Below are positions 1 through 61,685 of a stretch of DNA of 61,685 nt, piece after piece (position 1 is the first letter of the stretch; every line of letters begins with the position of its first letter). This DNA comes from Candidatus Pacearchaeota archaeon CG10_big_fil_rev_8_21_14_0_10_34_76 (GTDB lineage Archaea; Nanobdellota; Nanobdellia; Pacearchaeales; GW2011-AR1). Where the stretch lies: positions 128,286 through 189,970 of the forward strand of contig PFDB01000002.1 of the NCBI GenBank assembly GCA_002763075.1. The letters run 5' to 3'. The notes under the pieces were generated by a model that did not search any database, was not told the origin of the DNA, and saw nothing but the letters and a program-made list of their open reading frames with translations. Position numbers and translations under genes: made by a program.

Positions 1-238
1 ATAAAAAAAATGAGTATAATGTAGCTGAAATGAAAAATGACAGGTTCTTTATCAATCCTGGATTTTTCAAGATAGGAAGCCCGATCTTTTTTTTACATTT
101 TGAATTTTTCTGGGTCAGAACAGTTACATTTTCAATCCGAGAGCTTATTTCATAAATATGTGTTTCGCTCCCTCCTTCTAACGGAGGTGTCAACCCAATC
201 ATCAATGTTCTTGGCTCACCTTGATTTTGTTTTTTCAT
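1..238 (-). CDS. Glycosyltransferase family 4, N-terminal part (runs off window start)
   Basis: Own translation from ATG at 238: MKKQNQGEPRTLMIGLTPPLEGGSETHIYEIS..., open to position 1. The GGxE(T)H motif is typical of GT4 N-termini and the gene sits in a glycan cluster. Confidence 0.7.
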   Translation of the reverse strand, partial: MKKQNQGEPRTLMIGLTPPLEGGSETHIYEISSRIENVTVLTQKNSKCKKKIGLPILKNPGLIKNLSFFISATLYSFFL

Positions 239-1208
239 ATATTCTCCTTAATAATTTTGATTTTTTTGATAGATTCCTTAAGGATGCATAAAAAAGACTT
301 GTAGAAAAAATTAGTTGTGGAGTTATCTTGCCTCCAAATCTTTCCTTAAATTTATTTATATTGTATAACTTATCTCCCTTTCTTGCATCAACATCGTACC
401 CTCCAAAATCAAAATATTTCATTCCAGAACTCTTGCTATATAATATGAGGTTCCAATAAAGGAATGGCATTGTTTGCAGCTTTAATCCTTTTTCTGTACA
501 GGACGTCAGATTTAATATAGAATATTCCTTGTTAACATCCAGAAGAATAAGTCCCCCTCCCAAAATTTTGTTCTTCAATTTTATGAGAAATAGCTTTCCT
601 GTCCCTTCCTCAATTAACTTTTTCAGGAATTCTTTTTTTTCCGGCTGAAATCTTCCTTCTTCTGCCGTTTTTTTATACAGCTCATAAAAACTGTTTATCT
701 CATTAGGTTCCATTGGCTCTGTAAAAGAAAGTCCATTTCTTTTTGCATAATTCACTCCCCACCTAATTGACTTTTTCTCCATGTTACTGAATAATGCAGA
801 TTCACTCAGAGATAAATCTAACATTGATGTATGGCTTGTTGTTTTATGAAATCCGCCTTTGATAAATTCATTTTCTTCAGGAGATATAACATTCGCATAA
901 CATTCTCCATATGCGTAATCTCTTGAGGTTTTTTTGAACATCTTTAAAACCCTGACTGAAACTGATTTATCTAAAACGATTGGACTTCCTTCTGCAAGAA
1001 GTATCTTCTTTTTTCCTAGAAATGGGAAGTTTTTTGTTTTCTCAAATGCTACAATTCCTCCTGAAATGATTCCGTTTTCTTCAATTAATGTGAATATTGG
1101 TTTTTGGCCTGCTGACTCTCTGGATTTTATCCAACCGATGCTTTGATATGTGCTTCCATTGGAAGCCTTCCAGATTTTCTGCCATTGTTTCTCTAATTTT
1201 TTATCCAT
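216..1208 (-). CDS. FemAB/FemX-like GNAT-fold protein
   Basis: Motifs LDLSLSESALFSNMEKKSIRW, FYELYKKT, YFDFGG and NKFKERFGG are typical of the FemAB family. Confidence 0.75.
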   Translation of the reverse strand: MDKKLEKQWQKIWKASNGSTYQSIGWIKSRESAGQKPIFTLIEENGIISGGIVAFEKTKNFPFLGKKKILLAEGSPIVLDKSVSVRVLKMFKKTSRDYAYGECYANVISPEENEFIKGGFHKTTSHTSMLDLSLSESALFSNMEKKSIRWGVNYAKRNGLSFTEPMEPNEINSFYELYKKTAEEGRFQPEKKEFLKKLIEEGTGKLFLIKLKNKILGGGLILLDVNKEYSILNLTSCTEKGLKLQTMPFLYWNLILYSKSSGMKYFDFGGYDVDARKGDKLYNINKFKERFGGKITPQLIFSTSLFYASLRNLSKKSKLLRRIYEKTKSR

Positions 1209-2361
1209 TTTTTTCTAGCCTTCTAAGTAATTTAAGATATTTGCCATAGATAATATCTTCTGAGAAATCTCTTTCTATTATCTTTCTTGCTAGAATTGAC
1301 CTTTTTTTTCTATATTCTTTGTCATTTATCAGTTTTTTTAACTCGTCTATTGCCTCTGTTTTTTTCATTGTGAAGAAGCCATATTCTTCCTTGCCTTCAT
1401 TCAATGCGACTATTGGAATCCCGCATGCAGCTGCTTCTGTTGTAGAACGAGAGACATTTCTTTGCTGTTCTACTTGCAAGAATATATCCATTTTTTGAAG
1501 AAAAAAAGGAAGATTATTATTATCTATCCTGTTGAGATATTTTGCATTATTTATCATTAAATTAGACTTCAGCCTCTCAAAATAATTTTTCTCGAAAGAG
1601 GGGTCAAGAGGACCTACCCAAAAAAACTCAGTATTCTTATTTCCTCTTGATGCTTTCTGGAAAATTTTGAGAGCTATTTCCGGATGTTTTATTGGGGCTA
1701 ATCTTCCAACATACGCAATAGAAATTTTGTTCTTTTTCTTAGATTTTTTTAAGGGTTTGAATAACTTTGTATCTACGCCATGGGGGATTGTAAATATCTG
1801 AGCACCATTACGTTTTTTGGAATTCATGAATTCATGTTCTGAAGAATTTACTGGAATCATAACGTCTGGCAGTTTCAATGTTAAATTATTATAAATTTTT
1901 ATCAGGAAAATGAAAAACTTGGAGTAAAGATTTCTGCCACGCTCTTTGAAAACCTCCTTGCTCATGGTTTCGTACATAAGAGCTCCCCCTCTACAAATTA
2001 TTTTTGTACCTAAAAATTTAACAAAAATTGTAGAGGCCAGTTCTGTCTCGCCGACAATCAGGGCATTTATTTTTTCTGATTTTGCTAATTTATATAAATA
2101 TTTAGCCGTGACAAAAAGGCGCAAAGAATAAGCTATTGGGTTAAACCTCTTACCCCTTTTCCTAGAAGGAGTGTATCTAACTTTAATAACTCCCCTACCA
2201 AAATGAATGTCTTCATCATCGCATTTTTCATCCTCAAATCTATGTGCTAAAACCACCACATTATGTCCTCTTCTTGCTAACCAGTGAGAAAGAGTTTTGA
2301 CAAATAGATCTGTGCCACCCTTATCATAATGCCATGATCCAACTTGAAACATTATATTCAT
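1201..2361 (-). CDS. Glycosyltransferase family 4
   Basis: GGTD N-terminal motif, IPHGVDTKLF, YVGRLAPIK, EAAACGIPIV. Confidence 0.9.
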   Translation of the reverse strand: MNIMFQVGSWHYDKGGTDLFVKTLSHWLARRGHNVVVLAHRFEDEKCDDEDIHFGRGVIKVRYTPSRKRGKRFNPIAYSLRLFVTAKYLYKLAKSEKINALIVGETELASTIFVKFLGTKIICRGGALMYETMSKEVFKERGRNLYSKFFIFLIKIYNNLTLKLPDVMIPVNSSEHEFMNSKKRNGAQIFTIPHGVDTKLFKPLKKSKKKNKISIAYVGRLAPIKHPEIALKIFQKASRGNKNTEFFWVGPLDPSFEKNYFERLKSNLMINNAKYLNRIDNNNLPFFLQKMDIFLQVEQQRNVSRSTTEAAACGIPIVALNEGKEEYGFFTMKKTEAIDELKKLINDKEYRKKRSILARKIIERDFSEDIIYGKYLKLLRRLEKNG

Positions 2362-2391
2362 AAAATCTGAATGAGATTATAATTTAAAATA

Positions 2392-3054
2392 CTATGGTTT
2401 TCTTGCGATTATTAAGCCTGCTCTCCAGAAAAATGGCTTTGTTTCTAGAATTTTATAGTGATTGTTTCTTAAAACAACTAGAATATCTGCTGTTGAAACC
2501 TTGTGACAAAGATCTTCATCATTTCCAAAGACATTCTTACTTAAATTCGGCCTGGTTATTTCAAACCTTGTTTTTTTGGTAATTAATGTTAAAAGTTGTT
2601 TGAGCTTATTCTGGCGATTTGGATAACGCAAGAAAAGAAGGCCGCGAGGCCTTAGAACTTTATTGATCTCGAACAACATTTTTCTTGGTTCTAGGACGTG
2701 CTCAATTGTCTCAGCACTTATAACTACATCGAAACTATTTTTGGGGAAATCTAAGTGGGTGACATCCATAACTCTAAATTTTGCTTTTTTAGCCTTGTTT
2801 GCTTCCCTTACAAATAATGGGGAAATATCTACTCCAGTTACGACATAACCCTTAGTTGAAAGAAAATTTGCAACTTGCCCTGCTCCAGAACCTAAATCCA
2901 ATATCTTAGCGCCCTTGGGAGCCATTTGGAGTATTTTGTTTAAGTATTTAGAATAAACTGAAATATCATGTTTTTTCAGCTGGGCTAAATAGGGCTTGGA
3001 ACTTGAGTAAAATTCCTTCATTGATTTCTTAATCTTTTTTACGTCCACCTTCAT
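2392..3054 (-). CDS. Class I SAM-dependent methyltransferase
   Basis: ILDLGSGAG, GVDIS, FDVVISAETIEHV. Confidence 0.9.
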   Translation of the reverse strand: MKVDVKKIKKSMKEFYSSSKPYLAQLKKHDISVYSKYLNKILQMAPKGAKILDLGSGAGQVANFLSTKGYVVTGVDISPLFVREANKAKKAKFRVMDVTHLDFPKNSFDVVISAETIEHVLEPRKMLFEINKVLRPRGLLFLRYPNRQNKLKQLLTLITKKTRFEITRPNLSKNVFGNDEDLCHKVSTADILVVLRNNHYKILETKPFFWRAGLIIARKP

Positions 3055-4678
3055 CGTTAGTTAATTTATTTATTATTTTATAAATCCTTTCAGTCGCCTT
3101 GCCATCCAGATTATAATAATACTTCCTTAGAAACCTTGCCCCGTTGTCTAATAATGGTTTGAGAATATTATTATCCTTCAGGATTTTTTGTATAAACTCT
3201 GTGGCTTGTTTTTTATTATTAAACTCTATGGCTGCATTTTCTTTTGTCCAAGGTAATGTTCCGAGAGAGTTTGGAAAATTAAAAATAAAAACTGGCTTCT
3301 TAAACATCATTGCTTCCAATGCAACAGTAGAACTGAGAGTAATAAAATAGTCACATGAAGTTAATGCTTCAAAGGTATCTAACTTCTTATCCAAAATAAC
3401 TGCATTTATTTTATTCTCTTTTATTCTATGCTTATAGAATGATATGTCTTTTTCAGCAGGGTGTGGTTTTATTATTATTTGTATTTGCTTAAATTTCTTT
3501 AACACATCCATAGTACCATTAAAGTATTTGTCTCTCAAAATGTCTATAAGTGGCTGTGTGGCAATCAAAAATATTTTTTTGTCTTTGTCAATGCCGTATT
3601 TCTCTATAAATTTCTCTCTTAAATCTGGCATTAGATAATTCTTAATCTTATCATATCTGGGCTGTCCAACTACTTCAATCATTTTCTTATTATATTTTAA
3701 CTCTTTAACCAGAATATTTTTCACTTCTGGTCCAAAAACACAAAAAACATCTGGAAATGTTTTGTTTTCCTTATTTTCACCGAGTTGAAAGTAGCCTTCA
3801 TGCAATTTGTAGACGACCCCATGCTGCAACGCAATAGTCTTGATTCCCTTCTCTCTTGCAGCATAAATTAAAATTTGCTCCCATCCTCCCCGTTCATTCT
3901 GCAATAAAATTGCTTCTGGATGGACTTTATTTAAAAAATTCCTGGACATCTCAAGCAATTTCATTTTTCTTGGCAGAACAACTTGAAAATAATAATCAAA
4001 AAAATTCATTAATCTCTCGCCTAAAATATCTCCTTTTTCATAAAGAATCTTATGCAAATCACTACTTCCTTTGATTTTTCTCCAAATCTTTCTAAAATGT
4101 CTTCTTGCTCTAAATTGTTTAATTAATACATTTAAATTCCAGAAAGATTCGATTGAAGCGTAGGGAGAATCAGGTCTTTTTACTCTTCTGTTAAATAAAT
4201 TCAAGAAAGATTCAAGAGAACGTGTCTGCAATATCTGTAATTCCCCAATTGAAAGTGTTGATTTTCCGAATTTTTGGTTTTCTTTAATTAAAGAATCAAA
4301 AAAATCATCAACTTTTTCATAATTTTTTGTTTCTGGATTATATACATCCTTCCAATATCTGTCCATTGTTACAAAAGTTACTGGATCTTTCTTCTTTTTG
4401 TAGCTGGAATAAACTATCATTCCAATAAAACCATTTAAGAAATCAATTAACAATTCAATTTTTGGAAAAATATTCATCCTAAGATTCAATTCTTTTTTAG
4501 GGAGGGGGACTTTCCTTTGATACTGGTTCATCTCCTGACAGACGCCTATGATGCAAAACCACCATAAATTTATTCCATTATATTCAAAGTAATCATATAA
4601 CTTTTTTCCACTTACTTCTTTATCCTTTAACTTGTGTGCCCAAGTAAAAAAACTCTCTTTAATTTCTTTCTCATTCAT
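3029..4678 (-). CDS. GT-B fold surface-carbohydrate transferase (TagF/KpsS-like); candidate nonulosonic acid transferase
   Basis: ALQHG, VVGQPRYD, IIIKPHP, SSTVALEAMMFKKPV, DGKATERI. Divergently transcribed from the pse operon. Confidence 0.65.
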   Translation of the reverse strand: MNEKEIKESFFTWAHKLKDKEVSGKKLYDYFEYNGINLWWFCIIGVCQEMNQYQRKVPLPKKELNLRMNIFPKIELLIDFLNGFIGMIVYSSYKKKKDPVTFVTMDRYWKDVYNPETKNYEKVDDFFDSLIKENQKFGKSTLSIGELQILQTRSLESFLNLFNRRVKRPDSPYASIESFWNLNVLIKQFRARRHFRKIWRKIKGSSDLHKILYEKGDILGERLMNFFDYYFQVVLPRKMKLLEMSRNFLNKVHPEAILLQNERGGWEQILIYAAREKGIKTIALQHGVVYKLHEGYFQLGENKENKTFPDVFCVFGPEVKNILVKELKYNKKMIEVVGQPRYDKIKNYLMPDLREKFIEKYGIDKDKKIFLIATQPLIDILRDKYFNGTMDVLKKFKQIQIIIKPHPAEKDISFYKHRIKENKINAVILDKKLDTFEALTSCDYFITLSSTVALEAMMFKKPVFIFNFPNSLGTLPWTKENAAIEFNNKKQATEFIQKILKDNNILKPLLDNGARFLRKYYYNLDGKATERIYKIINKLTNDEGGRKKD

Positions 4679-4917
4679 CCCTGTACCACCCCGGAAAATT
4701 TCCGATAGGATATTTTATTTTAAAGACCTTATGCGAAGACCTTACAAGTTCAACCATCTTTCCAATGAGCCGTGGAATCTTTAATAGTTATGCTTTTATT
4801 TATCCCCACCTAATTAATTTGGTATTTAGGATAAATAAACTTAACCTCTGTAGCACATAAGCGCTGTATGCCAAAGGCCATCGTTAAACTTAAATACCTC
4901 CAGCGTTAAAATTTGAC

Positions 4918-5940
4918 ATGGAAGAGATATTCAAGGATAAGACTGTTTTGATTACAGGTGGGACAGGTTTTATAGGTCGCCATCTTATTAAAGATATTTT
5001 AAAGTTTAATCCTAAAAGTATTCGTGTTTTGAGCAGAGATGAACTTAAGCACTATGATTTAAAGCAGGTTTTTACTGATGTTAAAGTTAAAAGTTTTATA
5101 GGAGATGTTAGAGATTATGAAAGATTAAAAAGAGCTATGAATGGGTGCGATATAGTCATCCATGCTGCAGCACTTAAAAGAATTGATCTTATTGAGTACA
5201 ATACTGAAGAATGTATTAAAACAAATATACTGGGCACACTGAATGTTGTTCATGCTTGTCTTGAAACTGGAGTCTCCAAGGCAGTTTATATCTCTACAGA
5301 TAAGGCATGTTTACCAGTAAACACTTATGGTGCTTCAAAATTTTTGGGAGAGAGAATATTCATTGAGAGCAATTATAGCAAAGGAGATCATAAAACTTTA
5401 TTTGTGTGTGTAAGATATGGAAATGTTTTGGAAAGCACTGGATCTCTAATACCCATGATCAGGGAGAAAATTATTAAGAATGAAGATTTAACTATCACTG
5501 ATCATAAAATGACCAGATTCTTTATCACACCGGCCAAGGCAATAGCCCTTATCTTTAATTCTCTAAAATATGGTGTAGGCGGAGAAATATTTATTCCAAA
5601 GCCTGATGGGTTTAAGATTATAGATGTTATACAGGCGATAAAAGATTTATATAAATATGACAAGGAAATTAAAACTGTAGGAATTAGGCCTGGTGAAAAG
5701 ATTCATGAAGTTTTAGTTAATTCACAAGAAGTGCCAAGAACATTAGATATGGGGGAGTTTTTTGTCATAACTTCTCAGATAGAGAGGTACCAAAGTAATA
5801 TTAAGCACTCGTACTTATTGGGCAAACCTTCTGTTAATTATCAAGAATATACTTCAAATGACAATCTTCTTTCTATAGATGCTCTGAAGAACAGATTAGC
5901 TGAAATAGGGGTTGATGCAATCAATACACACAATGATTGA
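4918..5940 (+). CDS. pseB: UDP-N-acetylglucosamine 4,6-dehydratase (inverting)
   Basis: ITGGTGFIG, SRDELK, GDVRD, HAAALK, STDKA, YGASK, VRYGNV, GIRPGEKIHE. Confidence 0.85.
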   Translation: MEEIFKDKTVLITGGTGFIGRHLIKDILKFNPKSIRVLSRDELKHYDLKQVFTDVKVKSFIGDVRDYERLKRAMNGCDIVIHAAALKRIDLIEYNTEECIKTNILGTLNVVHACLETGVSKAVYISTDKACLPVNTYGASKFLGERIFIESNYSKGDHKTLFVCVRYGNVLESTGSLIPMIREKIIKNEDLTITDHKMTRFFITPAKAIALIFNSLKYGVGGEIFIPKPDGFKIIDVIQAIKDLYKYDKEIKTVGIRPGEKIHEVLVNSQEVPRTLDMGEFFVITSQIERYQSNIKHSYLLGKPSVNYQEYTSNDNLLSIDALKNRLAEIGVDAINTHND

Positions 5941-6610
5941 AAAAACACCACAAATGGAAAACTGGGCAGGGGAATTTGGTAAGGACTACACAGACAGAAA
6001 TCCCATTACAATTGAACAGCTCAATGCACTTTATGTTCAAAACCTTGGGATCACAAGGGACAAAATCAACGAGCTGTTTTTTAAAGATCTTCAAGTAGGC
6101 TCGGTGTTGGAGGTCGGCTCAAATGTAGGTGTTCAGTTAATTTCCCTTCATGATAAATTGGGACTTAGAAATCTTTATGGAGTTGAGATTCAAAACTATG
6201 CGGTGGATAAGTCCAAAGAGCTAACCAAGGGAAAAGACATTCATAATATAACTGGCTCAGCATTAAATCTTCCATTTAAAGATAAATCCTTTGACTTGGT
6301 AATGACAAATGGAGTTCTAATTCATATTTCTCCAGAAGATATTAATAAAGTAATGGAGGAAATCCATAGATGTGCAAAAAAGTATATTTTTGGTTATGAA
6401 TACTTTGCTGAGGATTACATGGGGGTTGATTACAGAGGTAACAAGAATCTTTTATGGAAAACAAATTTTGCAAAGCTATTTTTAGATAATTTCCCTGACT
6501 TAAGTTTAGTGAAGGAGGATAAATATCCTTATCTATCGGATTCTTCTTTGAAAGATCAAGCATTTTTATTAGTTAAAGATGAAAATACCTTACGGAAAAC
6601 AAACAATTGA
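5933..6610 (+). CDS. Pseudaminic acid biosynthesis-associated methylase
   Basis: N-terminal WAGEFGKDYTDRN, LEVGSNVG, FDLVMTNGVLIH, LLWKTNFA. Lies between pseB and pseC. Start uncertain (5915 or 5933). Confidence 0.8.
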   Translation: MIEKTPQMENWAGEFGKDYTDRNPITIEQLNALYVQNLGITRDKINELFFKDLQVGSVLEVGSNVGVQLISLHDKLGLRNLYGVEIQNYAVDKSKELTKGKDIHNITGSALNLPFKDKSFDLVMTNGVLIHISPEDINKVMEEIHRCAKKYIFGYEYFAEDYMGVDYRGNKNLLWKTNFAKLFLDNFPDLSLVKEDKYPYLSDSSLKDQAFLLVKDENTLRKTNN

Positions 6611-7733
6611 CAAAGAGGATGTTCTGGCAGTTATAGGAGTGTTAGAGAGTGATTTCCTGACGACTGGGCCAAAAGTGAAGGAATTTGAAGAATCCTTTGC
6701 GGCTGCCGTTGGGGCAAAATATGCAGTAGCAGTTTCAAGCGGTACTGCTGCCCTTCATCTGGCATGTATGGCTATTGGTTTAAAAGAATCAGATGAAGTT
6801 ATAACTTCACCAATGACTTTTGTTGCATCTTCAAATTGTGTATTATATTGTAACGCAAAACCTGTTTTTGTAGATATTACTAAAAACGGCTTAATTGACA
6901 ATGAGAAAATAGAAGAAAAAATAACTTCAAAAACAAAAGCAATTATTCCTGTTCATTATTCCGGTTTAATCTGCGATATGAGCGAGATAAACAGAGTTGC
7001 CAAGAAACACAAATTATATGTAATTGAAGATGCCTGTCATGCCCTTGGAGCAAAATACGAGAATTCTAAGGCTGGAGACTGCGAGTATTCTGACTTAGCA
7101 ATATTTAGCTTTCATCCAGTTAAACATATTACAACTGCGGAAGGAGGGATGATAACAACTAATTCTAAGCAGCTGTATGAAAAATTGTTGATGCTTAGAA
7201 CTCATGGGATTACCAGAGACCAAAATAAATTAATAAAAAATAACCCTGAGCCATGGTACTATGAAATGCAGGAGCTTGGGTATAATTACAGGATAACTGA
7301 TGTTCAGTGTGCTTTGGGTGCATCTCAACTAAAAAAACTGCCAAAATTTATAGAATTGAGAAGAGATATTGCTAAAAAATACAACTCTTTTTTTAAAGAC
7401 CTAAAAGATATAACCATATTAAAGGAAAAGGAAAATCAATTTAATTCATATCATTTATATTTAATAAAAGTTAAAAATGAAGAAACGAGACTAAAACTAT
7501 TTAATTACCTACATGAAAAAGGAATTTTTTGTCAGGTGCATTATATTCCAGTTTATTGGCAACCATATTATAAAAAAATAGGATATTCTGTCGGAATTTG
7601 TCCCAATGCTGAAGAATTTTATAAGAGAATTATCAGTCTGCCAATTTATCCAGGATTAACAAGAGAAGAGCAAGAATATGTTATAGATAAAATAAGAGAA
7701 TTTATAATTAAAAGTCAAAAGAATACCATCTAA
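6579..7733 (+). CDS. pseC: UDP-4-amino-4,6-dideoxy-N-acetyl-beta-L-altrosamine transaminase (DegT family, PLP)
   Basis: IPYGKQ start, SSGTAALH, IEDACHALG, FSFHPVKHITTAEGG, QVHYIP. Confidence 0.9.
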   Translation: MKIPYGKQTIDKEDVLAVIGVLESDFLTTGPKVKEFEESFAAAVGAKYAVAVSSGTAALHLACMAIGLKESDEVITSPMTFVASSNCVLYCNAKPVFVDITKNGLIDNEKIEEKITSKTKAIIPVHYSGLICDMSEINRVAKKHKLYVIEDACHALGAKYENSKAGDCEYSDLAIFSFHPVKHITTAEGGMITTNSKQLYEKLLMLRTHGITRDQNKLIKNNPEPWYYEMQELGYNYRITDVQCALGASQLKKLPKFIELRRDIAKKYNSFFKDLKDITILKEKENQFNSYHLYLIKVKNEETRLKLFNYLHEKGIFCQVHYIPVYWQPYYKKIGYSVGICPNAEEFYKRIISLPIYPGLTREEQEYVIDKIREFIIKSQKNTI

Positions 7734-7788
7734 TCCAATGTTTTATTTGATTAGATAAAAATATAAATCTCGCCTTCGGTATAAAACT

Positions 7789-8550
7789 ATGAAACAGAGC
7801 ATTATTATACAAGCAAGAATGAGTTCTACCAGACTTCCAGGTAAAGTTATGCTCAACCTGGCTGGAAAGCCAGTTTTACTCCATGTTTATGAGAGATGTA
7901 AGAATGCGAAGGTAGATGATGTTATTATAGCCACTACAACAAACAAAAGTGATGACATAATAGAAGAGTTTTGTAAAAAAAATAATATTCTCTATTTTAG
8001 GGGTTCGGAAGAGGATGTATTGGACAGGTATTACCAATGTGCAAAAAAATTCAAAGTAGACATAATTGTCAGAGTAACTTCGGACTGTCCTCTGATTTCT
8101 TCGGAGATAATAGATGAGGGGATAGAGAAGTTTAGAGCAGAAAAAGTAGATTATTTAACAAATGTCTCTCTTAGAAGTTTTCCTAGAGGACTGGATTTTG
8201 AAGTATTTAGTTTTGATACCTTGGAGAAAGACTATAATTTAGCGAAGAAGAAACACGAGCGGGAGCACGTAACTCCGTTTATTTATAGTAACCCCAGTTT
8301 GTTTAAAATTGGAATTTTTCTGGCTCATGAAAAGATTAGGCGTCCAGATATGAGACTATGTTTAGACACAAAAGAAGATATGGAATTATTAGAGATAATT
8401 TACAAAGAACTGTATAGTGAAGATACTATTCAGTTGGAAAAGGTTATCCAATTTTTAACTAAAAATCCAGACCTCATAAAACTTAATCAAGATAGCGAAA
8501 AAGAACATTTAGAGAGAAGTAAAGAAGTAAAACAGAGTTTTACAAAATAG
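7789..8550 (+). CDS. SpsF-type cytidylyltransferase (CMP-nonulosonate synthetase, PseF-like)
   Basis: IIQARMSSTRLPGK, RGSEEDVLDRY, RVTSDCP, REHVT, RLCLDTKED. Confidence 0.85.
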   Translation: MKQSIIIQARMSSTRLPGKVMLNLAGKPVLLHVYERCKNAKVDDVIIATTTNKSDDIIEEFCKKNNILYFRGSEEDVLDRYYQCAKKFKVDIIVRVTSDCPLISSEIIDEGIEKFRAEKVDYLTNVSLRSFPRGLDFEVFSFDTLEKDYNLAKKKHEREHVTPFIYSNPSLFKIGIFLAHEKIRRPDMRLCLDTKEDMELLEIIYKELYSEDTIQLEKVIQFLTKNPDLIKLNQDSEKEHLERSKEVKQSFTK

Positions 8551-8590
8551 CTTTAGAAACATTTTTATAGCAAATGTATATCGTGATTTA

Positions 8591-9649
8591 ATGAACGAAA
8601 TTGTAATCTCCACACCAAAAGGAAAGAGAAGAATTGGCCCTGGAAATTCAACATTTATAGTTGCTGAGATGTCTGGAAATCATAATCAAAGTTTTGATAA
8701 CGCCTTAAAGATTATAGATGCAGCTGCAGAGTCTGGAGTTGATGCAATAAAATTGCAAACTTATACTCCTGAAACTATGACTATTGACTGTAATAACAAA
8801 TATTTTCAAGTAAATGTAAATGAAGCATGGAGGGGGAAAAGTCTGTATAAATTATATCAAGAGGCATATACTCCATGGGAGTGGCAACCAAAGTTAAAAG
8901 ATTATGCAGAATCAAAAGGAATTTTGTTGTTTTCTACACCATTTGACGAGTCCGCAGTAGATTTTTTAGAGAAAATGAATGTTTCATTGTATAAAATAGC
9001 TTCATTTGAATTAGGACATATACCCTTACTGAAAAAGGTAGGATCTACTAATAAACCAGTTATAATCTCGAGAGGGCTTGCCTCGATAGAAGAAATTAAT
9101 CTGGCAGTTAAAACCTTAAGAGAAGAGGGATGTCCTGCGATAATTATTTTACATTGTGTAAGTTCTTACCCAGCCACAACGGAACAGATGAACATTTCAA
9201 CAATTCAGAATATCTCAAAAAGATTTGATGTTGTGTCTGGTCTTTCTGATCATACGTTAGGACTAACTGCATCCATAACTGCAGTTTCTCTTGGAGCATC
9301 AGTTGTTGAAAAACATTTTACTCTTTCAAGGGTTGAAGGTGGACCGGATGCTTCTTTTTCTTTGGAACCATCAGAAATGAAAGAACTTGTAAATAGTATA
9401 CGTGAGGTTGAGAAGGCAATAGGAAAACCAACTTATGATATTGGAGAGAAAGAAAAGGAAAATTTGATTTTTAAAAGATCAATTTTCGCAGTTAAAGATA
9501 TAAAAAATGGTGAAAAATTCACTAATCTTAATATTAAAATTATTAGGCCAGGATATGGGATTGAGCCAAAATACTATGAGCATTTACTTGGAAAAATTTC
9601 AAATAGAGATATTGAAATGGGAACTCCAATAAAAATGGGGGATTTGTAA
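8591..9649 (+). CDS. pseI: Pseudaminic acid synthase (NeuB family with C-terminal SAF domain)
   Basis: AEMSGNHN, AIKLQTYT, TPWEW, KIASFE, GLSDHT, EKHFTL, IRPGYG. Confidence 0.92.
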   Translation: MNEIVISTPKGKRRIGPGNSTFIVAEMSGNHNQSFDNALKIIDAAAESGVDAIKLQTYTPETMTIDCNNKYFQVNVNEAWRGKSLYKLYQEAYTPWEWQPKLKDYAESKGILLFSTPFDESAVDFLEKMNVSLYKIASFELGHIPLLKKVGSTNKPVIISRGLASIEEINLAVKTLREEGCPAIIILHCVSSYPATTEQMNISTIQNISKRFDVVSGLSDHTLGLTASITAVSLGASVVEKHFTLSRVEGGPDASFSLEPSEMKELVNSIREVEKAIGKPTYDIGEKEKENLIFKRSIFAVKDIKNGEKFTNLNIKIIRPGYGIEPKYYEHLLGKISNRDIEMGTPIKMGDL

Positions 9650-9651
9650 AA

Positions 9652-10263
9652 ATGCCTCCAAAATATAAAGTTGTGGGGTTTCTTGCAAGGCAACATGGAT
9701 TGGAAGGACTGAAATCGATAATGAAATCAGAAAAATATGATCCTTTATGTGTTTTTACTCATAGAATGAATCCTACTTCAGAGAATCCGTCAGGAGAGCA
9801 GAGAGATGATTTTAAAGATTTTGAATCTCTTACGCGGAGCCATGGAATACCTCTTTATGCAGTAGATTCAAAGAACGAGAATAGAATAGTTTATGGAATC
9901 TTCCGAGACTATCCAATAGATCTTATTTTATCAATAAGTTGGCGCAGGCTGATACCTCTGCATCAACTTAGAATGGCCAAATATGGGGGTTTGAATATTC
10001 ACAGAGGGAAATTGCCAGAATATGCAGGAGCATTACCAATTCATCGTGCATTGCGGGATTGTCAGAAAAATCTTTATGTAACTGCACATGTGTTATCTGA
10101 AGAGATAGACGGCGGAGAGATTTTAGATACGATTGTTCATCCAGTGAATTATAATCCTGAAAAGTCTTTAGAAGAAAATATAGAAAGATTGAAAAGAGAA
10201 ATTTCTCCCCATATGGGAGAATTATCTATTAGAGGTTTGGATAAACTGCTTTTACGAAAATGA
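9652..10263 (+). CDS. Formyltransferase (N10-formyl-THF dependent family)
   Basis: LNIHRGKLPEYAG and EEIDGGEI correspond to the formyltransferase N-x-H...LP and D-x-G motifs. Confidence 0.8.
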   Translation: MPPKYKVVGFLARQHGLEGLKSIMKSEKYDPLCVFTHRMNPTSENPSGEQRDDFKDFESLTRSHGIPLYAVDSKNENRIVYGIFRDYPIDLILSISWRRLIPLHQLRMAKYGGLNIHRGKLPEYAGALPIHRALRDCQKNLYVTAHVLSEEIDGGEILDTIVHPVNYNPEKSLEENIERLKREISPHMGELSIRGLDKLLLRK

Positions 10264-11576
10264 TAAATAATAAAAAAGTATTTATATTTGATTTGGACGG
10301 AGTGATTATCAACACAGTTGAGTTTTTGTATAATTCATATTTAAAATTTCTTTTAAAATACAAGATAAATGGTAGCAAAGAAGAATTTAATATGCTGAAT
10401 GGCCCGAAAATAGAGGATATTATTATTTATCTTAAAACAAAGTATAAAATAAAAGAATCTGAGTCTCATCTTTTGGAGGAATATAACGGTTTGATAAATT
10501 CTGTTTATAATAAGGCTGAAATGGTCTCGGGAATTGAAAAAATTCTCAAAATATTAAAAACATTTAACTTTGATATCGCTTTGGCTACATCTTCTTCAAA
10601 AAAGAATGTAGACTTTATATTGAAAAAATTTGATTTATCACATTACTTTAATGTAATTGTCTACGGAGATGATCTAAGCGAAGCGAAACCATCTCCATTA
10701 ATTTATAATTTAGTAAGAAACAAAATTCCTGCGAAAACTTATTATGTAATAGAAGATTCTGTTCAAGGGGTAATCGCCGCTAAAGCTGCTGACATGAAAA
10801 TAATCTTTTTTAACAGAGAAAACAAAAAGGCAAACCAGAGTTGGGATTATCAGGCATCACGGACAGAGGAATTAATGAATATAATTGTAAAACTCATTAC
10901 TAATATAGATATTCTAAGCGTGGAACAGGATCTAAAATTAGTGGTTGTTAATCAGCCAATAACCGATTCGCAAGAAAAAAAGGATAAGGTAAACCTGATT
11001 TGGGAGGAGAAAAAGAAAAATAACTCCTCTGTTTATGAAGGGAATATCTTAAGAGGTATAAGTGTTGAAAGGAAAGGAAAGGATGTTATTTTGCTTTGCT
11101 CACAAACTGAATATAAATATTATCTGGCAAAGTTTAGTGATTCTTCATTGGGTTTCAAAATTAATCCGATAGCGATATCCGGTTTGATAACTGATAATGA
11201 AGGGTATACCTTGATAGGAAAAAGGAGGAAGGTTACATCCCATGCAGGACATTATGAATTGGTACCTTCTGGTGGCGTAGATTCTGTAGAATTCAGAAAA
11301 CAGATAATAAAGGAGTTCAAGGAGGAAACCGGGTTTGATGAGGAAATCATAAAAAGAGTTGATATTAGTGGTCTAATTTTTGATAATACTGAATCTTTGT
11401 ACGAAATAATATTCAATATACATATATCTAAAAGTCTGAATCTTCTTTTGCCAAGTTTAAAGATTGGTGAATATGAAGAATTTGAAGTAATAAAACTTAG
11501 TGAGTTCGGCAAGATTATTAGTAATTATGAATTTGTCCCACTCTCAAAATTAATTTATGCCATGATAGATAATTAG
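10260..11576 (+). CDS. HAD-family phosphatase fused to a NUDIX hydrolase
   Basis: N-terminal FDLDGV, AKPSP and IEDS (HAD motifs); C-terminal PSGGVD...IKEFKEETG (Nudix box). Confidence 0.85.
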   Translation: MINNKKVFIFDLDGVIINTVEFLYNSYLKFLLKYKINGSKEEFNMLNGPKIEDIIIYLKTKYKIKESESHLLEEYNGLINSVYNKAEMVSGIEKILKILKTFNFDIALATSSSKKNVDFILKKFDLSHYFNVIVYGDDLSEAKPSPLIYNLVRNKIPAKTYYVIEDSVQGVIAAKAADMKIIFFNRENKKANQSWDYQASRTEELMNIIVKLITNIDILSVEQDLKLVVVNQPITDSQEKKDKVNLIWEEKKKNNSSVYEGNILRGISVERKGKDVILLCSQTEYKYYLAKFSDSSLGFKINPIAISGLITDNEGYTLIGKRRKVTSHAGHYELVPSGGVDSVEFRKQIIKEFKEETGFDEEIIKRVDISGLIFDNTESLYEIIFNIHISKSLNLLLPSLKIGEYEEFEVIKLSEFGKIISNYEFVPLSKLIYAMIDN

Positions 11577-11728
11577 GAAAAATGAGTTTATGTTATTGTT
11601 ACTAAGAAAAAAGTTAGGGCTTAAATTCTCAACCTTTGATAAAATAACTTTGGAAATATTTTTTATTCATTTTTCTATGATTATGGGGCTTGAACGACCA
11701 ATTTAAACTTTTCTAAACTAGAAATAGA

Positions 11729-12223
11729 CTATTTTTTGACCTTTAATTCTATTACCAAATCTACTGCGGGAAAAAGATATGCAAAATGTTTTTCATAAAA
11801 AACGGAGTTTAGTTTTGTTAATCCCCTCATAAAGAATCGTATATGGGGGAATGTGATTATTTGACTTTTTATGCTATAAAAAGAGGACATATTGCTGTTT
11901 TTGAAAGTTTCACTATTGAATCCTCTTTTATGTTGTAAATCTCCCCAAGCGTTGTTACTAGAAAAATGAGGAGTTCTAATTTTTATTATAGCTTCTGGCT
12001 TTGATATTCTATGAATCTCTTTCATAATTTGGTAAGGGTCATTCAGATGTTCCAGAATATTATACATTAAGATTTCATCAAAAGAGTTATCCTTGAAGGG
12101 GTATGGGAGATTGTTTAAATTAATTAATTTGTCTACACCTTTGAATTTTTCAAAGTCTATGTTTAGATAACCTTTTTTGACGTCTTCTCCACAACCAAGA
12201 TTGAGTTTTGATGGATTATTCAT
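11729..12223 (-). CDS. Methyltransferase type 11
   Basis: LNLGCG, YPFKDNSFDEI, ILEHL. Confidence 0.85.
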   Translation of the reverse strand: MNNPSKLNLGCGEDVKKGYLNIDFEKFKGVDKLINLNNLPYPFKDNSFDEILMYNILEHLNDPYQIMKEIHRISKPEAIIKIRTPHFSSNNAWGDLQHKRGFNSETFKNSNMSSFYSIKSQIITFPHIRFFMRGLTKLNSVFYEKHFAYLFPAVDLVIELKVKK

Positions 12224-12253
12224 TAGAAACTATAAATTTGGATATTTAAAAAA

Positions 12254-13801
12254 CTAATTGATTTTCTTTTTGCTAAGAGGATTCCTTAATTTAGAAGCTA
12301 TGAGTAAAAGAATCATCTTGTCTTGTTCATCTAAGGCCTTAGTTTTAAAAATTAAAATTAAATAAATAAGAGAAAAAAGAATTCCTGAAAGGACCAATAG
12401 GGGCAAAGATGGTTTTGACATTGAACTTATTGTGATTAATACTATGAGGGGAATTATAGCTGAAATTAATATGTTCAAAACCTTTCTTCTTATTGGAATT
12501 ATTGAAGTATATTTATGCGCATTGTATGTGTAAATGACTGCTAAACATATGTAAGAAAGAGATGTTGAAAATGCTGCTCCATTTATTCCAAATCTAGGTA
12601 TGAATAGAAAATTGAGTATGGCATTTAGGATACCTGTAAAAATTAAGGTGGTCATTATTACCTTTGATCTACCAGTCATTGAAATCAAATTATTCGATAT
12701 TGATGAAAAAGAGTAAACTAGCATTCCTGCTGAAAGAATTTGTAATGCTAAGGTTCCAGATAAGTAATCGCTTCCGAACAAAAAGTTGATTATCACTCCT
12801 GGGAAAACGAGTGTTAAGAAAAATAATGGGATGTTTATCATCGCTATCCATTTGTTAACTTGTTTACTTAATGCTTTTATTACATCCAGATTTTTCTCAC
12901 CATATTCTCTAGTTATCAAAGGCAAGAAGAGTTGTAAAAACATCTGTGGTGCAAAAGTTAAGAGCATTGCAATGGGTATTGCTGCATTGTAAATTCCCAC
13001 ATCTCCAACAGTTAGAAAAAACCCTATGAAGAACGTGTCTATCCAGAAGAAAACGGATGCAATCATACCTGAAAACATGGCTGGCCATGAATAGGAAAAA
13101 AAATCTATTAGTATCTTCTTTTTGTTTCCAAGTTTTAGCTTGTTAGATAGAATGGGGATTTTTTTTCGGATTATGATAAATGTGAAAATCATGATGCCCA
13201 GAACTGAAACGAGGTAAGATAATGCGACTCCCTTTGAATTAAATCCTAAGAATATGAAAATTAGTAAGGATAAGACCTTAAGAGTATTTTGTAAAATATT
13301 GTTTATGAAAGAAAACCAACCTACTTCTTCAAATGCTTGCAAAACTGAAAGAAAAACATTTGAGATAAGAGATAATGGAAGCATAATGCTGAATATTTTC
13401 AGAAAAATGCTTAATGAAGCATTTTTGAAGAGGTATATTGAAATTGCGTCAGATAACGTGTAGACTATGATTGCTGAAATCAGCCCAGTTAGAAAGACTA
13501 TTCCTAAGGAGATTCTATAAATGAAATTTATTTTTTTGTCTTCTTTTTGTCCCCTGTATAATGGAATGAATCTTAAGAGCCCCTGAGGCAATCCTAATGA
13601 AGAGAAAGCTCCAAACCAGCCAACTACCATAAGAGCTAAGGCGAGCAAACCATAAACTTCTGGCCCAAAATATCTTGCTACTACAATTCTATAAGCATAA
13701 GTTAGGACCTTGGACAAAATTATCCCTATGAAAACGATAAATGAAGATTTGGCTATAAACCTTAGAGCGATATTTGTCTCTCTGTTTTCTTTGCTTTCCA
13801 T
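12254..13801 (-). CDS. Oligosaccharide flippase (Wzx/MOP family)
   Basis: About 14 hydrophobic segments; ARYFGPEVYG, DTFFIG...VGIYNAA, IPRFGINGAA. Confidence 0.9.
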   Translation of the reverse strand: MESKENRETNIALRFIAKSSFIVFIGIILSKVLTYAYRIVVARYFGPEVYGLLALALMVVGWFGAFSSLGLPQGLLRFIPLYRGQKEDKKINFIYRISLGIVFLTGLISAIIVYTLSDAISIYLFKNASLSIFLKIFSIMLPLSLISNVFLSVLQAFEEVGWFSFINNILQNTLKVLSLLIFIFLGFNSKGVALSYLVSVLGIMIFTFIIIRKKIPILSNKLKLGNKKKILIDFFSYSWPAMFSGMIASVFFWIDTFFIGFFLTVGDVGIYNAAIPIAMLLTFAPQMFLQLFLPLITREYGEKNLDVIKALSKQVNKWIAMINIPLFFLTLVFPGVIINFLFGSDYLSGTLALQILSAGMLVYSFSSISNNLISMTGRSKVIMTTLIFTGILNAILNFLFIPRFGINGAAFSTSLSYICLAVIYTYNAHKYTSIIPIRRKVLNILISAIIPLIVLITISSMSKPSLPLLVLSGILFSLIYLILIFKTKALDEQDKMILLLIASKLRNPLSKKKIN

Positions 13802-13890
13802 TTAAGATTTAAGGAATGGAGTCTTTTTATGATTAACTTTAATTATTTAACGGACCTAAAGATTTAAATTTAGATTGAATCACTAGTTTT

Positions 13891-14415
13891 ATGGCTAAAA
13901 AAATACTGAATGTGGGTTGTGGAGAAAGTACATATGGCACAGACAGAATCGATTTTATCAAAACTCCTACATCTACTAAGATAGTTGATGCAAATAAACC
14001 TCTGCCCTATAATGATAATTATTTTGATGAAATTTATGCTAATTGCGTCCTTGAACATCTAAAGAATTTAGGTATTTTTGCAGATGAATGCTACCGAGTC
14101 TTAAAGCATGGCGGAAAATTATATATTCACACAGATCATGCAGGATATCTTCCGTTTTTTATTTTGAATACTCATGAACATAATAAATTCTTAGACTCTC
14201 AATATAGAGGCGGATTTCAGTATGGGCATGAGAAGGGTGGAGATTGGCATTATCATCTTTTTGTTGCAAGTCACCTACACGGTTTATTCAAAAGATTTAG
14301 GTCCAGAAAAGTAAGTTACACATATGGTGGAAGAAATCAATTATTTAGACTAGTTTTGAGAATCTTGCCAAGAAGACTTGGGGCAATAGGCATTACGTTA
14401 GAGGCCGTGAAGTAA
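13891..14415 (+). CDS. Methyltransferase type 11
   Basis: LNVGCG, LPYNDNYFDEI, VLEHL, RVLKHGG. Confidence 0.85.
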   Translation: MAKKILNVGCGESTYGTDRIDFIKTPTSTKIVDANKPLPYNDNYFDEIYANCVLEHLKNLGIFADECYRVLKHGGKLYIHTDHAGYLPFFILNTHEHNKFLDSQYRGGFQYGHEKGGDWHYHLFVASHLHGLFKRFRSRKVSYTYGGRNQLFRLVLRILPRRLGAIGITLEAVK

Positions 14416-15538
14416 TGTTCTTTTCCAACAACCTATCTATTGATGATTTGACCTCTTTAGTTGTGATTGCACCCATGCAAATGTTTTGCTTGTCATGGGA
14501 TGGACCTTTTTGTCTATCCCTGATACACTTATCTTTATGAAAAAGATTTATCTGGATATCTTCATTTCCATATGCTCCAACTTCTTCAGGAAAAGTGGGT
14601 CCGAAAAGCGCAATGACTGGAGTTCCTGTAAATTCAGCTATATGAACTGCGCTTGTATCTACACTGATTAAAATATCTGCCCTTGAGATGACTTCCATTA
14701 GACCTTTTATACTTAGATTTCCGGAAAGATTAGTTATATGTTCTTTATTTGTTACCTCCTCAAGTATTTTATCAGTGATTATCTTCTCATTCTTCTCGCC
14801 CGTTACAAACACATCAATCTTATATTTTTCTATAATATAATCTGCTATATTCGCAAATCTCTCACTTGGCCAGCCCATTGCAGGAATTTTGCCTTGCTTG
14901 ATAATATCAGAAAAATTTCTTCCGCTGGGATGGAGAATGGCATACCTTTCATTATTGGGCTTTTTGTTTTTGAAAGTTGCAAGAGGCATTTTTATCTTTA
15001 ACCCTGCAGCCTGACAAATCCGAATCTCCTGTTCCACTTTGTGCCCATTCCTTATTGAAGGTTTTATTTTTTTATCTATGAAAGATTTATGGTGGGAGAA
15101 TAATGATGAATAGATGCTGGAATATTCATTACCTACTGTGAAACCTCCAATGAGTTTTGAATATTCCTCACTGGATGCGCTGAATAACAAGATTTCATCA
15201 TAATCAATGATATTCAAACTCTTTAGCCCTACAAATCTTAGATTTATTTTTGGTCCAATAAATCTTACTTTTTCCATCTCCGAATCTCCGCAAAGAAAAT
15301 CTATTTTTATTCCTTTATTGTCTCTTATTAATGTTAATGCCACCCTTAATGATGTGAATACGTCTCCAAGTGCTCCGTGGTTCACAATCAAAACCCTTTT
15401 TAATTTGCTTGGGAAAGGCTTGTTTTTTCTAAACATAGAATAGATTCTCCAGAGAAAATATTCGTACCAATAAGTTGAATATCTTGTTAGTCTCACTAGT
15501 TTTGCTTTGAATTGAAGAAATCGATAATAATAGTCCAT
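14393..15538 (-). CDS. Glycosyltransferase family 9 (heptosyltransferase-like)
   Basis: GALGDV, ILHPSG, WPSERF, ISVDTSAVHIA, ALFGPT. Confidence 0.85.
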   Translation of the reverse strand: MDYYYRFLQFKAKLVRLTRYSTYWYEYFLWRIYSMFRKNKPFPSKLKRVLIVNHGALGDVFTSLRVALTLIRDNKGIKIDFLCGDSEMEKVRFIGPKINLRFVGLKSLNIIDYDEILLFSASSEEYSKLIGGFTVGNEYSSIYSSLFSHHKSFIDKKIKPSIRNGHKVEQEIRICQAAGLKIKMPLATFKNKKPNNERYAILHPSGRNFSDIIKQGKIPAMGWPSERFANIADYIIEKYKIDVFVTGEKNEKIITDKILEEVTNKEHITNLSGNLSIKGLMEVISRADILISVDTSAVHIAEFTGTPVIALFGPTFPEEVGAYGNEDIQINLFHKDKCIRDRQKGPSHDKQNICMGAITTKEVKSSIDRLLEKNITSRPLT

Positions 15539-15575
15539 CTTGTGTAGGGGTGAGTAGGATTTATTAAATATCTTT

Positions 15576-16007
15576 CTATTTTATTACCCAATTGAAAAAG
15601 AAAAATTCTCTTCTGTAGAATCTATCGTGGAGAAGAAGCCAGAAAAGGTCGAGTAATGAATGGAAAATCATTCCTATGAAAATATAAAAGAACGGAGTCC
15701 ATAAAAATGCCAATATTGCTATTAAGAGATGGAATTCTATTGTGTGAAAGATATGGAAATCTCCCCTTTTCCTTAAACCTTTTTTGTTTTCAGACTCTTC
15801 TATTTTGCCAAGATGTTTATGATATTCAAGTGCATGCTTCAATCTTACCTTCCTTGTCTTTATTGCTACATTAAGGTAGTGATCAAAGTCTATTAAAAAC
15901 GAGGATAGGAAAATGAGAGCAATATATATGAGGTTAGTTTGAGGTGCAGCAATCCAGATTATTATTGTGAAGATTGCCCCAAAAAAAATATGCCATCTTG
16001 GTAACAT
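15576..16007 (-). CDS. Membrane-bound metal-dependent hydrolase-like protein
   Basis: Likely start at ATG 16007 (MLPRWH). Conserved H, IDFDH, FHTIEF and HSLLD motifs, with transmembrane segments. Confidence 0.7.
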   Translation of the reverse strand: MLPRWHIFFGAIFTIIIWIAAPQTNLIYIALIFLSSFLIDFDHYLNVAIKTRKVRLKHALEYHKHLGKIEESENKKGLRKRGDFHIFHTIEFHLLIAILAFLWTPFFYIFIGMIFHSLLDLFWLLLHDRFYRREFFFFNWVIK

Positions 16008-16013
16008 TCTACA

Positions 16014-16217
16014 ACCCCTCCGCGGTTCTAGGAGTCCGGGTAAGAAGATGACACCCCTCCGCGGTTCTAGGAGTCCGGGTAAGAAGATGACACCCCTCCG
16101 CGGTTCTAGGAGTCCGGGTAAGAAGATGACACCCCTCCGCGGTTCTAGGTATTTGCAGAGCAAGCTCCGCATACATCCAACTCTTACGAGTTATATGAGT
16201 CCTGGTAAACAGATGAC
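16014..16217. repeat. 39-bp GC-rich tandem repeat: three perfect units plus one unit interrupted by a 48-bp insert
   Basis: ACCCCTCCGCGGTTCTAGGAGTCCGGGTAAGAAGATGAC at 16014, 16053 and 16092. The fourth unit is split into 16131-16148 and a diverged 16197-16217. Confidence 0.95.
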
Positions 16218-16241
16218 GCCAATCAATACAGAATTTTATTA

Positions 16242-17750
16242 TCATTCTTCCATCTTTCTTATCATATCTGCGAAAGCAGGACGTGTTATAAGAACCCCTG
16301 CAGTTATTCCTATGATGGAGGTGATTGCAAATCCCTTGAATAATCCTGCTCCAGCCCAGTAAAGAGGAATTAGAGCAAATAGAGCAGTTAGGTAAGCAGT
16401 CATAACTACAAATAATGCATTCTTCATCCTCTGTTTTATATTTGACTGTTTATTTGTGCGAGCCTCGTCTAAGATAACTATCTGTTGGTCGACTCCTGTA
16501 CCAATTGTTGCAAGTATTCCTGCTATAGATGGTAAATCAAGATTCCATTTGATTAGCGCCGCGAATCCGAGGATAATGATTAGCTCGGAGAAAGAAGTTA
16601 GAAGAAGGGCTGCAGATGCCTTGAATTTTCTATATCTTATTAGGACTATTAATCCTACTGCAACAATAGATGCTGTACCTGCAAGCAATATAAGGAAAAC
16701 AAATTGATCTCCTAATACTGGAGAGATTGTGTCTAACTTAACTATTGTTAGTTTGTAGGGCAAACTTCCAGTGATCAAAACTGTTTGTAAATGGTGCATA
16801 TCACTTCTTGCATTTTCAAATGCTTCTTCCTGTGTTGCTCCTTGCCCTGAACCTTGAATAGATATCTGGGTTGTTGCCTGACCCTTTAAACCTGAACTGA
16901 TTCTTAGCTCATCTACAATTTCTTCATCTAATATCAATGTAAGGTTTTCATTCAGGTATCTTCCTCCTGATTCTGAATCTAACCCAAGGCTTCCAGTTAT
17001 GTTTGCATGTCTTTGTGCCGCCTCTCCGCTAAGGTAAATTGTGAAAGCAAAACTACAAGAGTATCCTCCTTGGAAAGGTGTGCAACTCTGTACTCCAGAA
17101 CATGTGGCGTCATTTCTACAAACAGAGGTAATATCTTCATTTCCTCCAACAAATACAATTTGATCTTTAATGCGGGCTTCAAATTTTCCTTGTTGAGAGA
17201 TTAAATCCTCAAGATCTGTGGGAGTTGCTCCAGCTATTTCAACCAACATAAATTTGTTTCCAGAAAGGTCTGAGACTCCCCTTATTTTAACATCTGAAAT
17301 TCCGAATACATTAAATCTGTTGCTGCTTATATCAATTAAATCCTTAAGTTCTGAGTCAGTTAACTCTTGGTCTGGTTGGACAAGTGCTCTTGCTCCGCCC
17401 CTAATGTCTAATCCTGTTTGAATGTTTGTTTGGGAGATTTTTCCCACCACTATTTTTGGAGTTTCATTTGTTAATATGATATATGTACGTTCTTTTGTGG
17501 TTATATCAATTCTTTTTTCTCCTTCTGTTGAAAAAATTGAATTCATGACCTTAGCATAATCTTCTAATGATGAAATTTTTTCTCCATTTACTCCCTTGAT
17601 GATTTCTCCCTGTCTAATACCTTCTTCTGCAATTTTCGAATCTCTATCTACAGATTTTATAAGAACTCCTGATTCAAATGATGGACGTATTGCTATCAGA
17701 CTTAGCACCAATACTATTATTAAAATCCAAATACGAAATGTTATTTTCAT
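16242..17750 (-). CDS. secD: Protein translocase subunit SecD (with N-terminal PDZ-like segment)
   Basis: GLDIRGG, GSLP, LDLPSIAGILATIGTGVDQQIVI, GFAITSIIG, ITRPAF. ATG at 17750 overlaps the secF stop. Confidence 0.92.
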   Translation of the reverse strand: MKITFRIWILIIVLVLSLIAIRPSFESGVLIKSVDRDSKIAEEGIRQGEIIKGVNGEKISSLEDYAKVMNSIFSTEGEKRIDITTKERTYIILTNETPKIVVGKISQTNIQTGLDIRGGARALVQPDQELTDSELKDLIDISSNRFNVFGISDVKIRGVSDLSGNKFMLVEIAGATPTDLEDLISQQGKFEARIKDQIVFVGGNEDITSVCRNDATCSGVQSCTPFQGGYSCSFAFTIYLSGEAAQRHANITGSLGLDSESGGRYLNENLTLILDEEIVDELRISSGLKGQATTQISIQGSGQGATQEEAFENARSDMHHLQTVLITGSLPYKLTIVKLDTISPVLGDQFVFLILLAGTASIVAVGLIVLIRYRKFKASAALLLTSFSELIIILGFAALIKWNLDLPSIAGILATIGTGVDQQIVILDEARTNKQSNIKQRMKNALFVVMTAYLTALFALIPLYWAGAGLFKGFAITSIIGITAGVLITRPAFADMIRKMEE

Positions 17751-18634
17751 CCTAGGTTTTTTGCCTCCGCATACCATTTAAGTATTGATGCATTTGCTAC
17801 CCATGTGTTTAATATGTCAAATCCAAGACCGATTAAGAGTATTGTGAACATCTGTCTTAGTGTTTCTGAAAAATTGAAAATTATTGCTAATGATATTGCT
17901 ATTGCAACTATTGATGTGAGGGTCATTGTTAATCCTGTTTTTAATGCGCCAGCCATTCTTTTATTTAGGGAGACATCTTTTTTTCTTAATATTCTGGAAG
18001 TTAGCATGATGTCTGTGTCTACCGAATACCCTATAAGCATGAGCAATGCAACTATGCCTCCAATAGAAAGATTGAAATTCAGAAGATCTAATAGAACAAT
18101 TGTGAAAACGATATCCATAAATGCTGAAAGTATAACTGCGAAACTAGGCACGAATGTCCTAAATATTACAAAGACTACTATTGCCATTAGGATAAATGCA
18201 ATGATTACTGCCAATCTGAGTTGTTGATAAAAGCTCGAAGATAACGCATTTCCTGTAAATTCTGTTGAAGAATTCTCTGTAGTCAGTTCATAACCTAAAT
18301 AACTTTCTAAGAACGGCCTTATCTCTTCCGGGGTGGCTTTCGTCTCAACAAAAAATCCTTGTTGTTCTCCAGTTCTAATATTAGAAATTCCACGGATTAC
18401 TGAATCTGGAAATTCTAAAGAGAGCCCTTGCTTTAGGTCGTTTATATCTGTTTTTGCATCAAAGACTGATATTGTTGTTCCTCCAGTGATAGATACATCT
18501 GTTAATATCAAGTCTCCATTTTTTGCATTGAACTGGAATAGAAAGATTAAAGAGAATACTAACAAAATTGCCGGAATGAACAACAACTTCTTGTAATGCT
18601 TGTCGTACCAACCTTTTTTTGTGGTTTCTGTCAT
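17747..18634 (-). CDS. secF: Protein translocase subunit SecF
   Basis: ITGGT, LLMLIGYSVDTDIML, TGLTMTLT, DILNTW. Confidence 0.92.
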   Translation of the reverse strand: MTETTKKGWYDKHYKKLLFIPAILLVFSLIFLFQFNAKNGDLILTDVSITGGTTISVFDAKTDINDLKQGLSLEFPDSVIRGISNIRTGEQQGFFVETKATPEEIRPFLESYLGYELTTENSSTEFTGNALSSSFYQQLRLAVIIAFILMAIVVFVIFRTFVPSFAVILSAFMDIVFTIVLLDLLNFNLSIGGIVALLMLIGYSVDTDIMLTSRILRKKDVSLNKRMAGALKTGLTMTLTSIVAIAISLAIIFNFSETLRQMFTILLIGLGFDILNTWVANASILKWYAEAKNLG

Positions 18635-18684
18635 TGAATTTTAAAAGAATGTGGGGTTTTTAAAGCTGTTTAGAAAGAATGTGA

Positions 18685-18756
18685 TGCGCGGGCCGGGATT
18701 CGAACCCGGGTCATCGACTTGGAAGGCCGAGATTCTGACCACTGAACTACCCACGC
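18685..18756 (-). tRNA. tRNA-Gly(TCC)
   Basis: Cloverleaf GCGTGGG...TCGGC CT TCC AA GTCGA...GGTTCGAATCC...CCCGCGC A; CCA not encoded. Confidence 0.95.
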
Positions 18757-18812
18757 CTATAATCTTTAGAAAAAAGCGGGTTTTAAACCTTATTATTCTA
18801 TATCGAATCTAA

Positions 18813-18939
18813 CGTCCCCGACAGGATTTGAACCTGCGACCTATGCCTATCTCAATTGCTTTCGCAATCATAAACCTCTTCAGGATTTATTCCTTCAGGT
18901 TAGGAGGGCATCGCTCTATCCAGGCTGAGCTACAGGGAC
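18813..18939 (-). tRNA. tRNA-Arg(CCT) with a 52-nt intron at position 37/38 (18849-18900)
   Basis: GTCCCTG acceptor stem; anticodon arm ATGCC CT CCT A / A GGCAT is interrupted; T-arm GCAGG TTCAAAT CCTGT. Confidence 0.93.
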
Positions 18940-18940
18940 A

Positions 18941-19024
18941 TGCGGGGAGAAGGATTCGAACCTTCGTAAGCACTAAGCTAACGGATCTTGAGTCCGTCCC
19001 GTTTGACCACTCCGGCATCCCCGC
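18941..19024 (-). tRNA. tRNA-Leu(CAA)
   Basis: GCGGGGA acceptor stem, ACGGA CT CAA GA TCCGT, long variable arm. Confidence 0.95.
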
Positions 19025-19077
19025 ATGAAAATAAGGGACAATCTTGTATTTTAAAAGTTGCTATTTATACATAGAAA

Positions 19078-20268
19078 TCATTTTTTGAATTTTTTATAAA
19101 AAGAAAGAATTTTCTCAGCTATTTCTTCAGGGGTGAAATTAGAAGTGTCTATAATCAAGTCTGCAAGTGATTCTTGCTCCCTATAATCAAACCCGTATAT
19201 ATTTTTCCATCCCTCTGCCTCACTATTTTCTCTAGAGAGAATGATTTCTGAGACATTGGCATCTGGCAGGTTATCTCTATTAGATGTTCTAGTCATTCTT
19301 TTATTTATAGAGGCAATTAACCAAACTCTTAAATCAGCCCAGTTTATCATGTGTAATGATAGTTTTCCATCAATAACTATCCCTCCTTTATTTGCCAATG
19401 CTATCTGGAGTTCATCAATTATATTGTGAAACTCTTTACTTTTTCCAAAATCTGTGTTCCATAAATTCTGAACTCCTAGAGAATCATTTTGTGATTTGAA
19501 TTCTGGAATTTTAAGGTTATTTCTGTTGCATAACTCTCTAAATAGCGAATAGTAATGCTGTTGAGAAACTCTGCCTGTGGAGATATCCTTAAAAAGCTGT
19601 CCTGGAGAGAAATAATTTAAATTTAACTTGTTAGCAATAATTTTTCCTGCTGTTGTGCTACCTGCACCCGGAAGACCTGATATCGCAATTACATTTCCCT
19701 TATTCAGTTCAGTTAGAATAGATTTTACCTCTTCTTTGATAGTCATCTTTGAAGAATCTATCACAAGACGATATTGTTCTGTATCTCTATAATCAAATTT
19801 TCCGCCAAATAATGCTCCATATGTCTGTTGTCCCCATTCTGCTTCTTTATTTTCTCGGAATTCCAAGGCATTTTTTACTTCTTCTAGATTTTTGCTATAT
19901 CCATTTCCTCCAATTGCCCGCATTGCCCTGATTTCTAGGGGTGCTGTAACAAAAACAGAAAGAACTGAGTTAAGCCCTTCGCAATTTACCCTTGGAAACC
20001 TTGAATCCAGGATAACCTTTCCTTTTTCCAATCTTTTTTTTGCTTCTATATTTGCATCTATGATATCTTTCTCTGTTATAACCTCTGCATAAAACTCCTC
20101 AAAAGTTAGATCGTTGGAATGACTTTTTGACTTCCATTCTTCGTATTTTTTTCTAAATATTCCCCCTATATGCAAAACTTCCCATCCTAATTCTTTTTGA
20201 AGCATTTCTATCAGGGCTGTTTTTCCTGCCTTTGGAAGGCCCGCTATTGCAATGCTCTTGTAGCTCAT
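19078..20268 (-). CDS. cmk: Tandem double-domain archaeal cytidylate kinase-like protein
   Basis: Two P-loop NMP-kinase units: IAIAGLPKAGKT...VIDSSKMT and IAISGLPGAGSTT...IIDTSNFTPEE, both with a (Y)GFDYR-like lid. Confidence 0.75.
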   Translation of the reverse strand: MSYKSIAIAGLPKAGKTALIEMLQKELGWEVLHIGGIFRKKYEEWKSKSHSNDLTFEEFYAEVITEKDIIDANIEAKKRLEKGKVILDSRFPRVNCEGLNSVLSVFVTAPLEIRAMRAIGGNGYSKNLEEVKNALEFRENKEAEWGQQTYGALFGGKFDYRDTEQYRLVIDSSKMTIKEEVKSILTELNKGNVIAISGLPGAGSTTAGKIIANKLNLNYFSPGQLFKDISTGRVSQQHYYSLFRELCNRNNLKIPEFKSQNDSLGVQNLWNTDFGKSKEFHNIIDELQIALANKGGIVIDGKLSLHMINWADLRVWLIASINKRMTRTSNRDNLPDANVSEIILSRENSEAEGWKNIYGFDYREQESLADLIIDTSNFTPEEIAEKILSFYKKFKK

Positions 20269-20355
20269 GGCATGAAAAAATGCAAGATATATTTAAGTTT
20301 GATGCAATTTCTAGGAGATAGGAAGATTTTTATACTCTAAATCAAAGATATTTTT

Positions 20356-20469
20356 GAAGACGGCCATAGTGATTGGGAAACACCTGTTCTCATTCCGAAC
20401 ACAGAAGTTAAGGCTTTCACGTCTTGTGCGTTAGTCTCCGACAAGAGGCGAAACACGGATGCTGTCTTC
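20356..20469 (+). rRNA. rrf: 5S rRNA (not linked to 16S/23S in this window)
   Basis: GGCCATAG...GGGAAACACCTGTTCTCATTCCGAACACAGAAGTTAAG; terminal helix GAAGACGGC/GCTGTCTTC. Confidence 0.95.
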
Positions 20470-20478
20470 TTTATTTTT

Positions 20479-20700
20479 CTATTGCAAGTTTAATCTATAT
20501 CCCGGAACAGTTAAACATAACTGAGCATCTATAACTCTTGAAGGAATTAGTCTTGAGTAATCGTAATAAATTGCTAACCCCTCTCTCGTGTCTTTTTCAT
20601 AGGATCTTAGAATTTTTCTTGCTTCAGATTTCTCGCCCAACCTTTGGCGTTCTTGCTTAATTCTTTCTACTAAATTGCCATTGATTATTCTGAACATCAA
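20479..20700 (-). CDS. Hypothetical protein
   Basis: Fills the intergenic gap with a TATA-like box upstream; no recognisable motif. Confidence 0.5.
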   Translation of the reverse strand: MMFRIINGNLVERIKQERQRLGEKSEARKILRSYEKDTREGLAIYYDYSRLIPSRVIDAQLCLTVPGYRLNLQ

Positions 20701-20748
20701 TTAATATACAAAGAAGAGTTATTTAAATATAATTAGGTTAAATCAGTT

Positions 20749-21012
20749 ATGAAAAAGAAAATAACTAAGAAGGAAGCTCAAGATAGGATCATTGAATTCT
20801 TTAGACAAGCCGAAGAAATTGAACCAAAAAATTTCAGAAAAATAAAGAGGTTAGCTATGTCTTACAATATCAAATTAGGGAATTATAGAAAGATATTCTG
20901 TAAGGAATGTTATTCAGACATTAGATATCATAAAGGAAAGGTGAGAATAAAAAATATGCATAAAATTGTAGAATGTTCTAAATGTGGATTTTTGAACAAG
21001 TGGAAAATCTAG
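20749..21012 (+). CDS. rnp4: Ribonuclease P protein component 4 (Rpp21/Rpr2)
   Basis: Basic protein with LAMSYNIKL, FCKECY and ECSKCG zinc ribbon. Confidence 0.8.
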   Translation: MKKKITKKEAQDRIIEFFRQAEEIEPKNFRKIKRLAMSYNIKLGNYRKIFCKECYSDIRYHKGKVRIKNMHKIVECSKCGFLNKWKI

Positions 21013-21014
21013 TT

Positions 21015-21242
21015 TTATTCTCGAAAAGCTCTCGCTTTTTTTCCAGCAGCTACTGTTGTAGTAATCCGGAATAATTCTGCATAAACTTCACTTCCTACAG
21101 AAAGATTGTGTTCTAATCTGAAATCATCTAGAAAACGTGTTGCACGTTCAATATATGTTGTTTTAGGTTCGGAATGAAGCCCAGATAACTTTTCCTTATA
21201 AGTTTCAATTAGCTCACGGGGAAGGAGTTTTTCAGAGCTCAT
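21015..21242 (-). CDS. Hypothetical protein
   Basis: ATG at 21242 overlaps the rpoN stop (ATGA); 75 aa. Confidence 0.55.
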
Positions 21243-21436
21243 GATTTCTTGAATTTGCTGATTTCTGGCAACATATCTGCATGGCCAAGCATACAAGCTC
21301 TGCAGCAATATCTTTCAAGTCCTAAATCATCAAGGATTTTTCCTGTATCTTCACCTTCCTCACTTCGCTTTTTGAACTCTTCCCAGAATTGGCCAATAGG
21401 TTTTCCACAGCTAAAACATCTTACAGGTATAATCAT
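21239..21436 (-). CDS. rpoN: DNA-directed RNA polymerase subunit N (Rpo10)
   Basis: [12 protein letters not shown]...[12 protein letters not shown]. Confidence 0.97.
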
Positions 21437-21484
21437 ACTACAGAAGGATAAAATAAGGTTTTTAAACTTTCCCCTGGTTAGTCT

Positions 21485-22210
21485 ATGATGGGTGAATTAA
21501 TATCTTTAAAGAATGTTTGGAAAATATATAGAGAGGGGGAAGAAAATGCAGTCTTTGCCTTGAGAGATATTAGTCTTATTATCAAAAAAGGAGAATTTGT
21601 AGCTATAATGGGTCCTTCAGGCTCTGGGAAATCTACTGCAATGAACTTGATAGGGAGTTTAGATGTTCCATCCAAAGGAGACATTTTTTTAGATGGACAT
21701 AACATTTCACACTTGAGTGAATCTGATTTAGCCCAGATAAGAGGGAAAAAGATAGGATTCATATTTCAGCAGTTTAACCTCATTCCAAATTTAACTGCAA
21801 GAGAAAATGTCATGCTTCCAATGATATTTCAAGGGTCTGATGAGTTTGAGAGAGAGAAAAGGGCAGGAGAACTTCTAAAACTTGTTGAGCTAGAAGATAG
21901 AGTAGATCATCTCCCTTCTGAACTTTCGGGAGGGCAACAACAAAGAGTTGCTATTGCTCGTGCATTGGCTAACGATCCTGAAGTCATTCTTGCGGATGAA
22001 CCTACTGGGAATTTAGACACTAAGACTGGAGAGAAAGTTATGGATTTTCTTAACAAGCTACATAACCAGGGCAAAACCATAATCATTGTCACTCATGATC
22101 CTAACCTTGCTATTGAAAATGCTTCTACAACTTATTGGTTAAAAGATGGTAAAATTGATAAAATAACCAAAAAGAAAGGGAAAAACAAAATTGTTGGAAA
22201 TGAAAAATGA
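21485..22210 (+). CDS. ABC transporter ATP-binding protein (LolD/MacB type)
   Basis: [32 protein letters not shown]. Confidence 0.95.
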
Positions 22211-23424
22211 AACAATATCTGGTCCTGGCTGTGAAAAATCTGAGAAAAAGAGGACTCCGTAGTTGGCTGACTCTTTTAGGAATATGTATAGGTATAGCTG
22301 CAGTTGTATCTTTGATCTCTCTGGGAGATGCATTAAAAGATACAGTCAATTCTCAGTTTAATATTGCCTCTGTTGAAGTGATATCTGTCCAGGCAGGAGG
22401 CATCACTGGATTTGGGCCTCCGGGTTCAGGGGTTTCAAAACATTTGACAAAACAGGATTCTGATGCTATAGAAAGATTGAGCTCTGTGGAATTTGCAATT
22501 CCGAGAAATCTTAAAACCGTTAGTGTGGAATATAATGACAAGGTTGAGTTTGTGATGGTAAGCTCTGTTCCAAATGATGACAAGATTGATGATATGTACA
22601 CTCTGCTTGATATTGGAGTCTCGTCTGGAAGATTAATGGAAAGAGGAGAAAAAAATTTGATAATGATCGGGGACAGCCTTGCGGATGGAGAAAAAAATTC
22701 TTTTGAAAGGGATATAGGGGTTGGGAATAAATTAAAGCTAAATGGGGAGGAATTTAGGATTGTGGGCGTTCTTGAAAAGAAGGGAAGTTTTATCATAGAT
22801 GGTACAATTCTTATCAATAGTGAGGGGCTCAAAGAGATTTCAGATATAGGGGATAATGTTGATTTAATTGTTGTTAGGGCAAAGGACAAGGATTCTATAG
22901 ATGATGCAAAGAGAGATATTGAAGATTTGCTTAGAGAAAGAAGGGATGTGAAGATTGGGGAGGAGGACTTTGAAGTTTCTACACCGGAAGCACAGCTTGA
23001 ATCCATTAATGAAATTCTTACTGGAATACAGGTGTTTATCGTGATAATTGCGTCGATATCCATATTTATTGGGGCTGTGGGAATTGCAAATACAATGACT
23101 ACCTCTGTTATTGAGAGAAGGAAGGAAATTGGCATAATGAAAGCCATAGGTGCTAGAAACAAAAATATTTTTTATCAATTTTTTGTAGAAGCTGGACTCC
23201 TTGGACTGATTGGAGGACTTATTGGGGCTGCGCTTGGAATTGGAATAGGTTATCTTGGAACTACTGGACTTAATATATTTCTAGGAACATCTACTAAGCC
23301 AAATATAAATTTCATTTTAATTATCTCATCGCTATTGGGGAGCTTTATTGTTGGTTCTATATCTGGAGTGGTTCCTGCAATGAATGCTGCAAAACAAAAT
23401 CCTGTGGAGGCAATAAGGGGATGA
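22207..23424 (+). CDS. ABC transporter permease (MacB/FtsX family)
   Basis: RSWLTLLGICIG, NTMTTSVIERRKEIGIMKAIGA, PVEAIR. Confidence 0.93.
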   Translation: MKQYLVLAVKNLRKRGLRSWLTLLGICIGIAAVVSLISLGDALKDTVNSQFNIASVEVISVQAGGITGFGPPGSGVSKHLTKQDSDAIERLSSVEFAIPRNLKTVSVEYNDKVEFVMVSSVPNDDKIDDMYTLLDIGVSSGRLMERGEKNLIMIGDSLADGEKNSFERDIGVGNKLKLNGEEFRIVGVLEKKGSFIIDGTILINSEGLKEISDIGDNVDLIVVRAKDKDSIDDAKRDIEDLLRERRDVKIGEEDFEVSTPEAQLESINEILTGIQVFIVIIASISIFIGAVGIANTMTTSVIERRKEIGIMKAIGARNKNIFYQFFVEAGLLGLIGGLIGAALGIGIGYLGTTGLNIFLGTSTKPNINFILIISSLLGSFIVGSISGVVPAMNAAKQNPVEAIRG

Positions 23425-24629
23425 TAAGTAAAGAGATAATAAAATATTCTATAGATAATCTTAGGAAGAGAAAGACACGGAGTTTTCTAACAATTTTTTC
23501 AATTCTGATTGGGATAACTACAATTTTTATTTTTATTAGTTTTGGGATGGGGCTATACACCTATGTAAATAGTTTTGTTTCAGAATCTTCTGCAGATAAA
23601 GTCCTTATTCAGCCAAAGGGGGTTGGTGTTCCTGGAATAGACAAGACATTTTTCTTTGATGAAGAAGATTTAGATGCGGTTAAGAAAACTTCTGGAGTTT
23701 ATGAAGCAGAGGGGGTTCAAATCCTTGTTGTAGAGGCAGAACAAAATAACATAAAAAAATTTGTCTTCATGACTGCTTATGATCCTGAAAGACCATTGAT
23801 GTTAGAAATTTCCAACCTTGAAATATATGAGGGAAGGAGCTTGACTAGTTCGGATAGGGGGAAGGTTGTTCTTGGATATAATTACTTGATTGAAGATAAG
23901 ATATTTCCGCGAAAATTGGAAGTTAATAGTAGGATTGATGTGGATGGTAAAAGTCTTACAGTGGTTGGGTTTTATGATTCTGTTGGGAATCCCCAAGACG
24001 ATTCTAATATATACATAACTAATGATTATTTTGAAGACATTTACCCTGAAAATTCAGATAAATATGACATGATCACAGCAAGAGTAGATACCAGCGATAT
24101 AGATAGAGTTATAACAAACTTGGAAAAAGAACTTAGAAAATCAAGGGGGTTGGAAGAGGGAAAAGAAGATTTTTTTGTTTCTTCATTTGGAGATCTTTTT
24201 GAAAGTTATTCTACTTCGTTAAACATTATAATTGGGTTTATAGTATTGATTGCATTGATATCCGTTATTGTCTCTGCCATAAACACTGCCAACACAATGA
24301 TAACTTCTGTTCTAGAAAGGATAAAAGAAATAGGGGTGATGAAATCAATAGGTGCAAGAAATTCTGAAATATTCAATCTTTATCTATTTGAATCAAGCTT
24401 CCTTGGATTTATTGCTGGAGTTTTAGGGGTCTTCTTTGGATGGATATTTAGTCTTGTAGCGGGAAATATTCTAGAAGGGTTGGGTTGGAGCTTTCTAAGT
24501 CCATATTATTCTGTTGAATTATTTATTGGATGCATATTATTTGCAACAATTACTGGAGGGATTTCGGGAGTGATTCCTGCAATAAGTGCTTCTAGAGTAA
24601 ATCCTGTAGATGCATTAAGATATGAATAG
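23421..24629 (+). CDS. ABC transporter permease (MacB/FtsX family)
   Basis: RSFLTIFSILIG, NTMITSVLERIKEIGVMKSIGA, PVDALRYE. Confidence 0.93.
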   Translation: MISKEIIKYSIDNLRKRKTRSFLTIFSILIGITTIFIFISFGMGLYTYVNSFVSESSADKVLIQPKGVGVPGIDKTFFFDEEDLDAVKKTSGVYEAEGVQILVVEAEQNNIKKFVFMTAYDPERPLMLEISNLEIYEGRSLTSSDRGKVVLGYNYLIEDKIFPRKLEVNSRIDVDGKSLTVVGFYDSVGNPQDDSNIYITNDYFEDIYPENSDKYDMITARVDTSDIDRVITNLEKELRKSRGLEEGKEDFFVSSFGDLFESYSTSLNIIIGFIVLIALISVIVSAINTANTMITSVLERIKEIGVMKSIGARNSEIFNLYLFESSFLGFIAGVLGVFFGWIFSLVAGNILEGLGWSFLSPYYSVELFIGCILFATITGGISGVIPAISASRVNPVDALRYE

Positions 24630-24634
24630 AGAAT

Positions 24635-25495
24635 TCAGATTTTTTTTCTTTTCTTATTCTTGTATTTTCTATAAAAGAAATAAATAACTATGACAAGAAT
24701 TAATAAACCGACTATGTACGTTATGACTGGGGTTGACTGCTGTTCTTTTTCTCTATCTATGAATGGCTGAGGGTTAAAGTATATAGATTTTGGAAGACTC
24801 CTACGCACTTTTACCTCGTCAATATAATAGATAGTCATTTCTATATCTCCTTCTTTTACAATTGCCTCGAAGTCTGCTGTTGTGAAATCTTTTGAATCGA
24901 GGGAGCCTATGATATTTGCTCCTGGGCCTCTTAAATTAAAGTTTTCCTGAGAATTTATTTCTAAGGTTAGTGCTTCAACATCGCTTTTTCCAGTGTTAAG
25001 GATTTCAAAAGTTATTTTTCTAGTTGAGGGGTTATAATTTTTAACGAACACCTCAAAGTCCGACCTAACATCTTTCACGCTGATATTAAAATTATAAATT
25101 CTATTTGAAATATTAAGGTTTGAAGTTCCTACCCTTGTTTCTATTTGAGCATCTCCGTCAAGAGCACTTGCATCAAGTCTCACCTTATAAGGCACAAGAA
25201 GACTAGATGTGAAGTCCTGCGAAGTGTATGTTCCTCCCTTGACCTGAATTTTAGAGGCAGTATTTGGATCAAGCTGGAGGGGGTATTTTTCCACTAATTC
25301 AAAATTTACATTTATACACTGAGGATTTTCAATTCCTGTAACTTGAAAAACTAATTTGACATAATCTCCTGGAACTGCAGGATAAGGATCTTGATTTATC
25401 AAGGATACTTTCATATCACACTCGGCGCTAGTTGCAAGATTAGCTGAAAAAATAAATAATGAGAGTGCTATCGTCATTAATATTAATCTATTCAT
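24635..25495 (-). CDS. COG1361-type S-layer-domain / Ig-like exported protein
   Basis: Signal peptide, QDPYPAVPGDYV, NTGKS and a C-terminal TM anchor with basic tail. This family is commonly found next to MacB-type ABC genes in archaea. Confidence 0.75.
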   Translation of the reverse strand: MNRLILMTIALSLFIFSANLATSAECDMKVSLINQDPYPAVPGDYVKLVFQVTGIENPQCINVNFELVEKYPLQLDPNTASKIQVKGGTYTSQDFTSSLLVPYKVRLDASALDGDAQIETRVGTSNLNISNRIYNFNISVKDVRSDFEVFVKNYNPSTRKITFEILNTGKSDVEALTLEINSQENFNLRGPGANIIGSLDSKDFTTADFEAIVKEGDIEMTIYYIDEVKVRRSLPKSIYFNPQPFIDREKEQQSTPVITYIVGLLILVIVIYFFYRKYKNKKRKKI

Positions 25496-25633
25496 GTGCT
25501 TATTTGGTATGGAACTCTTTTAAATTTTGCGTTTATTGAAAAGGTCTAAATTCAGATTTTATATTGAAATGCTCCTAAAAATTTATAAACTATTCAGCCA
25601 TACAAAACTATTCAAAATTGAAAAGAGGGAAAA

Positions 25634-25813
25634 ATGAAAAAATGTATATATTGCTCAAGTGAGATTTCTCTAGAGAGTGTTGTGGATGTATGTGAAAGAT
25701 GTGGACATGGAGTTTGGGGAGAGAAGATGTTTTCTGCCATAAAACAAAACATGGAAAACGCCAGAGATAATGGAGATTTGAATCAAGGCAGTGTTGGGAT
25801 GACTAGTTCTTGA
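25634..25813 (+). CDS. Small zinc-finger protein (59 aa, not in the ORF track)
   Basis: [33 protein letters not shown]...; two CxxC motifs; GAGGG upstream. Confidence 0.75.
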
Positions 25814-25877
25814 GTAGAAAAGGTTTTTAAAGTGTTATTATGAGGTATTATTGGGTTTTTACCTAAAGGAAACAAAA

Positions 25878-26135
25878 ATGCTGAAAAGAAAAAGGATTAG
25901 ACAACGAGGAAAATTTTCGTTCTCGAATTTTTTCCAAAAATTTGATAGTGGAGACTCTGTTGCAATGGTTAGGGAACTTGGCCAGCAAGGACCAGGATTT
26001 CCTAAGAGGATGCAGGGACGTACAGGAAAAGTAATTGTTAAGAGGGGATCTGCTTATGTCATAGAAGTCAAAGATCAGAATATGAAGAAACAATATATGG
26101 TAAAGCCAATTCACTTAAGGAGGATAAAAGACTAA
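25878..26135 (+). CDS. rpl21e: 50S ribosomal protein L21e
   Basis: QKFDSGDSV, FPKRMQGRTG, VKPIHL; ATG at 25878. Confidence 0.92.
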   Translation: MLKRKRIRQRGKFSFSNFFQKFDSGDSVAMVRELGQQGPGFPKRMQGRTGKVIVKRGSAYVIEVKDQNMKKQYMVKPIHLRRIKD

Positions 26136-26434
26136 TGATATTAGACATGAAACCTGTCTCACTTGCTGAAGTTAAGGAGATAATCAAAAATATGGATGAA
26201 AAAAAGAGTCTGGAAGATTATCTAAAAAAATTCAATAAATTGAGTAATGAAAAAGCTGATAAGCTAAAAGAAAGTGTCAAGGGACTTGATAATCCGAAAA
26301 TTAGAGAAGACGACTTTATTAAACTGGCAGATTTTGTCCCAAAAACCAGTGAAGATATTAACAAGATATTCAACGATGTATCGCTGAATGAGGAGGAGAT
26401 CAATGCTTTACTGGAGATCCTTAAGGAATATTAA
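26135..26434 (+). CDS. rpoF: RNA polymerase subunit F (Rpo4)
   Basis: PVSLAEVKEI, KLADFVPKT; conserved rpl21e-rpoF-DUF655 order. Confidence 0.88.
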   Translation: MILDMKPVSLAEVKEIIKNMDEKKSLEDYLKKFNKLSNEKADKLKESVKGLDNPKIREDDFIKLADFVPKTSEDINKIFNDVSLNEEEINALLEILKEY

Positions 26435-26436
26435 AA

Positions 26437-26976
26437 ATGAGAGAGAAAGACGAATATGCTTTAGTTCTAGATTATCTTCCATATGGATATCCCTTGGAAG
26501 GAAAGATGAATCCTATAGTGCAAGCTATTGGTGAAAAATATTTTTCCTTACTTGAACTTGTACCTAGTAGAGGAATGACATTTAATCTGCAGGAAAAGGT
26601 TTATATAGGCCCAAATAAACGTGATAAGATATACTTCATTCGGGGCAGACTTGCTACGAATAAGTTGACAGAGACTGCAAAGATCCAACTACAGGAATTC
26701 GTCAAAAAAGTGGTTGCGGAGCAGGAGAAGAAATATTTAGATTTCTTTAACACTGCACAAGCAATTAATACGAGACTTCACCGAATTGAACTTCTTCCTG
26801 GATTTGGAAAAAAGCATACCAATGAAATTATCAAGATACGAGAAGAAAAACCCTTCGAGTCATTTGATGACATACGAGAAAGGGCTCCTGGATTACCAGA
26901 TCCGCAAAGGGCTATAGAGAAAAGGATAATTGAAGAAATATTGGAAAGTCCTAGACAGAGATTGTTCGTGATTTAA
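26437..26976 (+). CDS. DUF655 putative RNA-binding protein
   Basis: ALVLDYLP, QAIGEKYFSLLEL, RLHRIELLPGFGKK. Confidence 0.9.
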   Translation: MREKDEYALVLDYLPYGYPLEGKMNPIVQAIGEKYFSLLELVPSRGMTFNLQEKVYIGPNKRDKIYFIRGRLATNKLTETAKIQLQEFVKKVVAEQEKKYLDFFNTAQAINTRLHRIELLPGFGKKHTNEIIKIREEKPFESFDDIRERAPGLPDPQRAIEKRIIEEILESPRQRLFVI

Positions 26977-26977
26977 A

Positions 26978-27457
26978 ATGACTGAAGAAAAAAAAGTAAA
27001 ACAACAAGAGAATGTGGGAGTTCTAGTCAGAATTATGGGAAAGGACATTTCTGGAGAAAAGAAAATTTATACTGGCTTGACAAAGATAAAGGGTATCTCT
27101 TGGGCAATCTCAAGCGCTATTTGTTATAAGCTTAATTTAGATAAAAATGAGAATATTTTGAGTTTGAGCAAGGATGATTTAATCAGGATTGAAGAGCTAT
27201 TGAAAGGTGATGCTATTCCCAAACATTTGAAGAATAGGAGAAATGATTTGGAAGATGGGCAAGACAAGCATATTACTGGAGTCAATCTTGATATGAAAAA
27301 AGAATTTGATATTAAGAGGCTTAGAAAAATTAAGAGTTATCGTGGAAATAGACATTCTCTTAAGCTTCCCGTGAGAGGTCAAAGAACAAGAAGTCATTTC
27401 AGAGGAAAGGGAAGAGCAGTTGGAGTTAAAAAACCTAAGGTAGGGAAGAAGAGTTAA
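26978..27457 (+). CDS. rps13: 30S ribosomal protein S13
   Basis: LTKIKGI, NRRND, SYRGNRH..KLPVRGQRT. Confidence 0.97.
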   Translation: MTEEKKVKQQENVGVLVRIMGKDISGEKKIYTGLTKIKGISWAISSAICYKLNLDKNENILSLSKDDLIRIEELLKGDAIPKHLKNRRNDLEDGQDKHITGVNLDMKKEFDIKRLRKIKSYRGNRHSLKLPVRGQRTRSHFRGKGRAVGVKKPKVGKKS

Positions 27458-27984
27458 TGATTCGCAAAAAGAAAAAATTCATGTGGCCGAGGAAGCTTTA
27501 CGATAAACCTAGGATATTAGACGAAAATAAACTTGTCAAAAAATATGGATTGAAGAATAAAAGGGAAATCTGGAAGACTGAAGCTAAGGTTAATTATTTT
27601 AGGACCAGAGCGAAGGCACTTATCAATGAAAGTCAAGAAGAACAAAAAACATTTTTCAATAAACTTAATCAAATTGGTCTAAAGGTAAATTCTATTGCAG
27701 ATGTCCTTTCATTAGGCATGGTCGATCTCTTGGAAAGAAGATTATCTACTGTCGTATATTCTAAAGGACTTGCATCTACTCCAAGACAAGCAAGACAAAT
27801 GATAGTACATAAAAAAATATTAATGGGTGATAAAATGGTAAGCTCTCCAAGTTATCTTGTTAAAATAGATGAAGAGAAGAAAATAAAAATAAAGAAAAAA
27901 GCAGTTACACCAAGAGCTGTTGAGGAAAACAACACGCAAGAATCAAATGAACTTAATGTTGAAGTGGAGGCAAGCAATGACTAA
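27457..27984 (+). CDS. rps4: 30S ribosomal protein S4
   Basis: YGLKNKREIW, LLERRL, QARQMIVH. Confidence 0.97.
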   Translation: MIRKKKKFMWPRKLYDKPRILDENKLVKKYGLKNKREIWKTEAKVNYFRTRAKALINESQEEQKTFFNKLNQIGLKVNSIADVLSLGMVDLLERRLSTVVYSKGLASTPRQARQMIVHKKILMGDKMVSSPSYLVKIDEEKKIKIKKKAVTPRAVEENNTQESNELNVEVEASND

Positions 27985-28462
27985 AAAAGAAGAGTTAACT
28001 GGAGACACAACTGAAGGAATAGAGAAGATTCAAGATGTTGAGGAAAATCCAGAACAGCCTGTTAGGGAGAAAAAGTCTTCTTCTAAGGCGGAGAGAGAAG
28101 GCATAGCTTATATATTTAGTTCATACAATAACACAATCCTCCATATCACAGACCTTGCAGGCAACACCATTGCAAGAGTTAGCGGTGGGATGGTCACTAA
28201 ACATGACAGATTAAAAGCAAATCCTACTACTGCAATGTTTGTTGCAAAAAATGCTGCTGGAAGGGCAAAGGATATTGGAATAACAAGCCTATATGTGAGA
28301 TTGAAGGCAAAAACAAGAAGTCCTGGAATTGGGCCAGGAGCTCATGCTATTGTAAAGACTCTTGGAAAAGAAGGATTCAAAATTGTTAGTGTTGTTGATG
28401 TCACAAGATCACCAAGAGGCGGACCTAAGAAGAAGGGAGGTAAGAGAGGAAGGAGAGTTTAA
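27977..28462 (+). CDS. rps11: 30S ribosomal protein S11
   Basis: SSYNNTILHITD, SGGMV, GPGA, GGKRGRRV; ATG at 27977 follows GGAGG. Confidence 0.97.
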   Translation: MTKKEELTGDTTEGIEKIQDVEENPEQPVREKKSSSKAEREGIAYIFSSYNNTILHITDLAGNTIARVSGGMVTKHDRLKANPTTAMFVAKNAAGRAKDIGITSLYVRLKAKTRSPGIGPGAHAIVKTLGKEGFKIVSVVDVTRSPRGGPKKKGGKRGRRV

Positions 28463-28499
28463 CCTTAACATTTAAAAGAGCTCACTTCATAAATTTAAA

Positions 28500-29195
28500 A
28501 TGAATCTCATAATAGACCTACCAGAAAAGATGATATTAAGAGCATCTCTCAGCGAGAGTCTTGCTAACGCTTTCCGAAGAAGCATTGAGGAAGTACCAAC
28601 CTTAGCAGTTGATGAGGTAGAAATTTACAAGAATGATTCTGCATTGTATGATGAGTTTTTAGCACATAGAATTGGACTTATCCCTCTTAAGACAGATAAA
28701 AAAATGAATTCTAAGACTGAGATAAATCTGACCTTGAAAAAATCTGGGCCAGGAATTGTATATTCTGGAGATTTCAAGGGTTCCTCTGAAGTGATTTATC
28801 CCAATATTCCATTAACGCTACTTGAAAAAGGTCAAGAGGTTGAATTGATAGCTACTGCGAGATTGGGAAGAGCTATTGAACATGCCAAGTACATTCCAGG
28901 ATTAGCACATTATAGAAATTTATTTGAGGTCAAGATAGGAAATAAGAAAATAGATGAGATAATCAGCAATTCAAAGGGTTTTGTAAAAGAGAAAAAAGGC
29001 AATATGTGGATAGTCGACCTTAATGAATCAGAAGAAGAAGAGATTTCTAAAGCTGATAAAGACTCCATCAAGGAAAGTGAAGAGATGATATTTATAGTTG
29101 AGTCATTCGGACAATGGAAGGCAAAGGACATATTAATACATGCAATTGATGCTCTTAAAAATAATTTAGGCGAAGTGGACAAATCGCTTAAGTAG
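28500..29195 (+). CDS. rpoD: RNA polymerase subunit D (Rpo3)
   Basis: ANAFRR, VPTLAVDEV, NDSALYDEFLAHRIGLIP, EHAK, FIVESFG. Confidence 0.96.
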   Translation: MNLIIDLPEKMILRASLSESLANAFRRSIEEVPTLAVDEVEIYKNDSALYDEFLAHRIGLIPLKTDKKMNSKTEINLTLKKSGPGIVYSGDFKGSSEVIYPNIPLTLLEKGQEVELIATARLGRAIEHAKYIPGLAHYRNLFEVKIGNKKIDEIISNSKGFVKEKKGNMWIVDLNESEEEEISKADKDSIKESEEMIFIVESFGQWKAKDILIHAIDALKNNLGEVDKSLK

Positions 29196-29213
29196 GGAGA
29201 GACAGAGCACCGC

Positions 29214-29297
29214 GCGGGGATGCCGGAGCGGTCAAACGGGACACGTTAAGGCCGTGTTGGCTTAGTGCCTGCGAAGGTTCGAATCCTTCTCCCCGCA
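29214..29297 (+). tRNA. tRNA-Leu(AAG)
   Basis: Body nearly identical to the tRNA-Leu(CAA). Anticodon arm ACACG TT AAG GC CGTGT, anticodon at 29248-29250, G37. Confidence 0.9.
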
Positions 29298-29306
29298 TTG
29301 AAGAAA

Positions 29307-29675
29307 ATGATAAGCAAAACAAAATTAAGTAGGAGAATAGGAAACAAAACAAATCCTGAAGTAGTTGAGACTCTTATGCTTATCAAAAAGAATGACGTGT
29401 GGAACAATATATCAAGATATGTTTCTGGGCCAAGAAGAAAATACTCTTCGGTCAGCTTGAAAAAGATAGAAGAACAAAGTTCAGAGGGAGATACCATAAT
29501 AATAATTGGGAAGGTTTTGGGCAATGGCGCTCTCACAAAAAAAATAAGAATATGTGCAATGGGATTTTCAGAGTCTGCTAGAGAGAAGATAAAATTGTCC
29601 AAATCTGAGGCAGTGAGCCTATCTGAAGAGCTAAAAAAGAACAAGAAAGCAGAGGGAGTGAAGATAATAAGATGA
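29307..29675 (+). CDS. rpl18e: 50S ribosomal protein L18e
   Basis: KTNPE, GKVLGNG, FSESAREKI; ATG at 29307 just after the tRNA. Confidence 0.93.
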   Translation: MISKTKLSRRIGNKTNPEVVETLMLIKKNDVWNNISRYVSGPRRKYSSVSLKKIEEQSSEGDTIIIIGKVLGNGALTKKIRICAMGFSESAREKIKLSKSEAVSLSEELKKNKKAEGVKIIR

Positions 29676-30073
29676 AACTAATAGTAATTGATGCTAAAGA
29701 TGCTGTGCTTGGTCGTTTGGCTAGTTTTGCAGCAAAGCAATCTCTTCTTGGTTACAATATAGTAATAGTTAATTGCGATGATGCAATAATCACTGGTAGA
29801 CCGAGCTCTGTTATTGGAGAGTATAAATTTAGTTTTACAAAGGGGGGAGCAAACCTTCAAGGACCTTATTTCCCAAGGCATCCTGAAAGAATAGTAAAAA
29901 GAACCATAAGAGGAATGTTGGCACATAGACAAGGAAGAGGGAGTGATGCTCTTAAAAGGATAATGTGTTATAATGGAACGCCAGAAGAGTTTAAAGAATC
30001 TAAAAAGATTCTTGCAGGCAAAGAAAAAAGAAGCAAAACAATTAAACTACGCGAATTGACGAGAGAACTATGA
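29672..30073 (+). CDS. rpl13: 50S ribosomal protein L13
   Basis: IDAKDAVLGRLAS, GPYFPRHP, RTIRGML. Confidence 0.96.
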   Translation: MKLIVIDAKDAVLGRLASFAAKQSLLGYNIVIVNCDDAIITGRPSSVIGEYKFSFTKGGANLQGPYFPRHPERIVKRTIRGMLAHRQGRGSDALKRIMCYNGTPEEFKESKKILAGKEKRSKTIKLRELTREL

Positions 30074-30477
30074 ACAAAAAGATGATGGTTGTTTCAGGAC
30101 AGAGAAAAAATGCCGTTGCTAAAGTAAGGATTCAAGATGGAACTGGAAAGATATTCTATAACATTCTTCCATATGAACAACTTGGAATGTTTCACAAATT
30201 GGCCTTAGATGAGCCGATTAAAATATGTGAGCAAACCCTTGGAAAATTTCCATTTGATATTGCAATAAAAACCTCTGGGGGTGGCAAGGAATCACAAGTA
30301 GAGGCTGCAAGACTTGGTATTGCTAAGGCTCTCGTGCAGTTTACTGGATCTATTGAACTCAAAAAAGCATTTTTATTATATGATAGAAATCTTCTTGTGG
30401 CAGATACTAGAAGAAAAGAGGCCTATAAGCCCGGAGATTCCAAAGCAAGGTCTAAGAGACAGACTTCTTATCGTTAG
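30070..30477 (+). CDS. rps9: 30S ribosomal protein S9
   Basis: GQRKNAVA, GGGKESQ, YDRNLLVAD, QTSYR. Confidence 0.97.
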   Translation: MNKKMMVVSGQRKNAVAKVRIQDGTGKIFYNILPYEQLGMFHKLALDEPIKICEQTLGKFPFDIAIKTSGGGKESQVEAARLGIAKALVQFTGSIELKKAFLLYDRNLLVADTRRKEAYKPGDSKARSKRQTSYR

Positions 30478-30536
30478 CTTAATTGTAGAACTGATAGTAA
30501 AGATACAATTATAAATTTAGGATTGATTTAATTCTA

Positions 30537-30866
30537 ATGAACAGCACAGGAAATTTACTGAGTGAAGTACTCAAAATTGATCCTTCTAATTACACTAGAT
30601 GTGTGGCTTATTATAATGGCAGAATAGGTGAAGGAACTGCATGGGAATATGAGGGAGGCGGAGAGAAATTTAGAATTGAGCTCACTCCTGAACAAGCTGT
30701 TTTTCTTGCAAGACTAACAGAAGAGACTTACGGAAATAATGACCTGAGTAGACATCCAGATCAATGGATGATAAATTCTCTTCCAGAACCTTTTGTTTTG
30801 AGGCAAGAACAAGAAATCAGGTTAACCTCTGCCTGCCAAGTTGCTCTTTATGATTTTATTGATTGA
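30537..30866 (+). CDS. Hypothetical protein
   Basis: 109-aa ORF with a TTATAAA box about 25 nt upstream. Confidence 0.6.
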   Translation: MNSTGNLLSEVLKIDPSNYTRCVAYYNGRIGEGTAWEYEGGGEKFRIELTPEQAVFLARLTEETYGNNDLSRHPDQWMINSLPEPFVLRQEQEIRLTSACQVALYDFID

Positions 30867-30876
30867 AAAACAAAAA

Positions 30877-31680
30877 CTATAAACTATCAAACGGATTTTG
30901 CACCTTCTTTATTTGATCTGAGGAAATATGGGTATAAATCTGCGTCGTGTTGAGTGATGAATGCCCTAATAATGCTTGAATCATTCTTATGTCTGTTCCT
31001 GCTTCCAATAGGTGTGTTGCAAAGCTGTGCCTTAGTGTATGGGGAGTTACCTTTTTACTTATCTCGCCCCTTTGGCTTGCTTTCTTCACAATTTTCTGGA
31101 TGTTTCTTGTAGTAAGCGGTTTTTCCTTTGAAAATACATAAAGGTTATTTCTTTTTTTAAGATAGTCTTGTATATCTTTGGCGAGATTTTCAGATATTAT
31201 AAATGCCCTGTCTTTAGAACCTTTTCCTTTTCTTACCCACCCTATTTTTTCATCTATATTTAAATCAGAAGTTTTTAGGTTGACAATTTCAGAAACCCTC
31301 AGACCAGATGAATAAAGCAATGAGAGTATGAGGCGGGATTTTTTTGTTTCTGTGGCCTCGATTATTCTTTTTACTTCTTCTTTTGTAAGAACTTCTGGAA
31401 GAGTCTTTGATTTTTTTGGGACTCTCACTGTGCTGAATTCCATTTTAAGAACTTCCATATAGAAAAATTTTAGGGCGGCTGCTGCAAGCATTATTGTATT
31501 TTTTGATTTGGTTTCAAAGAGTGTTGAGAGGTATTCTTTTGCATCTTCTTGTGTCAGTTGATCTTCAGATTTTTTTGAATGTATTAAGAACTTTTGAACG
31601 AAAAAAGAATAGTTCCTTACAGTCATCGGAGAAAATCCCCTCAGTTTTAACTCCATCTTTAGTTTTTCTACATATTCCAT
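30877..31680 (-). CDS. xerA: XerA-type tyrosine recombinase
   Basis: LYSSGLRVSE, GKGSKDR, TPHTLRHSFATH, LLGHSSLNTTQIYT (R-K-H-R-H-Y intact); N-terminal SAM-like domain. Confidence 0.88.
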   Translation of the reverse strand: MEYVEKLKMELKLRGFSPMTVRNYSFFVQKFLIHSKKSEDQLTQEDAKEYLSTLFETKSKNTIMLAAAALKFFYMEVLKMEFSTVRVPKKSKTLPEVLTKEEVKRIIEATETKKSRLILSLLYSSGLRVSEIVNLKTSDLNIDEKIGWVRKGKGSKDRAFIISENLAKDIQDYLKKRNNLYVFSKEKPLTTRNIQKIVKKASQRGEISKKVTPHTLRHSFATHLLEAGTDIRMIQALLGHSSLNTTQIYTHISSDQIKKVQNPFDSL

Positions 31681-31737
31681 CTTTTTATTAAAACTGGAAG
31701 TTATTTAATCTTTTAAAGATTTGTGAGCTTACATTAT

Positions 31738-32190
31738 TTAGCAAGGTAGAATCTTTTTGGATTCTATTGCACACCCTCTAAGACTAATTATGACCTCCTG
31801 GGGATTTTCAATAGTTGTATAGGGTATTAGGTATGTTTTTGTCTCTCCTGGAGAGAGGATTAAGCATTCTTCAGAACAGCTCAGGTCACAAGTCCAAGAC
31901 TCTGAGAATTTTTCAAATACTATATTAACATCAAAATTTCTTAAAATATTGTTATCAGTAAGGTCTCTTGTAAGGGATAATTGTATTATATTGTTCTCTG
32001 GATCTAGACATGCGTTATTTATAGATAATTTTGGATTGATTGTGATTGATGTACAAAGGGCAGGAGATAGGGAGGCGTCTGTAAAACCAATTATTGCATT
32101 TCCAATTATTGCCAGAGATGCAAGAGAAGCTAGAATGAAGAAAATAACAGATACGATGCCTGAAACTCCCTTTTTATTTATTTTTTGCAT
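31738..32190 (-). CDS. Archaeal type IV pilin-like protein
   Basis: Class III signal peptide KKG/VSGIVSVIFFILA; Cys-rich beta domain. Confidence 0.75.
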   Translation of the reverse strand: MQKINKKGVSGIVSVIFFILASLASLAIIGNAIIGFTDASLSPALCTSITINPKLSINNACLDPENNIIQLSLTRDLTDNNILRNFDVNIVFEKFSESWTCDLSCSEECLILSPGETKTYLIPYTTIENPQEVIISLRGCAIESKKILPC

Positions 32191-33302
32191 AGAGTTGTGC
32201 CCTCCGATTTATCAAGAATTAACTCTCCAATATTATTTCCTTCCTGATCTTTAAGAACAATTTCTTCTGAATTTGAAGGTATTGTAAATCTGAATACATC
32301 CAAGTCTAAAACTTCTCCAGATATAATATCTTCTCCATCATATTGAACATCTGTAAAAATAAAATCATTTATTGAATTGGTGTTTGTGTAACCCTCTTGA
32401 GAATTGACTTCTAATGTAAGTTCCTTATCAGTAGAAATATCTGTCTGAGAGCATCCTGTAATCAATGTAGGCTCTAGAATTAAATTTCCCTCAGGGTTTA
32501 ATTGACCTGTAACTAAAAAATATTTTTCTTCCTGACAAGGATTTTCATCTTCTACTACAAATCCAGTTAATGGGGATTTCTTTGATAGCTTTTTTGATAA
32601 TGAGTTTGATATTGCAGAAGTGCTAACCTTGTTGTAATCGTTTGTAGAAAGAGTGCGCATTACGCTATTTTCAGAGGGTCTAAGAAGATTTGAGAGAGAG
32701 CACCCTGCGAAGTCACATGAATCTTCGAGCCCATTAAAATCTGCACAGGTCGTTGCACAATTAACTGAGTTTTTAGGTGGCTTTTGATTGTTTAGGTATT
32801 CCTCAGCAAGATTTGATATTGCATGCCCTAATTCATGAGTTTGAACAGTCATAGAGTGCCTTGTATTGATGCTTATAAGAGAGTTATATGCTGAACTTCT
32901 AATTGTGTTGTCTTCTAAATTCTTTAAAGCGATTATTACATCATTTGGACAAGATCCTGCTGTAGAAAAAGTGGTTGCATCATCACATAAAACCGCTACA
33001 CCCTTGTAAATTCTGCATTCGGGGTCTGAGTCCACATAATAAATATTAAAATCTTTTTTTCTTTCATTAAATGGAGGAGTTTCTAGAAAAAATTCTGAAT
33101 ATTTAATCACGCTATCCTTGTTTCCAATATATACTATATTCACCTTCTCTGGGCCATTGTAAATCAAGGTATTGCATTTCTTTAATTGAGTGTTCAAATC
33201 CGGAGAAAGACCTGAGTCCTGAGGAATTGTAAGATATAATGAGAAAATTATTGATAATCCAAGAATGGCTGTTCCAGATATAAATAATAATCTTGATTTC
33301 AT
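32178..33302 (-). CDS. Exported zinc metallopeptidase (M64-like)
   Basis: N-terminal TM segment, PPFNE..FNIYYV, HELGHAISNLAEEY, NSVMR; likely start ATG 33302. Confidence 0.75.
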   Translation of the reverse strand: MKSRLLFISGTAILGLSIIFSLYLTIPQDSGLSPDLNTQLKKCNTLIYNGPEKVNIVYIGNKDSVIKYSEFFLETPPFNERKKDFNIYYVDSDPECRIYKGVAVLCDDATTFSTAGSCPNDVIIALKNLEDNTIRSSAYNSLISINTRHSMTVQTHELGHAISNLAEEYLNNQKPPKNSVNCATTCADFNGLEDSCDFAGCSLSNLLRPSENSVMRTLSTNDYNKVSTSAISNSLSKKLSKKSPLTGFVVEDENPCQEEKYFLVTGQLNPEGNLILEPTLITGCSQTDISTDKELTLEVNSQEGYTNTNSINDFIFTDVQYDGEDIISGEVLDLDVFRFTIPSNSEEIVLKDQEGNNIGELILDKSEGTTLCKK

Positions 33303-33464
33303 ATACTGATAAATATTAGATAACTTAAATACATTCTGATAATTCATAATATGCACGTATGTGTGGCCAGATGATTGCACAAATGGTCATATGCAAACAC
33401 TTAAATAAGATAGTTTTTTGATTTTTTTTAGTTAGAATGGGTACTACTTATTCTTTCAGATGAA

Positions 33465-33905
33465 ATGAGTATTAAGAAAAACGATAAAATAAAGGTAGAA
33501 TATGAAGGCAGACTAGAAGATGGAACTGTTTTTGATAGTTCTGAAAAGCATAATGGTCAACTTTTAGAGTTTACTGCTGGTGTTGGGGAAGTCATCAAGG
33601 GGTTTGATGATGCTGTTATTGGAATGGAAATAGATGAAGAAAAAGAGTTTACATTGAAACCTGAAGAGGCATATGGAGAAGCAAACGAAGAATTGAAGCA
33701 AGATATTCCTAAAGACATATTTAAGGGGCAAGAACCAAAACCTGGGATGGTAATTGTTCTTTCTAGCCCAGATGGAAAACAATTTCCAGTTAATATATTG
33801 AGTGTTAATGAAGAATCTATAACTGTTGATTTGAATCATCCTCTTGCAGGCAAAACTCTAATATTTAAGATAAAAATAAAGGAAATTCAGCAAAGTTCTG
33901 AATAG
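33465..33905 (+). CDS. slyD: FKBP-type peptidyl-prolyl isomerase (SlyD-like)
   Basis: YEGRLEDGTVFDSS, VIKGF, PEEAYG, VDLNHPLAGK. Confidence 0.95.
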   Translation: MSIKKNDKIKVEYEGRLEDGTVFDSSEKHNGQLLEFTAGVGEVIKGFDDAVIGMEIDEEKEFTLKPEEAYGEANEELKQDIPKDIFKGQEPKPGMVIVLSSPDGKQFPVNILSVNEESITVDLNHPLAGKTLIFKIKIKEIQQSSE

Positions 33906-33973
33906 AGTGAACAACCTTATAACAAGGAATAGACATTACAAAGGTTTTTAATCGCTCACTAATTTAATTTAAA

Positions 33974-35575
33974 ATGAATAAAAATAAGAAAAATCAAAAC
34001 TTTTCATCTAAAAATAGACACGAAGTTAAATCGTGTACTCTGGATCAAATAGATAGAAATTCTATTGGAAACTTTTTAGAGGTCGAGTGTATAACAGATA
34101 GTGTTGGACAGACTTCTGGACCTACATTATTTTCAGTTAGTGATGGAACTGGGAGTTTTATGTTAAAGGGTTTTGCTAGTAAACCTGGAGAGAGGGCACA
34201 CGTAGAAATTAATGCAGAAGATTATATTTCAGCTAAAATAAAAATTAATGAATATAATAATTCATTAGAAGGAGAGATTATTTCTATTAAAAAGTTAAAT
34301 GATTCTGAAAAAAATATTCTCATCAAAAGGATGCAAGATCTTCTTAGAGAAAGATCTAAAGCAAGAGATGTTCAATTTATGATTAATAGTCCAATACTTG
34401 ACAAATTAAGAGAGAGTATGATGAAAGCTGCGACTGAGATTAAACTTGCAGTCATGCAAAACAGACCAATAATTGTTAGACATCATAATGATGCAGACGG
34501 ATATTCCGCAGGGTACTCCTTAGAAAAGGCCATAATTCCTTTGATTGAACAACAACATGGAGGAGGAAAGAGTGCATGGGAATTTTATACTCGGGCTCCT
34601 TGTGCAGCGCCGTTTTATGAAATAGATGATTCTATAAGAGACACTGCAAATTCTCTGAGAAATGTTGCAAAGTTTTCAAACAAAATGCCTCTTGTTGTAA
34701 TTGCAGATAATGGTTCAAGTTCAGAGGATTTGATGGGAATAAAACAAGGAAAAATTCATGGAATGGATTTCATTGTTATTGATCATCATTATTTTGATAA
34801 AGACGTTATATCTCAAGAAGTGTTAGTCCATATTAATCCTTTTCTCGTCGGTGAAGATGGACAAAAGTTTTCTGCTGGGATGTTGTGTGCAGAACTTGCA
34901 AGGATGATTTATCAAGTTGAAAACATTGAACAGATTGCTGCAATGGCAGGACTTGCAGATAGGATCGATTTATCTAATGAGGATGCTGTAAATCAATATG
35001 TAAAACTTGCAGAAGGCCAAGGATATTCCAAAAAACTTTTAAGTGAAATAGCGACGGTAATTGATTTTGTTTCTGCAAAATTGAGATTTATGGAGGCACG
35101 AGAGTATATCGAAACAGTTTTTGGAGAACCAAGAGAGCAGCAGAAGAAACTTGTTGGATTAATGGCTCCATATATTGGTGAACTTGATAGGAAAGGACTT
35201 GAGATGGCTAAATCTGGAGCAACTCTTGAAAAGCTTGGAAGAGTTACATTACAATTAGTTGAAGTAGATAAAACATTCCCTGGATTTGGATTCTTTCCTA
35301 AACCTGGGAGAGCTGTTGGGCTTGTACATGATTTTGTTCAGAAAGATAAAAATCTCGACGCTGTCGTAACTGTTGGGGTGATGAACACTGCAATAACTAT
35401 TAGAGCAACTGACAAGGCAGACTTTTCAGTTCATGAACTTATTAAGGAGATTAATAAAAAAGTAAAAGATGTTTTTGCTGAAGGTGGCGGACATAAGAAT
35501 GCTGGAAGCATTACATTCTTGCCGTCGAAGAAAGAAGAAGTTCTTAAGGTGTTGAGAGATTTTGTCAGGAAATAA
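33974..35575 (+). CDS. Archaeal RecJ-like DHH phosphoesterase with OB fold (COG1107/HAN-like, no DnaJ zinc finger)
   Basis: QTSGPTLF, RHHNDADG, ADNGS, IDHH, GGGHKNAG. Confidence 0.85.
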   Translation: MNKNKKNQNFSSKNRHEVKSCTLDQIDRNSIGNFLEVECITDSVGQTSGPTLFSVSDGTGSFMLKGFASKPGERAHVEINAEDYISAKIKINEYNNSLEGEIISIKKLNDSEKNILIKRMQDLLRERSKARDVQFMINSPILDKLRESMMKAATEIKLAVMQNRPIIVRHHNDADGYSAGYSLEKAIIPLIEQQHGGGKSAWEFYTRAPCAAPFYEIDDSIRDTANSLRNVAKFSNKMPLVVIADNGSSSEDLMGIKQGKIHGMDFIVIDHHYFDKDVISQEVLVHINPFLVGEDGQKFSAGMLCAELARMIYQVENIEQIAAMAGLADRIDLSNEDAVNQYVKLAEGQGYSKKLLSEIATVIDFVSAKLRFMEAREYIETVFGEPREQQKKLVGLMAPYIGELDRKGLEMAKSGATLEKLGRVTLQLVEVDKTFPGFGFFPKPGRAVGLVHDFVQKDKNLDAVVTVGVMNTAITIRATDKADFSVHELIKEINKKVKDVFAEGGGHKNAGSITFLPSKKEEVLKVLRDFVRK

Positions 35576-35592
35576 ATTTGTAAGAGAACTGT

Positions 35593-35841
35593 TTATTCTT
35601 GAGTGTTGATGCTTTCTTCAAGAGCCCTTCCAATGATTCTGATTTCTTCAGGATCAAGAACCCCATTGTTATTTTGATCATAATATAACATGACTCTTTG
35701 ACCTTCTGGACCAAGTGCGTTGTTATACCTTGCCATATGCTCATGAATCCCATAAATAGAAATTCCTGTAGCAATTCCTGTAGCCCCAAGTACAATCAGC
35801 TTCCCACATAAACTTCCTCGAGGGGTTGGGTCTTTTCCCAT
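35593..35841 (-). CDS. Hypothetical membrane-anchored protein with an EF-hand-like loop
   Basis: One TM segment; DQNNNGVLDPEE. Confidence 0.6.
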   Translation of the reverse strand: MGKDPTPRGSLCGKLIVLGATGIATGISIYGIHEHMARYNNALGPEGQRVMLYYDQNNNGVLDPEEIRIIGRALEESINTQE

Positions 35842-35926
35842 AATAAAATTGGGAAAAAAGATTATTTAAAGATTTATATAATCTTATTTTTGGATGGCTC
35901 TTAGAAGTAAGTTTACAGAAATTATG

Positions 35927-36286
35927 TTAGCGATTTAAAATATTTGAACCCGTATATCCTAAAGCATAACCCAATCCTAAAAAAATTGATGAGCCGACAA
36001 AACCAAGTCCTGCGCCAACTGCTCTTTCTCCGGTAATAAGGGCGTATTCCATTCCCGTTGGTCTTTGATGATACTTTTCCATTTCGCGTTCTGTATCAGA
36101 GGGGGTTGGGAATGTTATTCCTCCTGTAATTGCGCCTATAAATGGAAACCCGGTCATTAGTGCGTCGTCTAAATAAGTGTCAGTTATTGGAAGTCCTATT
36201 TCTGTGCTTATTCCCTTTGCAAATCCAAATGCAAGTGATACAGTATATGCTGTTCCTAGTCCAATTATTTTTTTTAAATTTCTCAT
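35927..36286 (-). CDS. Hypothetical Gly-rich membrane protein
   Basis: Three hydrophobic Gly-rich segments; start overlaps the upstream stop (ATGA). Confidence 0.65.
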   Translation of the reverse strand: MRNLKKIIGLGTAYTVSLAFGFAKGISTEIGLPITDTYLDDALMTGFPFIGAITGGITFPTPSDTEREMEKYHQRPTGMEYALITGERAVGAGLGFVGSSIFLGLGYALGYTGSNILNR

Positions 36287-36519
36287 TTTCTTGTAACTAG
36301 ATAAAGTGCTCCTAATAAACTTGAGGTATATAATGCGCCTGCGAGAAGTTCTCTTGAATCAAGATTTTCTTTTTTGAAGGATGGTTCTTCTCCTCTGATA
36401 ATTGCGGTCGTTTCTTGGTATGCTTTGTGAAGTTCTGGTTTGAAATTATCTAGTTGGGAAACTCCTAAGGCAATTATGGATATTGCTAAAAGATTTCTTA
36501 TTGGTTTTCTTCTTGTCAT
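36283..36519 (-). CDS. Hypothetical membrane protein
   Basis: Two hydrophobic segments; operon-like spacing. Confidence 0.6.
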   Translation of the reverse strand: MTRRKPIRNLLAISIIALGVSQLDNFKPELHKAYQETTAIIRGEEPSFKKENLDSRELLAGALYTSSLLGALYLVTRK

Positions 36520-36528
36520 GTTAGATGG

Positions 36529-36921
36529 TTAAGAATTTAAAGTGCTCGGATCTGAAGGGGAATATTCCGGAAAAATTATTTTCTTTAGGTATTCGGGAAG
36601 CCCTGACCCTTCTAGTATGTCTCTTATGTCTGGATTAGTCACCGGGTTTTTGGATTCCCAAGAATGTCCCTTTTGATGAAATTCATACCTTCCAACTAGT
36701 TCCCATTTTTCTCCCCTATCGTCTACGTCGTGTCTGATAACGTTTAATTCTTCCTCTGGACCGATGTAACAATTTCCCCTTGGTAAGTTCTTTAAGTCTC
36801 TTTTTTCATGACTGATGGTAAGAAAACAATTTGAAAACCCGTCCTCTCTTCTTTGAATAACAGTATACACTTTTCCTTCACTTGTGATTTCTCCAACGAA
36901 TTTTGTTTCAAGAGTTCCCAT
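36529..36921 (-). CDS. Hypothetical protein
   Basis: 130 aa; preceded by the repeated promoter module. Confidence 0.65.
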   Translation of the reverse strand: MGTLETKFVGEITSEGKVYTVIQRREDGFSNCFLTISHEKRDLKNLPRGNCYIGPEEELNVIRHDVDDRGEKWELVGRYEFHQKGHSWESKNPVTNPDIRDILEGSGLPEYLKKIIFPEYSPSDPSTLNS

Positions 36922-36934
36922 GAAAATTCTTAAT

Positions 36935-36971
36935 TTTTGAAGTTTTTAAATTTATCTTAAAGCGAACTTAT
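36935..36971. repeat. Partial copy of the intergenic promoter module
   Basis: 35/37 identical to 38812-38848. Confidence 0.85.
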
Positions 36972-37007
36972 AGAAAGAGTTAAAAAGAGAAGAAAATAAG
37001 GATTTTT

Positions 37008-37358
37008 ATGACTGATACGAGATATACACCAGAGGGCTTGCCTAGAGTTACAAGAGCAACAATCGAAGAGTACATGAGAAACTATAAAAGAATACACGAT
37101 AGTCTCCAAGTTCCTTATAATGAAATTGCTATGGAAATGAGAAGTGAAATTGCTATGGAAATGAGAAGAGAAAATCCCGAAATAGCCGACTGGTTCGCAA
37201 AGTCTCTGAAAAAAACACCAGCAATGTCAAGAGAGGTATCAATGTCTATGGTTATAGGGGCTAGTATGTTATATGGTTTGCTAAAGGAACAAGCAGAGAA
37301 AAATCGTGATGAGGATGAAAAAGCGAGAGTATCTTTTGAAGGATATCAATTAGAGTAA
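37008..37358 (+). CDS. Hypothetical protein with an internal 24-bp duplication
   Basis: 116 aa; EIAMEMR occurs twice. Confidence 0.65.
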   Translation: MTDTRYTPEGLPRVTRATIEEYMRNYKRIHDSLQVPYNEIAMEMRSEIAMEMRRENPEIADWFAKSLKKTPAMSREVSMSMVIGASMLYGLLKEQAEKNRDEDEKARVSFEGYQLE

Positions 37359-37406
37359 ATTCTTAGGTCTCTAAAACTTTAAATAGATTTGATTATTAAT
37401 TTTGAT

Positions 37407-37568
37407 ATGAAGATCATAAAAGAGAGGTCAAGAACCTATAAGGAACAGGCATATTACAAGTATAAAATAAATATCCCTGAGATGAAATTAGATGATGCAG
37501 GGTTTAAAGAAGGTGATGAATTAGAGTGTGTTGCTGAGAAAGGGAAAATTGTTTTGAAGAGGGCCTAA
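37407..37568 (+). CDS. AbrB/MazE/SpoVT-like DNA-binding protein (53 aa, not in the ORF track)
   Basis: MKIIKERSRTYKEQAYYKYKINIPEMKLDDAGFKEGDELECVAEKGKIVLKRA; TTTAAATA box upstream. Confidence 0.75.
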   Translation: MKIIKERSRTYKEQAYYKYKINIPEMKLDDAGFKEGDELECVAEKGKIVLKRA

Positions 37569-38014
37569 ACAAGTGATCTTAAATCTCTTGGAACGGAGGA
37601 GGGCACTTTTTCTTCGTATTCCGGCTTGCGATAGAGGCCTCTAGGAATACGTAAGCTTTCGAGAACGCGATGATCTCCTGGGAATTCTATCGGCCAAAAA
37701 TCCAAATATCCGAGACAAGATAGTTCGCCTTCTGAAATTCTGAAAGTTTTTTCAGCAAAATCTGAAATAATCTTGGCTTCTTCTGTCGATTTGTGTATTC
37801 CTGGAGTAGAGTAGAAATCATTTAAATGCCTATAAACTCTAGAGAGTATTCGCATTCCAATTAATTCATCGCGTGAAAAAGATTCATTGAATTTTTCAAT
37901 TTTCTTTCTTTCATCTCTATTGCACTCAATCCATCCTTGTTCCCAAGGTTTTTGTGGATTACTCACAAGTCTATGAAAGACAGGTTTTTTGAATGGTTTT
38001 TGATAGGGTATCAT
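37565..38014 (-). CDS. Hypothetical protein
   Basis: 149 aa; preceded by the repeated promoter module. Confidence 0.65.
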   Translation of the reverse strand: MIPYQKPFKKPVFHRLVSNPQKPWEQGWIECNRDERKKIEKFNESFSRDELIGMRILSRVYRHLNDFYSTPGIHKSTEEAKIISDFAEKTFRISEGELSCLGYLDFWPIEFPGDHRVLESLRIPRGLYRKPEYEEKVPSSVPRDLRSLV

Positions 38015-38035
38015 AATTGGTGATAGAGGGGGACA

Positions 38036-38106
38036 TTTTTAAATTTATCTTAATCCGAACTTATCCTTTATGTTGGAAGTTATTGGCGAAAGCTAAAGGT
38101 TTTAGC
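38036..38106. repeat. 71-bp intergenic repeat, copy A
   Basis: 66/71 identical to 38820-38890. Confidence 0.92.
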
Positions 38107-38158
38107 ATGTGAATTCTAGGATAGGAATGGTTAAAAAGAGCGGAAAAGTAAGTTTTTT

Positions 38159-38485
38159 ATGGAATCATTAGATATTGAGATTGGAAAAGTACTTGACAAA
38201 GATTTAGAAAAATCTAGAAAACGAGTTGGGCTTGCTTTAAATTCTAGGATTTGGAAATATTTAAATGCTGTTGTAAGCAATCATGCAAGAAAGATAGAGG
38301 GTCGTGTTAAAGCAAGGTCGGGGATAGAATGTTCTGAATTACGAAGCTATAATGATGCGGTTGATGCATTGGCTCAGTTTGAAAATCTTTTGCAAAGAGA
38401 ATTTCACCTCAGTGTTGGTAGAGTTAATTATGCAATGACCGAAGTCTACAGACAATCTTATTCTGAAAAAAGAGTTCCTGCTTAA
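38159..38485 (+). CDS. Hypothetical protein
   Basis: 108 aa; upstream region resembles that of the 37008 ORF. Confidence 0.65.
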   Translation: MESLDIEIGKVLDKDLEKSRKRVGLALNSRIWKYLNAVVSNHARKIEGRVKARSGIECSELRSYNDAVDALAQFENLLQREFHLSVGRVNYAMTEVYRQSYSEKRVPA

Positions 38486-38543
38486 CCCGAATCTTTCCAG
38501 AGTTCAGTTAATGTATCTTGTGCGAAGTTTTTACGTGTAAAAC

Positions 38544-38798
38544 TTATTTTTGTCTGTAAAATTGAATAGGGTATACTTCTGAAGGAGTTCCCGTGACATC
38601 TTTGCTAATTTTGTATCCTATTACATATGCAACTGCTTCTTGGGGCACGTTTCTTTTTCCTTCAACCGAAAGTTCCCTTCCATCGATTCCTCCATCAATT
38701 TCAATTGCCCAAGTTGGTTTTCCCAAGGCTATTAAATCTGGCCTTTTTGGTATGTCTTCGTCCACTAATCCTTCAAGATTATTAGTCCATTTACTCAT
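38544..38798 (-). CDS. Hypothetical protein
   Basis: 84 aa; preceded by repeat copy B. Confidence 0.65.
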   Translation of the reverse strand: MSKWTNNLEGLVDEDIPKRPDLIALGKPTWAIEIDGGIDGRELSVEGKRNVPQEAVAYVIGYKISKDVTGTPSEVYPIQFYRQK

Positions 38799-38819
38799 TT
38801 TATTATCTTGGTTTTGAAG

Positions 38820-38890
38820 TTTTTAAATTTATCTTAATCCGAACTTATCTGTTATGTTGGAAGTTTTAGGCGTAAGCTAAAGGTTTTAGC
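38820..38890. repeat. 71-bp intergenic repeat, copy B
   Basis: 66/71 identical to 38036-38106. Confidence 0.92.
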
Positions 38891-38894
38891 TAGA

Positions 38895-39056
38895 CTAGAT
38901 TGGTGAGAAATCAACATAAGTTCCTAGGAGTTGTAGAATTCCGAAAATTACTAGGTATAGTCCTACTGCCCATCTTAAGAGCTTTGGAAATATGAGAATT
39001 ACTATTCCAAGGATTATTGCTAGAATTGCTGAGATTGTTAATGAGATTGTAGCCAT
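38895..39056 (-). CDS. Small membrane protein, DUF3096-like (53 aa, not in the ORF track)
   Basis: MATISLTISAILAIILGIVILIFPKLLRWAVGLYLVIFGILQLLGTYVDFSPI. Confidence 0.75.
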   Translation of the reverse strand: MATISLTISAILAIILGIVILIFPKLLRWAVGLYLVIFGILQLLGTYVDFSPI

Positions 39057-39114
39057 GTTTTATTTAGGTGTTTGAAGTTAATAAATCTTGTTAGTGTAAG
39101 TGAAGATGCTATGA

Positions 39115-39405
39115 CTAATGAGAATTAGATCTGTCTGTGAGGAAGTAAGAGGCTATTAGCATTAAAAGAAGGCTAAAAATTGTTATGAAAAATGAGGTGA
39201 GGAAACTTAATGTTGCGGTACCTTGAACATTTATGAATCTTATTACAAAAGACTCTACAACGTCAAAGATAGTTTGTCTCCATGTGAATGCGATTGTGAA
39301 TCCAAGAGCCACTATGATTAATAGACGCAACTGCCTACGGAATTCTTTCTTGAAGTTTTCTCCTCCAATGAAGAATGATTTTGCTTTCTTTTTTATTATT
39401 TTCAT
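39115..39405 (-). CDS. DUF5654-like two-TM protein
   Basis: ALGFTIAFTW motif; resembles the upstream gene. Confidence 0.65.
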   Translation of the reverse strand: MKIIKKKAKSFFIGGENFKKEFRRQLRLLIIVALGFTIAFTWRQTIFDVVESFVIRFINVQGTATLSFLTSFFITIFSLLLMLIASYFLTDRSNSH

Positions 39406-39776
39406 TTTTTCCCTGGTTTATCTGGTGTTTTTGCCCATTTAGAAATAAACATGATACCTATGACGGATATTGCTGTGACTATTATTGCTGTATAAAGATC
39501 TGCAAGATAAGGATATTTTTCTAAAAGCTCACTTGTTTTATGGAAATTTTTGGCTAATTTTGTTATGAGATCTTTCCAAGAAAGCGCTATTATGAAACCA
39601 AACCCTGCCATTATTGCTGTTGATGTGTGCTTTTTGAATTCGGATCCAAATGCAGATCCTCCTTGGAGAACTCTTTTTCTGAGTTTAATTTTTTCTTTTT
39701 GAACTTGTTGTTCAACCTGCTTTTCTACCTCTTTTTTTAGCTCGTCCTGCTGTTTTTTTGTTAAATCTGATGACAT
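39402..39776 (-). CDS. DUF5654-like two-TM protein
   Basis: AGFGFIIALSWKD...YTAIIVT. Confidence 0.7.
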   Translation of the reverse strand: MSSDLTKKQQDELKKEVEKQVEQQVQKEKIKLRKRVLQGGSAFGSEFKKHTSTAIMAGFGFIIALSWKDLITKLAKNFHKTSELLEKYPYLADLYTAIIVTAISVIGIMFISKWAKTPDKPGKK

Positions 39777-39899
39777 TAGTGTTAAGAGATATGAACATTT
39801 TTAATGCTTTCGTAAATATCTTGTGTTTTTTTGATGTTGTGTTGCGTACCGAGAGAAAATTGAATTAAATAAAAAAAATAAAGTTTGTTTTTGTTGGAA

Positions 39900-40046
39900 T
39901 TATTTACCAGTGAAAGCTCCAATTCCGCCTATGAAAGCTAGAATTCCGCCAATTGCTGGAAGAAAGTAGTCGAATCCCCAGAATTGTCCGATGAAAGCTA
40001 CAACTCCACCGATCAGAGCCAACCAGCTTTGCCAATTACCTGCCAT
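39900..40046 (-). CDS. 48-aa Gly-rich two-helix membrane peptide (not in the ORF track)
   Basis: MAGNWQSWLALIGGVVAFIGQFWGFDYFLPAIGGILAFIGGIGAFTGK; strong SD GGAGGTG at 40052-40058; T-rich tract downstream. Confidence 0.8.
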   Translation of the reverse strand: MAGNWQSWLALIGGVVAFIGQFWGFDYFLPAIGGILAFIGGIGAFTGK

Positions 40047-40294
40047 TTATACACCTCCTTTCAAATGGGTTGAATTATCCATTTTATAGAAATTGATGGG
40101 AAAAGTTGTTTAAATATGTTTCTTTTTTCTTGACGATTTTGAGAAACTGCTATTTCTTTTAATCCTTAAAAAAGAAAGAATTAATGAAAAAAATTAGGTT
40201 TTTCGGGCGCAATCGGCGCTTCGCGCCTCAATTTATTGAGGTAATTTTTTCTTGATAGGGGGGGACTTATTTTTAAGTATCTGGAGAGTTTTCA

Positions 40295-40443
40295 AGGGTG
40301 TTTTTGGGTGTTTAAGTGGTGTTTAAGTGGTGTTTAAGTGTGTTTTTTTAATTACCCTCGCTGTTTAGGGGTGTTTAAACAGCTGTTTAAAATAAATCCT
40401 AGGGTGTTTTTGGGTGTTTAAGTGGTGTTTAAGTGTGTTTTTT
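40295..40443. repeat. Helically phased TGTTT / GGTGTTTAAGT iteron-like array
   Basis: Five GGTGTTTAAGT 11-mers in two duplicated blocks; 12 TGTTT cores at about 10.5-bp spacing; central palindrome TTTAAACAGCTGTTTAAA. Confidence 0.92.
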
Positions 40444-40501
40444 ACTACTTTTTTAGGTAAAATTACGAAAGATTTATATACGATAAATCATAGAAATCTA
40501 T

Positions 40502-41140
40502 ATGTTTTGGATATTTAATGGTAAAAAAAGAGTAGAAAATCTTGAAGAAAATACTAAGAGGGGTTTTGAAGAAGTAAAAAAAGATTTTGAAGGTGTTGGT
40601 AAATGGATTAAACACCTAGACAACAGAGATAAACAGCTGTTTGATATTATTCGAGAGATAAAATCAGAATTGTCCTCGATTAATGATGAGGTTGATGGTT
40701 TGAGAGAAGCTCTTTCTTTAATGAATTTTGCCTCTGAGGGCAAACAGCTGTCCAAAAAACAAACAGGTGTTGGTAAACAGATGCCTGTTTATAGTGTTCA
40801 AGAACCTGTCCAAACACCTGTCCAAACAGGCAATTTTCACCAAATTTTGCAGAATTTGAGTGCGAACGAAAGATTGATAGTTCTTACACTTTTGAATGCG
40901 GAAGGAGATATGAAGTTAAGTTATGAGGATATTGCTAAGCTACTCGGAAAAGAGAGATCTACGATTAGAGGGCAAATAAACTCAATAAAACAGAAAAGTG
41001 AGAGTTTAGTATATGAATTAACCGAACCTAATGGGAAGAAAAGAGTGTATATCCCTGAAGAAATTAAAGAAAAACTGCTGAAATACGCGAAAGTGAGAGT
41101 TGGCAATGATAAAAAATCTGAAAAAAAGAGGAAAAAGTGA
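40502..41140 (+). CDS. Coiled-coil + Q/T-rich linker + C-terminal winged-helix protein
   Basis: Heptad-rich N-terminus; LSANERLIVLTLL...LSYEDIAKLLGKERSTIRGQINSIKQK HTH followed by a beta wing (PNGKKRVYI). Confidence 0.8.
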   Translation: MFWIFNGKKRVENLEENTKRGFEEVKKDFEGVGKWIKHLDNRDKQLFDIIREIKSELSSINDEVDGLREALSLMNFASEGKQLSKKQTGVGKQMPVYSVQEPVQTPVQTGNFHQILQNLSANERLIVLTLLNAEGDMKLSYEDIAKLLGKERSTIRGQINSIKQKSESLVYELTEPNGKKRVYIPEEIKEKLLKYAKVRVGNDKKSEKKRKK

Positions 41141-41296
41141 GAGAAAAATGAGAATTTATGGAAAATCTGTAAAAGTGAGTGCTTGGAAGTATGAAAAATT
41201 AGAATTTTTTGATGGAAAAGTGAGTGATATTTTTTATTTTTTGGAAGGAATTGAAAAGTGAGCATAATCATTGTGCAAAAAAATTAAAAAAGTGAG
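40994..41296 (+). repeat. Same-strand (A)AAAGTGAG array
   Basis: AAAAGTGAG at 40994, 41133, 41171, 41216, 41254 and 41288; AAAGTGAG at 41090. Confidence 0.8.
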
Positions 41297-41434
41297 GAAA
41301 AATTGCCTGTTTGGCGTGCAATTTTTCTGATTAGGTGGGCTGAAATAGCCAAAACCGAGCCCTTTGGGGCTTGAGGGGGCTAAATTTGGATTTAGTGTGA
41401 ACCTTATAATTTATTCGGTATAGCGGATAGTCCA

Positions 41435-42181
41435 TTAGAGTGTTCTGAGTTGGTGGATTGTTTCAAGGGTGACTATTTTTCTGAGATCTTTTGAAATTGA
41501 AAGGGTTATCCTTTTGTTGTTTTCCTTAAGTTTATCGACGGGAATGCCTTTTTTAATGAGTCTTAGAACATAATCTCTGATAGAACTTTCTGTTAATTTG
41601 AGTTTTTCTGAGAGAATTGAATAATCGACGATGAATCCTTGTTCTTCTAGTTCGTATATTGTGCTAAATACTTGCATTTCTTGCGAGGTTAATCTTTTGA
41701 ATTTAAAACGAACTTCTTTCTTTAATTCGTCGAGGGATCCTAGAAGTTCTGATGCTCTGTGTATTTGGGTTAAAATGTGGGGTTTTTCTATGTTTTTTGA
41801 GGTTTTTAATGTATTCTCTTGTATTTCTGGCAGTTTTATGTGTAGTTCTGATGTGTTCAATGGTAGATTTTGAGGATTTTTCTCTGTTTTCCAGTGGAAA
41901 TAGGGGGGTTGTCTGTCTGTCTGTTGGTCTGTCTGTCTGTCTGTCGAAACCCCTTCATTTCCAGTGGAGATTGTTGAAATTTGGCTTTTTACGGCTTCTA
42001 GAGACAAATTATGTGTTGGAGTGTCTGTCTTATGTCTGTTGTCTGTCTGTTTCTTTAGTATTTCTGTCTGAATTTCATTTAATTCTTGTATAGTTCGTTT
42101 TAATTCTTGAAGTTCATAGTATAAGAAATCTATATCTTGTCTTGCATTAGCGAAGGCTTCCTTTATTTTGTCTTCCTGCAT
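41435..42181 (-). CDS. Coiled-coil + Q/T/D-rich linker + C-terminal winged-helix protein
   Basis: Heptad-rich N-terminus; LTSQEMQVFSTIY...VDYSILSEKLKLTESSIRDYVLRLIKKG HTH with wing (ENNKRITLSI). Confidence 0.8.
   Translation of the reverse strand: MQEDKIKEAFANARQDIDFLYYELQELKRTIQELNEIQTEILKKQTDNRHKTDTPTHNLSLEAVKSQISTISTGNEGVSTDRQTDQQTDRQPPYFHWKTEKNPQNLPLNTSELHIKLPEIQENTLKTSKNIEKPHILTQIHRASELLGSLDELKKEVRFKFKRLTSQEMQVFSTIYELEEQGFIVDYSILSEKLKLTESSIRDYVLRLIKKGIPVDKLKENNKRITLSISKDLRKIVTLETIHQLRTL
41889..41969. promoter_or_regulatory. Inverted pair of ORB-like boxes flanking a (GTCT)n tract, inside a CDS
   Basis: TTCCAGTGGAAATAGGGGGG (+, 41889-41908) and CTCCACTGGAAATGAAGGGGTT (-, 41948-41969) match the ORBs upstream of cdc6. 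Confidence 0.75.
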
Positions 42182-42264
42182 GGTTTTTTTACTCTTGGAG
42201 AGAATTTAAGGATTTGTGTTCAGAAGAAGTTTATATATATTAAAGATTTTTATATTGCAGAGAA

Positions 42265-42702
42265 ATGGTGACTTTTCGGGGTGTTGAAGCCTTAGATCCT
42301 GATTGTGGTAATGTCTTTATTTATAGGTTTAATGGACATCCCAATTTAAACATGGCTACATCATACAAGGGGTTACTAATTGAATCTTCTGTTTCTCCTA
42401 AAGATATAGCTGTGAATCTAATTCGGTTAGACTGTTGTTTTCCTAATGGGTTTAAGTCTCCTATGGACCGACTTGTCAATGGACCTCCAGATGGGTTAAG
42501 AGCTGATTCTTTTGATGAAATTTTTGATGAGATTGATAGAGATTCAGAATTTTATACGCCTGTCGGTAGGCATTCATTTACACCTATTCCAAAAGAAGAC
42601 TGGGAGACTCTCATCGAAAGGGTTGAATCTGAAAGATATAAAGAGTGGCTTATTAAAAAATTGGGCCCTAGGGGATTTTATTGTGAATTTTCGTTAGGAT
42701 GA
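42265..42702 (+). CDS. Hypothetical protein
   Basis: 145 aa; TATA box upstream. Confidence 0.6.
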   Translation: MVTFRGVEALDPDCGNVFIYRFNGHPNLNMATSYKGLLIESSVSPKDIAVNLIRLDCCFPNGFKSPMDRLVNGPPDGLRADSFDEIFDEIDRDSEFYTPVGRHSFTPIPKEDWETLIERVESERYKEWLIKKLGPRGFYCEFSLG

Positions 42703-42965
42703 TATTTTTTGAAGACGTCGTAGGCCTCATTTGAAAGTCTCCAGCGTTCTCTTCTAATATAATCTAATCCAGAAGAAGACTTCTTTATTTTAACTATAAG
42801 CTTGTTTTTTTCTAAGTCTTTGAGAAGGGCCTTTGTGAATTCTTCATCGCGAATGATTTGTTCTGCGATTTTTGAGGTGAAGTTAGATTCTGGAGATATG
42901 GAAAATAGGTAGTGTAGGATTTGTTCTGAGATTTTGTCTCTTTTAATTTTAGATATTGGAGGCAT
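42678..42965 (-). CDS. Small winged-helix DNA-binding protein
   Basis: EQILHYL...FTSKIAEQIIRDEEFTKALLKDLEKNKLIVKI...RWRL pattern. Confidence 0.7.
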   Translation of the reverse strand: MPPISKIKRDKISEQILHYLFSISPESNFTSKIAEQIIRDEEFTKALLKDLEKNKLIVKIKKSSSGLDYIRRERWRLSNEAYDVFKKYHPNENSQ

Positions 42966-43003
42966 TAAAATAATTGTACTGAGAAGTATTAAAGTTATTC
43001 GGT

Positions 43004-43294
43004 TTAGTAGTTAGGGTTGTGGGTGCCTGGGCCTACGTAAACTGCTAGATCTGCTGCAGTTATTGTGCATGCTCTTTCAATAGCTTCGAAGGTTGGGCGG
43101 GCTGCACGGTCAAGGTCTGTTTCTCTTTCCATTTCTTTTCTGTATTCCTGTGCTTCTGGGCTGTTTGGATTTTCTCTTATATATTTAGATTTTGCAAGTG
43201 CTTTACTAACTAACTGTGCGAGATTGGAGTCATAGCTTCTTTTACGATTTGGATCTCTTTTGTGTGTGGGTGGTAACATTGGATTATAATTCAT
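43004..43294 (-). CDS. Hypothetical protein
   Basis: 96 aa with its own TATA-like box. Confidence 0.55.
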   Translation of the reverse strand: MNYNPMLPPTHKRDPNRKRSYDSNLAQLVSKALAKSKYIRENPNSPEAQEYRKEMERETDLDRAARPTFEAIERACTITAADLAVYVGPGTHNPNY

Positions 43295-43353
43295 TAGTTA
43301 AAAAATAATCTGGAAGTTAATATAATTATCGATAGATATAAATAAATTTGATT

Positions 43354-43644
43354 ATGAAAACATATATGGAAACATCTTTTGGAAGTTTAGAGCCCCTGCT
43401 TGAGCACGAAGGAAAGCTTGTTGCTGAACTGGCTACTTTTCATAAAGAAGGAAGAAGCCATACTCATGATGATTGGGAAATTTGTTATGTTATCAAGGGG
43501 GAAGGAATAATTATTTCTGGAGAAAATAAACATGGAGTGAAGGAAGGAAGTGTTGTACTTATTCCGCCTAAAACTGGACATTGGATGATCCAATCTGGAG
43601 ATAAAGAACTTAAGATTTTGTTGGTTTATTCTAAAAATAGATGA
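43354..43644 (+). CDS. Cupin domain protein
   Basis: HTHDDWEICYVIKGEG...G..VLIPPKTGHW. Confidence 0.88.
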   Translation: MKTYMETSFGSLEPLLEHEGKLVAELATFHKEGRSHTHDDWEICYVIKGEGIIISGENKHGVKEGSVVLIPPKTGHWMIQSGDKELKILLVYSKNR

Positions 43645-43681
43645 GCGGAAGCTTTAAATGTTTAATTTTTCTTAAATTTTG

Positions 43682-43960
43682 ATGGATCCTCTTAAAAGAA
43701 CCTTTGGATATGAAGCATCTAATGAGCTTTATTTTGTGAAAGAAAGAGTTGATTTAGATAGACAGCGGAAAAGATTGTCTAAGAATATGGGAGTTGCTGC
43801 TGGAGTTTTAGTTGGGGGGCTTGTTTTAGGCCGAGTGATGGGAGTATATGATATTTACATTTCTGGAGAGTTTCCTAATGGAGGCATTGTCATAGAATGG
43901 GATCAGGATGGAAAAAGAGATTTTTTAGATAAATTAGATAAAAAACCATTTGAACGATAA
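43682..43960 (+). CDS. Hypothetical membrane-anchored protein
   Basis: One Gly-rich TM segment. Confidence 0.55.
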   Translation: MDPLKRTFGYEASNELYFVKERVDLDRQRKRLSKNMGVAAGVLVGGLVLGRVMGVYDIYISGEFPNGGIVIEWDQDGKRDFLDKLDKKPFER

Positions 43961-43988
43961 TTCTTTAAACTCGTAATTCTGAGAAATA

Positions 43989-46604
43989 ATGCTCAATATG
44001 GCTCGGGAAATAACCTTTATGGAAGAGCCTCATGCTGCTGCTGAAGTTAGAAAGATATTACATCCGCTTGTTGCTGAATGGTTTTTTAGGAAATTTGACG
44101 ACTTTTCGCTGACACAGTTGTATGGGGTGAAGACAATATCTGACAGGAAAAATATACTGATAAGTGCGCCTACTGGAGGGACTAAGACACTTACTGCCTT
44201 TCTTGGAATAATAAATTATGTTGTTGGGTTGGCCTTGAAGAATGAACTTGAAGAAAAAATTTATGCAGTTTATGTTTCACCTTTAAAGGCATTGAGCAAT
44301 GATATTTTTGTGAATTTGGAAGCTCCCCTTAGTGAAATTTACGATCTTGCAAAGGAAAGGGGGCTTGAAATGCAGAATATTAGGGTAGGTGTTAGGACTG
44401 GGGACACTACGGTTTCTGAAAGGGCGAAACATGCTAGAAAAGTTCCCCATATTTATGTCACGACCCCTGAAAGTCTTGCTATAGTACTTACTACAACTAA
44501 ATTTGTAGAGAATCTTTCTGCTTTAGAATTCATTATAGTAGATGAGATTCATGCCATGGCAAATAAAAGGGGCGTATATATGAGCTTAACATTGGAAAGA
44601 CTTTGTGAATTAAGTTTGATTGAACCAGTTCGTATTGGACTTAGTGCGACTATTGCTCCTCTTGAAGATATTGCAAGATTTTTAGTTGGAGAAGGAAGAG
44701 ATTGTCTTATAGCAAGGGTAAAATTAATGAAAAAAATTGATATTGGGTTAATATCTCCTGCAAAAGATTTGATTGAAGCAGATAGCATTCAAAGTCAAAA
44801 GGAATTGTATAAGATTTTAGATGGATTAATACAAGACCATAAAACAACTTTAATTTTCACAAATACGCGGGCTGCAACTGAAAAAATAATACATTATCTT
44901 GATTTGCATTTTCCTGGAAAATATAACGAGTTAATTGGAGCACATCATAGTTCTATGAGCAAAGAAAATAGATTTGAGATAGAAAATAAGCTTAGAAAGG
45001 GGGAATTGAAGGTTGTTGTGACCTCTACTTCGTTAGAGCTTGGCATTGATATTGGAAACGTTGATTTGGTTATATTACTGAGATCTCCGAAAGGAGTTGC
45101 TCGAGCATTACAAAGAATTGGAAGGGCAGGACATAAATTACACAGCAATCCTAAGGGAAGATTTATTGTGACTGACCGAGATGATCTTATTGAATGTGGT
45201 GTGATGATGAAAGGCATGATTGAAAATAAGATAGATAGAGTTGATATTCCTAAAAATGCCTTAGATGTCCTTGCGCAGCAGATATATGGTATGGCAATTT
45301 CTAAAATATGGAGGGCTGAGGATATGCTTAAGATGATACGAAAAAGTTATTGTTATGCTGATTTAAGTGAAGAAGATTTTTTTGCTGTTGTTTCTTATTT
45401 GGCAGGGGATTACGCCTTGGAACACAGACACGTTTATGCAAAAATCTGGTATGATGCAACTAGTGGAGAGATTGGAAAGAGAGGAAAGACTGCTAGGATA
45501 ATTTATATGACTAATATTGGGACTATACCTGAAGAGGGTTTTATTTCTGTGGTTATAAGTGCTCCAGTGGAAAAGAGGGGGCAGATTATTGGCAAGATTG
45601 ATGAAGCCTTCTTGGAGAAGATGAAAAGAGGAGATGTGTTTGTTTTAGGAGGACATAAATATCAATTTATTAGAAGTCAGGGCATGAAGGCTTATGTTAT
45701 TGCAGATGTTTCTAAAAGCCCCACCATACCTTCTTGGTTTAGTGAAATGCTTCCATTAAGTTATGATGTTGCTATTGAAATCGCTAAATTTAGAAGACTT
45801 GTTAAGGAGAAGATAGAAAATAAGAAGAAAACTTTAGATTTTATCAAGGAATATTTGTATTGTGGAGATATTGAAGCAGACCAAATGTATGATTATTTAT
45901 CTGAGCAAGCGAAATTTAGTGAAATCCCTACAGATAAAGAATTGATAGTTGAAAAATTCAAAAGTGATAAAGAATATTTGTTGTTTCATAGTATGTATGG
46001 GAGAAGAGTAAATGATGCTCTTTCTAGGGCGTATGGGTTTGCTGCTGCAAGATTGAAACATAGAGACATTGAAGTAGGAATAAATGATAACGGATTTTAT
46101 CTTGCTGGGGAGAAGCTTGATGAAAATAAAATTTTAGATTGGGTGAAGGCAAAAGACCTTGAATTAATATTAAAAGAGGCTATAGAAACAACTGATGTTT
46201 TAAGAAGAAGATTTAGGCATTGTGCTTCAAGAAGCTTGATGATATTAAGAACCTATAAAGGAAGAAGCAAGACTGTTGGAAAACAACAAATGCATTCTCA
46301 TTTCTTGTTGGCTGCTGTTAGAAAAATAAGTAATGAGTTTCCGATCTTACAAGAAGCAAGGAGAGAGGTATTTGAAGACGTGATGGATATACATCGGGCT
46401 AAGGGAATTTTGAAAGATATAGAGAATGGAAAGATAAAAGTAAAAAAAGTTAGGACGCCATTGGTTTCGCCGTTTGGATTGAATTTAATATTACAAAGTC
46501 ATGCTGATTTAATAAGAATGGAAGAAAAACTGCAATTTTTAAGGAGAATGCATAAACTTCAAATGGGCATTATTGAAAGCAAAGAAGGAAATGGGAAGGA
46601 ATAA
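43989..46604 (+). CDS. lhr: ATP-dependent helicase Lhr (archaeal Lhr-core)
   Basis: SPLKALSND, RTGDT, TTPES, DEIH, LSAT, HHSS, SLELGIDIG, QRIGRAGH, IGTIP, IPSWFSE. Confidence 0.95.
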   Translation: MLNMAREITFMEEPHAAAEVRKILHPLVAEWFFRKFDDFSLTQLYGVKTISDRKNILISAPTGGTKTLTAFLGIINYVVGLALKNELEEKIYAVYVSPLKALSNDIFVNLEAPLSEIYDLAKERGLEMQNIRVGVRTGDTTVSERAKHARKVPHIYVTTPESLAIVLTTTKFVENLSALEFIIVDEIHAMANKRGVYMSLTLERLCELSLIEPVRIGLSATIAPLEDIARFLVGEGRDCLIARVKLMKKIDIGLISPAKDLIEADSIQSQKELYKILDGLIQDHKTTLIFTNTRAATEKIIHYLDLHFPGKYNELIGAHHSSMSKENRFEIENKLRKGELKVVVTSTSLELGIDIGNVDLVILLRSPKGVARALQRIGRAGHKLHSNPKGRFIVTDRDDLIECGVMMKGMIENKIDRVDIPKNALDVLAQQIYGMAISKIWRAEDMLKMIRKSYCYADLSEEDFFAVVSYLAGDYALEHRHVYAKIWYDATSGEIGKRGKTARIIYMTNIGTIPEEGFISVVISAPVEKRGQIIGKIDEAFLEKMKRGDVFVLGGHKYQFIRSQGMKAYVIADVSKSPTIPSWFSEMLPLSYDVAIEIAKFRRLVKEKIENKKKTLDFIKEYLYCGDIEADQMYDYLSEQAKFSEIPTDKELIVEKFKSDKEYLLFHSMYGRRVNDALSRAYGFAAARLKHRDIEVGINDNGFYLAGEKLDENKILDWVKAKDLELILKEAIETTDVLRRRFRHCASRSLMILRTYKGRSKTVGKQQMHSHFLLAAVRKISNEFPILQEARREVFEDVMDIHRAKGILKDIENGKIKVKKVRTPLVSPFGLNLILQSHADLIRMEEKLQFLRRMHKLQMGIIESKEGNGKE

Positions 46605-46628
46605 AAAGCTTGAAAAATACCTTGATAT

Positions 46629-47045
46629 ATGGGAAAAGTGCTTGGTGGGTTGTTTTTTTTATTTTTTGGAGTCTTTTATTTTATTTTACATGGTGGAATA
46701 ATTTTACTTCATTCGCATTTTAAGGGTGAATTTTCAATTTTTTTTATTTTTAAAATTATAACAATTTCGTTGGGCTTTTTTGTTTTAGGTGGCATCTTGC
46801 TTTTTAAAAAGAAAGAAAATGGGTTTTTCAAGTGGGGTTTTAGAGGAATTGTTATAGTGGCTATATTGGAAATTCTGGTTGATATTTTTAGTTCGTTGGG
46901 GGGGGTTCCTTTATCACTTTCGGCCTCTTATTGGATTCCTGATTTTGTTTATATGGTTGGAGCGGTTGCAATTATAATTGGTTTATTTAAAAAAGATGAG
47001 TTACTTGACCCTAGAATTAATTTGCAAGGTTATCAAAAACCTTAA
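46629..47045 (+). CDS. Hypothetical four-TM membrane protein
   Basis: Phe/Ile-rich hydrophobic ORF between lhr and the phosphoesterase. Confidence 0.6.
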   Translation: MGKVLGGLFFLFFGVFYFILHGGIILLHSHFKGEFSIFFIFKIITISLGFFVLGGILLFKKKENGFFKWGFRGIVIVAILEILVDIFSSLGGVPLSLSASYWIPDFVYMVGAVAIIIGLFKKDELLDPRINLQGYQKP

Positions 47046-47069
47046 TTAGTCTTTTTCTTGCGAGTTTCT

Positions 47070-47819
47070 ATGGAGATTAAATATATCGGTAAAACTTTAC
47101 TTATTGAAGATTCTGGAGAAAGGGTTCTTGTTATTGGAGATCTTCATTTAGGATATGAAGAAGCAATGAGGACTAACGGAATACTTGTGCCCTCTGGAAT
47201 ATATGAAGAGATTGTGAGAGAGATAGAATTAGTTTTTGATTATTTGGAAAAAAAGAGAAAGAAAGTTGATAAGGTTGTTTTATTAGGGGATGTCAGACAT
47301 GAATTTGGAAGAATATTGAAGAGTGAATGGAAAGAAGTTTTGGATTTTTTGGATTATTTAAAAGAAAAAATCGGGAAGAAAGGAGAAATAGTTGTTGTTA
47401 AAGGAAATCACGATACCATGACTGTTAATATTGTGAAAAAGAAAAATATTGAAATTGTTGACTATTATATTTGGGGGGGCCTTGCTTTTTTACATGGAGA
47501 TAAAGATTTTGATGTAGTTTATGATAAAGATATAAAATATTGGGTTATGGGACATGCTCACCCTGCTGTTGTTTTGCAAGACAAAAAAAGTGTAAAAAAA
47601 GAAAAATATAAATGCTTTTTAGTTGGTAAGTTTAAGAGAAAGGAAATAATCGTTGTTCCAAGTTTTTTTCCTATTGTTGAGGGAAGTGATGTGACGGGTT
47701 TAAATGGGAATGAGTTAGGACTTGCTTGGGATTTTAAACTTGGGAGTTTTGAAGTGAAGATTGTTGAAGGAGAGGAAAGCTTGGAAACCTTGGATTTTGG
47801 AAGACTTAATAAATTTTAA
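47070..47819 (+). CDS. Calcineurin-like metallophosphoesterase (Lhr-associated)
   Basis: GDLHLG, LLGDVRH, KGNHD, LHG, MGHAHP, VPSF. Confidence 0.92.
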   Translation: MEIKYIGKTLLIEDSGERVLVIGDLHLGYEEAMRTNGILVPSGIYEEIVREIELVFDYLEKKRKKVDKVVLLGDVRHEFGRILKSEWKEVLDFLDYLKEKIGKKGEIVVVKGNHDTMTVNIVKKKNIEIVDYYIWGGLAFLHGDKDFDVVYDKDIKYWVMGHAHPAVVLQDKKSVKKEKYKCFLVGKFKRKEIIVVPSFFPIVEGSDVTGLNGNELGLAWDFKLGSFEVKIVEGEESLETLDFGRLNKF

Positions 47820-47824
47820 GTAAA

Positions 47825-48232
47825 TTATTTTGCTGGCTTTTGAATTTTAGGTAAACTAATATGAAGGGGGAGTCCTAAATCTTCTTCCATTTGGAGGGCC
47901 TTAAGAGAACATTTATTTAAGATTATATTAAAAACGGGCACCTTTAGTTCGTCATTCATTTTTTTCTTTTTCCAGTCTTTTATTGTTTTGTCTAAAATGT
48001 CTTCCGTTGTGCTTAGTAATAAAATTCCTTCAAAGGTTAGTTCTGCTTGCTTTGTTTCATATTCAATAGAAAATTTGAAAGATATTTTTAATATTTTAGA
48101 ATCCTTCATTATTTCAATGTTGTCTTTTTCTATATTTGTAAATTCAATATTTGTGGAAATTTTTTCTATTTTTTCTAACTTAATATTTCTTTTTGCAGAG
48201 ACATTTGTGAAATTAATACCTAAAAGTTTCAT
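47825..48232 (-). CDS. Hypothetical protein (SecB-like beta/alpha pattern)
   Basis: 135 aa with alternating beta-strand pattern and C-terminal LGLPLHISLP. Confidence 0.6.
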   Translation of the reverse strand: MKLLGINFTNVSAKRNIKLEKIEKISTNIEFTNIEKDNIEIMKDSKILKISFKFSIEYETKQAELTFEGILLLSTTEDILDKTIKDWKKKKMNDELKVPVFNIILNKCSLKALQMEEDLGLPLHISLPKIQKPAK

Positions 48233-48285
48233 GTTTAAGGGGATTTTAAATTCTTTTTAAAGTTTTGTATTATTTAGTTGGAAAG

Positions 48286-48546
48286 TTATAAAAGATCTTC
48301 TTCAGAAACAACTACGAAATCGCCAATAGCTATAATTGAATTATATGGGACTATTGGTTCTTTTTGAGAAGAAATTTCTAAGTTTAAATTTCTCGTGTAT
48401 GGGGTCGCTTCCTTTAATATAATCTGAATTAGTTCTCCTGTTCTTGTTTCAAAAGAAATATCCTTTACTATTCCTAGTCTTTTTCCTTCTTTTGTTACAA
48501 CAAGCCTGCCAACAATGTCTTTTAAGAGCTTTTTATCTAGTGCCAT
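48286..48546 (-). CDS. PRC-barrel domain protein
   Basis: IVGRLVVTKEGKRLGIVKDISFETRTGEL...VPYNSIIAIGDFVVV. Confidence 0.9.
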   Translation of the reverse strand: MALDKKLLKDIVGRLVVTKEGKRLGIVKDISFETRTGELIQIILKEATPYTRNLNLEISSQKEPIVPYNSIIAIGDFVVVSEEDLL

Positions 48547-48699
48547 TGTGGAGATAACTTTGAGAAGTATATAAAGTTTTTCGTGGTCTGTTGTGCTATT
48601 TTAAAGGATTTAATGACAAAGATTTCTTAAATAAATAAGGGATGCAAGTGGAACTTCTTAGGGCAATACATTAAGGTATATGAAAATTAATTGAATTGA

Positions 48700-49180
48700 A
48701 TTGTTGGCACCCTCACCCTATCATTTCCACTGGAAAAATCATAAAGGTTTAAATATAGAGGAGGAAATTCATTTCTTCTTCTTTTCTTTTATAAATATAT
48801 ATATATTATATTATATATATTATATTATTAATATTTAAATAGTATATATTAAAACAAAGCATATCAAAGTATTATATATTAAAATGACCAATATTAAAAT
48901 CCTATGACTTTTGATATTAATAGTTCTTTAATCTCTTATTTTAAAATTTTAAATATTAAACTTTTATAGCATTTCATTAAATGATTTATTTACTCTATTT
49001 AACATTTTTATTAAGATTTTAGTGTGGTTGTTCGTTAATGTTCGTTTAACGCAACAATAATATATTTAATTAAACAGAGACTCCAGTGGAAACGGGGGTG
49101 TGTGTGTTTTTAATAAAATATGACTTTTTTTATAATTTTTCCTCCTGATTTAAATATTTCCATTTGAAATAAAGGTTAAA
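48700..49180. other. oriC: Replication origin oriC: ORBs flanking an AT-rich unwinding element
   Basis: 685-bp non-coding gap upstream of cdc6. ORBs TCCAGTGGAAATGATAGGG (-, about 48716-48734), CTCCAGTGGAAACGGGGG (+, 49081-49098) and a weaker TTCCATTTGAAATAAAGG (49158-49175). Pure A/T tract at about 48790-48840. Confidence 0.88.
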
Positions 49181-49231
49181 TTATAGATAAATTTATAACG
49201 GGAATTGTTTTTGTTTGGCTAGGAAAAAGAG

Positions 49232-50440
49232 ATGACGGTCAAATTAAATAAAATATTCGATTCTATAGCTGGAAATATAATTTTTCGTGATAAAAGTGTT
49301 TTGCAAATAAACCATACGCCTGGATCGATACCACATAGAGATGAACAAATCGAAGCAGTTGCGTCTATATTGGCGCCTTCGCTAAGGGGAGATAGAGTAA
49401 GTAATTTATTTGTTTATGGAAAGACTGGAACTGGAAAGACACTATGTGTGCAATATGTAACAAATGAAATAAGCAAAAGGGTAAAGGAAACCGGAGAGGA
49501 CGTCTTAAAGGTAATATATGTTAATTGTAAGTTGAAAAAGGTAGCTGATACAGAATATAGGATATTAGCTGAAATAATAAATCGACTAGGGGGAAGTGTC
49601 CCAGCGACAGGCCTTCCCACAGATAGCGTTTATAATAAGTTTATTGAATTAATTGATGGGAAGAAACAAGTAATATTAATTGTTTTGGATGAAATAGACC
49701 AGGCTGTAAAGAAAATATCTGATAGTTTTCTCTATACCCTAACAAGATTGAATTCGGAGCTGAAAAATGCACAAATAAGTATTGTCGGAATAAGTAACAG
49801 CTTAACATTTATGGATGAACTAGATCCAAGAGTTAGAAGTTCGCTTGGAGAGGAAGAACTTGTATTTCCTCCATATAATGCATTACAATTGCAAGAAATA
49901 TTAAAGAAAAGAGCAAGTGAGGCCTTTAATGAAGGCATTTTAAGTGAGGGGGTTATAGCAAAGTGTGCTGCCTTTGCAGCAAGAGAACATGGGGATGCAA
50001 GAAGAGCTCTTGATTTGTTGAGGGTTGCTGGAGAATTAGCAGAAAGGTCGGGAATAAAAAAATTGGATGTTGTTAGAATCGACGAAGCAAATAGTAAAAT
50101 AGAAAAAGATAAAATGCTAGATATTATAGAAAGTGAGCCTAAACAGTTTCAACTTGTACTCTTTGCTATTATGAGTCTGAGCCAAGATGAAAAAATGAAT
50201 AAGATCTTTACTGGAGATATTTATAATAAATATGAAGAAATATGCAGAAAGACAAAGAACGAGGCACTTACACAAAGGAGAGTGTCAGATATCGTTGCTG
50301 AGTTTGATATGTTAGGATTAATAAATGCTAAGGTGGTTAGCAAGGGAAGACAAGGACGAACGAGAGAAATAAAATTGATGCTTCCTGAAAATGTTCGCAA
50401 TAAGGCAAGAGAAATATTGATAGAATCATTGAATTTATGA
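49232..50440 (+). CDS. cdc6: Orc1/Cdc6 replication initiator
   Basis: IPHRDEQI, YGKTGTGKT, VLDEID, LDPRVRSSL, FPPYNA, HGDARRALDLLR, C-terminal winged helix. Confidence 0.97.
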   Translation: MTVKLNKIFDSIAGNIIFRDKSVLQINHTPGSIPHRDEQIEAVASILAPSLRGDRVSNLFVYGKTGTGKTLCVQYVTNEISKRVKETGEDVLKVIYVNCKLKKVADTEYRILAEIINRLGGSVPATGLPTDSVYNKFIELIDGKKQVILIVLDEIDQAVKKISDSFLYTLTRLNSELKNAQISIVGISNSLTFMDELDPRVRSSLGEEELVFPPYNALQLQEILKKRASEAFNEGILSEGVIAKCAAFAAREHGDARRALDLLRVAGELAERSGIKKLDVVRIDEANSKIEKDKMLDIIESEPKQFQLVLFAIMSLSQDEKMNKIFTGDIYNKYEEICRKTKNEALTQRRVSDIVAEFDMLGLINAKVVSKGRQGRTREIKLMLPENVRNKAREILIESLNL

Positions 50441-52008
50441 ATCCAAAAATATTAAGTTTAATAAGAGAAAAAGGAATCTTACTAGAGAAGGATCTTTTTG
50501 AGTTGTTAAAGGAATTTGATGATGTAAAACTCGCAGGAGATTTTTTAGAGGGGCTTGAAAGTGTTTCGGGACAAAAAATTATTACTACTTCAAGTCTGAA
50601 TAAGAATTTAAACTATGTTCAAGAAATTGTAAAAGAACTTCCTGGAGAAATGAAGGGGCTTGTTGAAAGGACATTTTTTAAATTGGGACTTAGCCTAGAG
50701 ATAAAAAAAGAGATTGAAATAAAGTCTGGTGAAAATGTTGAGAAAAAAAACAATAATTATCAAATATTCTACGCAGATACAAAGAATGAAAAGAAAATTA
50801 ATGTTCAAGATTTTGTAGGACATTTTAGAGCGAGATACCACCAACTTCAAGGAATCTTAATGGATAGACCAGAGTTGCAAAATTTAATTTCTATAAATAA
50901 AATATCAAGGGAAAGAAATAGTTTTAATATTATAGGAATTGTTTCGGAAAAGCGCAAAACTAAGAATGGAAATCTCATAGTCAAATTTGAGGATATGACT
51001 GGGTCTATAAGTGCCCTCTTTAAAAAAGATGGAGATTGTTTTGTGACGGCAGAAGAACTACAAATGGATGATGTGGTGGCTGTCAAGGCATCTGGAAACA
51101 ATGAAATGATATTCGGACACGAAATAATTTTTCCTGATGTTTTTAAGGATAAAGTAAAATTTGATGAAGAGGTGTGTATTGGATTTATATCTGATGTACA
51201 TACTGGAAGCGCCAAGCACTTGGGTGAGGAATTCAAGAGGTTTTTAGAATGGATAAAAAGCGATGATGAGTTGGCTAAAAAAATAAAATATCTTTTTTTT
51301 GTAGGAGATAATGTGGATGGGGTTGGTGTTTTTCCAGGCCAAGAATCTCTTTTAAAACTTACAAGTCTAAAAGAACAATATAATCTTCTTGCCTCATACC
51401 TTAAAGAAATCCCTTCGGATATTACAATGTTCATGTGTCCTGGACAACACGACTCTGTAAGGGTTCCAGAACCCCAACCAGTCATAGACAACTATTATGG
51501 GGAAGCACTATATGAAATTCCTAATCTTGTTTTGGTCTCAAATCCTTCTACCATAAAGATTTTAGAGAAAGATAAGGTGTTTAAGGTATTGATGTACCAT
51601 GGGGCGAGTATTCACACATTTATTAATGAGATAACTGAATTGAGGATGTTAAAAGCACACAAATGCCCTGCAAAGGCCGTTAAACATATGCTGAAGAGGA
51701 GGCATCTGGCTCCAATGCATGGAGTTTCCACATCTATTGTTTATGTTCCAAACGCAAAGAAAGACCCATTGGTAATAAGTGAAGCCCCAGATGTTCTTTG
51801 TACTGGAGAGGTGCATAGATTAGACATAGAAAATTATCATGGTGTTTTAATAATCACAGGAAGCTGTTGGCAGGCACAAACAGATTTTGAAGAGAAGGTT
51901 GGGAATATTCCAGACCCTTGCAAGGTGCCAGTGTTAAACCTGAAAACTAGGGAATTGAAAATATTAGACTTTACAGGAAATAGTGAGGAAAATAAAAATG
52001 GACATTGA
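50437..52008 (+). CDS. polB: DNA polymerase D small subunit DP1
   Basis: OB fold (EDMTG), SDVHTGS, GDNVDGVG, YHG, RRHLAP, CWQAQTDF. Confidence 0.93.
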   Translation: MNPKILSLIREKGILLEKDLFELLKEFDDVKLAGDFLEGLESVSGQKIITTSSLNKNLNYVQEIVKELPGEMKGLVERTFFKLGLSLEIKKEIEIKSGENVEKKNNNYQIFYADTKNEKKINVQDFVGHFRARYHQLQGILMDRPELQNLISINKISRERNSFNIIGIVSEKRKTKNGNLIVKFEDMTGSISALFKKDGDCFVTAEELQMDDVVAVKASGNNEMIFGHEIIFPDVFKDKVKFDEEVCIGFISDVHTGSAKHLGEEFKRFLEWIKSDDELAKKIKYLFFVGDNVDGVGVFPGQESLLKLTSLKEQYNLLASYLKEIPSDITMFMCPGQHDSVRVPEPQPVIDNYYGEALYEIPNLVLVSNPSTIKILEKDKVFKVLMYHGASIHTFINEITELRMLKAHKCPAKAVKHMLKRRHLAPMHGVSTSIVYVPNAKKDPLVISEAPDVLCTGEVHRLDIENYHGVLIITGSCWQAQTDFEEKVGNIPDPCKVPVLNLKTRELKILDFTGNSEENKNGH

Positions 52009-55000
52009 AGGTCATTTTAATGAGATAGACAAGAAAGTAAAATTGGCATATGTTATTGCAGAAAATGCTCGGAAGAAGGGGCTTGATCCTGTAACTAAGG
52101 TAGAGACCCCATTAGCGATCTCATTGGCTGAAAAAACTGTCGGGTTAATTTCGGTAGTATATCCGCAGATAGCTGATCAAAAAATTGTAGATAGGATACT
52201 TCAACTTGAAGAACAACATGGACAATTAAATACTGCGGTTGCGTTTAAAATTGCAGAAGAGGTTGCTAGAGAGAAATATTGTAAGTTTTCTAGCATGCTA
52301 GAAGCCATGGAAGCAGGAATAAGGGTCGGATTTTCTTATATCACCTTGGGTGTTGTATCTTCTCCCATTGAGGGATTCACAGGACTTAAGGTCGGAAAAA
52401 CAAAAAAGGGAGAAGATTATTTAATTGCTTATTTTTCAGGACCTATAAGAAGTGCAGGAACTACTGCTTCGTGTGTTGTTTTAATGCTTATTGATTATTT
52501 GAGGGAAAATTTTGGATTTGCTAAGTACGATCCCGATGAGAGCGAGGTTAAGAGATATGTAACTGAAAATTATGATTATCATGAAAGAGTTACAAACCTT
52601 CAGTATCTTCCTAGTGAAAAAGAAATAACCTATCTTGCCGAAAATTTACCTATTCAAATAGCCGGAGAACCAACAGAAGACAAAGAAGTTTCAAATTATA
52701 AAGATCTTGCAAGAGTAGAAAGTAATTTTATAAGGGGAGGGATGTGTTTAATATTTTCTGAAGGATTGGCTCAAAAGGCTCAGAAAGGATTGAGGCTTCT
52801 AAAGGGAGTTCAAGAAAAAGGATTTGTAACCAGCGGGTGGGATTATTTAGAAGGATATGTTGAATTAAAAAATAAAAAGGAAAAGGGAGCAAGCGATAGT
52901 TCTCCTACATACATTAAGGATCTTGTAGCCGGGAGACCAGTTTTTGGCCATCCTGCAGCATCTGGTTCATTCAGATTTAGATATGGAAGATCAAGAACTT
53001 GTGGATTTTCAGCAATGTCTGTTCATCCAGCCACCATGGGTATAACAAATTCTTTTATTTCTACTGGAACACAACTTAAGATAGAAAAGCCAACCAAGGG
53101 GTGTGCCATTTCCGTTTCTGATGGTATTGATGGTCCGATAGTGAAAATGAAGGATGGAAGTGTTTTAAGGCCAAAGACATTTGATGAAGCATTAGAAGTG
53201 TATCCTAAAGTTGAAGAGATATTATATTTAGGAGATATATTAGTTCCATTTGGAGATGTTGCAAATAGAAATTATGAACTTATTAAACCAGGGTATGTTG
53301 AAGAATGGTGGAATCTAGAATTACAGAAGGCAAATAGTAAGGAAGATGTAGATTACCTTAATGTTGGTTTTGAAAAATCAATTGAATTATCAAAAAAGTA
53401 TTCTTTGCCATTATATCCTGCGTACATATATTTTTGGAGCCAAATTAAATATGAACAGTTTCTTTCATTGATTGATTGGATTGCACACGGACACTTAAAT
53501 GAGGGAGGGAGCCTTGTATTGCCTTTCAACCATAGTGAGAAAGAAAGGTTTTCTAAGGGAAAGAGGGCCTTGGAATTAATAGGATGTGAACATAACGTAA
53601 CGATAGAAAATGTTGTGATAAACCCAAGAGAAAGTAAGGCACTATTGTTTAATATTGGAGTTGACATTGAAAAGAGCTGGGAGAATCAGATTGAGTTGAT
53701 TTTGAAGAGAATTCCTAAGAGTGGAGATGTAATTGAAATTATAAATAAGTTATGTAGCGTAGTAATAAAAGATAAGGCCGGAAGTTTTATAGGGGCGAGG
53801 ATGGGAAGACCCGAGAAGGCCAAGCTTAGGAAACTTACTGGAAGTCCACATGTTATTTTTCCGGTGGGTGCAGAGGGAGGAAGATTAAGGAGTTTTCAAG
53901 CTGCGCTTGATGTAGGGTTTGTGCAGTCGGATTTTCCATTATTTTATTGTAGTAATTGTAAGGAAGAGGTGGTTTTTCCTAAGTGCGAATGGTGTGGGGC
54001 AGATAGTAAAAAGATGAATTATTGTCCCAGGTGTGATAGAAATTATGAAGGTAATTGTCCAGAACACGAATTTGTTTTACCATATAAAAACAGAAAAATA
54101 GATATTCGAAAATATTTTGAAGGTGCGAAAAAGAGTGTTGGGTTAAGGATTGAGGAGTTACCTGCAGCAGTTAAGGGGGTCAGAGGAACTTCAAGTGAAG
54201 AACATAGGTGTGAATATTTAGCAAAGGGTCTACTAAGGGCAAAATATAATCTCCATGTGAACAAGGATGGGACCATAAGATATGATATGACTGAAATGCC
54301 ACTAACGCATTTTAAGCCAAGGGAAATTGGGACAAGTATAAAAATTTTGAAAAAACTTGGATATGAGAAAGATATATTTGGAAATGAGATTGAGGATGTA
54401 GAACAAACTATAGAAATATTTCCTCATGATATCATACTTCCCTCTTGTCCGTATTCTGGGGATGATAGGGCAGATGAGACATTTGTAAAAGTTAGTCAAT
54501 TCGTGGATGATGAACTAGAGAAGGTATACGGGTTGGAGAGACATTTTAATGCAAATACAAAAGAAGAGATTATTGGAGAGTTGTTTGCATGTATTGCACC
54601 GCATATTTGCACCGCAGTCGTGGGAAGACTAATAGGATTCTCTAAAACTCAAACATTTTTTGCATCACCATATATTCATGCTGCCATGAGAAGAGATTGT
54701 GATGGTGATGAGGCTGCGGTAATGCTTCTTATGGATATGCTTTTGAATTTCTCAAGAAAATTTCTTCCTGCACATAGGGGTGGAACTCAAGATGCTCCTC
54801 TTGTCCTTAATTCAAGAATAAATGCTGGAGAAGTTGATGACCAAATTCTGGATTTTGAAGCAGGAGCATATCCCCTCGAACTTTATGAACTTGCAGAGCA
54901 AAAAAAGCATTCTTCTGAAGTGAAGATTGAAAATATAAAAATGAGACTTAAGGGAGGAAATAACCCATTTATAAATCTTGTATTTACACATAATACTTCA

Positions 55001-55444
55001 GATATTAACGGGGGGGCTTTGAATTCTTCTTATAAATCTCTTCCTACAATGGGAGATAAGGTTGAGAAAATGATGGAGCTTTGTAAAAAGATAAGGGCAG
55101 TGGATACTACAGATGTGGCTAGATTAGTTATAGAAAGACATTTTATTAGAGATATCAGGGGTAATTTTAGAAAGTTTTCAATGCAGGTTTTTAGGTGTGT
55201 GGGATGTAATGAAAAATATAGAAGGCCCCCATTGGTCGGAAAGTGTACTAAATGCGGAGGAAAGTTGATATTTACAATATCTGAGGGAAGTATTTTGAAA
55301 TATATGCAGGGGGCTTTGAATTTAGCTAATACATTTGGGGTTAGTTCTTATTTAATTGAATGTCTGGATCTTGTTAATAGAGATATTGAGGGGATGTTTG
55401 GAAGGGATGCCGAGAAACAAGAGGCACTTAGTAAATGGTTCTGA
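51998..55444 (+). CDS. polC: DNA polymerase D large subunit DP2
   Basis: GPIRSAG, DLVAGRP, FRFRYGRSR, IGARMGRPEKA, KDGTIRYD, CDGDE, RGGTQDAPL, C-terminal zinc finger; no intein. Confidence 0.97.
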   Translation: MDIEGHFNEIDKKVKLAYVIAENARKKGLDPVTKVETPLAISLAEKTVGLISVVYPQIADQKIVDRILQLEEQHGQLNTAVAFKIAEEVAREKYCKFSSMLEAMEAGIRVGFSYITLGVVSSPIEGFTGLKVGKTKKGEDYLIAYFSGPIRSAGTTASCVVLMLIDYLRENFGFAKYDPDESEVKRYVTENYDYHERVTNLQYLPSEKEITYLAENLPIQIAGEPTEDKEVSNYKDLARVESNFIRGGMCLIFSEGLAQKAQKGLRLLKGVQEKGFVTSGWDYLEGYVELKNKKEKGASDSSPTYIKDLVAGRPVFGHPAASGSFRFRYGRSRTCGFSAMSVHPATMGITNSFISTGTQLKIEKPTKGCAISVSDGIDGPIVKMKDGSVLRPKTFDEALEVYPKVEEILYLGDILVPFGDVANRNYELIKPGYVEEWWNLELQKANSKEDVDYLNVGFEKSIELSKKYSLPLYPAYIYFWSQIKYEQFLSLIDWIAHGHLNEGGSLVLPFNHSEKERFSKGKRALELIGCEHNVTIENVVINPRESKALLFNIGVDIEKSWENQIELILKRIPKSGDVIEIINKLCSVVIKDKAGSFIGARMGRPEKAKLRKLTGSPHVIFPVGAEGGRLRSFQAALDVGFVQSDFPLFYCSNCKEEVVFPKCEWCGADSKKMNYCPRCDRNYEGNCPEHEFVLPYKNRKIDIRKYFEGAKKSVGLRIEELPAAVKGVRGTSSEEHRCEYLAKGLLRAKYNLHVNKDGTIRYDMTEMPLTHFKPREIGTSIKILKKLGYEKDIFGNEIEDVEQTIEIFPHDIILPSCPYSGDDRADETFVKVSQFVDDELEKVYGLERHFNANTKEEIIGELFACIAPHICTAVVGRLIGFSKTQTFFASPYIHAAMRRDCDGDEAAVMLLMDMLLNFSRKFLPAHRGGTQDAPLVLNSRINAGEVDDQILDFEAGAYPLELYELAEQKKHSSEVKIENIKMRLKGGNNPFINLVFTHNTSDINGGALNSSYKSLPTMGDKVEKMMELCKKIRAVDTTDVARLVIERHFIRDIRGNFRKFSMQVFRCVGCNEKYRRPPLVGKCTKCGGKLIFTISEGSILKYMQGALNLANTFGVSSYLIECLDLVNRDIEGMFGRDAEKQEALSKWF

Positions 55445-55525
55445 ATCTGTTTCTTGGACACAATCAGCAGGTCATTGTGAACATGATTGATTGAAAAGAA
55501 AATCAAGAAGTTTTAGGCAAGTGGT

Positions 55526-56734
55526 TTAAAAGTAGCTTGTAATATAAAATATTATTGTGGGGATGAGAAGAACGCCCATAAGGTTTATTCTTCTTATTGC
55601 TGATTTAATTGCAAAAATCCCAAGTGCCGTGGAAGCTATTAAGATTAATAATCCTATAATCCCTGTGAAAAAAATTGTTAAGATTGTTAAAAACCCAATT
55701 ATTGTAATTGAAAGAAACCTGTAATTAATTTTATTTATATTACTTGAAAAAAACTTGGATATGAAAAGTGCTATGAAGAATGCTATTAATCCTGAAATGA
55801 AAGAGAAAATTAGAAGGGTTATTAGATCTGTTTGTGTGAGTGAAGGCATTAATTTATTTATTGCAACTGCTGAGCCTGTACGTGTTTTGTTTATTATAAA
55901 TAGGGTGACAAAGCTTAATGTGATCACTATTGTATTTATTGCACCAAGGAGCATCATAAAACTTTTTTTTGATTGTTCTACAAGTTCTGAACCTATTACT
56001 GCTGCGTGTCCAGATCCTATACCTGGAAGAAATGAGCAGAGTGGTGCCGAGATGGATGCGCCAAAAATGGATTTGAAAAAATCTTTTTTTGTTGGTATAA
56101 CTTCTTTTAATTTACATATATTTTGAGGAGGGATAGATGGTTTGTCCTTTAGACTGATTATCAATGCAGATGTCCCGAATAATCCTGTAAGAAGAGGGAT
56201 AAGTGGCTGGTTTATTGGTATGTTCAAAGAAGAGAATCCTAAGAAGCCAGAAAGAAGGAAGACTATCAGACTGGTAAGAATATATTTTTCTCTAAGAATT
56301 AAATACGATGAAATAAATATAAGCAAAATGGGAAGAGCTAAGTGAATAGTTGGGTATATGATTGGAATGAAAATTATAAATATTGGGGTGAAGAATAGAA
56401 TAACCAAGAATGCAAAAAGAGAGCCATATAATGTTAAAATTATTGCTTCATGGGCTTTTCCTTCTTTTAACATTTCATGTCCAGGTAAGATGGATAAAAA
56501 AGTGTCTTCTTCTGGAGCACCAAGAAAAACAGAGGGAATGAAATCAATAAATGTATGGGTTGTAGCCATTGAGACTATAAATATTGCTAGAACTGTGGGT
56601 TGAAAACTAGTGAGATTTGATAAATTGGCAAGTAAAATGACAGCAATGAGATTAATATGGATGCCTGGAATCAAGCCTGTGATTGTTCCGGCAGTTATTC
56701 CGAGCAACAATGCGAAAGTAATTTCCAAAATCAA
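55526..56734 (-). CDS. TctA-like (DUF112) membrane protein
   Basis: GTITGLIPGIHIN, THTFIDFIPSVFLGAP, LPGH, LTGLFG, LPGIGS. Confidence 0.85.
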   Translation of the reverse strand: MILEITFALLLGITAGTITGLIPGIHINLIAVILLANLSNLTSFQPTVLAIFIVSMATTHTFIDFIPSVFLGAPEEDTFLSILPGHEMLKEGKAHEAIILTLYGSLFAFLVILFFTPIFIIFIPIIYPTIHLALPILLIFISSYLILREKYILTSLIVFLLSGFLGFSSLNIPINQPLIPLLTGLFGTSALIISLKDKPSIPPQNICKLKEVIPTKKDFFKSIFGASISAPLCSFLPGIGSGHAAVIGSELVEQSKKSFMMLLGAINTIVITLSFVTLFIINKTRTGSAVAINKLMPSLTQTDLITLLIFSFISGLIAFFIALFISKFFSSNINKINYRFLSITIIGFLTILTIFFTGIIGLLILIASTALGIFAIKSAIRRINLMGVLLIPTIIFYITSYF

Positions 56735-57093
56735 ATTATTTCTCTGAATGGATTTCTCCGAGTTAAGGTGACTTCTTCGAAATCAATTTTTCTTCCAATT
56801 CTAAAGTCTCCTAGGTAAATCCTATTTCTGCTTTGCATAACTCTTCTTGTTGAAGGATCTACAAATACGTCCCATTTTATTCCTAAATCTTTTACTGACC
56901 TATAGTCTGGATTGTTCATCAGGGATCTTGATTTAGTTTCACCCCCTAAAAAATCTAAACAACTATAGGAATAAAGTTCGCCGGTTTCAAAATCTTTAAT
57001 TATAAAATCAATGTAAAATGAGATGTCTTCCCCTATTTCTTTAGGATCTTTTGCTATAACGCCCACAAGAGCAAATTTGTTAAGTGCTACCAC
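56731..57093 (-). CDS. Hypothetical protein
   Basis: 120 aa with a GTG start; fills the gap. Confidence 0.55.
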   Translation of the reverse strand: MVALNKFALVGVIAKDPKEIGEDISFYIDFIIKDFETGELYSYSCLDFLGGETKSRSLMNNPDYRSVKDLGIKWDVFVDPSTRRVMQSRNRIYLGDFRIGRKIDFEEVTLTRRNPFREII

Positions 57094-57135
57094 TTTTTAT
57101 AACGAAGAAGAGATATTTATTCTTTTTGTTGGGCA

Positions 57136-58341
57136 TTATTGGGGAACAATGGCTGCTGTAGAATATTCTCTTATTAGTGATTTTGCTAGGGCTTTTACTT
57201 GTTCTAATGAAACGGATCTTATTTTTTTCTCGTGATTGTAATAATCTTCTTCTATATCTCCTGTTGCAAGATATGCAAAAAGGAGTTCATTCATGACTTT
57301 TGAGCTTTCTTCAGAGGTAACTTTTTTCAACCCAATTATTCTTTCCTTCGCCTCTTCTAGATTTTTTTCAGTCATATTATCTATGTTATTGAACTCTTGT
57401 AGTATGAGTGATTTTACTTCTGGGATTGCTTCTTTAGTTGTACCTGCATATATTGAATAATATGAATAAGAAGTTTCTGAATTAATTGAAGAGTTTACAG
57501 AATAAGCGAGACCTCTTTTTTCTCTTATTTCAAGGAAAAGGCGCGAGGACATTCCATTTGCAAGGTATGCGTCTAAAACTTCTAATACCTGATATTCAGG
57601 AGATGTTTGTAGGGGAGCATGGACTCCTAATAGGAAATGTGCTTGATCTAATCCAGGACGTTCTTCTATAGATTCTGCATTTTTCTTTATCACCTCTAAT
57701 GGGCTAGATGAGGGTTTATTCTCTGTTTGGAATGCAGTTTCTAAGTATTCTGAGAGTTTTTCAAAATCTGCTTTTCCTACTATTGTAACTATGTAATTTT
57801 CTGGGGAGTATTTTTTTGTGAAGAAGTTTGCAACGAAATCTCTCGAAAGAGCGGAGACTGTTTCCTTTGTTCCTATTATACCCCTACCAAATGGTTTTTC
57901 AAAAAGATTTTCCTGAATTTTCTCATATATATGGTATTGGGGAGTGTCATGGTAGAGTTTTATCTCTTCAAGAATTACCTTTTTTTCCTTTTCGAATTTT
58001 TCTTCATTAAATGAAGGATTTTTTAACATGTCTATGAGTATATCAAGGCCTTTGAAAAGATGTTCGCTAGGGAGTTTGAACCAGTAACTTGTGACATCTT
58101 CTGCTGTGAATGCATTCAATATTCCTCCGCGTTTTTCAATCTCTCTTGAGATATCCTCATGGCTTCTCGTGAGAGTTCCAGTGAATAATAAGTGCTCTAT
58201 AAAATGGGCAATACCTTTGATGTCCGAAGACTCGTGGGATGCTGCGAATGGATTTGATATGCTTAGAGATACAACTGGAAGGTCTCTTTCTTCGTGTAAG
58301 AGAGTCATACCATTTTTTAGAATACGTTTTTGGAACTTCAT
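57136..58341 (-). CDS. M16 family zinc peptidase
   Basis: GIAHFIEHLLFTGT (HxxEH), NAFT, SSRLFLEIREKRGLAY. Confidence 0.95.
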   Translation of the reverse strand: MKFQKRILKNGMTLLHEERDLPVVSLSISNPFAASHESSDIKGIAHFIEHLLFTGTLTRSHEDISREIEKRGGILNAFTAEDVTSYWFKLPSEHLFKGLDILIDMLKNPSFNEEKFEKEKKVILEEIKLYHDTPQYHIYEKIQENLFEKPFGRGIIGTKETVSALSRDFVANFFTKKYSPENYIVTIVGKADFEKLSEYLETAFQTENKPSSSPLEVIKKNAESIEERPGLDQAHFLLGVHAPLQTSPEYQVLEVLDAYLANGMSSRLFLEIREKRGLAYSVNSSINSETSYSYYSIYAGTTKEAIPEVKSLILQEFNNIDNMTEKNLEEAKERIIGLKKVTSEESSKVMNELLFAYLATGDIEEDYYNHEKKIRSVSLEQVKALAKSLIREYSTAAIVPQ

Positions 58342-58385
58342 TACTCGGAAGGAAAAAGGAAGATTAATAAAGTTTGCGGAGATTT

Positions 58386-58700
58386 ATGAATATGGTTGAG
58401 GGAAGAGCATTGGACGTTTATGCAAAAAACAGGGGGATTTCGATGGATGAACTTCTAGGATATAAAAAAGATCCTGAAGTTGAAAGAAGAGAAAGAGTTA
58501 TGAAGCTAGGGGCGGAAATGAGGTATTCTGATATGAGTCTTTTTGAGATCCAAGAGTATTTTGTTGAGAGATCTGAAGTGGTTAGTCACAGAGTCAATGT
58601 ACAAAAAAAGATGGATGAATCTGGGTTGACGAGGGCAAATGAAATAACTGCGCGAGCTGGAAGGTTGATAGAAAATGATTTTGATTTTATCATTTATTAA
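58386..58700 (+). CDS. Hypothetical protein
   Basis: About 104 aa; fills the gap. Confidence 0.55.
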   Translation: MNMVEGRALDVYAKNRGISMDELLGYKKDPEVERRERVMKLGAEMRYSDMSLFEIQEYFVERSEVVSHRVNVQKKMDESGLTRANEITARAGRLIENDFDFIIY

Positions 58701-58803
58701 TCAGTTAGGTATATCTTGATAATAAACTTCTATAAAATCCATTTATTTGGCTCTCTGGATTCATAGGTAATATTTTAAATCCTATTTTTCTTGGAAGATT
58801 AAG

Positions 58804-59712
58804 ATGCCAGTAAATGCAGGTTATGAATATTTTGAAGCTGAGAAGAAGTATTTGAATGCTCAGGGTTTAGATGAAAAAATTAAATGCTTGGAAGAGATGA
58901 TAAAGGTTGCCCCTAAACATAAAAGTTCGGAAAATCTTCTTGCAGAGCTAAAGACAAGACTAAAGAAATTTAGAGAGAAACAGGAAAAGGGAAAGAAGGT
59001 TGGAAAGGGGAAGAAAGGAATCAGAAAAGAGGGATTTCAGGTTGCACTAGTGGGCAAGGTAAATTCTGGAAAATCTGCATTGCTTGGAGCATTGACAAAT
59101 GCAAGGTCTTTTGTTTCTGATGTTGATTTCACTACATTCCAACCTGAAATTGGGGCGATGCAGTATGAAGGGGTGAAGGCGCAGATAGTGGATCTTCCAT
59201 CTATAGGGCATAAGGAATTTGATTATGGAGTCATAAATAATGCTGATTTAATATTAATGGTGGTTGAAAAAATTGATGATATTGCAGAAGTTGAAATTGT
59301 TCTGGAAAGGGCGGTTGGGAAGAGAATTCCAGTAATAAACAAGATTGACTTGCTTGATGAAAATGGAAAAAGAAAACTTGAACAGCAAGTAAGGGCTAAA
59401 AGAATAAAGGATTATGTTTTGATTTCTGCATTGTTAGGGGAAGGAATCTTGGAACTGAAGAAAAAAATATTTGAAAGTATGAATGTGATTAGGGTATTTA
59501 CTAAGGAGCCAGGGAAGCAATCTAATAATGACCCCATAGTTTTACCTACTGGGAGCAATGTTGAAGACGTGGCTGAGAGCATATACAAAGGATTTTCAAG
59601 ACAGGTTAAGGAATCCAGAGTAACTGGACCAAGTGGAAAGTTTTCAAATCAAAAGGTTGGACTGAAGCATATACTGAAGGACAGAGATGTTGTAGAGTTT
59701 CATACAAGGTAA
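58804..59712 (+). CDS. DRG/OBG-family GTP-binding protein with TGS domain
   Basis: PKHKSSE, GKVNSGKS, FTT, DLPS, NKID, C-terminal TGS (QKVGLKHILKDRDVVE). Confidence 0.92.
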   Translation: MPVNAGYEYFEAEKKYLNAQGLDEKIKCLEEMIKVAPKHKSSENLLAELKTRLKKFREKQEKGKKVGKGKKGIRKEGFQVALVGKVNSGKSALLGALTNARSFVSDVDFTTFQPEIGAMQYEGVKAQIVDLPSIGHKEFDYGVINNADLILMVVEKIDDIAEVEIVLERAVGKRIPVINKIDLLDENGKRKLEQQVRAKRIKDYVLISALLGEGILELKKKIFESMNVIRVFTKEPGKQSNNDPIVLPTGSNVEDVAESIYKGFSRQVKESRVTGPSGKFSNQKVGLKHILKDRDVVEFHTR

Positions 59713-59716
59713 TCAT

Positions 59717-59974
59717 TTATTTGTAAATATTGTTTATCCACCATTTTTTTAGTATTGGGATAGAAAGAGTAGATAAGAAAAATGCAAGTGAAGGGATTAT
59801 TGCATTAAGAAAAGGTTTCGGGAGATTGAGAATATAAAATGTTATTACTATAACGATGTACGTGAGGAGGATTATGCTTATTTTTCTTGATCGGCTAGTT
59901 TCCCAAGCTTTATCTGCCTCAACACGCTTGTTTCTAATCTTTAAATCGTTGATTTGTTTTTGAAAATCATTCAT
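59717..59974 (-). CDS. Two-TM hypothetical protein
   Basis: RNKRVEADKAWETS followed by two TM segments. Confidence 0.7.
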   Translation of the reverse strand: MNDFQKQINDLKIRNKRVEADKAWETSRSRKISIILLTYIVIVITFYILNLPKPFLNAIIPSLAFFLSTLSIPILKKWWINNIYK

Positions 59975-60977
59975 ATGCGTCTTTGTATAACTTGTAAAGG
60001 GATTTATTTTTTTGGATTTTTTCCAAAATCGAGTTTATTTCATTGGCCACGAAAAGCTTTATATCTAAGGGGTGAAGTTTTTTGGCTTTTACATCTTTTT
60101 CTATTTGAGAGAAATCAGAATATTCTAAATTTCCTCCGAACTTTTCAGGTCTTTTTATTATTAATTTTTGTTGGGTGTCTTGTTTTAATGGAAAAAGGAC
60201 ATATCTTATGAATTGCATTATTCCATTTTCAGAATCTCCTTCTGAAAATTCAGCATTTTTTATTTTTTTTGTGACCTCATCTGAGCTATCTAAAATATCT
60301 ATCTTGCTTCCTGGAATGCTTGCGCTCATTTTTTTCCCTATTAATCCTGGAATCATTGGGTTCATTAATTCAATGCGGGGGCTGTATCCTATTTTTGGAA
60401 GGTTTTCTCTAGCGAATACCATTATTTTTCTTTGATCTACTCCTCCAAATTGCATATCTACCTTAAGATATTCTTCATCTAGAGCTTGCATCATTGAGTA
60501 AATTAGTCCTGAGATGTTTGGATTTTCATTTTGCTTTACAACTTCCGAGGAAGCCTTGCTTGCATCTTTTTGAGAAACAAAGGTTGAAAGTTTAAGGAGA
60601 TCGTGAAAATAATTTGGGTTGAGTTGAAGTTTACTTCCCTTTACAAATTCTAATTTTTTAGAGTCTACGCCAAGAGCCTTAAGAATTTCTGGAAAAAGGG
60701 ATTCATAATATTTTTGCCTTTTATCTAAAATTTCCCAGGATACTCCGTCAAGAGCTGCATGCAAGTCCGCTATGAGAATTTTAACTTTTAACCCTGCTTT
60801 TAGGAAGTCTGCTATCTTGAGCATTGGAAGGAAATATGCAACGTGGGGGCTTCCAGTAGGCATCGTCCCCCAGTATATTGAAAGAGATTTTTTTTTAAGT
60901 GATTGTTTTAATTCCTCAATACTTATGACCTCTTGGAGATTTCTTGTAATTAATTCAAAACGTTGTTTATCATTCAT
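59967..60977 (-). CDS. tyrS: Tyrosine--tRNA ligase
   Basis: YWGTMPTGSPHVAY, ADLHA, QALDEEYL, QFGGVDQRKI, KMSAS, LHPLDIK. Confidence 0.97.
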   Translation of the reverse strand: MNDKQRFELITRNLQEVISIEELKQSLKKKSLSIYWGTMPTGSPHVAYFLPMLKIADFLKAGLKVKILIADLHAALDGVSWEILDKRQKYYESLFPEILKALGVDSKKLEFVKGSKLQLNPNYFHDLLKLSTFVSQKDASKASSEVVKQNENPNISGLIYSMMQALDEEYLKVDMQFGGVDQRKIMVFARENLPKIGYSPRIELMNPMIPGLIGKKMSASIPGSKIDILDSSDEVTKKIKNAEFSEGDSENGIMQFIRYVLFPLKQDTQQKLIIKRPEKFGGNLEYSDFSQIEKDVKAKKLHPLDIKLFVANEINSILEKIQKNKSLYKLYKDAYE

Positions 60978-61026
60978 TTTTAATGTAAGGGAAAAGTTAA
61001 TTTAAACCTTATGTTTATAATGAGGC

Positions 61027-61347
61027 ATGAGGAGAATTGCATTTATAATAGCTATATTCTGCATAGCATTAATTATCATTTTAATGCATAGTCTTCCGAT
61101 TGTGTCCATAAGTTCTGTAGATGAATTGGATGAACTTGAGCTGAAAACTCGAGTGTTTATTTCAGGAGTTGTGGATGGGGAAAGAGAATTTGGAGAGTTT
61201 AGAATATTGGAAGTGAATGGTGTAACTTTGACGTGTGAATGTCCTGGAAAGTATCTTGGCAAGGATATAAATGTTATGGGGATTGTTGGAGAGTTCAATG
61301 GAAAAAAACAGGTCAATGTTTTAAGGATGAACTATCAAAACATATAA
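61027..61347 (+). CDS. Membrane-anchored OB-fold-like protein
   Basis: N-terminal TM segment; VFISGVV...INVMGIVGEFNGKKQV. Confidence 0.65.
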   Translation: MRRIAFIIAIFCIALIIILMHSLPIVSISSVDELDELELKTRVFISGVVDGEREFGEFRILEVNGVTLTCECPGKYLGKDINVMGIVGEFNGKKQVNVLRMNYQNI

Positions 61348-61390
61348 ATAGCGAGCACGATTATTTTAAAGTATAATAAATGTATAACTT

Positions 61391-61408
61391 AATACTTAAT
61401 TAAGTATT
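61391..61408. promoter_or_regulatory. 18-bp perfect palindrome (putative operator)
   Basis: AATACTTAATTAAGTATT immediately upstream of an AbrB-like gene. Confidence 0.55.
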
Positions 61409-61422
61409 TAATAAGTATCTAG

Positions 61423-61608
61423 ATGGCAAAAGAAAGGGGTGTGAAGGGAAAGGAGATTCTTTTTAAAAAAGGAATAAAAATCCAAGGTCTTAATAGGGTT
61501 GCCTTGCCAAAAGAGCTATTAGAAAATCTTGATTTAAGAGAAGGAGATAAAATTGTCTTATACTTTGATCCAAATAGCGGATCTATAATAATAAGGAGAG
61601 AGAAATGA
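61423..61608 (+). CDS. AbrB/MazE/SpoVT-family DNA-binding protein
   Basis: RVALPKELLENLDLREGDKI. Confidence 0.85.
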   Translation: MAKERGVKGKEILFKKGIKIQGLNRVALPKELLENLDLREGDKIVLYFDPNSGSIIIRREK

Positions 61609-61685
61609 ATAAAAAAGGGGTTATTAAAATTGGATTGGTTGGAGTGTTATTGGGAGTAGTTCTTTTTCTTGCAGTCTTTTTGGAG
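61605..61685 (+). CDS. Start of an exported protein with a class III-like signal peptide (truncated by window end)
   Basis: MNKKGVIKIGLVGVLLGVVLFLAVFLE; ATGA overlap with the upstream stop. Confidence 0.55.
   Translation, partial: MNKKGVIKIGLVGVLLGVVLFLAVFLE

Follow-up and report, generated by a model that had tools for sequence, protein, structure and literature searches.

A conserved, repeat-bearing gene locus beside the putative replication origin of Pacearchaeota-like DPANN archaea

Candidatus Pacearchaeota archaeon CG10_big_fil_rev_8_21_14_0_10_34_76 is a DPANN archaeon with a 914-kb genome (88% complete). The stretch analysed here, 'the window', comprises 61,685 nucleotides of its contig PFDB01000002.1 and includes two convergent genes, termed 'gene 1' (40502–41140, + strand) and 'gene 2' (41435–42181, − strand), whose ORFs were verified at these coordinates. 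They belong to a conserved block that runs: DUF5654; gene 1; gene 2 and a 95-aa gene; (lhr and a phosphoesterase); a 135-aa gene; oriC; and cdc6. The 95-aa, or third, gene (42678–42965, −) encodes a probable winged helix, and in relatives immediately precedes gene 2, in the same orientation. Its orthologue adjoins gene 2 in 21 of 24 relative loci; in G000 and G002, an ORF (42265–42702, +) is inserted between the two. Its orthologues match HTH_69 (14/19; best E 1.6e-4) and HrcA_DNA-bdg (8/19), always below cut-off, and hhalign found no relationship between this gene and genes 1 or 2. A membrane peptide encoded at 39900–40046 has relatives solely in two genomes of the same genus (2/24 relative loci). 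The 135-aa gene (47825–48232, −), the last member of the block before oriC, has an orthologue in 18 of 24 relative loci; its family is unknown, and family searches gave no match.

The putative oriC (48716–49100, strand undefined) is a 24.7% GC stretch upstream of cdc6 (49232–50440), which is followed by the PolD genes DP1 and DP2. It contains inverted origin recognition boxes (ORBs)—one at 48724–48734 (−) and another, TCCAGTGGAAACGGGGGTG, at 49082 (+)—on either side of an AT-rich tract (~48760–49050). Its position is inferred from sequence alone, and rests on cdc6 adjacency, AT content and the ORBs; GC skew keeps the same sign across it. The word TCCAGTGGAAA has nine matches at ≤1 mismatch versus 1.55 expected, and all four exact copies in the genome lie in the window, at 41890, 45563, 48724 (−) and 49082. 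The 914-kb genome has three full ORB patterns, two of them in gene 2 and the third at oriC. In 13 of the 19 genomes compared, TCCA..GGAAA is found in the 450 bp preceding cdc6.

Genes 1 and 2 are distant paralogues, each comprising an N-terminal helix, a disordered linker and a C-terminal winged helix. The gene 1 protein (212 aa) opens with an aromatic–basic N-terminus (MFWIFNGKKR), and the corresponding pattern, M-[FIVG]-[FWG]-x-[FWL]...[KR]K, is found in 25 of 25 genomes. Its AlphaFold2 model has a long helix (residues 2–86), a low-confidence linker (79–109), a winged helix (112–183) and a C-terminal helix (186–201). That of the gene 2 protein (248 aa) has a helix at 2–46, pLDDT<50 over ~43–131—the ~90-residue disordered linker—and a high-confidence domain at 134–247 made up of a helix and the winged helix. 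Profile–profile comparison relates the two C-terminal domains (82% probability, E 1e-5, 62 columns), while BLASTP matches only the N-terminal coils (E 0.008). The C-terminal fold is predicted to be a generic winged helix of MarR/ArsR type, with Foldseek placing gene 1 near MepR, MexR, SmtB and AbfR2 (E 3e-4). No Pfam or NCBIfam family scored above cut-off for either protein. At E≤0.001, gene 1 has 2965 homologues and gene 2 has 2166, and a relative of gene 2 is encoded in 492 species-level genomes. Each is present in 26 of 31 related genomes; both are single-copy, and present in 10 of 10 high-quality reduced genomes.

The pair is a stable unit. Among 80 further species loci examined, genes 1 and 2 are convergent neighbours in 75 of the 75 in which gene 1 is present, the contig leaving no room for it in the other five. 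In 19 of 19 loci read through, the pair lies upstream of cdc6/oriC at a distance of 1.35–12.9 kb, with gene 1 on the cdc6 strand. Of 25 relatives with gene 1, 18 have cdc6 on the same contig no more than 13 kb away, upstream-to-downstream; in five the matter is unresolved because contigs end, another lacks a match to cdc6, and the last (G025) is unlinked, with at least 48 kb of contig on either side of its pair and accompanying ORB and its cdc6 on a different contig. In distant class members, a gene 1-like gene and a short gene 2-like gene stand in tandem; these loci lack an ORB, and no cdc6 occurs within 9 kb of them. Linkage to the origin is thus a trait of one order rather than of the whole protein family, and the ancestral role of these proteins need not concern the origin.

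A first-pass annotation of the window had claimed much of this, and fared well. Its two convergent genes of shared architecture are upheld by the ORFs, the models and the profile match, and its by-eye alignment of the winged helices by the profile comparison, BLASTP seeing the coils only. Its distance from oriC (6–9 kb) was accurate, the pair lying 6.6–8.6 kb away, and its inability to match the complex to a named family was borne out for the proteins by HMM searches. The absence of ParA, ParB and SegA genes from the window also held: there is no ParA-like match on the contig, and no ParB_N match was found in the source genome (88% complete). Synteny of homologues with one another and with cdc6/oriC, set beforehand as a test, was passed, the homologues being linked to each other and mostly to cdc6. 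Two claims held in part: the flanking third gene is a winged helix by sub-threshold matches only, and normally abuts gene 2, and the flanking membrane peptide is genus-specific.

Three repeat families are restricted to the locus and conserved across this order of Pacearchaeota-like archaea, and each has copies inside coding DNA. In gene 2, the sole conserved stretch of the linker, S-x-G-N-x-G-V, is a complete ORB, TTCCAnnGGAAAT-nnn-GGGGTT. This box, 'ORB-A' (41946–41972, −, the gene 2 sense strand; ATCTCCACTGGAAATGAAGGGGTTTCG), is read I-S-T-G-N-E-G-V-S and is conserved order-wide. Its architecture is identical to that of the ORBs in the AT-rich region next to cdc6 (consensus TTTCCA.aGGAAATgaaGGGGTT in gene 2, versus ttTCCAt.GGAAAtatagGtgt on the cdc6 side). 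In genomes of ~34% GC its codons are all but frozen: S is TCC in 23/23, G is GGA in 24/24, N is AAT in 22/24, the second G is GGG in 24/24, V is GTT in 23/23 and T is ACA in 22/22. The same is true of 80 further genomes (TCC 76/78, GGA 78/78, GGG 75/78, GTT 73/74). A single codon accounts for at least 90% of genomes in six of the 33 conserved residue columns of gene 2, and these six make up the ORB; in cdc6, examined as a control, this holds for four of 171 conserved columns. Residues vary precisely at the free positions of the box (T/I/S/N/K and E/R/D/Q/K). An alternation of P and S is spelled by 58 CCA and 16 TCG codons, the exceptions being three loci with Q (CAG, two) or K (AAG, one) and one Ser TCC.

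Beside ORB-A lies 'motif D' (41910–41946, strand undefined), (GTCT)n on the + strand and (GACA)n on the gene 2 strand, encoding TDRQTDQQTDRQ; its (TGTC)n tract spans 41910–41945. In distant genomes an 11-bp unit takes its place, present in three or four copies and translated in three frames: ACAGTTCGACA ×4 in L036, ACACTTCGACA ×3 in L039, CAATCAGACAA ×3 in L031 and ACACATCTCCA ×3 in L032. A second box, 'ORB-B' (41887–41911, +; TTTTCCAGTGGAAATAGGGGGGTTG), is inverted with respect to ORB-A, such that the G-strings of both point at the (GTCT)n core; on the gene 2 strand it is read in another frame, as PPYFHWK. Within the 25-locus set, ORB-B is intact in G000 and G002 and degenerate in G001 and L012. 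Of 25 ORB-pattern matches inside gene 2, only four are antisense. Antisense ORB-like partners also occur in L032, L039 and the class-level locus L123.

'Motif B' occupies 40295–40443 (+), upstream of gene 1, where GGTGTTTAAGT is repeated with 11-bp phasing in two sets, three copies at 40307–40339 and two at 40413–40434. These five are the only exact copies in the 914-kb genome, and matches at ≤1 mismatch number seven versus 0.97 expected. Between the sets is a palindrome, GTGTTTAAACAGCTGTTTAAA (40371–40392), found nowhere else in the genome. Across 25 genomes, the density of [GC]TGT[TC][TC]AA is 9.6 per kb over the 350 bp preceding gene 1 versus 0.27 per kb elsewhere in the loci, with at least two copies upstream in 17 of 25; inside gene 1 it is 8.2 per kb. 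There, motif B encodes part of the linker (40741–40828, +; AAACAGCTGTCC..., then CCTGTCCAAACA twice, at 40804–40828), and the CCTGTCCAAACA pair specifies the invariant VQTxVQT. Q is encoded by CAA in 24/25, 22/22 and 24/25, T by ACA in 22/22, 21/25 and 22/22, and V by GTT or GTC only. This linker region, like the conserved motif-encoded peptides of both genes generally, has pLDDT<50.

'Motif C' (consensus AAAAGTGAGAGTTAA) forms a polar array at 40994–41300 (+). Two copies start inside gene 1 (40994 and 41090) and five at positions classed as intergenic (41133, 41171, 41216, 41254 and 41288). The word AAAAGTGAG has six matches at 40994–41296, every one on the + strand, versus 1.36 expected. Polarity is absolute: in the inter-gene zone (8.98 kb, 25 genomes), 72 copies lie on the strand of gene 1 and none on the other, and in 75 further loci the counts are 203 and 0; outside the zone they are 23 and 18 (229 kb, 25 genomes). 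The copy at 41090 encodes KVRV, spelled AAA GTG AGA GTT in 14 of 25 genomes. In L035, the motif is read in another frame, as KSES, much as ORB-B is read as YFHWK and the 11-bp units vary in frame. Immediately past the gene 2 stop codon is a further element, TTATTCGGT... (41411–41433, strand undefined); in 17 of 25 genomes, [AT]TTCG[GT]T is found no more than 70 nt from this stop, against a background of 104 matches per 236 kb on both strands. A hairpin, GAAAAATTGCC...GCAATTTTTC (41296–41330, +; −12.4 kcal/mol), follows the last motif C copy; it was seen only in the close relatives L021 and L022, and in L040, where the loop and the stem top are altered.

The motif claims of the first-pass annotation also held: repeat families do encode the linkers, with copies above chance and codons frozen; the array upstream of gene 1 is phased; and that between the genes is polar. 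The ORBs it placed in the gene 2 linker are real, with the correction that they form an inverted pair of which only ORB-A is conserved order-wide. Conservation of motifs at synonymous sites, a check it had proposed, was confirmed and repeated in 80 more species. Unlinked homologues, missing repeats or assignment to a characterised family would have refuted it; the homologues proved linked to each other and in most relatives to cdc6, the repeats are conserved, and no such family was assigned. Its proposal of a nucleoprotein complex for origin organisation, segregation or initiation control is supported; in the absence of binding data, the choice among the three is not settled.

The genes, their synteny with cdc6, the motif arrays, the polarity between the genes and the frozen synonymous sites are shown, as is the lack of further motif copies across the genome, except that only six of the 13 genomic copies of AAAAGTGAG belong to the array. 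The frozen sites imply that some reader exists at the level of DNA or RNA, but do not show it to be Orc1/Cdc6. Our preferred reading, to which without binding data we give slightly less than even odds, is a conserved, origin-flanking cis/trans module, an accessory initiator-binding locus, in which three small DNA-binding proteins are encoded amid four locus-restricted motif families. Since motif copies encode the disordered linkers and a protein tail, the same DNA would be both message and binding site. Orc1/Cdc6 would bind the in-gene ORB, and the coiled-coil winged-helix proteins the direct-repeat arrays, as dimers or oligomers. Matching rates of change would assign motifs B or C, which are conserved, to gene 1, and the 11-bp units beside the ORB, which vary by lineage, to gene 2. 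The pairing is guesswork, and the match between 11-bp units and recognition-helix variants is confounded by phylogeny. Together, the proteins might build a ~2 kb nucleoprotein assembly that modulates the firing of the origin or the availability of Orc1/Cdc6, by analogy with bacterial DnaA-box clusters outside oriC and the ORB cluster in dp1 of Thermococcales; with no sites beyond this locus, the proteins would work here rather than regulate genes globally. Against this reading count G025, whose pair and ORB are not linked to cdc6, the distant class members with neither an ORB nor a nearby cdc6, and the order-wide conservation of one ORB only; the distance of that ORB from oriC varies ten-fold, which speaks against a fixed mechanical part in melting the origin.

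The strongest rival, and a possible one, is a centromere-like locus for origin positioning or segregation, where the arrays serve as the centromere and the coiled-coil winged-helix proteins bind it. The gene 1 N-terminus (MFxxF..KK) would be a membrane-targeting helix tethering the origin region, or an unlinked ParA-like ATPase would move the complex, and the ORB would bring Orc1/Cdc6 into it. In its favour are the two sets of 11-bp phased direct repeats, the strictly polar, locus-unique and origin-proximal arrays, the N-terminus conserved in all 25 genomes, and two ParA/MinD-like genes and one SMC gene elsewhere in the genome; archaeal segregation is described in a review as poorly understood (PMC7617429). 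However, the conserved block contains no NTPase or filament gene and the genome no ParB_N match, the membrane helix is based on sequence appearance alone, and the ParA-like genes lie on other contigs and are possibly MinD or Mrp. Without binding, expression or replication data for this organism, the sequence evidence does not discriminate between initiation control and origin positioning or segregation.

Less likely, the proteins are ordinary autoregulated transcription factors, the arrays being operators of genes 1 and 2 and the 95-aa gene without a structural role at the origin, and the ORB letting Orc1/Cdc6 repress or roadblock the operon diverging from oriC. The generic MarR/ArsR/Lrs14-type fold, the operator-like position of motif B and the distant homologues away from cdc6 favour this, and Orc1-type proteins are transcription regulators in Sulfolobales (PMC12490963, PMC9738581). 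But regulators whose sites in a 914-kb genome occur only at their own genes would control nothing else, yet the genes persist in 10/10 high-quality genomes; nor do operators explain the three to seven polar copies downstream of both genes, or sites retained in coding DNA at a cost in codon freedom. Less likely still is that the locus belongs to the origin itself or constitutes a second one, at which ORB-A loads MCM and the short repeats are an unwinding or assembly zone. ORB-A shares the strand of the distal (left) oriC ORBs in W, L021, L024 and L033 and lies ~1.6 kb from them in compact genomes, and G000 has a 40-bp repeat between two inverted ORBs; but the core, at ~50% GC and within an ORF, offers no AT-rich tract for unwinding, ORB-B is not conserved order-wide even though antisense partners recur in some distant lineages, and the distance to oriC is as much as 12.9 kb. 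That STGNxGV, VQTxVQT and KVRV are merely peptide motifs, and the repeats by-products of low-complexity coding, can be virtually dismissed: the peptides are invariant or nearly so, but the rare codons TCC, GGG and TCG are fixed in AT-rich genomes, the P/S alternation is almost wholly CCA or TCG, the words recur in nearby non-coding DNA and in other frames, and the gene 2 motif matches the oriC ORBs.

The closest known system is in Thermococcales, where a cluster of ORBs and mini-ORBs inside dp1 is bound by Cdc6/Orc1, a single ORB is bound with high affinity by purified Cdc6, and 'TTCC' and 'GAA' form the conserved cores (Matsunaga et al. 2007, PMC1904270). Here too, ORBs with a TTCC...GAA core occur order-wide in a coding gene a few kb from oriC/cdc6. 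Unlike dp1, the gene is a different one on the opposite side of cdc6; one full ORB, not a cluster, is deeply conserved; it lies in the disordered linker of a putative DNA-binding protein, beside short tandem repeats; and the locus has three further motif families and no binding data. Bacterial DnaA-box clusters outside oriC (datA, DARS1/2) are initiator sites near accessory-protein sites. By analogy, such an arrangement offers a plausible route to initiator control, but the initiator and domain of life differ, there is no homology, and any nucleotide-state or titration effect on Orc1/Cdc6 is pure inference. ParR/parC of plasmid R1 and TubR/tubC pair repeat arrays with a binding protein, TubR being a winged helix; SegAB is mentioned in PMC7617429. 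Like these and the SegB sites, our locus has unique direct-repeat arrays, some 11 bp-phased, beside a gene for a small, putatively DNA-binding protein; unlike them, it has no adjacent ParA, ParM, TubZ or SegA gene, contains an ORB, and has repeats that reach into coding DNA. To our knowledge, the ParR, TubR and SegB families do not combine a coiled coil, a disordered linker and a winged helix. MarR/ArsR/Lrs14 regulators share the C-terminal fold (Foldseek E 3e-4; Atlas structure rows), but family scores are all below cut-off, a long N-terminal helix and a 25–90 residue disordered linker replace the MarR-type helical dimer interface, and the sites lack a regulon-like distribution.

On the reading we prefer, that of an accessory module for Orc1/Cdc6, the significance of the locus is that, in a tiny DPANN archaeon, an origin-adjacent trio of genes carries coding DNA that doubles as predicted protein-binding sites, including a full site of the initiator type.

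The locus is built around two convergent genes: gene 1 (40502-41140, + strand, 212 aa) and gene 2 (41435-42181, - strand, 248 aa), its distant paralogue. The first-pass annotation had proposed them as an origin-proximal DNA-binding module of shared coiled-coil/winged-helix architecture, wrapped in repeats. Both are open reading frames at these coordinates, as it had claimed, and the claim of a shared architecture also held. The AlphaFold2 model of the gene 1 protein (mean pLDDT 66) comprises a helix (residues 2-86), a low-confidence stretch (79-109), a winged helix (112-183) and a further helix (186-201); that of the gene 2 protein (mean pLDDT 73) comprises a helix (2-46), a low-confidence stretch (approximately 43-131) and a confident helix plus winged-helix domain (134-247). 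Both models display the H-H-H-strand-strand order of a winged helix-turn-helix fold. By hhalign the two C-terminal domains are relatives (82% probability, E 1e-5), while BLASTP aligns the coils weakly (E 0.008). Foldseek groups the gene 1 domain with winged helices of the MarR/ArsR type (E 3e-4 to 1e-3); the long helix keeps the TM scores low. Neither protein attains the cut-off of any Pfam or NCBIfam model; the best Pfam scores are those of HTH_36 (21.1 bits versus a cut-off of 25) and Fe_dep_repress (17.6 versus 26), and the curated NCBIfam family Lrs14 also scores too low (14.7 versus 90). Profile searches of PDB sequences with alignments of the gene 1, gene 2 and neighboring 95-aa proteins returned nothing below E 0.03. 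The protein family is, we conclude, uncharacterised. A modelled complex of the two proteins (score 0.15, mark 0.32) counts neither for nor against binding. The N-terminus of the gene 1 protein is aromatic and then basic in 25/25 genomes (e.g. MFWIFNGKKR, MGFLWFGRKK and MGLFDWLFKK; 40502-40540 and orthologues), and, to judge only by its appearance, resembles a membrane-targeting amphipathic helix.

Homologues are numerous (2965 for gene 1 and 2166 for gene 2 at E<=0.001). Each gene is present in 26 of 31 related genomes and in all 10 of the high-quality ones, and of 185,579 species genomes scanned by pattern, 492 encode a gene 2 relative. Genomes with relatives carry the labels Pacearchaeota, Woesearchaeota or Nanoarchaeota, and the taxa in the structure atlas are Nanobdellota. 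The window spans 128286-189970 of contig C15 in an assembly of 914 kb in 21 contigs, 34% GC and 88% complete. Matches to the sequence occur in 11 DNA runs, from groundwater or aquifer metagenomes; no RNA run is among those listed.

Gene 2 encodes, within its linker, what appears at the DNA level to be a complete origin recognition box (ORB). In all 23 genomes with the linker in view, its DNA reads TCC Ann GGA AAT nnn GGG GTT (CCA|TCG) ACA GAC..., and in the window the site, ORB-A, occupies 41946-41972 on the gene 2 sense strand. In a 25-genome codon alignment, 6 of the 33 conserved residue columns of gene 2 use a single codon in >=90% of genomes, and all six lie within the ORB motif: Ser TCC (23/23), Gly GGA (24/24), Asn AAT (22/24), Gly GGG (24/24), Val GTT (23/23) and Thr ACA (22/22). 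These counts leave out two loci (L040 and L005) in which the linker is missing at contig ends. By the same measure 4 of 171 conserved columns are single-codon in cdc6, the control, compiled from the 19 loci that have this gene. Eighty further genomes behave alike: TCC in 76/78, GGA in 78/78, AAT in 66/76, GGG in 75/78 and GTT in 73/74. In 74 of 78 loci Gly-Val is followed by Pro (CCA) or Ser (TCG), and these two codons are three bases apart; Pro is CCA in 58/58 and Ser is TCG in 16/17, with one odd TCC, and the others are two Gln and one Lys. Such residue variation as occurs in the motif falls exactly at the degenerate positions of the ORB.

The site has the features by which ORBs are identified. 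The conserved ORB core is TTCC...GAA (PMC1904270), and TTCCAnnGGAAAT supplies it on the gene 2 sense strand in 19/19 genomes read through to cdc6; a stricter ORB expression is satisfied in 71 of the 80 further genomes. The ORB core forms a short dyad, and in the Sulfolobus and Aeropyrum literature a G-rich extension, or ‘G-string’, lies at a fixed distance from it. The extension is also present, as a 3-nt spacer then GGGGTT in gene 2, and as GG(T/G)GT at the sites on the cdc6 side. The gene 2 consensus (TTTCCA.aGGAAATgaaGGGGTT) and that of the sites upstream of cdc6 (ttTCCAt.GGAAAtatagGtgt) are identical in core, spacer and G-run. TCCA..GGAAA occurs within gene 2 in 19/19 genomes, at least once within 450 bp upstream of cdc6 in 13/19, and seven times in the remaining 193 kb.

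As is expected of an ORB, the motif also flanks the AT-rich region beside cdc6 in the same genome. In the window, the PolD genes DP1 and DP2 come after cdc6 (49232-50440, +), and before it lies a stretch of 24.7% GC with inverted ORBs on both sides, at 48724 (-) and 49082 (+). This is the canonical layout of an archaeal oriC, although oriC is inferred here rather than shown. GC skew was uninformative as an origin marker because it follows gene orientation. The full ORB pattern occurs three times in the genome, once at oriC and twice in gene 2. The second gene 2 copy, ORB-B (41887-41911), has the opposite orientation and a different reading frame (PPYFHWK); among the 25 loci it is intact in this genome and in G002, of the same genus, and degenerate in G001 and L012. 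ORB-like antisense partners occur in L032, L039 and L123, too. Separately, lhr (43989-46604, +) holds a further full ORB-like site, GCTCCAGTGGAAAAGAGGGGGCAG, at 45555-45585; it is one of only four exact copies of TCCAGTGGAAA in the genome, and is retained in G002.

Repeat families surround and enter the two genes. Beside ORB-A lie (GACA)n repeats in one family of genomes (f1), and three to four copies of an 11-bp unit in distant genomes, where the copies are necessarily read in three frames. Cores of the unit in distant genomes include TTCGACA and TCCAACA. The first unit seems to begin inside the CCA or TCG codon after Gly-Val, and contains half of the ORB core (TCCA). Variation of the 11-bp units is suggestive of covariation with the recognition helix of gene 2, but this is confounded by phylogeny and we do not count it as evidence. 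The gene 1 linker is composed of AAACAG[CG]TGTYY and three 12-bp units, nnTGTYCAAACA, and here Gln is CAA in 22-24 of 22-25 genomes, and Thr is ACA in 21-22 of 22-25. Words of this family (motif B) occur at 9.6 per kb in the 350 bp upstream of gene 1, 8.2 in gene 1 and 0.27 elsewhere. Upstream of gene 1 in the window they form an 11-bp phased array, GGTGTTTAAGT, and the motif B palindrome occurs nowhere else in this genome. The array between the genes (motif C; consensus AAAAGTGAGAGTTAA) is polar: across 8.98 kb of inter-gene zones there are 72 copies on the gene 1 strand versus none opposite, compared with 23+18 in 229 kb elsewhere, and 75 further loci give 203 versus 0. The first copy codes for a near-invariant KVRV, as AAA GTG AGA GTT in 14/25 genomes; in L035 the word is shifted by one base. 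Another full-consensus copy, AAAAGTGAGAGTT, lies inside gene 1 (40994-41006), where it encodes K-S-E-S, part of the near-invariant IKQKSE in the recognition-helix region.

Other elements lie in the spacers. A conserved element, TTATTCGGT..., is found just past the gene 2 stop (41411-41433) in 17/25 genomes, often as an imperfect palindrome; its role could be that of a terminator hairpin or of a further binding site. GC-rich hairpins stand in the AT-rich spacers at 41296-41400 and 40205-40245. The first region includes GAAAAATTGCC...GCAATTTTTC (-12.4 kcal/mol) and three small stems at 41338-41397 (-22.3 kcal/mol); the second, upstream of the motif B arrays, combines GGGCGC...GCGCC with CCTCAAT...ATTGAGG (-15.7 kcal/mol). 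Rfam has no match for the spacer hairpins (39800-43100, E<=1). Neither that search nor one of the whole window at gathering thresholds gave anything here beyond a chance miRNA-like match, and so no known RNA family explains the conservation. Elsewhere, Rfam reports a 127-nt tRNA at 18813-18939 (-), between tRNA-Gly and tRNA-Leu, that ARAGORN does not, and that probably contains an intron.

Gene order is highly conserved. The region from gene 1 to cdc6 was taken from 19 genomes, this one included, together with six partial loci, with orthologues located by phmmer. The order gene 1 (+), gene 2 (-), cdc6 (+) holds in 19/19 genomes, the 5′ end of gene 2 lying 1.35-12.9 kb from cdc6. Among 80 further species loci the pair is convergent and adjacent in 75/75, the remaining five having no contig room, and in 23 cdc6 falls inside the 3-kb flanks. 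The conserved block starts with DUF5654 (-), gene 1 and gene 2, has the 95-aa gene immediately upstream of gene 2, may include lhr and a phosphoesterase gene next, and ends with a 135-aa gene (-), oriC and cdc6; in compact genomes the 135-aa gene, the 95-aa gene and gene 2 form a run diverging from oriC. The 95-aa gene (42678-42965, -) had been read as a third winged-helix gene, but a winged helix is discernible only at a sub-threshold level, and hhalign found no relation between its product and the gene 1 or gene 2 alignment. An extra ORF (42265-42702) separates it from gene 2 here and in G002, and the 48-aa membrane peptide has relatives only in the two genomes of the same genus. Two DUF5654 membrane-protein genes stand in tandem upstream of gene 1 (39115-39776, -), and such a gene occupies the same place in 12 of 24 relative loci. 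A mobile element was ruled out: the position is fixed across an order, and the block has no integrase.

Linkage to cdc6 is common, but not universal. In 18 of the 25 relatives that carry gene 1, cdc6 lies <13 kb away. In five (G006, G007, G011, G015 and G016) linkage is unresolved at contig ends; G023 has gene 1 and no cdc6 match; and G025 is an exception, its pair lying at least 48 kb from any contig end and cdc6 on a different contig. In two of the five, contig ends cut gene 2 within its repeat-encoded linker (G011:C27 and G015:C4, the loci L040 and L005). The repeats probably break short-read assemblies at this point, and such breaks may conceal cdc6 linkage in fragmented genomes. In four distant class members (L121, L122, L125 and L127) a gene 1-like gene (~220-250 aa) precedes a short gene 2-like gene (~110-150 aa) on the same strand; cdc6 is absent from the surrounding 9 kb, and there is no ORB-like site. 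This tandem order is conceivably ancestral; the L123 lineage, unlike these, retains the full arrangement.

What might such a locus do? Its sites are confined to it, and nearly all of the reduced genomes carry its genes, in single copy; the most likely target of the proteins is therefore the locus itself, although there are no binding data. The ORB, we infer, links the locus to Orc1/Cdc6, and data are likewise lacking for binding of Orc1/Cdc6 to the in-gene site. There is precedent: in Thermococcales, dp1 contains an internal cluster of an ORB and mini-ORBs to which Cdc6/Orc1 binds both in vivo and in vitro, and purified Cdc6 binds well even to one ORB alone (both PMC1904270). On account of the locus-confined sites, the ORB and the dp1 precedent, we favor an accessory initiator-binding nucleoprotein locus coupled to oriC; there are no binding or expression data, and this reading is slightly more likely to prove wrong than right. 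As in extra-origin regulatory loci such as datA/DARS or the dp1 ORB cluster, initiator-type sites do lie outside the origin at a conserved position relative to it. Against this reading are G025, which breaks the cdc6 linkage, the tandem pairs without ORB or nearby cdc6, and the variable distance of the pair from oriC. Which protein goes with which motif is also inference.

A bolder reading, toward which we are mildly skeptical although the evidence does not exclude it, is that Orc1/Cdc6 joins three winged-helix proteins of the locus in an assembly on ~2 kb of DNA in which the linkers of those proteins are also encoded. The complex would be either an archaeal counterpart of datA/DARS, timing the firing of the single origin, or the chromosomal centromere still missing for DPANN archaea without ParB, in which case the N-terminal helix of gene 1 would tether the origin to the membrane. 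Any effect on firing is inferred. On its own, a centromere-like positioning or segregation locus, perhaps membrane-tethered through the aromatic-basic N-terminus of gene 1, remains possible. In its favor, as in partition systems (ParABS, SegAB and types I-III), the locus has a repeat array that is unique to it and adjoins the gene of a putative binding protein. Against it, no NTPase gene (ParA, SegA, ParM or TubZ) occurs in the conserved block, ParA-like matches being found only on contigs C1 and C20, and the proteins are winged-helix rather than of the ParB (ParB_N + HTH) or ribbon-helix-helix class; the genome has no ParB_N match. We consider plain autoregulated regulators, with Orc1 as co-regulator, unlikely. 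That the locus is part of the origin, or a second one, is very unlikely. Conservation purely at the protein level is all but excluded, the conserved peptides falling in low-confidence, probably disordered, model regions, which fits constraint on DNA rather than on protein structure.

The elements are of known kinds: ORBs, winged helices, repeat arrays and ORBs in coding DNA. What is new is the way they are combined, together with the dual coding and the protein families, and we found no description of the module in the open-access literature searched (supplements were not covered, and ~1.7 million PMC articles lay outside the search). The timing of initiation in archaea with one Orc1/Cdc6 and one origin is largely unknown, as is the positioning and segregation of origins in those without ParB; a 2024 review says so for segregation, and has nothing for DPANN (PMC7617429). 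The locus offers concrete parts that can be tested, namely four short DNA motifs, and four small soluble proteins open to recombinant production; this is important, since no culture of these organisms exists. The locus also gives a clean natural example of overlapping codes: in more than 100 species-level genomes, open reading frames keep within them a full initiator site as well as other putative sites. What look like ‘conserved peptide motifs’ in its disordered linkers are in fact elements of the DNA, and can mislead protein annotation that relies on motifs. Should the bolder reading prove true, in either form, selection on protein-binding DNA would have imposed invariant ‘peptide motifs’ on disordered regions of proteins throughout an order.

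Follow-up and report, generated by a model that had tools for sequence, protein, structure and literature searches.

A helically phased TGTTT array upstream of a predicted winged-helix protein gene near oriC in a Pacearchaeales archaeon: a candidate docking site for the locus's own DNA-binding protein

An array of twelve TGTTT boxes, spaced at one turn of the DNA helix, lies upstream of the gene for P0001, a small protein with a modelled winged helix-turn-helix (wHTH) fold, in the genome of a Candidatus Pacearchaeota archaeon. The array is the only one of its kind in the genome and is conserved in relatives. Related boxes are written into the coding DNA of P0001, where synonymous codons are under selection at the DNA level, and the locus is syntenic with orc1/cdc6. 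We lean towards the view that the array serves the wHTH protein or proteins of the locus itself as a platform for cooperative docking, or super-operator. The window is the whole stretch of 61,685 nucleotides that was analysed, and all coordinates refer to it; genome-wide searches covered the 914,002-bp assembly of 21 contigs, which is 88% complete.

The array occupies a 455-bp spacer between a minus-strand ORF for a 48-aa membrane protein and the plus-strand ORF at 40502-41140, and consists of two blocks and a core:

40295..40347, plus strand: array block A, five TGTTT boxes (40299-40341) 10-11 bp apart, including three copies of GGTGTTTAAGT
40360..40392, no strand assigned: array core, boxes at 40362, 40372 and 40384 with the palindrome TTTAAACAGCTGTTTAAA; invariant in a five-genus alignment
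40401..40443, plus strand: array block B, four TGTTT boxes at 40405, 40415, 40426 and 40436

In the sequence, and by script, the twelve boxes start at 40299, 40309, 40320, 40331, 40341, 40362, 40372, 40384, 40405, 40415, 40426 and 40436, with successive gaps of 10, 11, 11, 10, 21, 10, 12, 21, 10, 11 and 10 bp. The best-fitting period is 10.6 bp with a resultant R of 0.971, a value that none of 5000 random 12-box layouts equalled. Tandem Repeats Finder reports the unit GGTGTTTAAGT 3.6 times at 40307-40345 and 2.6 times at 40413-40440. The 18-bp perfect palindrome TTTAAACAGCTGTTTAAA lies between them at 40374-40391, inside the array, and 35 nt at 40295-40329 are repeated exactly at 40401-40435. 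The first-pass annotation had described this layout, namely twelve boxes in one-turn phase with two skipped positions and two duplicated blocks around a palindrome, and its description is borne out. An AT-rich stretch adjoins the array on its downstream side.

The array stands alone in the genome, as a genome-wide count makes clear. Across all 150-bp windows it holds 12 TGTTT, with 6 in the runner-up, and 8 GGTGTTT, with 1 in the runner-up. In the window as a whole GGTGTTT occurs 20 times against 6.6 expected (100 shuffles, maximum 13), and 8 of the 20 fall within 40297-40430. A position matrix built from the boxes of relatives gives nine genomic hits of at least 15.8 bits, eight of them inside the array, and the scan revealed no second box cluster in the genome. 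The palindrome AAACAGCTGTTT occurs at two places in the genome, in the array core and in the KQLF codons of P0001 (40631-40642).

Logan contigs of three public DNA runs tile the pieces of the array with 0 differing letters; these contigs break at the 35-nt exact duplicate, so that the whole array is bridged by no single contig, and the copy number of the 11-mer in block A is likewise spanned independently by no single Logan contig. Two other origins for the element were considered and rejected. An RNA gene found no support, as Rfam at permissive thresholds over 39000-42500 gave one chance miRNA-like match (E 0.27) and a second hairpin locus gave a sub-threshold snoRNA match only. A viral or plasmid origin was dismissed likewise: the 17-mer core occurs in five IMG/VR contigs as isolated single matches, with neither arrays nor a P0001 homologue. 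A scan with a bacterial promoter model returned 7 sites against 6.9 expected and has no bearing on an archaeal host.

Comparison among 119 distinct P0001 homologue loci indicates that the array is a conserved feature of the family. The upstream comparison used 96 relatives that share at least 48% protein identity and have 400 nt of DNA in front of the gene. Every one of them has 4-16 TGTTT on the gene strand there, with a median of 8; the medians are 2 for the reverse word AAACA and 3 for the control word TTTGT. The boxes lie mostly at about -210 to -60 of the P0001 homologue. Pooled distances between box pairs peak at 10 (133 pairs), 21 (125), 32/33 (60/72), 43 (86), 53 (66) and 64 bp (59) with troughs of 9-14 between the peaks, that is, a phase of about 10.6 bp kept over six turns. 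The helical phase itself is thus conserved and is not a by-product of the recent duplication in the present genome, and the periodicity that the first-pass annotation had proposed to look for upstream of homologues is thereby found. In the five-genus alignment two boxes, the palindrome and the next box are invariant, and the outer blocks differ in copy number. The core palindrome is situated 110-130 bp upstream of the TATA-like box and at -160 to -141 in 42 of 76 loci, with no sharp helical register relative to the ATG (R 0.48-0.58).

Beyond these relatives the array thins out. Among more distant orthologues 17 of 18 have 0-3 upstream TGTTT. Of 20 loci from eight other families of the order, 10 retain, on visual inspection, 1-4 of these boxes beside the promoter, and one family (f5) has 0 upstream boxes at all four loci. 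Four families of the class retain the gene and the intragenic boxes and lack the upstream array. It is likely, judging from this distribution of sequences, that a small ancestral operator expanded into the phased array in the family of this organism. No covariation of box and recognition helix was seen in the 20 loci of the eight other families, where both are unchanged; as both are invariant across the order, there is no covariation by which they could be linked.

The gene downstream of the array and its putative promoter are located as follows:

40466..40480, plus strand: putative archaeal promoter, BRE-like CGAAAG followed by the TATA-like ATTTATATA, which starts 29 nt before the ATG
40502..41140, plus strand: P0001 gene, 212 aa with a helix (2-83), a linker (84-110), a wHTH domain (112-183) and a basic C-terminal helix

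The position of the TATA-like box is shared among homologues. Of 118 loci, 88 have a TTTWWAW word that begins at -30 or -29, and 102 have one that begins between -32 and -27. Because the box lies 29 nt before the ATG, the P0001 mRNA is probably leaderless or near-leaderless, and the array would then be placed just upstream of the putative promoter. A look-up of sequencing runs for this DNA listed no RNA run. In the window about 25 bp separate the end of the last array box (40440) from the start of the BRE (40466); 35 of the 96 relatives have a box between TATA and ATG as well.

The AlphaFold model of P0001 has a mean pLDDT of 70.9, with 78-91 over residues 121-190 and a disordered linker. Foldseek matches this model only to generic wHTH regulators of the MepR, MarR, ArsR/SmtB and AbfR2 types (E 1.6e-4 to 5e-3), and the modelled fold is that of a DNA-binding wHTH protein. 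Searches of the family against Pfam, NCBIfam and PHROGs yielded sub-threshold HTH or sigma-r4 matches only, and the ESM Atlas returned only unnamed or "HTH type 11" clusters of Nanobdellota. None of the 2965 relatives of P0001 in the databases carries a functional name. The records of its homologues are assigned to Pacearchaeota, Woesearchaeota or Nanoarchaeota, and the host is a DPANN archaeon. One match per genome is present in 50 of 61 genomes of the order, including all 13 of high quality. In addition to the 80-residue helix, P0001 has a conserved N-terminal peptide, MFGWLFGKK.

The boxes continue within the coding sequence of P0001, at two places:

40631..40642, no strand assigned: intragenic palindrome AAACAGCTGTTT at +130, encoding K-Q-L-F
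40742..40830, no strand assigned: intragenic box cluster in the linker (KQ.. and VQT repeats), with AAACAGCTGTCC, AAACAGGTGTT, AAACAGATGCCTGTTTA and two copies of CCTGTCCAAACA

The WIKHL anchor is present in 116 homologues, 56 of which have KQLF, and in 54 of these 56 the tetrapeptide is encoded by exactly AAACAGCTGTTT. About 1% would be expected from codon usage, as CTG accounts for 6% of the codons for Leu and CAG for 34% of those for Gln. The palindrome also survives changes of the peptide, with KQVF encoded as AAACAGGTGTTT and KHLF as AAACACCTGTTT. All three peptides alike retain AAACASSTGTTT, and the substitutions thus track the degeneracy of the DNA motif.

In the VQT repeats the Gln codon is CAA in 100% of 254 cases (66% pooled), the Thr codon ACA in 94% of 261 (47% pooled) and the Val codon GTT or GTC in 99% of 261 (64% pooled), and the codon preceding the unit ends in T in 255 of 262. 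These frozen codons yield SSTGTYCAAACASS at a 12-bp period. As read from the sequence, the upstream form TGTTTAAACA would introduce a stop codon in the VQT frame, and its nearest coding-compatible version is TGTTCAAACA. Over 119 ORFs AAACASSTGT was counted 359 times, against a mean of 21 and a maximum of 37 in 200 synonymous resamplings, and TGTYCAAACA 252 times against a mean of 11.9 under synonymous resampling. The intragenic boxes persist in class-level orthologues that have no upstream array. Taken together, the upstream array and the frozen synonymous codons imply that DNA-level selection spans about -210 to +330. From the perfect 12-bp palindrome and the position of the upstream copies outside the predicted transcript we infer that double-stranded DNA, rather than RNA, would be recognised.

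The surroundings of P0001 contain a second predicted wHTH gene and two further kinds of site:

40995..41297, plus strand: seven AAAGTGAG boxes, three in the 3' part of the P0001 gene and four in the convergent spacer
41435..42181, minus strand: P0002, a convergent distant paralogue of 248 aa with a helix, a long disordered linker and a wHTH domain
41888-41908 (plus) and 41949-41970 (minus): ORB pair in the linker DNA of P0002, facing each other across an (ACAG)n run at 41910-41945

P0002 is modelled with a helix at residues 2-47, disorder at 48-135 and a wHTH domain at 136-247. In 98 of 99 relatives it lies downstream of P0001 in convergent orientation, a pairing still seen at class level; an ORF for a 95-aa wH protein follows P0001 in 90 of 99. 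In P0002, synonymous sites are kept in 104 instances of the ORB that encodes STGNEGV (TCC 100/104, GGA 104/104, GGG 101/104). In P0001, K-V-R is encoded by AAAGTGAG(A/G) in 100 of 103 homologues, and across ORFs AAAGTGAG is counted 176 times against 16.2 on synonymous resampling. By these sequence counts AAAGTGAG is a further DNA-level motif of the locus.

The only orc1/cdc6 copy of the genome is located at 49232-50440 and is followed by the genes of both PolD subunits. Upstream of it, at 48709-49105, is an ORB-DUE-ORB origin with inverted ORBs (48726-48737 and 49082-49092), G-strings and AT-rich DNA between them, 8.3 kb from the array. The array itself (40295-40443) contains no ORB or mini-ORB (TCCANTGGAAA with a G-string), the nearest being at 41890. 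The word TCCANTGGAAA is found at six places in the genome, of which five lie between 41890 and 49082 and two of these inside the P0002 gene. In all 32 genomes in which one contig contains both, the P0001 homologue and cdc6 share a strand, the former 3-17 kb upstream of the latter (scored by eye), a count that excludes 17 further genomes in which the homologue and cdc6 are on different contigs. A Pfam scan of the 37 neighbouring ORFs gave no gene of the Rep, ParA, ParM or TubZ type; CbiA/AAA_31 (ParA/MinD-type) matches are confined to contigs C1 and C20, and neither Pfam nor NCBIfam matched a ParB-family domain in P0001. GC skew stays positive throughout the 190-kb contig, turning neither at oriC nor at the array, and is uninformative on origin use.

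Phase, uniqueness, conservation and frozen codons are what a protein loading platform predicts, and the single box cluster per genome fits a self-directed site. According to the docking reading, eight to sixteen boxes of the form (G)GTGTTT(A/T)A would lie on one face of the helix around the core palindrome AAACAGCTGTTT, just upstream of BRE and TATA. Together with the copies in the first 330 nt of the P0001 gene they may make up a single binding field of about 550 bp on both sides of the promoter. P0001 is the most likely binder, given that the boxes hug its promoter and fill its ORF, that it is a predicted wHTH protein and that the genome has no other cluster; its convergent paralogue P0002 might take part. 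P0001 would dimerise through its long N-terminal helix, and its wHTH domains, carried on flexible 30-residue linkers, could reach neighbouring boxes and load cooperatively. The predicted top motif of the true binder is (G)GTGTTTAA / AAACASSTGTTT. An immediate effect would be feedback on P0001 transcription, and one large nucleoprotein complex would build up a few kb from oriC. The claim of the first-pass annotation that the array is a loading site for the adjacent wHTH protein gains weight to this extent: conservation and frozen codons identify a selected, phased element tied to that gene.

Feedback on its own promoter would be the minimal function of the site. Archaeal repressors usually bind at the TATA box or the transcription start. 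It counts against a plain operator that the array ends about 25 bp short of the BRE and that the core palindrome is far upstream. Moreover, for a regulator to have its own gene as sole strong target would be odd unless the complex has a further role. The distance of the core from TATA, the self-only target, the linkage to oriC and the nearby ORBs keep a centromere-like or origin-accessory role in play. We therefore also have to consider, as a tentative alternative, that the array is mainly structural, possibly with the same binder, and that feedback is a by-product: the boxes and the ORB pair of P0002 would nucleate a complex that positions, tethers or segregates the origin, or modulates Orc1/Cdc6. 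The placement of P0001 upstream of cdc6 in 32 of 32 same-contig genomes, the concentration of five of the six TCCANTGGAAA places in 41890-49082, with the two inside the P0002 gene synonymously kept, and the single box cluster per genome are consistent with such an origin-proximal module, and the MFGWLFGKK peptide with the 80-residue helix would suit a tether. An ORB cluster inside a gene is bound by Cdc6/Orc1 in Thermococcales, where the gene is dp1 (PMC1904270). However, the locus has no partition NTPase, ParA/MinD-like genes being found only on contigs C1 and C20; the array itself is free of ORBs; the synteny could be inherited gene order in small genomes; and GC skew does not inform on origin use. 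A related proposal, about which we have considerable doubt, is that P0001, P0002 and Orc1/Cdc6 assemble a single DPANN-specific nucleoprotein module on sites in their own linker coding DNA, acting as a centromere-like tether or as a regulator of initiation. Its sites might be, and this too is rather doubtful, the TGTTT boxes in P0001, the ORBs and the (ACAG)n run in P0002 and the AAAGTGAG boxes between them. The linker peptides (VQT repeats, STGNEGV) could then be conserved as translated binding sites and not for protein function, an idea to which we attach similarly little confidence.

Against the docking of P0001 itself stand P0002 and the 95-aa wH ORF, equally conserved neighbours of wHTH type (98/99 and 90/99) and linked to the array as tightly as P0001. 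It is unlikely, nevertheless, that one of these, or an unlinked regulator, is the binder and the array an upstream enhancer or silencer instead of a self-site. The presence of at least three DNA-level motifs at the locus (TGTTT, AAAGTGAG and ORB) does suggest several binders; yet the boxes lie in and upstream of P0001, with no such boxes for P0002, lineages without the upstream array retain boxes inside the P0001 orthologue, and a sole cluster in the genome would be unusual for a general regulator. Still further down in probability is a second replication origin of iteron type, the analogy that the first-pass annotation had drawn and that fails here. The two blocks of phased direct repeats, the AT-rich DNA that follows them and ORB boxes 1.45 kb off are reminiscent of such origins, but no Rep-type initiator is encoded next door (P0001 has weak HTH matches only and its neighbours have no Rep domain), the AT-rich stretch is the putative P0001 promoter at a fixed distance from the ATG, and 0-4 boxes are left in sister families. 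The genome's single orc1/cdc6 gene is accompanied by a textbook ORB-DUE-ORB origin (48709-49105), and with this canonical origin 8.3 kb away the array is not the origin. Just as improbable is that the T-runs act solely through intrinsic curvature, or that the array is a neutral recent tandem duplication or an assembly artefact. Bending is to be expected of T3-T7 runs phased at 10.6 bp, the 35-nt exact duplicate arose recently and the whole array is bridged by no contig. On the other hand, conservation takes in the palindrome and the G-G-T-G flank as well as the T-runs, coding DNA contains the same word in frozen form, arrays are present in 96 of 96 relatives and three independent runs have identical pieces. 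The boxes in coding DNA have a period of 12 bp, to which curvature phasing does not apply.

A literature search, supplements aside, found nothing on the motif, the protein or the locus. The control of chromosome replication and the segregation of chromosomes are essentially unstudied in DPANN archaea, for which we know of no centromere or accessory origin factor. The locus offers a testable pair, a predicted DNA-binding protein that is single-copy across the order and a unique phased cluster of sites near oriC. Protein-coding DNA doubles here, with unusual clarity, as putative protein-binding DNA, which bears on how conserved "disordered linkers" are read and on models of codon usage. If a module couples Orc1/Cdc6 to P0001 and P0002, this would add a new layer to archaeal origin biology.

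Among known systems, parC/ParR of plasmid R1 and tubC/TubR of pBtoxis are the centromeres of type II and type III partition, TubR being a wHTH protein. Their short direct repeats recur roughly once per helical turn and make up two blocks, with a core between, ahead of the adaptor gene; they support cooperative loading and autoregulation. The array resembles them in repeats about one turn apart, in its two blocks with a core and in its position directly upstream of a gene for a small predicted DNA-binding protein; cooperative loading and autoregulation would be expected of it too, and the likeness drawn in the first-pass annotation stands in these respects. It does not extend to the setting: the P0001 locus is chromosomal, single-copy and placed among core genes, the 37 ORFs scanned include no ParM, TubZ or ParA gene, no relationship of P0001, with its long coiled coil, to ParR or TubR is detectable, and the boxes continue inside coding sequence. 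Given the missing NTPase, the non-plasmid locus and the unrelated protein, the likeness covers a possible mechanism and not membership in these systems.

The operators of wHTH regulators (MarR/MepR, ArsR/SmtB, Lrs14/AbfR2) are comparable in that the modelled C-terminal fold of P0001 matches these proteins, a dyad site lies near its own promoter, and 1-4 boxes abut BRE/TATA in sister families. By contrast, the array has 12 phased boxes over 140 bp and not one dyad, its core is 110-130 bp upstream of TATA, further sites are frozen into the ORF, and P0001 reaches the cut-off of no Pfam or NCBIfam family. In chromosomal ParB/parS systems parS lies within or beside parB near oriC, and AspA of the Sulfolobus plasmid pNOB8 is a wHTH protein that spreads from a site upstream of its own gene. 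The present locus shares with both an origin-proximal position, a site at or in the gene of the presumed binder and one cluster per replicon, and differs from them in having no detected ParB- or AspA-like domain in P0001 and no adjacent ParA gene.

Two published archaeal cases combine a binding site and an origin. UBP, which binds ucm in oriC1 of Sulfolobus, is a beta-rich saddle protein of 111 aa with hundreds of sites, and ucm lies inside oriC (PMC12141716). P0001 is instead a predicted wHTH protein with one site cluster per genome, 8 kb from oriC; the parallel to the UBP of that report (PMC12141716) is conceptual, a candidate non-initiator DNA-binding protein with a specific site tied to the origin. 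The dp1 gene of Thermococcales contains a cluster of ORBs and mini-ORBs bound by Cdc6/Orc1 (Matsunaga et al. 2007, PMC1904270). The TGTTT boxes differ from that cluster in not being ORBs, and the host genes here encode predicted DNA-binding proteins with the sites in disordered linkers. Like dp1, P0002, with its two ORBs, has initiator-type sites inside a coding gene a few kb from oriC, and the dp1 cluster (PMC1904270) is, among published cases, the closest precedent for binding sites within a gene in the vicinity of oriC.

The coding sequence of P0002, the 248-aa convergent paralogue of the coiled-coil and wHTH protein P0001, carries boxes of the ORB type known from the archaeal origin, and a related box lies in a helicase gene at higher coordinates:

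41888-41908, plus strand: canonical ORB box with G-string, in the P0002 gene
41910-41945: (ACAG)n, between the two ORB boxes of this gene
41949-41970, minus strand: canonical ORB box with G-string, in the P0002 gene
45563-45581, plus strand: ORB-like box TCCAGTGGAAAAGAGGGGG, inside the Lhr-type helicase gene (43989-46604)

The two boxes in P0002 encode the peptides PPYFHWK and ISTGNEGV, and in the ORB coding for ISTGNEGV the synonymous sites are kept in 104 instances from relatives. The G-strings of both boxes point inward, at a site that corresponds to a predicted disordered linker of the protein. The ORB-like box of the helicase gene is one of only six places in the genome at which TCCANTGGAAA occurs.

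P0001 likewise bears boxes within its coding sequence:

40995-41297: seven AAAGTGAG boxes, from the 3' part of the P0001 gene into the convergent spacer

The K-V-R codons are frozen as AAAGTGAG in 100 of the 103 homologues, and downstream of the gene in relatives this word has a median of 3 per 490 bp, versus 0 for the reversed word.

Two further features precede the TGTTT array:

40207-40252: GC-rich hairpin (GGCGC TTC GCGCC), second hairpin and T-run
40259-40265: run of seven G after GATA, resembling the G-string (41903-41908) that ends the plus-strand ORB in P0002

The hairpin element, conspicuous against a genome of 34% GC, is kept in several genera (loci L007, L008, L030 and L031), and a second copy, on the minus strand of the source genome at G000:C1:43587, adjoins a ACCGACGATAAA box. 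Additional contigs from other organisms match it in DNA runs (depth 375 versus 104); an Rfam search of the element returned no family match. The G-run, from which the TCCANTGGAAA dyad is absent, was seen in the source genome alone in a multi-genus comparison.

In many relatives (loci L005-L017 and L026-L032) a near-palindromic TTATCGACGATAAA box stands upstream of the arrays. It is degenerate in the window, near 40350-40362. A similar box, CGACGGAAA, stands before the putative BRE. Another conserved box, GTGCACTWAGGTTAGCTTAGT, roughly 22 nt long, is not present in the window and lies 150-250 nt upstream of the ATG in L011-L021, L025, L026, L028 and L051; the changes in its arms (GCAC/GTGC, TACT/AGTA, GAAC/GTTC) look compensatory.

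The remaining features lie at a greater distance:

16014-16149: perfect 39-bp tandem repeat, 3.5 copies
30877-31680, minus strand: XerA-like tyrosine recombinase gene
48709-49105: canonical oriC

Units with GTTCTAGGAGTC, related to the 39-bp repeat, are also arrayed on contigs C5 and C19 of the source genome and adjoin the hairpin in L007. After the XerA-like gene, in a stretch noted at 36000-43960, small orphan ORFs lead up to the wHTH genes of the conserved module. The majority of the orphan ORFs (orf145, orf96, cupin, orf93, orf84) are absent beside homologues of P0001, being found at 0-1 of the 99 loci compared. The canonical oriC, upstream of orc1/cdc6, PolD DP1 and PolD DP2, has inverted ORBs with outward G-strings around an AT-rich stretch that contains TA repeats (48790-48851).

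Follow-up and report, generated by a model that had tools for sequence, protein, structure and literature searches.

The closest described counterpart of the locus reported here is the ORB/mini-ORB cluster inside dp1 of the Thermococcales, which binds Cdc6/Orc1 in vivo and in vitro according to the passages of PMC1904270 that treat it. In Pyrococcus and Thermococcus, the ORB3/mini-ORB cluster places origin recognition boxes (ORBs) in a coding gene a few kb from oriC/cdc6 throughout the order, and in these respects our locus resembles it (PMC1904270, sections on dp1). The binding experiments of the same source, in the part used here, describe high-affinity binding to a single full ORB (PMC1904270, Matsunaga et al. 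2007). For Sulfolobus, the relevant sections of PMC3607249 report Orc1 sites away from origins as well as a transcriptional role. Those sections also describe a second point of likeness at oriC3, where the gene of the winged-helix protein WhiP lies near an origin and WhiP contacts map inside its own ORF. WhiP, however, is presented there as a Cdt1-like initiator of its origin that binds its own gene, whereas our locus combines an Orc1-type box with a MarR-like protein.

Several features set our locus apart from the dp1 cluster. Its host is a coiled-coil/MarR-like gene divergent from cdc6, whereas dp1 lies downstream of cdc6. Because the host gene and the side differ, we regard the intragenic ORB as an analogue of the dp1 cluster and not as the same locus. 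Instead of a mini-ORB cluster, the gene has a single full box that never varies, occasionally joined by tandem or inverted extra boxes, and this invariant box sits in a disordered linker, where it dictates a family-wide peptide signature. The host organism is a DPANN archaeon, from another phylum, and its box is a putative binding site.

Near-origin protein-binding sites are also familiar from bacteria. In Bacillus subtilis, parS lies inside the spo0J coding sequence, and datA of Escherichia coli is a near-origin site that titrates an initiator. Both are bacterial and involve unrelated proteins; they serve as functional analogies only. DPANN archaea have a single Orc1/Cdc6, their non-coding DNA is scant, and we know of no experimental study of their replication control. 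Full-text searches of article bodies turned up no account of ORBs in Nanoarchaeota/Nanobdellota, nor of an ORB within this gene family, and a word search of the 2026 Nanobdellota preprint 10.64898/2026.05.13.725050 gave no word beginning with 'ORB'.

Intragenic and cdc6-side boxes

We analysed a window of 61,685 nt from a contig of a Candidatus Pacearchaeota archaeon; its features are collected in Table 1. As the first-pass annotation had described, two full ORBs lie in the coding sequence of a wHTH protein, with their G-strings directed inward at each other and a GTCT tract between them. Each box consists of a dyad core and a G-string. The core TCCAnnGGAAA (mini-ORB type) is matched exactly in both. 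The G-string is one-sided and gives each box a polarity: GGGGTT lies 4 nt past GGAAA in ORB1, and GGGGGGTT lies 2 nt past GGAAA in ORB2. The spacer between the boxes (38 nt, 41910-41947) has a G+C content of 50% and contains no AT-rich element, which bears out the earlier remark on its composition.

Table 1. Features of the host gene and of the cdc6-side origin in the analysed window.
Feature	Position	Strand	Remarks
Host gene, 248 aa	41435..42181	-	ORF; coiled-coil/MarR-like wHTH
TTAAAACGAACT word	41703..41714	+	Antisense to host gene; perfect 12-nt inverted repeat with 42092-42103
ORB2	41889..41910	+	TTCCAGTGGAAATAGGGGGGTT; antisense to wHTH gene, convergent with ORB1; encodes P92-P-Y-F-H-W-K98
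(GTCT)n / (ACAG)n tract between boxes	41910..41945	.	Protein reading TDRQTDQQTDRQ; period 4, 9.0 copies of TGTC
ORB1	41948..41969	-	CTCCACTGGAAATGAAGGGGTT (41969-41948); sense strand of wHTH gene; encodes I71-S-T-G-N-E-G-V78 in frame; pattern TCCA..GGAAAT...GGGGTT (per-base conservation)
Degenerate GTCT-type tract #2	42022..42050	.	5' side (gene sense) of ORB1
TTAAAACGAACT word	42092..42103	-	Sense copy; encodes LKRT in N-terminal helix
Left ORB of cdc6-side origin	48708..48736	-	Core at AT-rich stretch; G-rich tail GGGTGAGGGTG faces away
AT-rich candidate unwinding element	48740..49080	.	TA-rich tandem repeats 48790-48851; G+C 0.28 in 47001-49000
Right ORB of cdc6-side origin	49081..49099	+	CTCCAGTGGAAACGGGGGT; G-string faces cdc6
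orc1/cdc6	49232..50440	+	Cdc6_C 1.8e-26, lid, AAA

The cdc6-side origin (an ORB, ~340 nt of AT-rich DNA, and a second ORB) occupies the region 150-520 nt upstream of cdc6, which alone among the genes of the assembly has a Cdc6_C domain. The cores that flank its AT-rich DNA (48724-48736 and 49082-49092) are the same as those of the intragenic boxes. The genes after cdc6 encode the small (dp1, 50437..52008) and large (dp2) subunits of PolD, and no ORB core was present in the dp1 of the window.

In anatomy, the intragenic boxes match canonical cdc6-adjacent ORBs such as ORB1-3 of Sulfolobus oriC1, as presented in part of PMC12141716, and their binding would presumably be monomeric and polar as well. 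They differ from canonical ORBs in lying in coding DNA, 6.8-7.3 kb off the cdc6-side origin in this genome, without an AT-rich flank, and with the polarity of the pair reversed (G-strings inward, versus outward at the cdc6-side origin). The oligonucleotides that PMC1904270 calls ORB1 and ORB2 share the TCCAGTGGA core when their opposite strand is read, and a C-run (complement of a G-run) lies nearby.

A search of the assembly placed ACAGACAGAC only in the wHTH gene and at one position on C10. The interrupted structure of the tract between the boxes is identical in genomes G000 and G002 of the same genus. Short-read contigs from four public DNA runs break within 41903-41951, and the three runs apart from the likely source leave the boxes uncovered; the tract length is therefore an assembly value without independent confirmation. 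No public RNA run is on record for the sequence. A scan for bacterial-type promoters and terminators, whose range does not extend to archaeal promoters, yielded nothing exceeding shuffles.

Rarity and placement of the box

The exact core TCCASTGGAAA occurs at six sites in the 914-kb assembly. Five of them fall inside 41888-49092 of the window and are all accompanied by a G-run; the sixth, on C11, is not. The order TCCA..GGAAA followed by GGGG within 1-7 nt was found four times in the assembly, always in the same 41888-49092 zone. The clustering of ORBs in the window is not a matter of chance.

We then used the 21-nt pattern TCCANNGGAAAYNNNGGGGTT across relatives. Of 41 whole genomes, 32 contained it, with 37 matches in total, and the reversed control had none. 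When coordinates were compared with those of the gene matches, 35 of the 37 lay in the wHTH gene; of the remaining two, that of G037 was 130 nt upstream of cdc6 and that of G018 on the downstream side of cdc6 at ~3.7 kb. The pattern is thus nearly unique within a genome. A class-wide sample of 151 genomes yielded 28 matches (control 0). Nine matches came from other orders, three of them 134-300 nt upstream of cdc6 and four in the linkers of genes that share the architecture of the host gene. Altogether, G037, G048, G051, and G054 carry the identical pattern 130-300 nt upstream of cdc6. Located outside the recognisable origin, the intragenic box is in each genome the best-conserved putative Orc1-type box.

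Conservation of the boxes in orthologues

Codons were compared in 31 complete orthologues from nine families, with 27-73% amino-acid identity to the query. ORB1 was in frame 0 in all 31, and its codons hardly varied: Ser was TCC (31/31), the two Gly were GGA (31/31) and GGG (31/31), Val was GTT (30/30), Thr was ACA (27/27), and Asn was AAT in 28 and AAC in three. The GGGGTT of the box was invariant across the 31. In the same orthologues, codons of conserved residues of the wHTH domain varied freely, with six codons for Ser173, up to six in Leu columns, and GGA (13), GGC (10), GGG (4), and GGT (1) for Gly212. Amino-acid changes at ORB1 were confined to the degenerate positions of an ORB, namely the NN of the dyad centre and the 3-nt spacer. 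Because the silent codon positions of ORB1 are frozen, it is a DNA signal and not a peptide that is conserved, and the codon pattern indicates that selection on ORB1 acts at the DNA level. The first-pass annotation had proposed dual-coding DNA with origin-type ORBs and had asked whether the peptide is kept while synonymous codons vary; the fixed ORB1 codons and the core shared with the cdc6-side boxes agree with the proposal.

ORB1 (ISTGNEGV) was present in 31/31 orthologues and ORB2 (PPYFHWK) in 6 of the 31. ORB2 was perfect in G000 and G002 and had one core mismatch in G001, G006, G033, and G038. In these six, the outer spacing to ORB1 was 77-87 nt, with a codon-shuffled null of 0.012 per gene. 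ORB2 is, by this comparison, lineage-restricted, and only ORB1 is universal among the 31 orthologues.

The repeats 3' of ORB1 were of the ACAG type in most orthologues, with other short repeats in other families and orders; the lineage variants comprised ACAG, NQSI-coding, GYSLP-coding, and THSL-coding repeats.

Synteny and polarity

The host gene was divergent from cdc6 in all 24 loci that hold both genes, at a distance of 1.4-14.5 kb, and in compact genomes it was the last of a four-gene operon beginning at the origin. An ORB core was present inside the host gene in 24/24 of these loci; on the cdc6 strand, within ~210 nt upstream of cdc6, one was present in 16/24. The cdc6-adjacent boxes of the relatives mostly had G-tails (GGTGT, GGTCTGT) that were weaker than that of the intragenic box. 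The dyad centre varied freely, without co-variation between the intragenic and origin boxes of one genome. Since the centres vary independently, co-variation lends no support to a shared binder.

GC skew was tried as an origin locator and discarded: its sign stayed positive over almost the whole 190 kb of the contig, to either side of cdc6. Each contig of the assembly was mostly of one sign, and skew was uninformative for either site; in G000 there was no sign switch at the host gene or at cdc6. The same uninformative outcome, with no sign switch, was obtained for 80-kb stretches of five relatives with a mid-contig cdc6.

The host protein

The host gene was matched in 35 of 41 relatives, and its family comprised 2166 clusters at 90% identity and 907 at 50%. 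Homologues of the protein are labelled Nanoarchaeota or Pacearchaeota in the sources. The protein has a long N-terminal helix (residues 2-45), a disordered linker (46-134), and a helix followed by a MarR-like winged helix (135-247). In the AlphaFold2 model, the pLDDT of the linker was 47-60, and since the linker is predicted to be disordered, it could accommodate an imposed peptide. The best fold matches were MarR-family proteins (e.g., 5h3r, 4yif, and 3bpx; E from 2.3e-4). Across the MarR-type matches, E-values ranged from 2e-4 to 3e-3 and target TM-scores from 0.43 to 0.65, while sequence models stayed below cut-off: neither Pfam nor NCBIfam gave a family above it, the best Pfam score being 17.6 bits against 26. 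The predicted fold of residues ~135-247 resembles that of MarR regulators such as these three; the host protein extends it by the long N-terminal helix and by a disordered linker of 89 residues, in which the DNA signals lie.

Proposed role of the intragenic box

ORB1, and in this genus ORB2 too, is probably a genuine ORB element that serves as an accessory, non-initiating putative Orc1/Cdc6 site in coding DNA. Orc1/Cdc6 is the binder that we infer for ORB1. A single monomer would most likely sit on the box with the same polarity as on the left cdc6-side box, i.e., with the core toward the origin and the G-string away from it. The host gene, last of an operon divergent from cdc6, would in this way be coupled to Orc1 occupancy; we infer this coupling because the box stays with the gene while the distance to the origin ranges over 1.4-14.5 kb. 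It might operate through a block of transcription, which is purely conjectural, or through bridging to Orc1 at the origin. It is odd that the best ORB in the genome should be merely accessory. The constant orientation may reflect inherited synteny instead of selection, and a small RNA hairpin (UUUCC-ANN-GGAAA) could likewise form from the invariant block.

Two other readings also take the box for a protein-binding site. Both the model and the fold matches point to a DNA-binding winged-helix protein that also has a dimerising helix, and this host protein might itself bind the box, with or without the repeats, for autoregulation or origin-proximal anchoring. The repeats after the box change with lineage, as expected when sites co-evolve with their binder; 12 of 13 matches of the TTAAAACGAAC word are concentrated on the host gene; and for Sulfolobus the relevant section of PMC3607249 places a ChIP peak of WhiP within the whiP ORF. 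We nevertheless consider such a self-site unlikely, given that the box is invariant although the protein diverges to ~28% identity, that the identical 21-nt pattern recurs upstream of cdc6 in four genomes, far from the host gene, and that the box fits the pan-archaeal Orc1 box down to the G-string spacing; the lineage-specific repeats would be a better candidate for such a site than the box. A datA-like sink, in which the box titrates Orc1/Cdc6 in trans after its early duplication and has no effect in cis on the gene, would suit a high-grade box <15 kb from the origin in every locus with both genes, as well as the convergent pair by which this genus doubles the capacity. A sink of one or two monomer sites would, however, be very small, and titration leaves the fixed gene, frame, and orientation across all genomes unexplained, so that this reading seems to us distinctly improbable.

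The remaining explanations fit the data less well. The first-pass annotation had listed a satellite origin element among its suggestions, and two inverted full boxes 58 bp apart could mark the unwinding site of a satellite or second replication origin, archaeal origins being composed of inverted ORBs in the part of PMC12141716 on their structure. The suggestion is disfavoured here, and we give it very little weight: the spacer has 50% G+C and no AT-rich element, the inward G-strings are opposite to the arrangement at the cdc6-side origin of the same window, the second box is absent in 25 of the 31 orthologues, and no change of GC skew accompanies the site, although skew is uninformative in these genomes. 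A signal in RNA is just as hard to credit, whether as a small mRNA hairpin at the dyad or, for this genus, as a long one built from the two boxes. Folding of the sense-strand RNA of 41880-41980 gave -22.9 kcal/mol (z = -3.06; 1 of 200 shuffles equally good), and at the dyad a stem of 5 bp is possible, closed by a 3-nt loop made up of the variable bases. The long hairpin depends on ORB2, a box missing from most orthologues; the invariant GGGGTT is without a conserved pairing partner, no compensatory changes are available, and non-coding DNA upstream of cdc6 carries the pattern as well. Rfam gave a single match, below threshold (mir-553; E = 0.53; 20.6 bits where the gathering score is 82), which reflects the inverted repeat. 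We see hardly any chance that a protein-level motif alone, or a phase-variation switch at the tetranucleotide tract, accounts for the locus. The peptide is indeed widespread (S.GN.GV in 115 of the 120 best homologues and S.GN.G[VA] in 135 of 150 representatives), but peptide selection does not reach the frozen synonymous positions. The in-frame (GTCT)9 is slippage-prone in principle; yet the reading frame runs uninterrupted through the tract in 31/31 complete genes, with no frame-shifting change of repeat number among close relatives, and G000 and G002 share the interrupted tract.

If ORB1 is an accessory Orc1/Cdc6 site, as we favour, it extends intragenic ORBs from the single published case (dp1, Thermococcales) to a second phylum and gene, and would offer a concrete and cheap way into the non-origin binding of an initiator. 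The host gene would become a candidate partner in origin function. A DNA signal that dictates a 'protein motif' (STGNxGV, in about nine-tenths of the homologues inspected) is also a warning for motif-based annotation.

The composite reading and side elements

A more elaborate reading treats the whole linker as a composite control element in an initiation circuit specific to DPANN archaea, in which the invariant Orc1/Cdc6 box, fused to the lineage-specific repeats, is bracketed by TTAAAACGAAC words that act as the product's own sites. Orc1/Cdc6 and the coiled-coil wHTH protein would meet there, on DNA of the gene that encodes the latter, and the inverted pair would be what is left of an ancestral cluster of three boxes. 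We put this forward tentatively, as a combination that is more doubtful than probable. Were it true, the wHTH protein would be an accessory factor of the origin that has so far gone undescribed, with a role like that of UBP of Sulfolobus, and initiator occupancy would set the level of the wHTH protein.

The TTAAAACGAACT word had 13 exact matches in 229.5 kb (24 loci), 12 of them <500 nt from the host gene, against a shuffle mean of 0.35. A pattern search did not find TTAAA(A)CGAAC beside cdc6 in G001 or G002, and because of this no origin role is claimed for it; in G000, a related tandem copy adjoins the right origin box. An Lhr box at 45563 is identical in G002 and absent in G001 of the same genus, and was excluded from the conserved element. 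The TTAAAACGAACT word has four matches in 914 kb, two in the host gene and one in oriC.

Origin recognition boxes inside a winged-helix gene

The first-pass annotation had placed two inward-facing full origin recognition boxes (ORBs; an Orc1/Cdc6-type dyad core, TCCAnnGGAAA, plus a G-string) inside the coding sequence of a coiled-coil/MarR-like winged helix–turn–helix (wHTH) protein, and their coordinates, strands, frame and shared origin core were all confirmed. The core TCCA(G/C)TGGAAA is common to these intragenic boxes and to those of the cdc6-side origin, which bracket approximately 340 nt of AT-rich DNA 150–520 nt upstream of orc1/cdc6. ORB1 and ORB2 showed 81% complementarity across 21 nt. 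Their G-strings face inward over a 38-nt spacer consisting of a TGTC repeat (period 4, 9.0 copies), a tract in which short-read contigs break; its measured G+C content of 50% agrees with the earlier description of the spacer as not AT-rich. The cdc6-side origin has the reverse arrangement, with cores toward the AT-rich DNA and G-rich tails outward. The exact core was detected at six sites in the 914-kb source assembly (21 contigs), five of them with a G-run and inside 7.2 kb of the window. A core followed by GGGG within 1–7 nt was found at four sites in the whole assembly, all in the same 7.2-kb zone. The intragenic box pair is real, and chance is excluded.

Coordinates of the boxes and neighbouring genes in the window
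Feature	Coordinates	Strand	Remarks
ORB2	41889-41910	+	reads TTCCAGTGGAAATAGGGGGGTT; codes P92-K98 (PPYFHWK)
ORB1	41969-41948	-	reads CTCCACTGGAAATGAAGGGGTT; codes I71-V78 (ISTGNEGV)
Host gene (wHTH), ORF holding both boxes	41435..42181	-	248 aa
orc1/cdc6 gene	49232..50440		upstream side is the cdc6-side origin
Left box of cdc6-side origin	48708-48736	-	core TCCA(G/C)TGGAAA
Right box of cdc6-side origin	49081-49099	+	core TCCA(G/C)TGGAAA
85-aa operon gene	48286..48546	-	
~137-aa operon gene	47825..48232	-	
~90-aa operon gene	42678..42965	-	
Convergent HTH gene	40502..41140	+	212 aa, HTH_36-like

Coding DNA holds a third full box, TCCAGTGGAAAAGAGGGGGC, at 45563-45582 (+) within an Lhr-type helicase gene (43989..46604). 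It is recent or fortuitous, because the copy in G002 is identical and the homologous site in G001 has no box (both genomes belong to the genus of the source genome, G000).

Codon conservation in orthologues

The host gene was gathered from 35 genomes. Four truncated copies were excluded: the box is visible in G029, its 3′ half lies at a contig end in G015, it is masked in G011, and G005 has a one-base variant. The remaining 31 complete genes represented nine families of the order, with protein identities of 27–73%; as genomes of one order are kin, the counts overstate independence, and wHTH-domain codons from the same sequences served as the control. In the linker of all 31, TCC ANN GGA AAY NNN GGG GTT stood in frame 0. 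Ser was encoded by TCC and the first Gly by GGA in 31/31, Asn by AAT in 28 and AAC in three, the second Gly by GGG in 31/31, Val by GTT in 30/30 and the following Thr by ACA in 27/27. Residue changes were restricted to the degenerate ORB positions, namely the dyad centre (T, S, N, K or I) and the 3-nt spacer of the box (E, R, G, Q, D or K). The per-base profile read TCCA..GGAAAT...GGGGTT, then yCrrCA, between variable flanks.

Winged-helix residues were as conserved as those of the box, yet their synonymous codons varied freely: Ser173 used TCA (16), AGC (three), TCC, TCG and TCT (two each) and AGT (one), Gly212 used GGA (13), GGC (10), GGG (four) and GGT (one), and the Leu columns used five to six codons each. 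The alternative that the peptide is kept while synonymous codons are free, named in the first-pass annotation as a refuting outcome, was not observed at the box in any of the 31 orthologues. Judged by this comparison, selection at the box acts on nucleic acid, because its codons are fixed while those of equally conserved winged-helix residues vary. At the protein level, 115 of the 120 best homologues contained S.GN.GV and 135 of 150 representatives S.GN.G[VA]; many of the other 15 had S.RN.GV, one base change in the box.

Distribution of the box

We scanned 41 whole genomes with the 21-nt pattern TCCANNGGAAAYNNNGGGGTT, using the reversed pattern as a control. The pattern matched 37 times, in 32 genomes, and the control never. 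By coordinates, 35 matches fell in the host gene. One, in G037, lay 130 nt upstream of cdc6, and a full box in G018 (C2:59176-59196) lay on the downstream side of cdc6, ~3.7 kb away, which may parallel the dp1 arrangement of Thermococcales. The nine genomes without a match comprised six in which no host gene was found, plus G005, G011 and G015. The same search of a class-wide sample (151 genomes) found the pattern 28 times, in 26 genomes, and the control again had no match. We inspected 23 of these 28 loci, leaving out those already known (G000, G002, G027). All 14 same-family loci were in the host gene, one being cut by a contig end. Among the nine matches from other orders, three were 134–300 nt upstream of cdc6 (G048, G051, G054), four were in linkers, in genes that share the coiled-coil/linker/winged-helix plan (G125, G161, G101, G090) and in which different short repeats follow the box, and two fell in short open frames of 25 and 31 codons that have no cdc6 within 1.5 kb. 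The 21-nt pattern is thus the origin-type box of the class, and in at least two orders the host gene family has come to carry it.

Further boxes accompany ORB1 in some genes. In 6/31 genes, a convergent antisense box was present 3′ of the repeats at an outer spacing of 77–87 nt from ORB1, its G-string complete and its core with no more than one mismatch (G000 and G002, perfect; G001, G006, G033 and G038, one mismatch); the codon-shuffled expectation was 0.012 per gene. A direct copy in tandem, 43 nt upstream of ORB1, was found in G018, G019, G147 and G106. The last, from the class sample, lacks the exact pattern and has two boxes 43 nt apart (L123 1719-1790), one whose core is perfect and G-string weakened, the other with a perfect G-string and one core change. 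These common spacings suggest that the ancestor had a cluster of up to three boxes, with ORB1 alone indispensable. The G000 pair can also fold as an mRNA hairpin (-22.9 kcal/mol, z = -3.06); this does not account for ORB1 in the 25 genes that have no partner box.

Host protein

No Pfam or NCBIfam family exceeded the cut-off for the 248-aa protein. An AlphaFold2 model from 74 homologues (mean pLDDT 76.9) had a long N-terminal helix (2–45), a stretch without secondary structure (46–134, pLDDT 47–60), and a helix plus winged helix (135–247). Because of this middle stretch, both boxes fall in a predicted disordered linker. A fold search returned MarR-family regulators (best E = 2.3e-4). The family comprises 2166 clusters at 90% identity and 907 representatives at 50%; the few source-named clusters, from Nanoarchaeota or Pacearchaeota, are called hypothetical protein, MarR-type or transcriptional regulator, or carry an evidently wrong name. 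The gene was matched in 35/41 related genomes, including 11/11 with completeness of at least 90%.

Gene order, polarity and GC skew

The host gene and cdc6 were divergent and 1.4–14.5 kb apart in all 24 loci holding both. In the compact genomes G003, G004, G010, G012, G014 and G022 (loci L050, L051, L053-L056), the host gene closes a run of four co-directional genes that starts at the origin, after genes of 85, ~137 and ~90 aa; it is followed by a convergent HTH gene that has a repeat linker of its own. In the genus of G000 this operon is split by ~5 kb of inserted genes, including the Lhr-type helicase and a metallophosphoesterase. The convergent neighbour, conserved in relatives, has a coiled-coil/repeat-linker/HTH plan like that of the host gene; its linker holds a 12-nt repeat (40804-40828), and just upstream lie an 11-nt tandem repeat, GGTGTTTAAGT (~3.6 copies), and a second array (40307-40345, 40401-40440).

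As ORB1 is on the sense strand of a gene divergent from cdc6, its core always faces the origin, with the G-string away, the same polarity as the left box of the cdc6-side origin. In 16/24 loci, the cdc6 strand carried an ORB core within ~210 nt of cdc6. Because the box tracks the host gene and not the AT-rich element, its distribution argues against a role in unwinding and for one tied to that gene or to the neighbourhood of the origin. GC skew, proposed earlier as a locator of the active origin, did not place it. Skew in G000 was strong (mean absolute 0.10–0.27 in all but two of 21 contigs) and mostly of one sign per contig regardless of gene strand, with no switch at the cdc6-side origin (whole contig C15); no switch was seen in 80-kb stretches of G004, G026, G027, G034 and G036, where skew was weaker.

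Proposed role and published parallels

In the favoured reading, ORB1 is a single high-grade putative site for the genome's only Orc1/Cdc6, and probably acts as an accessory, non-initiating initiator site. The cdc6-side boxes of relatives often end in GGTGT or GGTCTGT, and most of them are poorer ORBs than the intragenic box. Binding there could stop transcription of the last gene in the operon, link the site to the origin by bridging, or draw off the initiator by titration. In published structures, Orc1/Cdc6 places its winged helix at the dyad of an ORB and its ATPase side at the G-string. If this assignment holds, monomers bound at the two G000 boxes would have their ATPase sides facing each other, the reverse of the origin's loading geometry.

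The accessory-site reading is supported by published parallels. One report describes Cdc6/Orc1 binding to an ORB cluster inside dp1 of Thermococcales, and high-affinity binding to a single full ORB though not to a mini-ORB (PMC1904270); intragenic ORBs bound by Cdc6/Orc1 are thus already published. Others describe Sulfolobus Orc1 proteins occupying non-origin sites and affecting transcription (PMC3607249), and ORBs binding monomers with defined polarity (PMC12141716). Full-text literature searches and a word search of a 2026 Nanobdellota preprint returned nothing on the host gene family or on ORBs in its phylum.

Other repeats in the window

Two copies of the word TTAAAACGAAC(T), in perfect inverted repeat over 12 nt, bracket the boxes (41703-41714, +; 42092-42103, -; 377 nt between arms). 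Across 24 loci (229.5 kb) it had 13 exact matches, 12 within 500 nt of the host gene (shuffle mean 0.35), at positions that shift within its protein-coding part or just outside it; the word is a candidate site for the product of that gene itself. In G000 only, a related copy in tandem adjoins the right origin box (49030-49052). Elsewhere, a 39-nt tandem repeat (3.5 copies, 100% identity) at 16014-16149 has a G+C content well over the local average.
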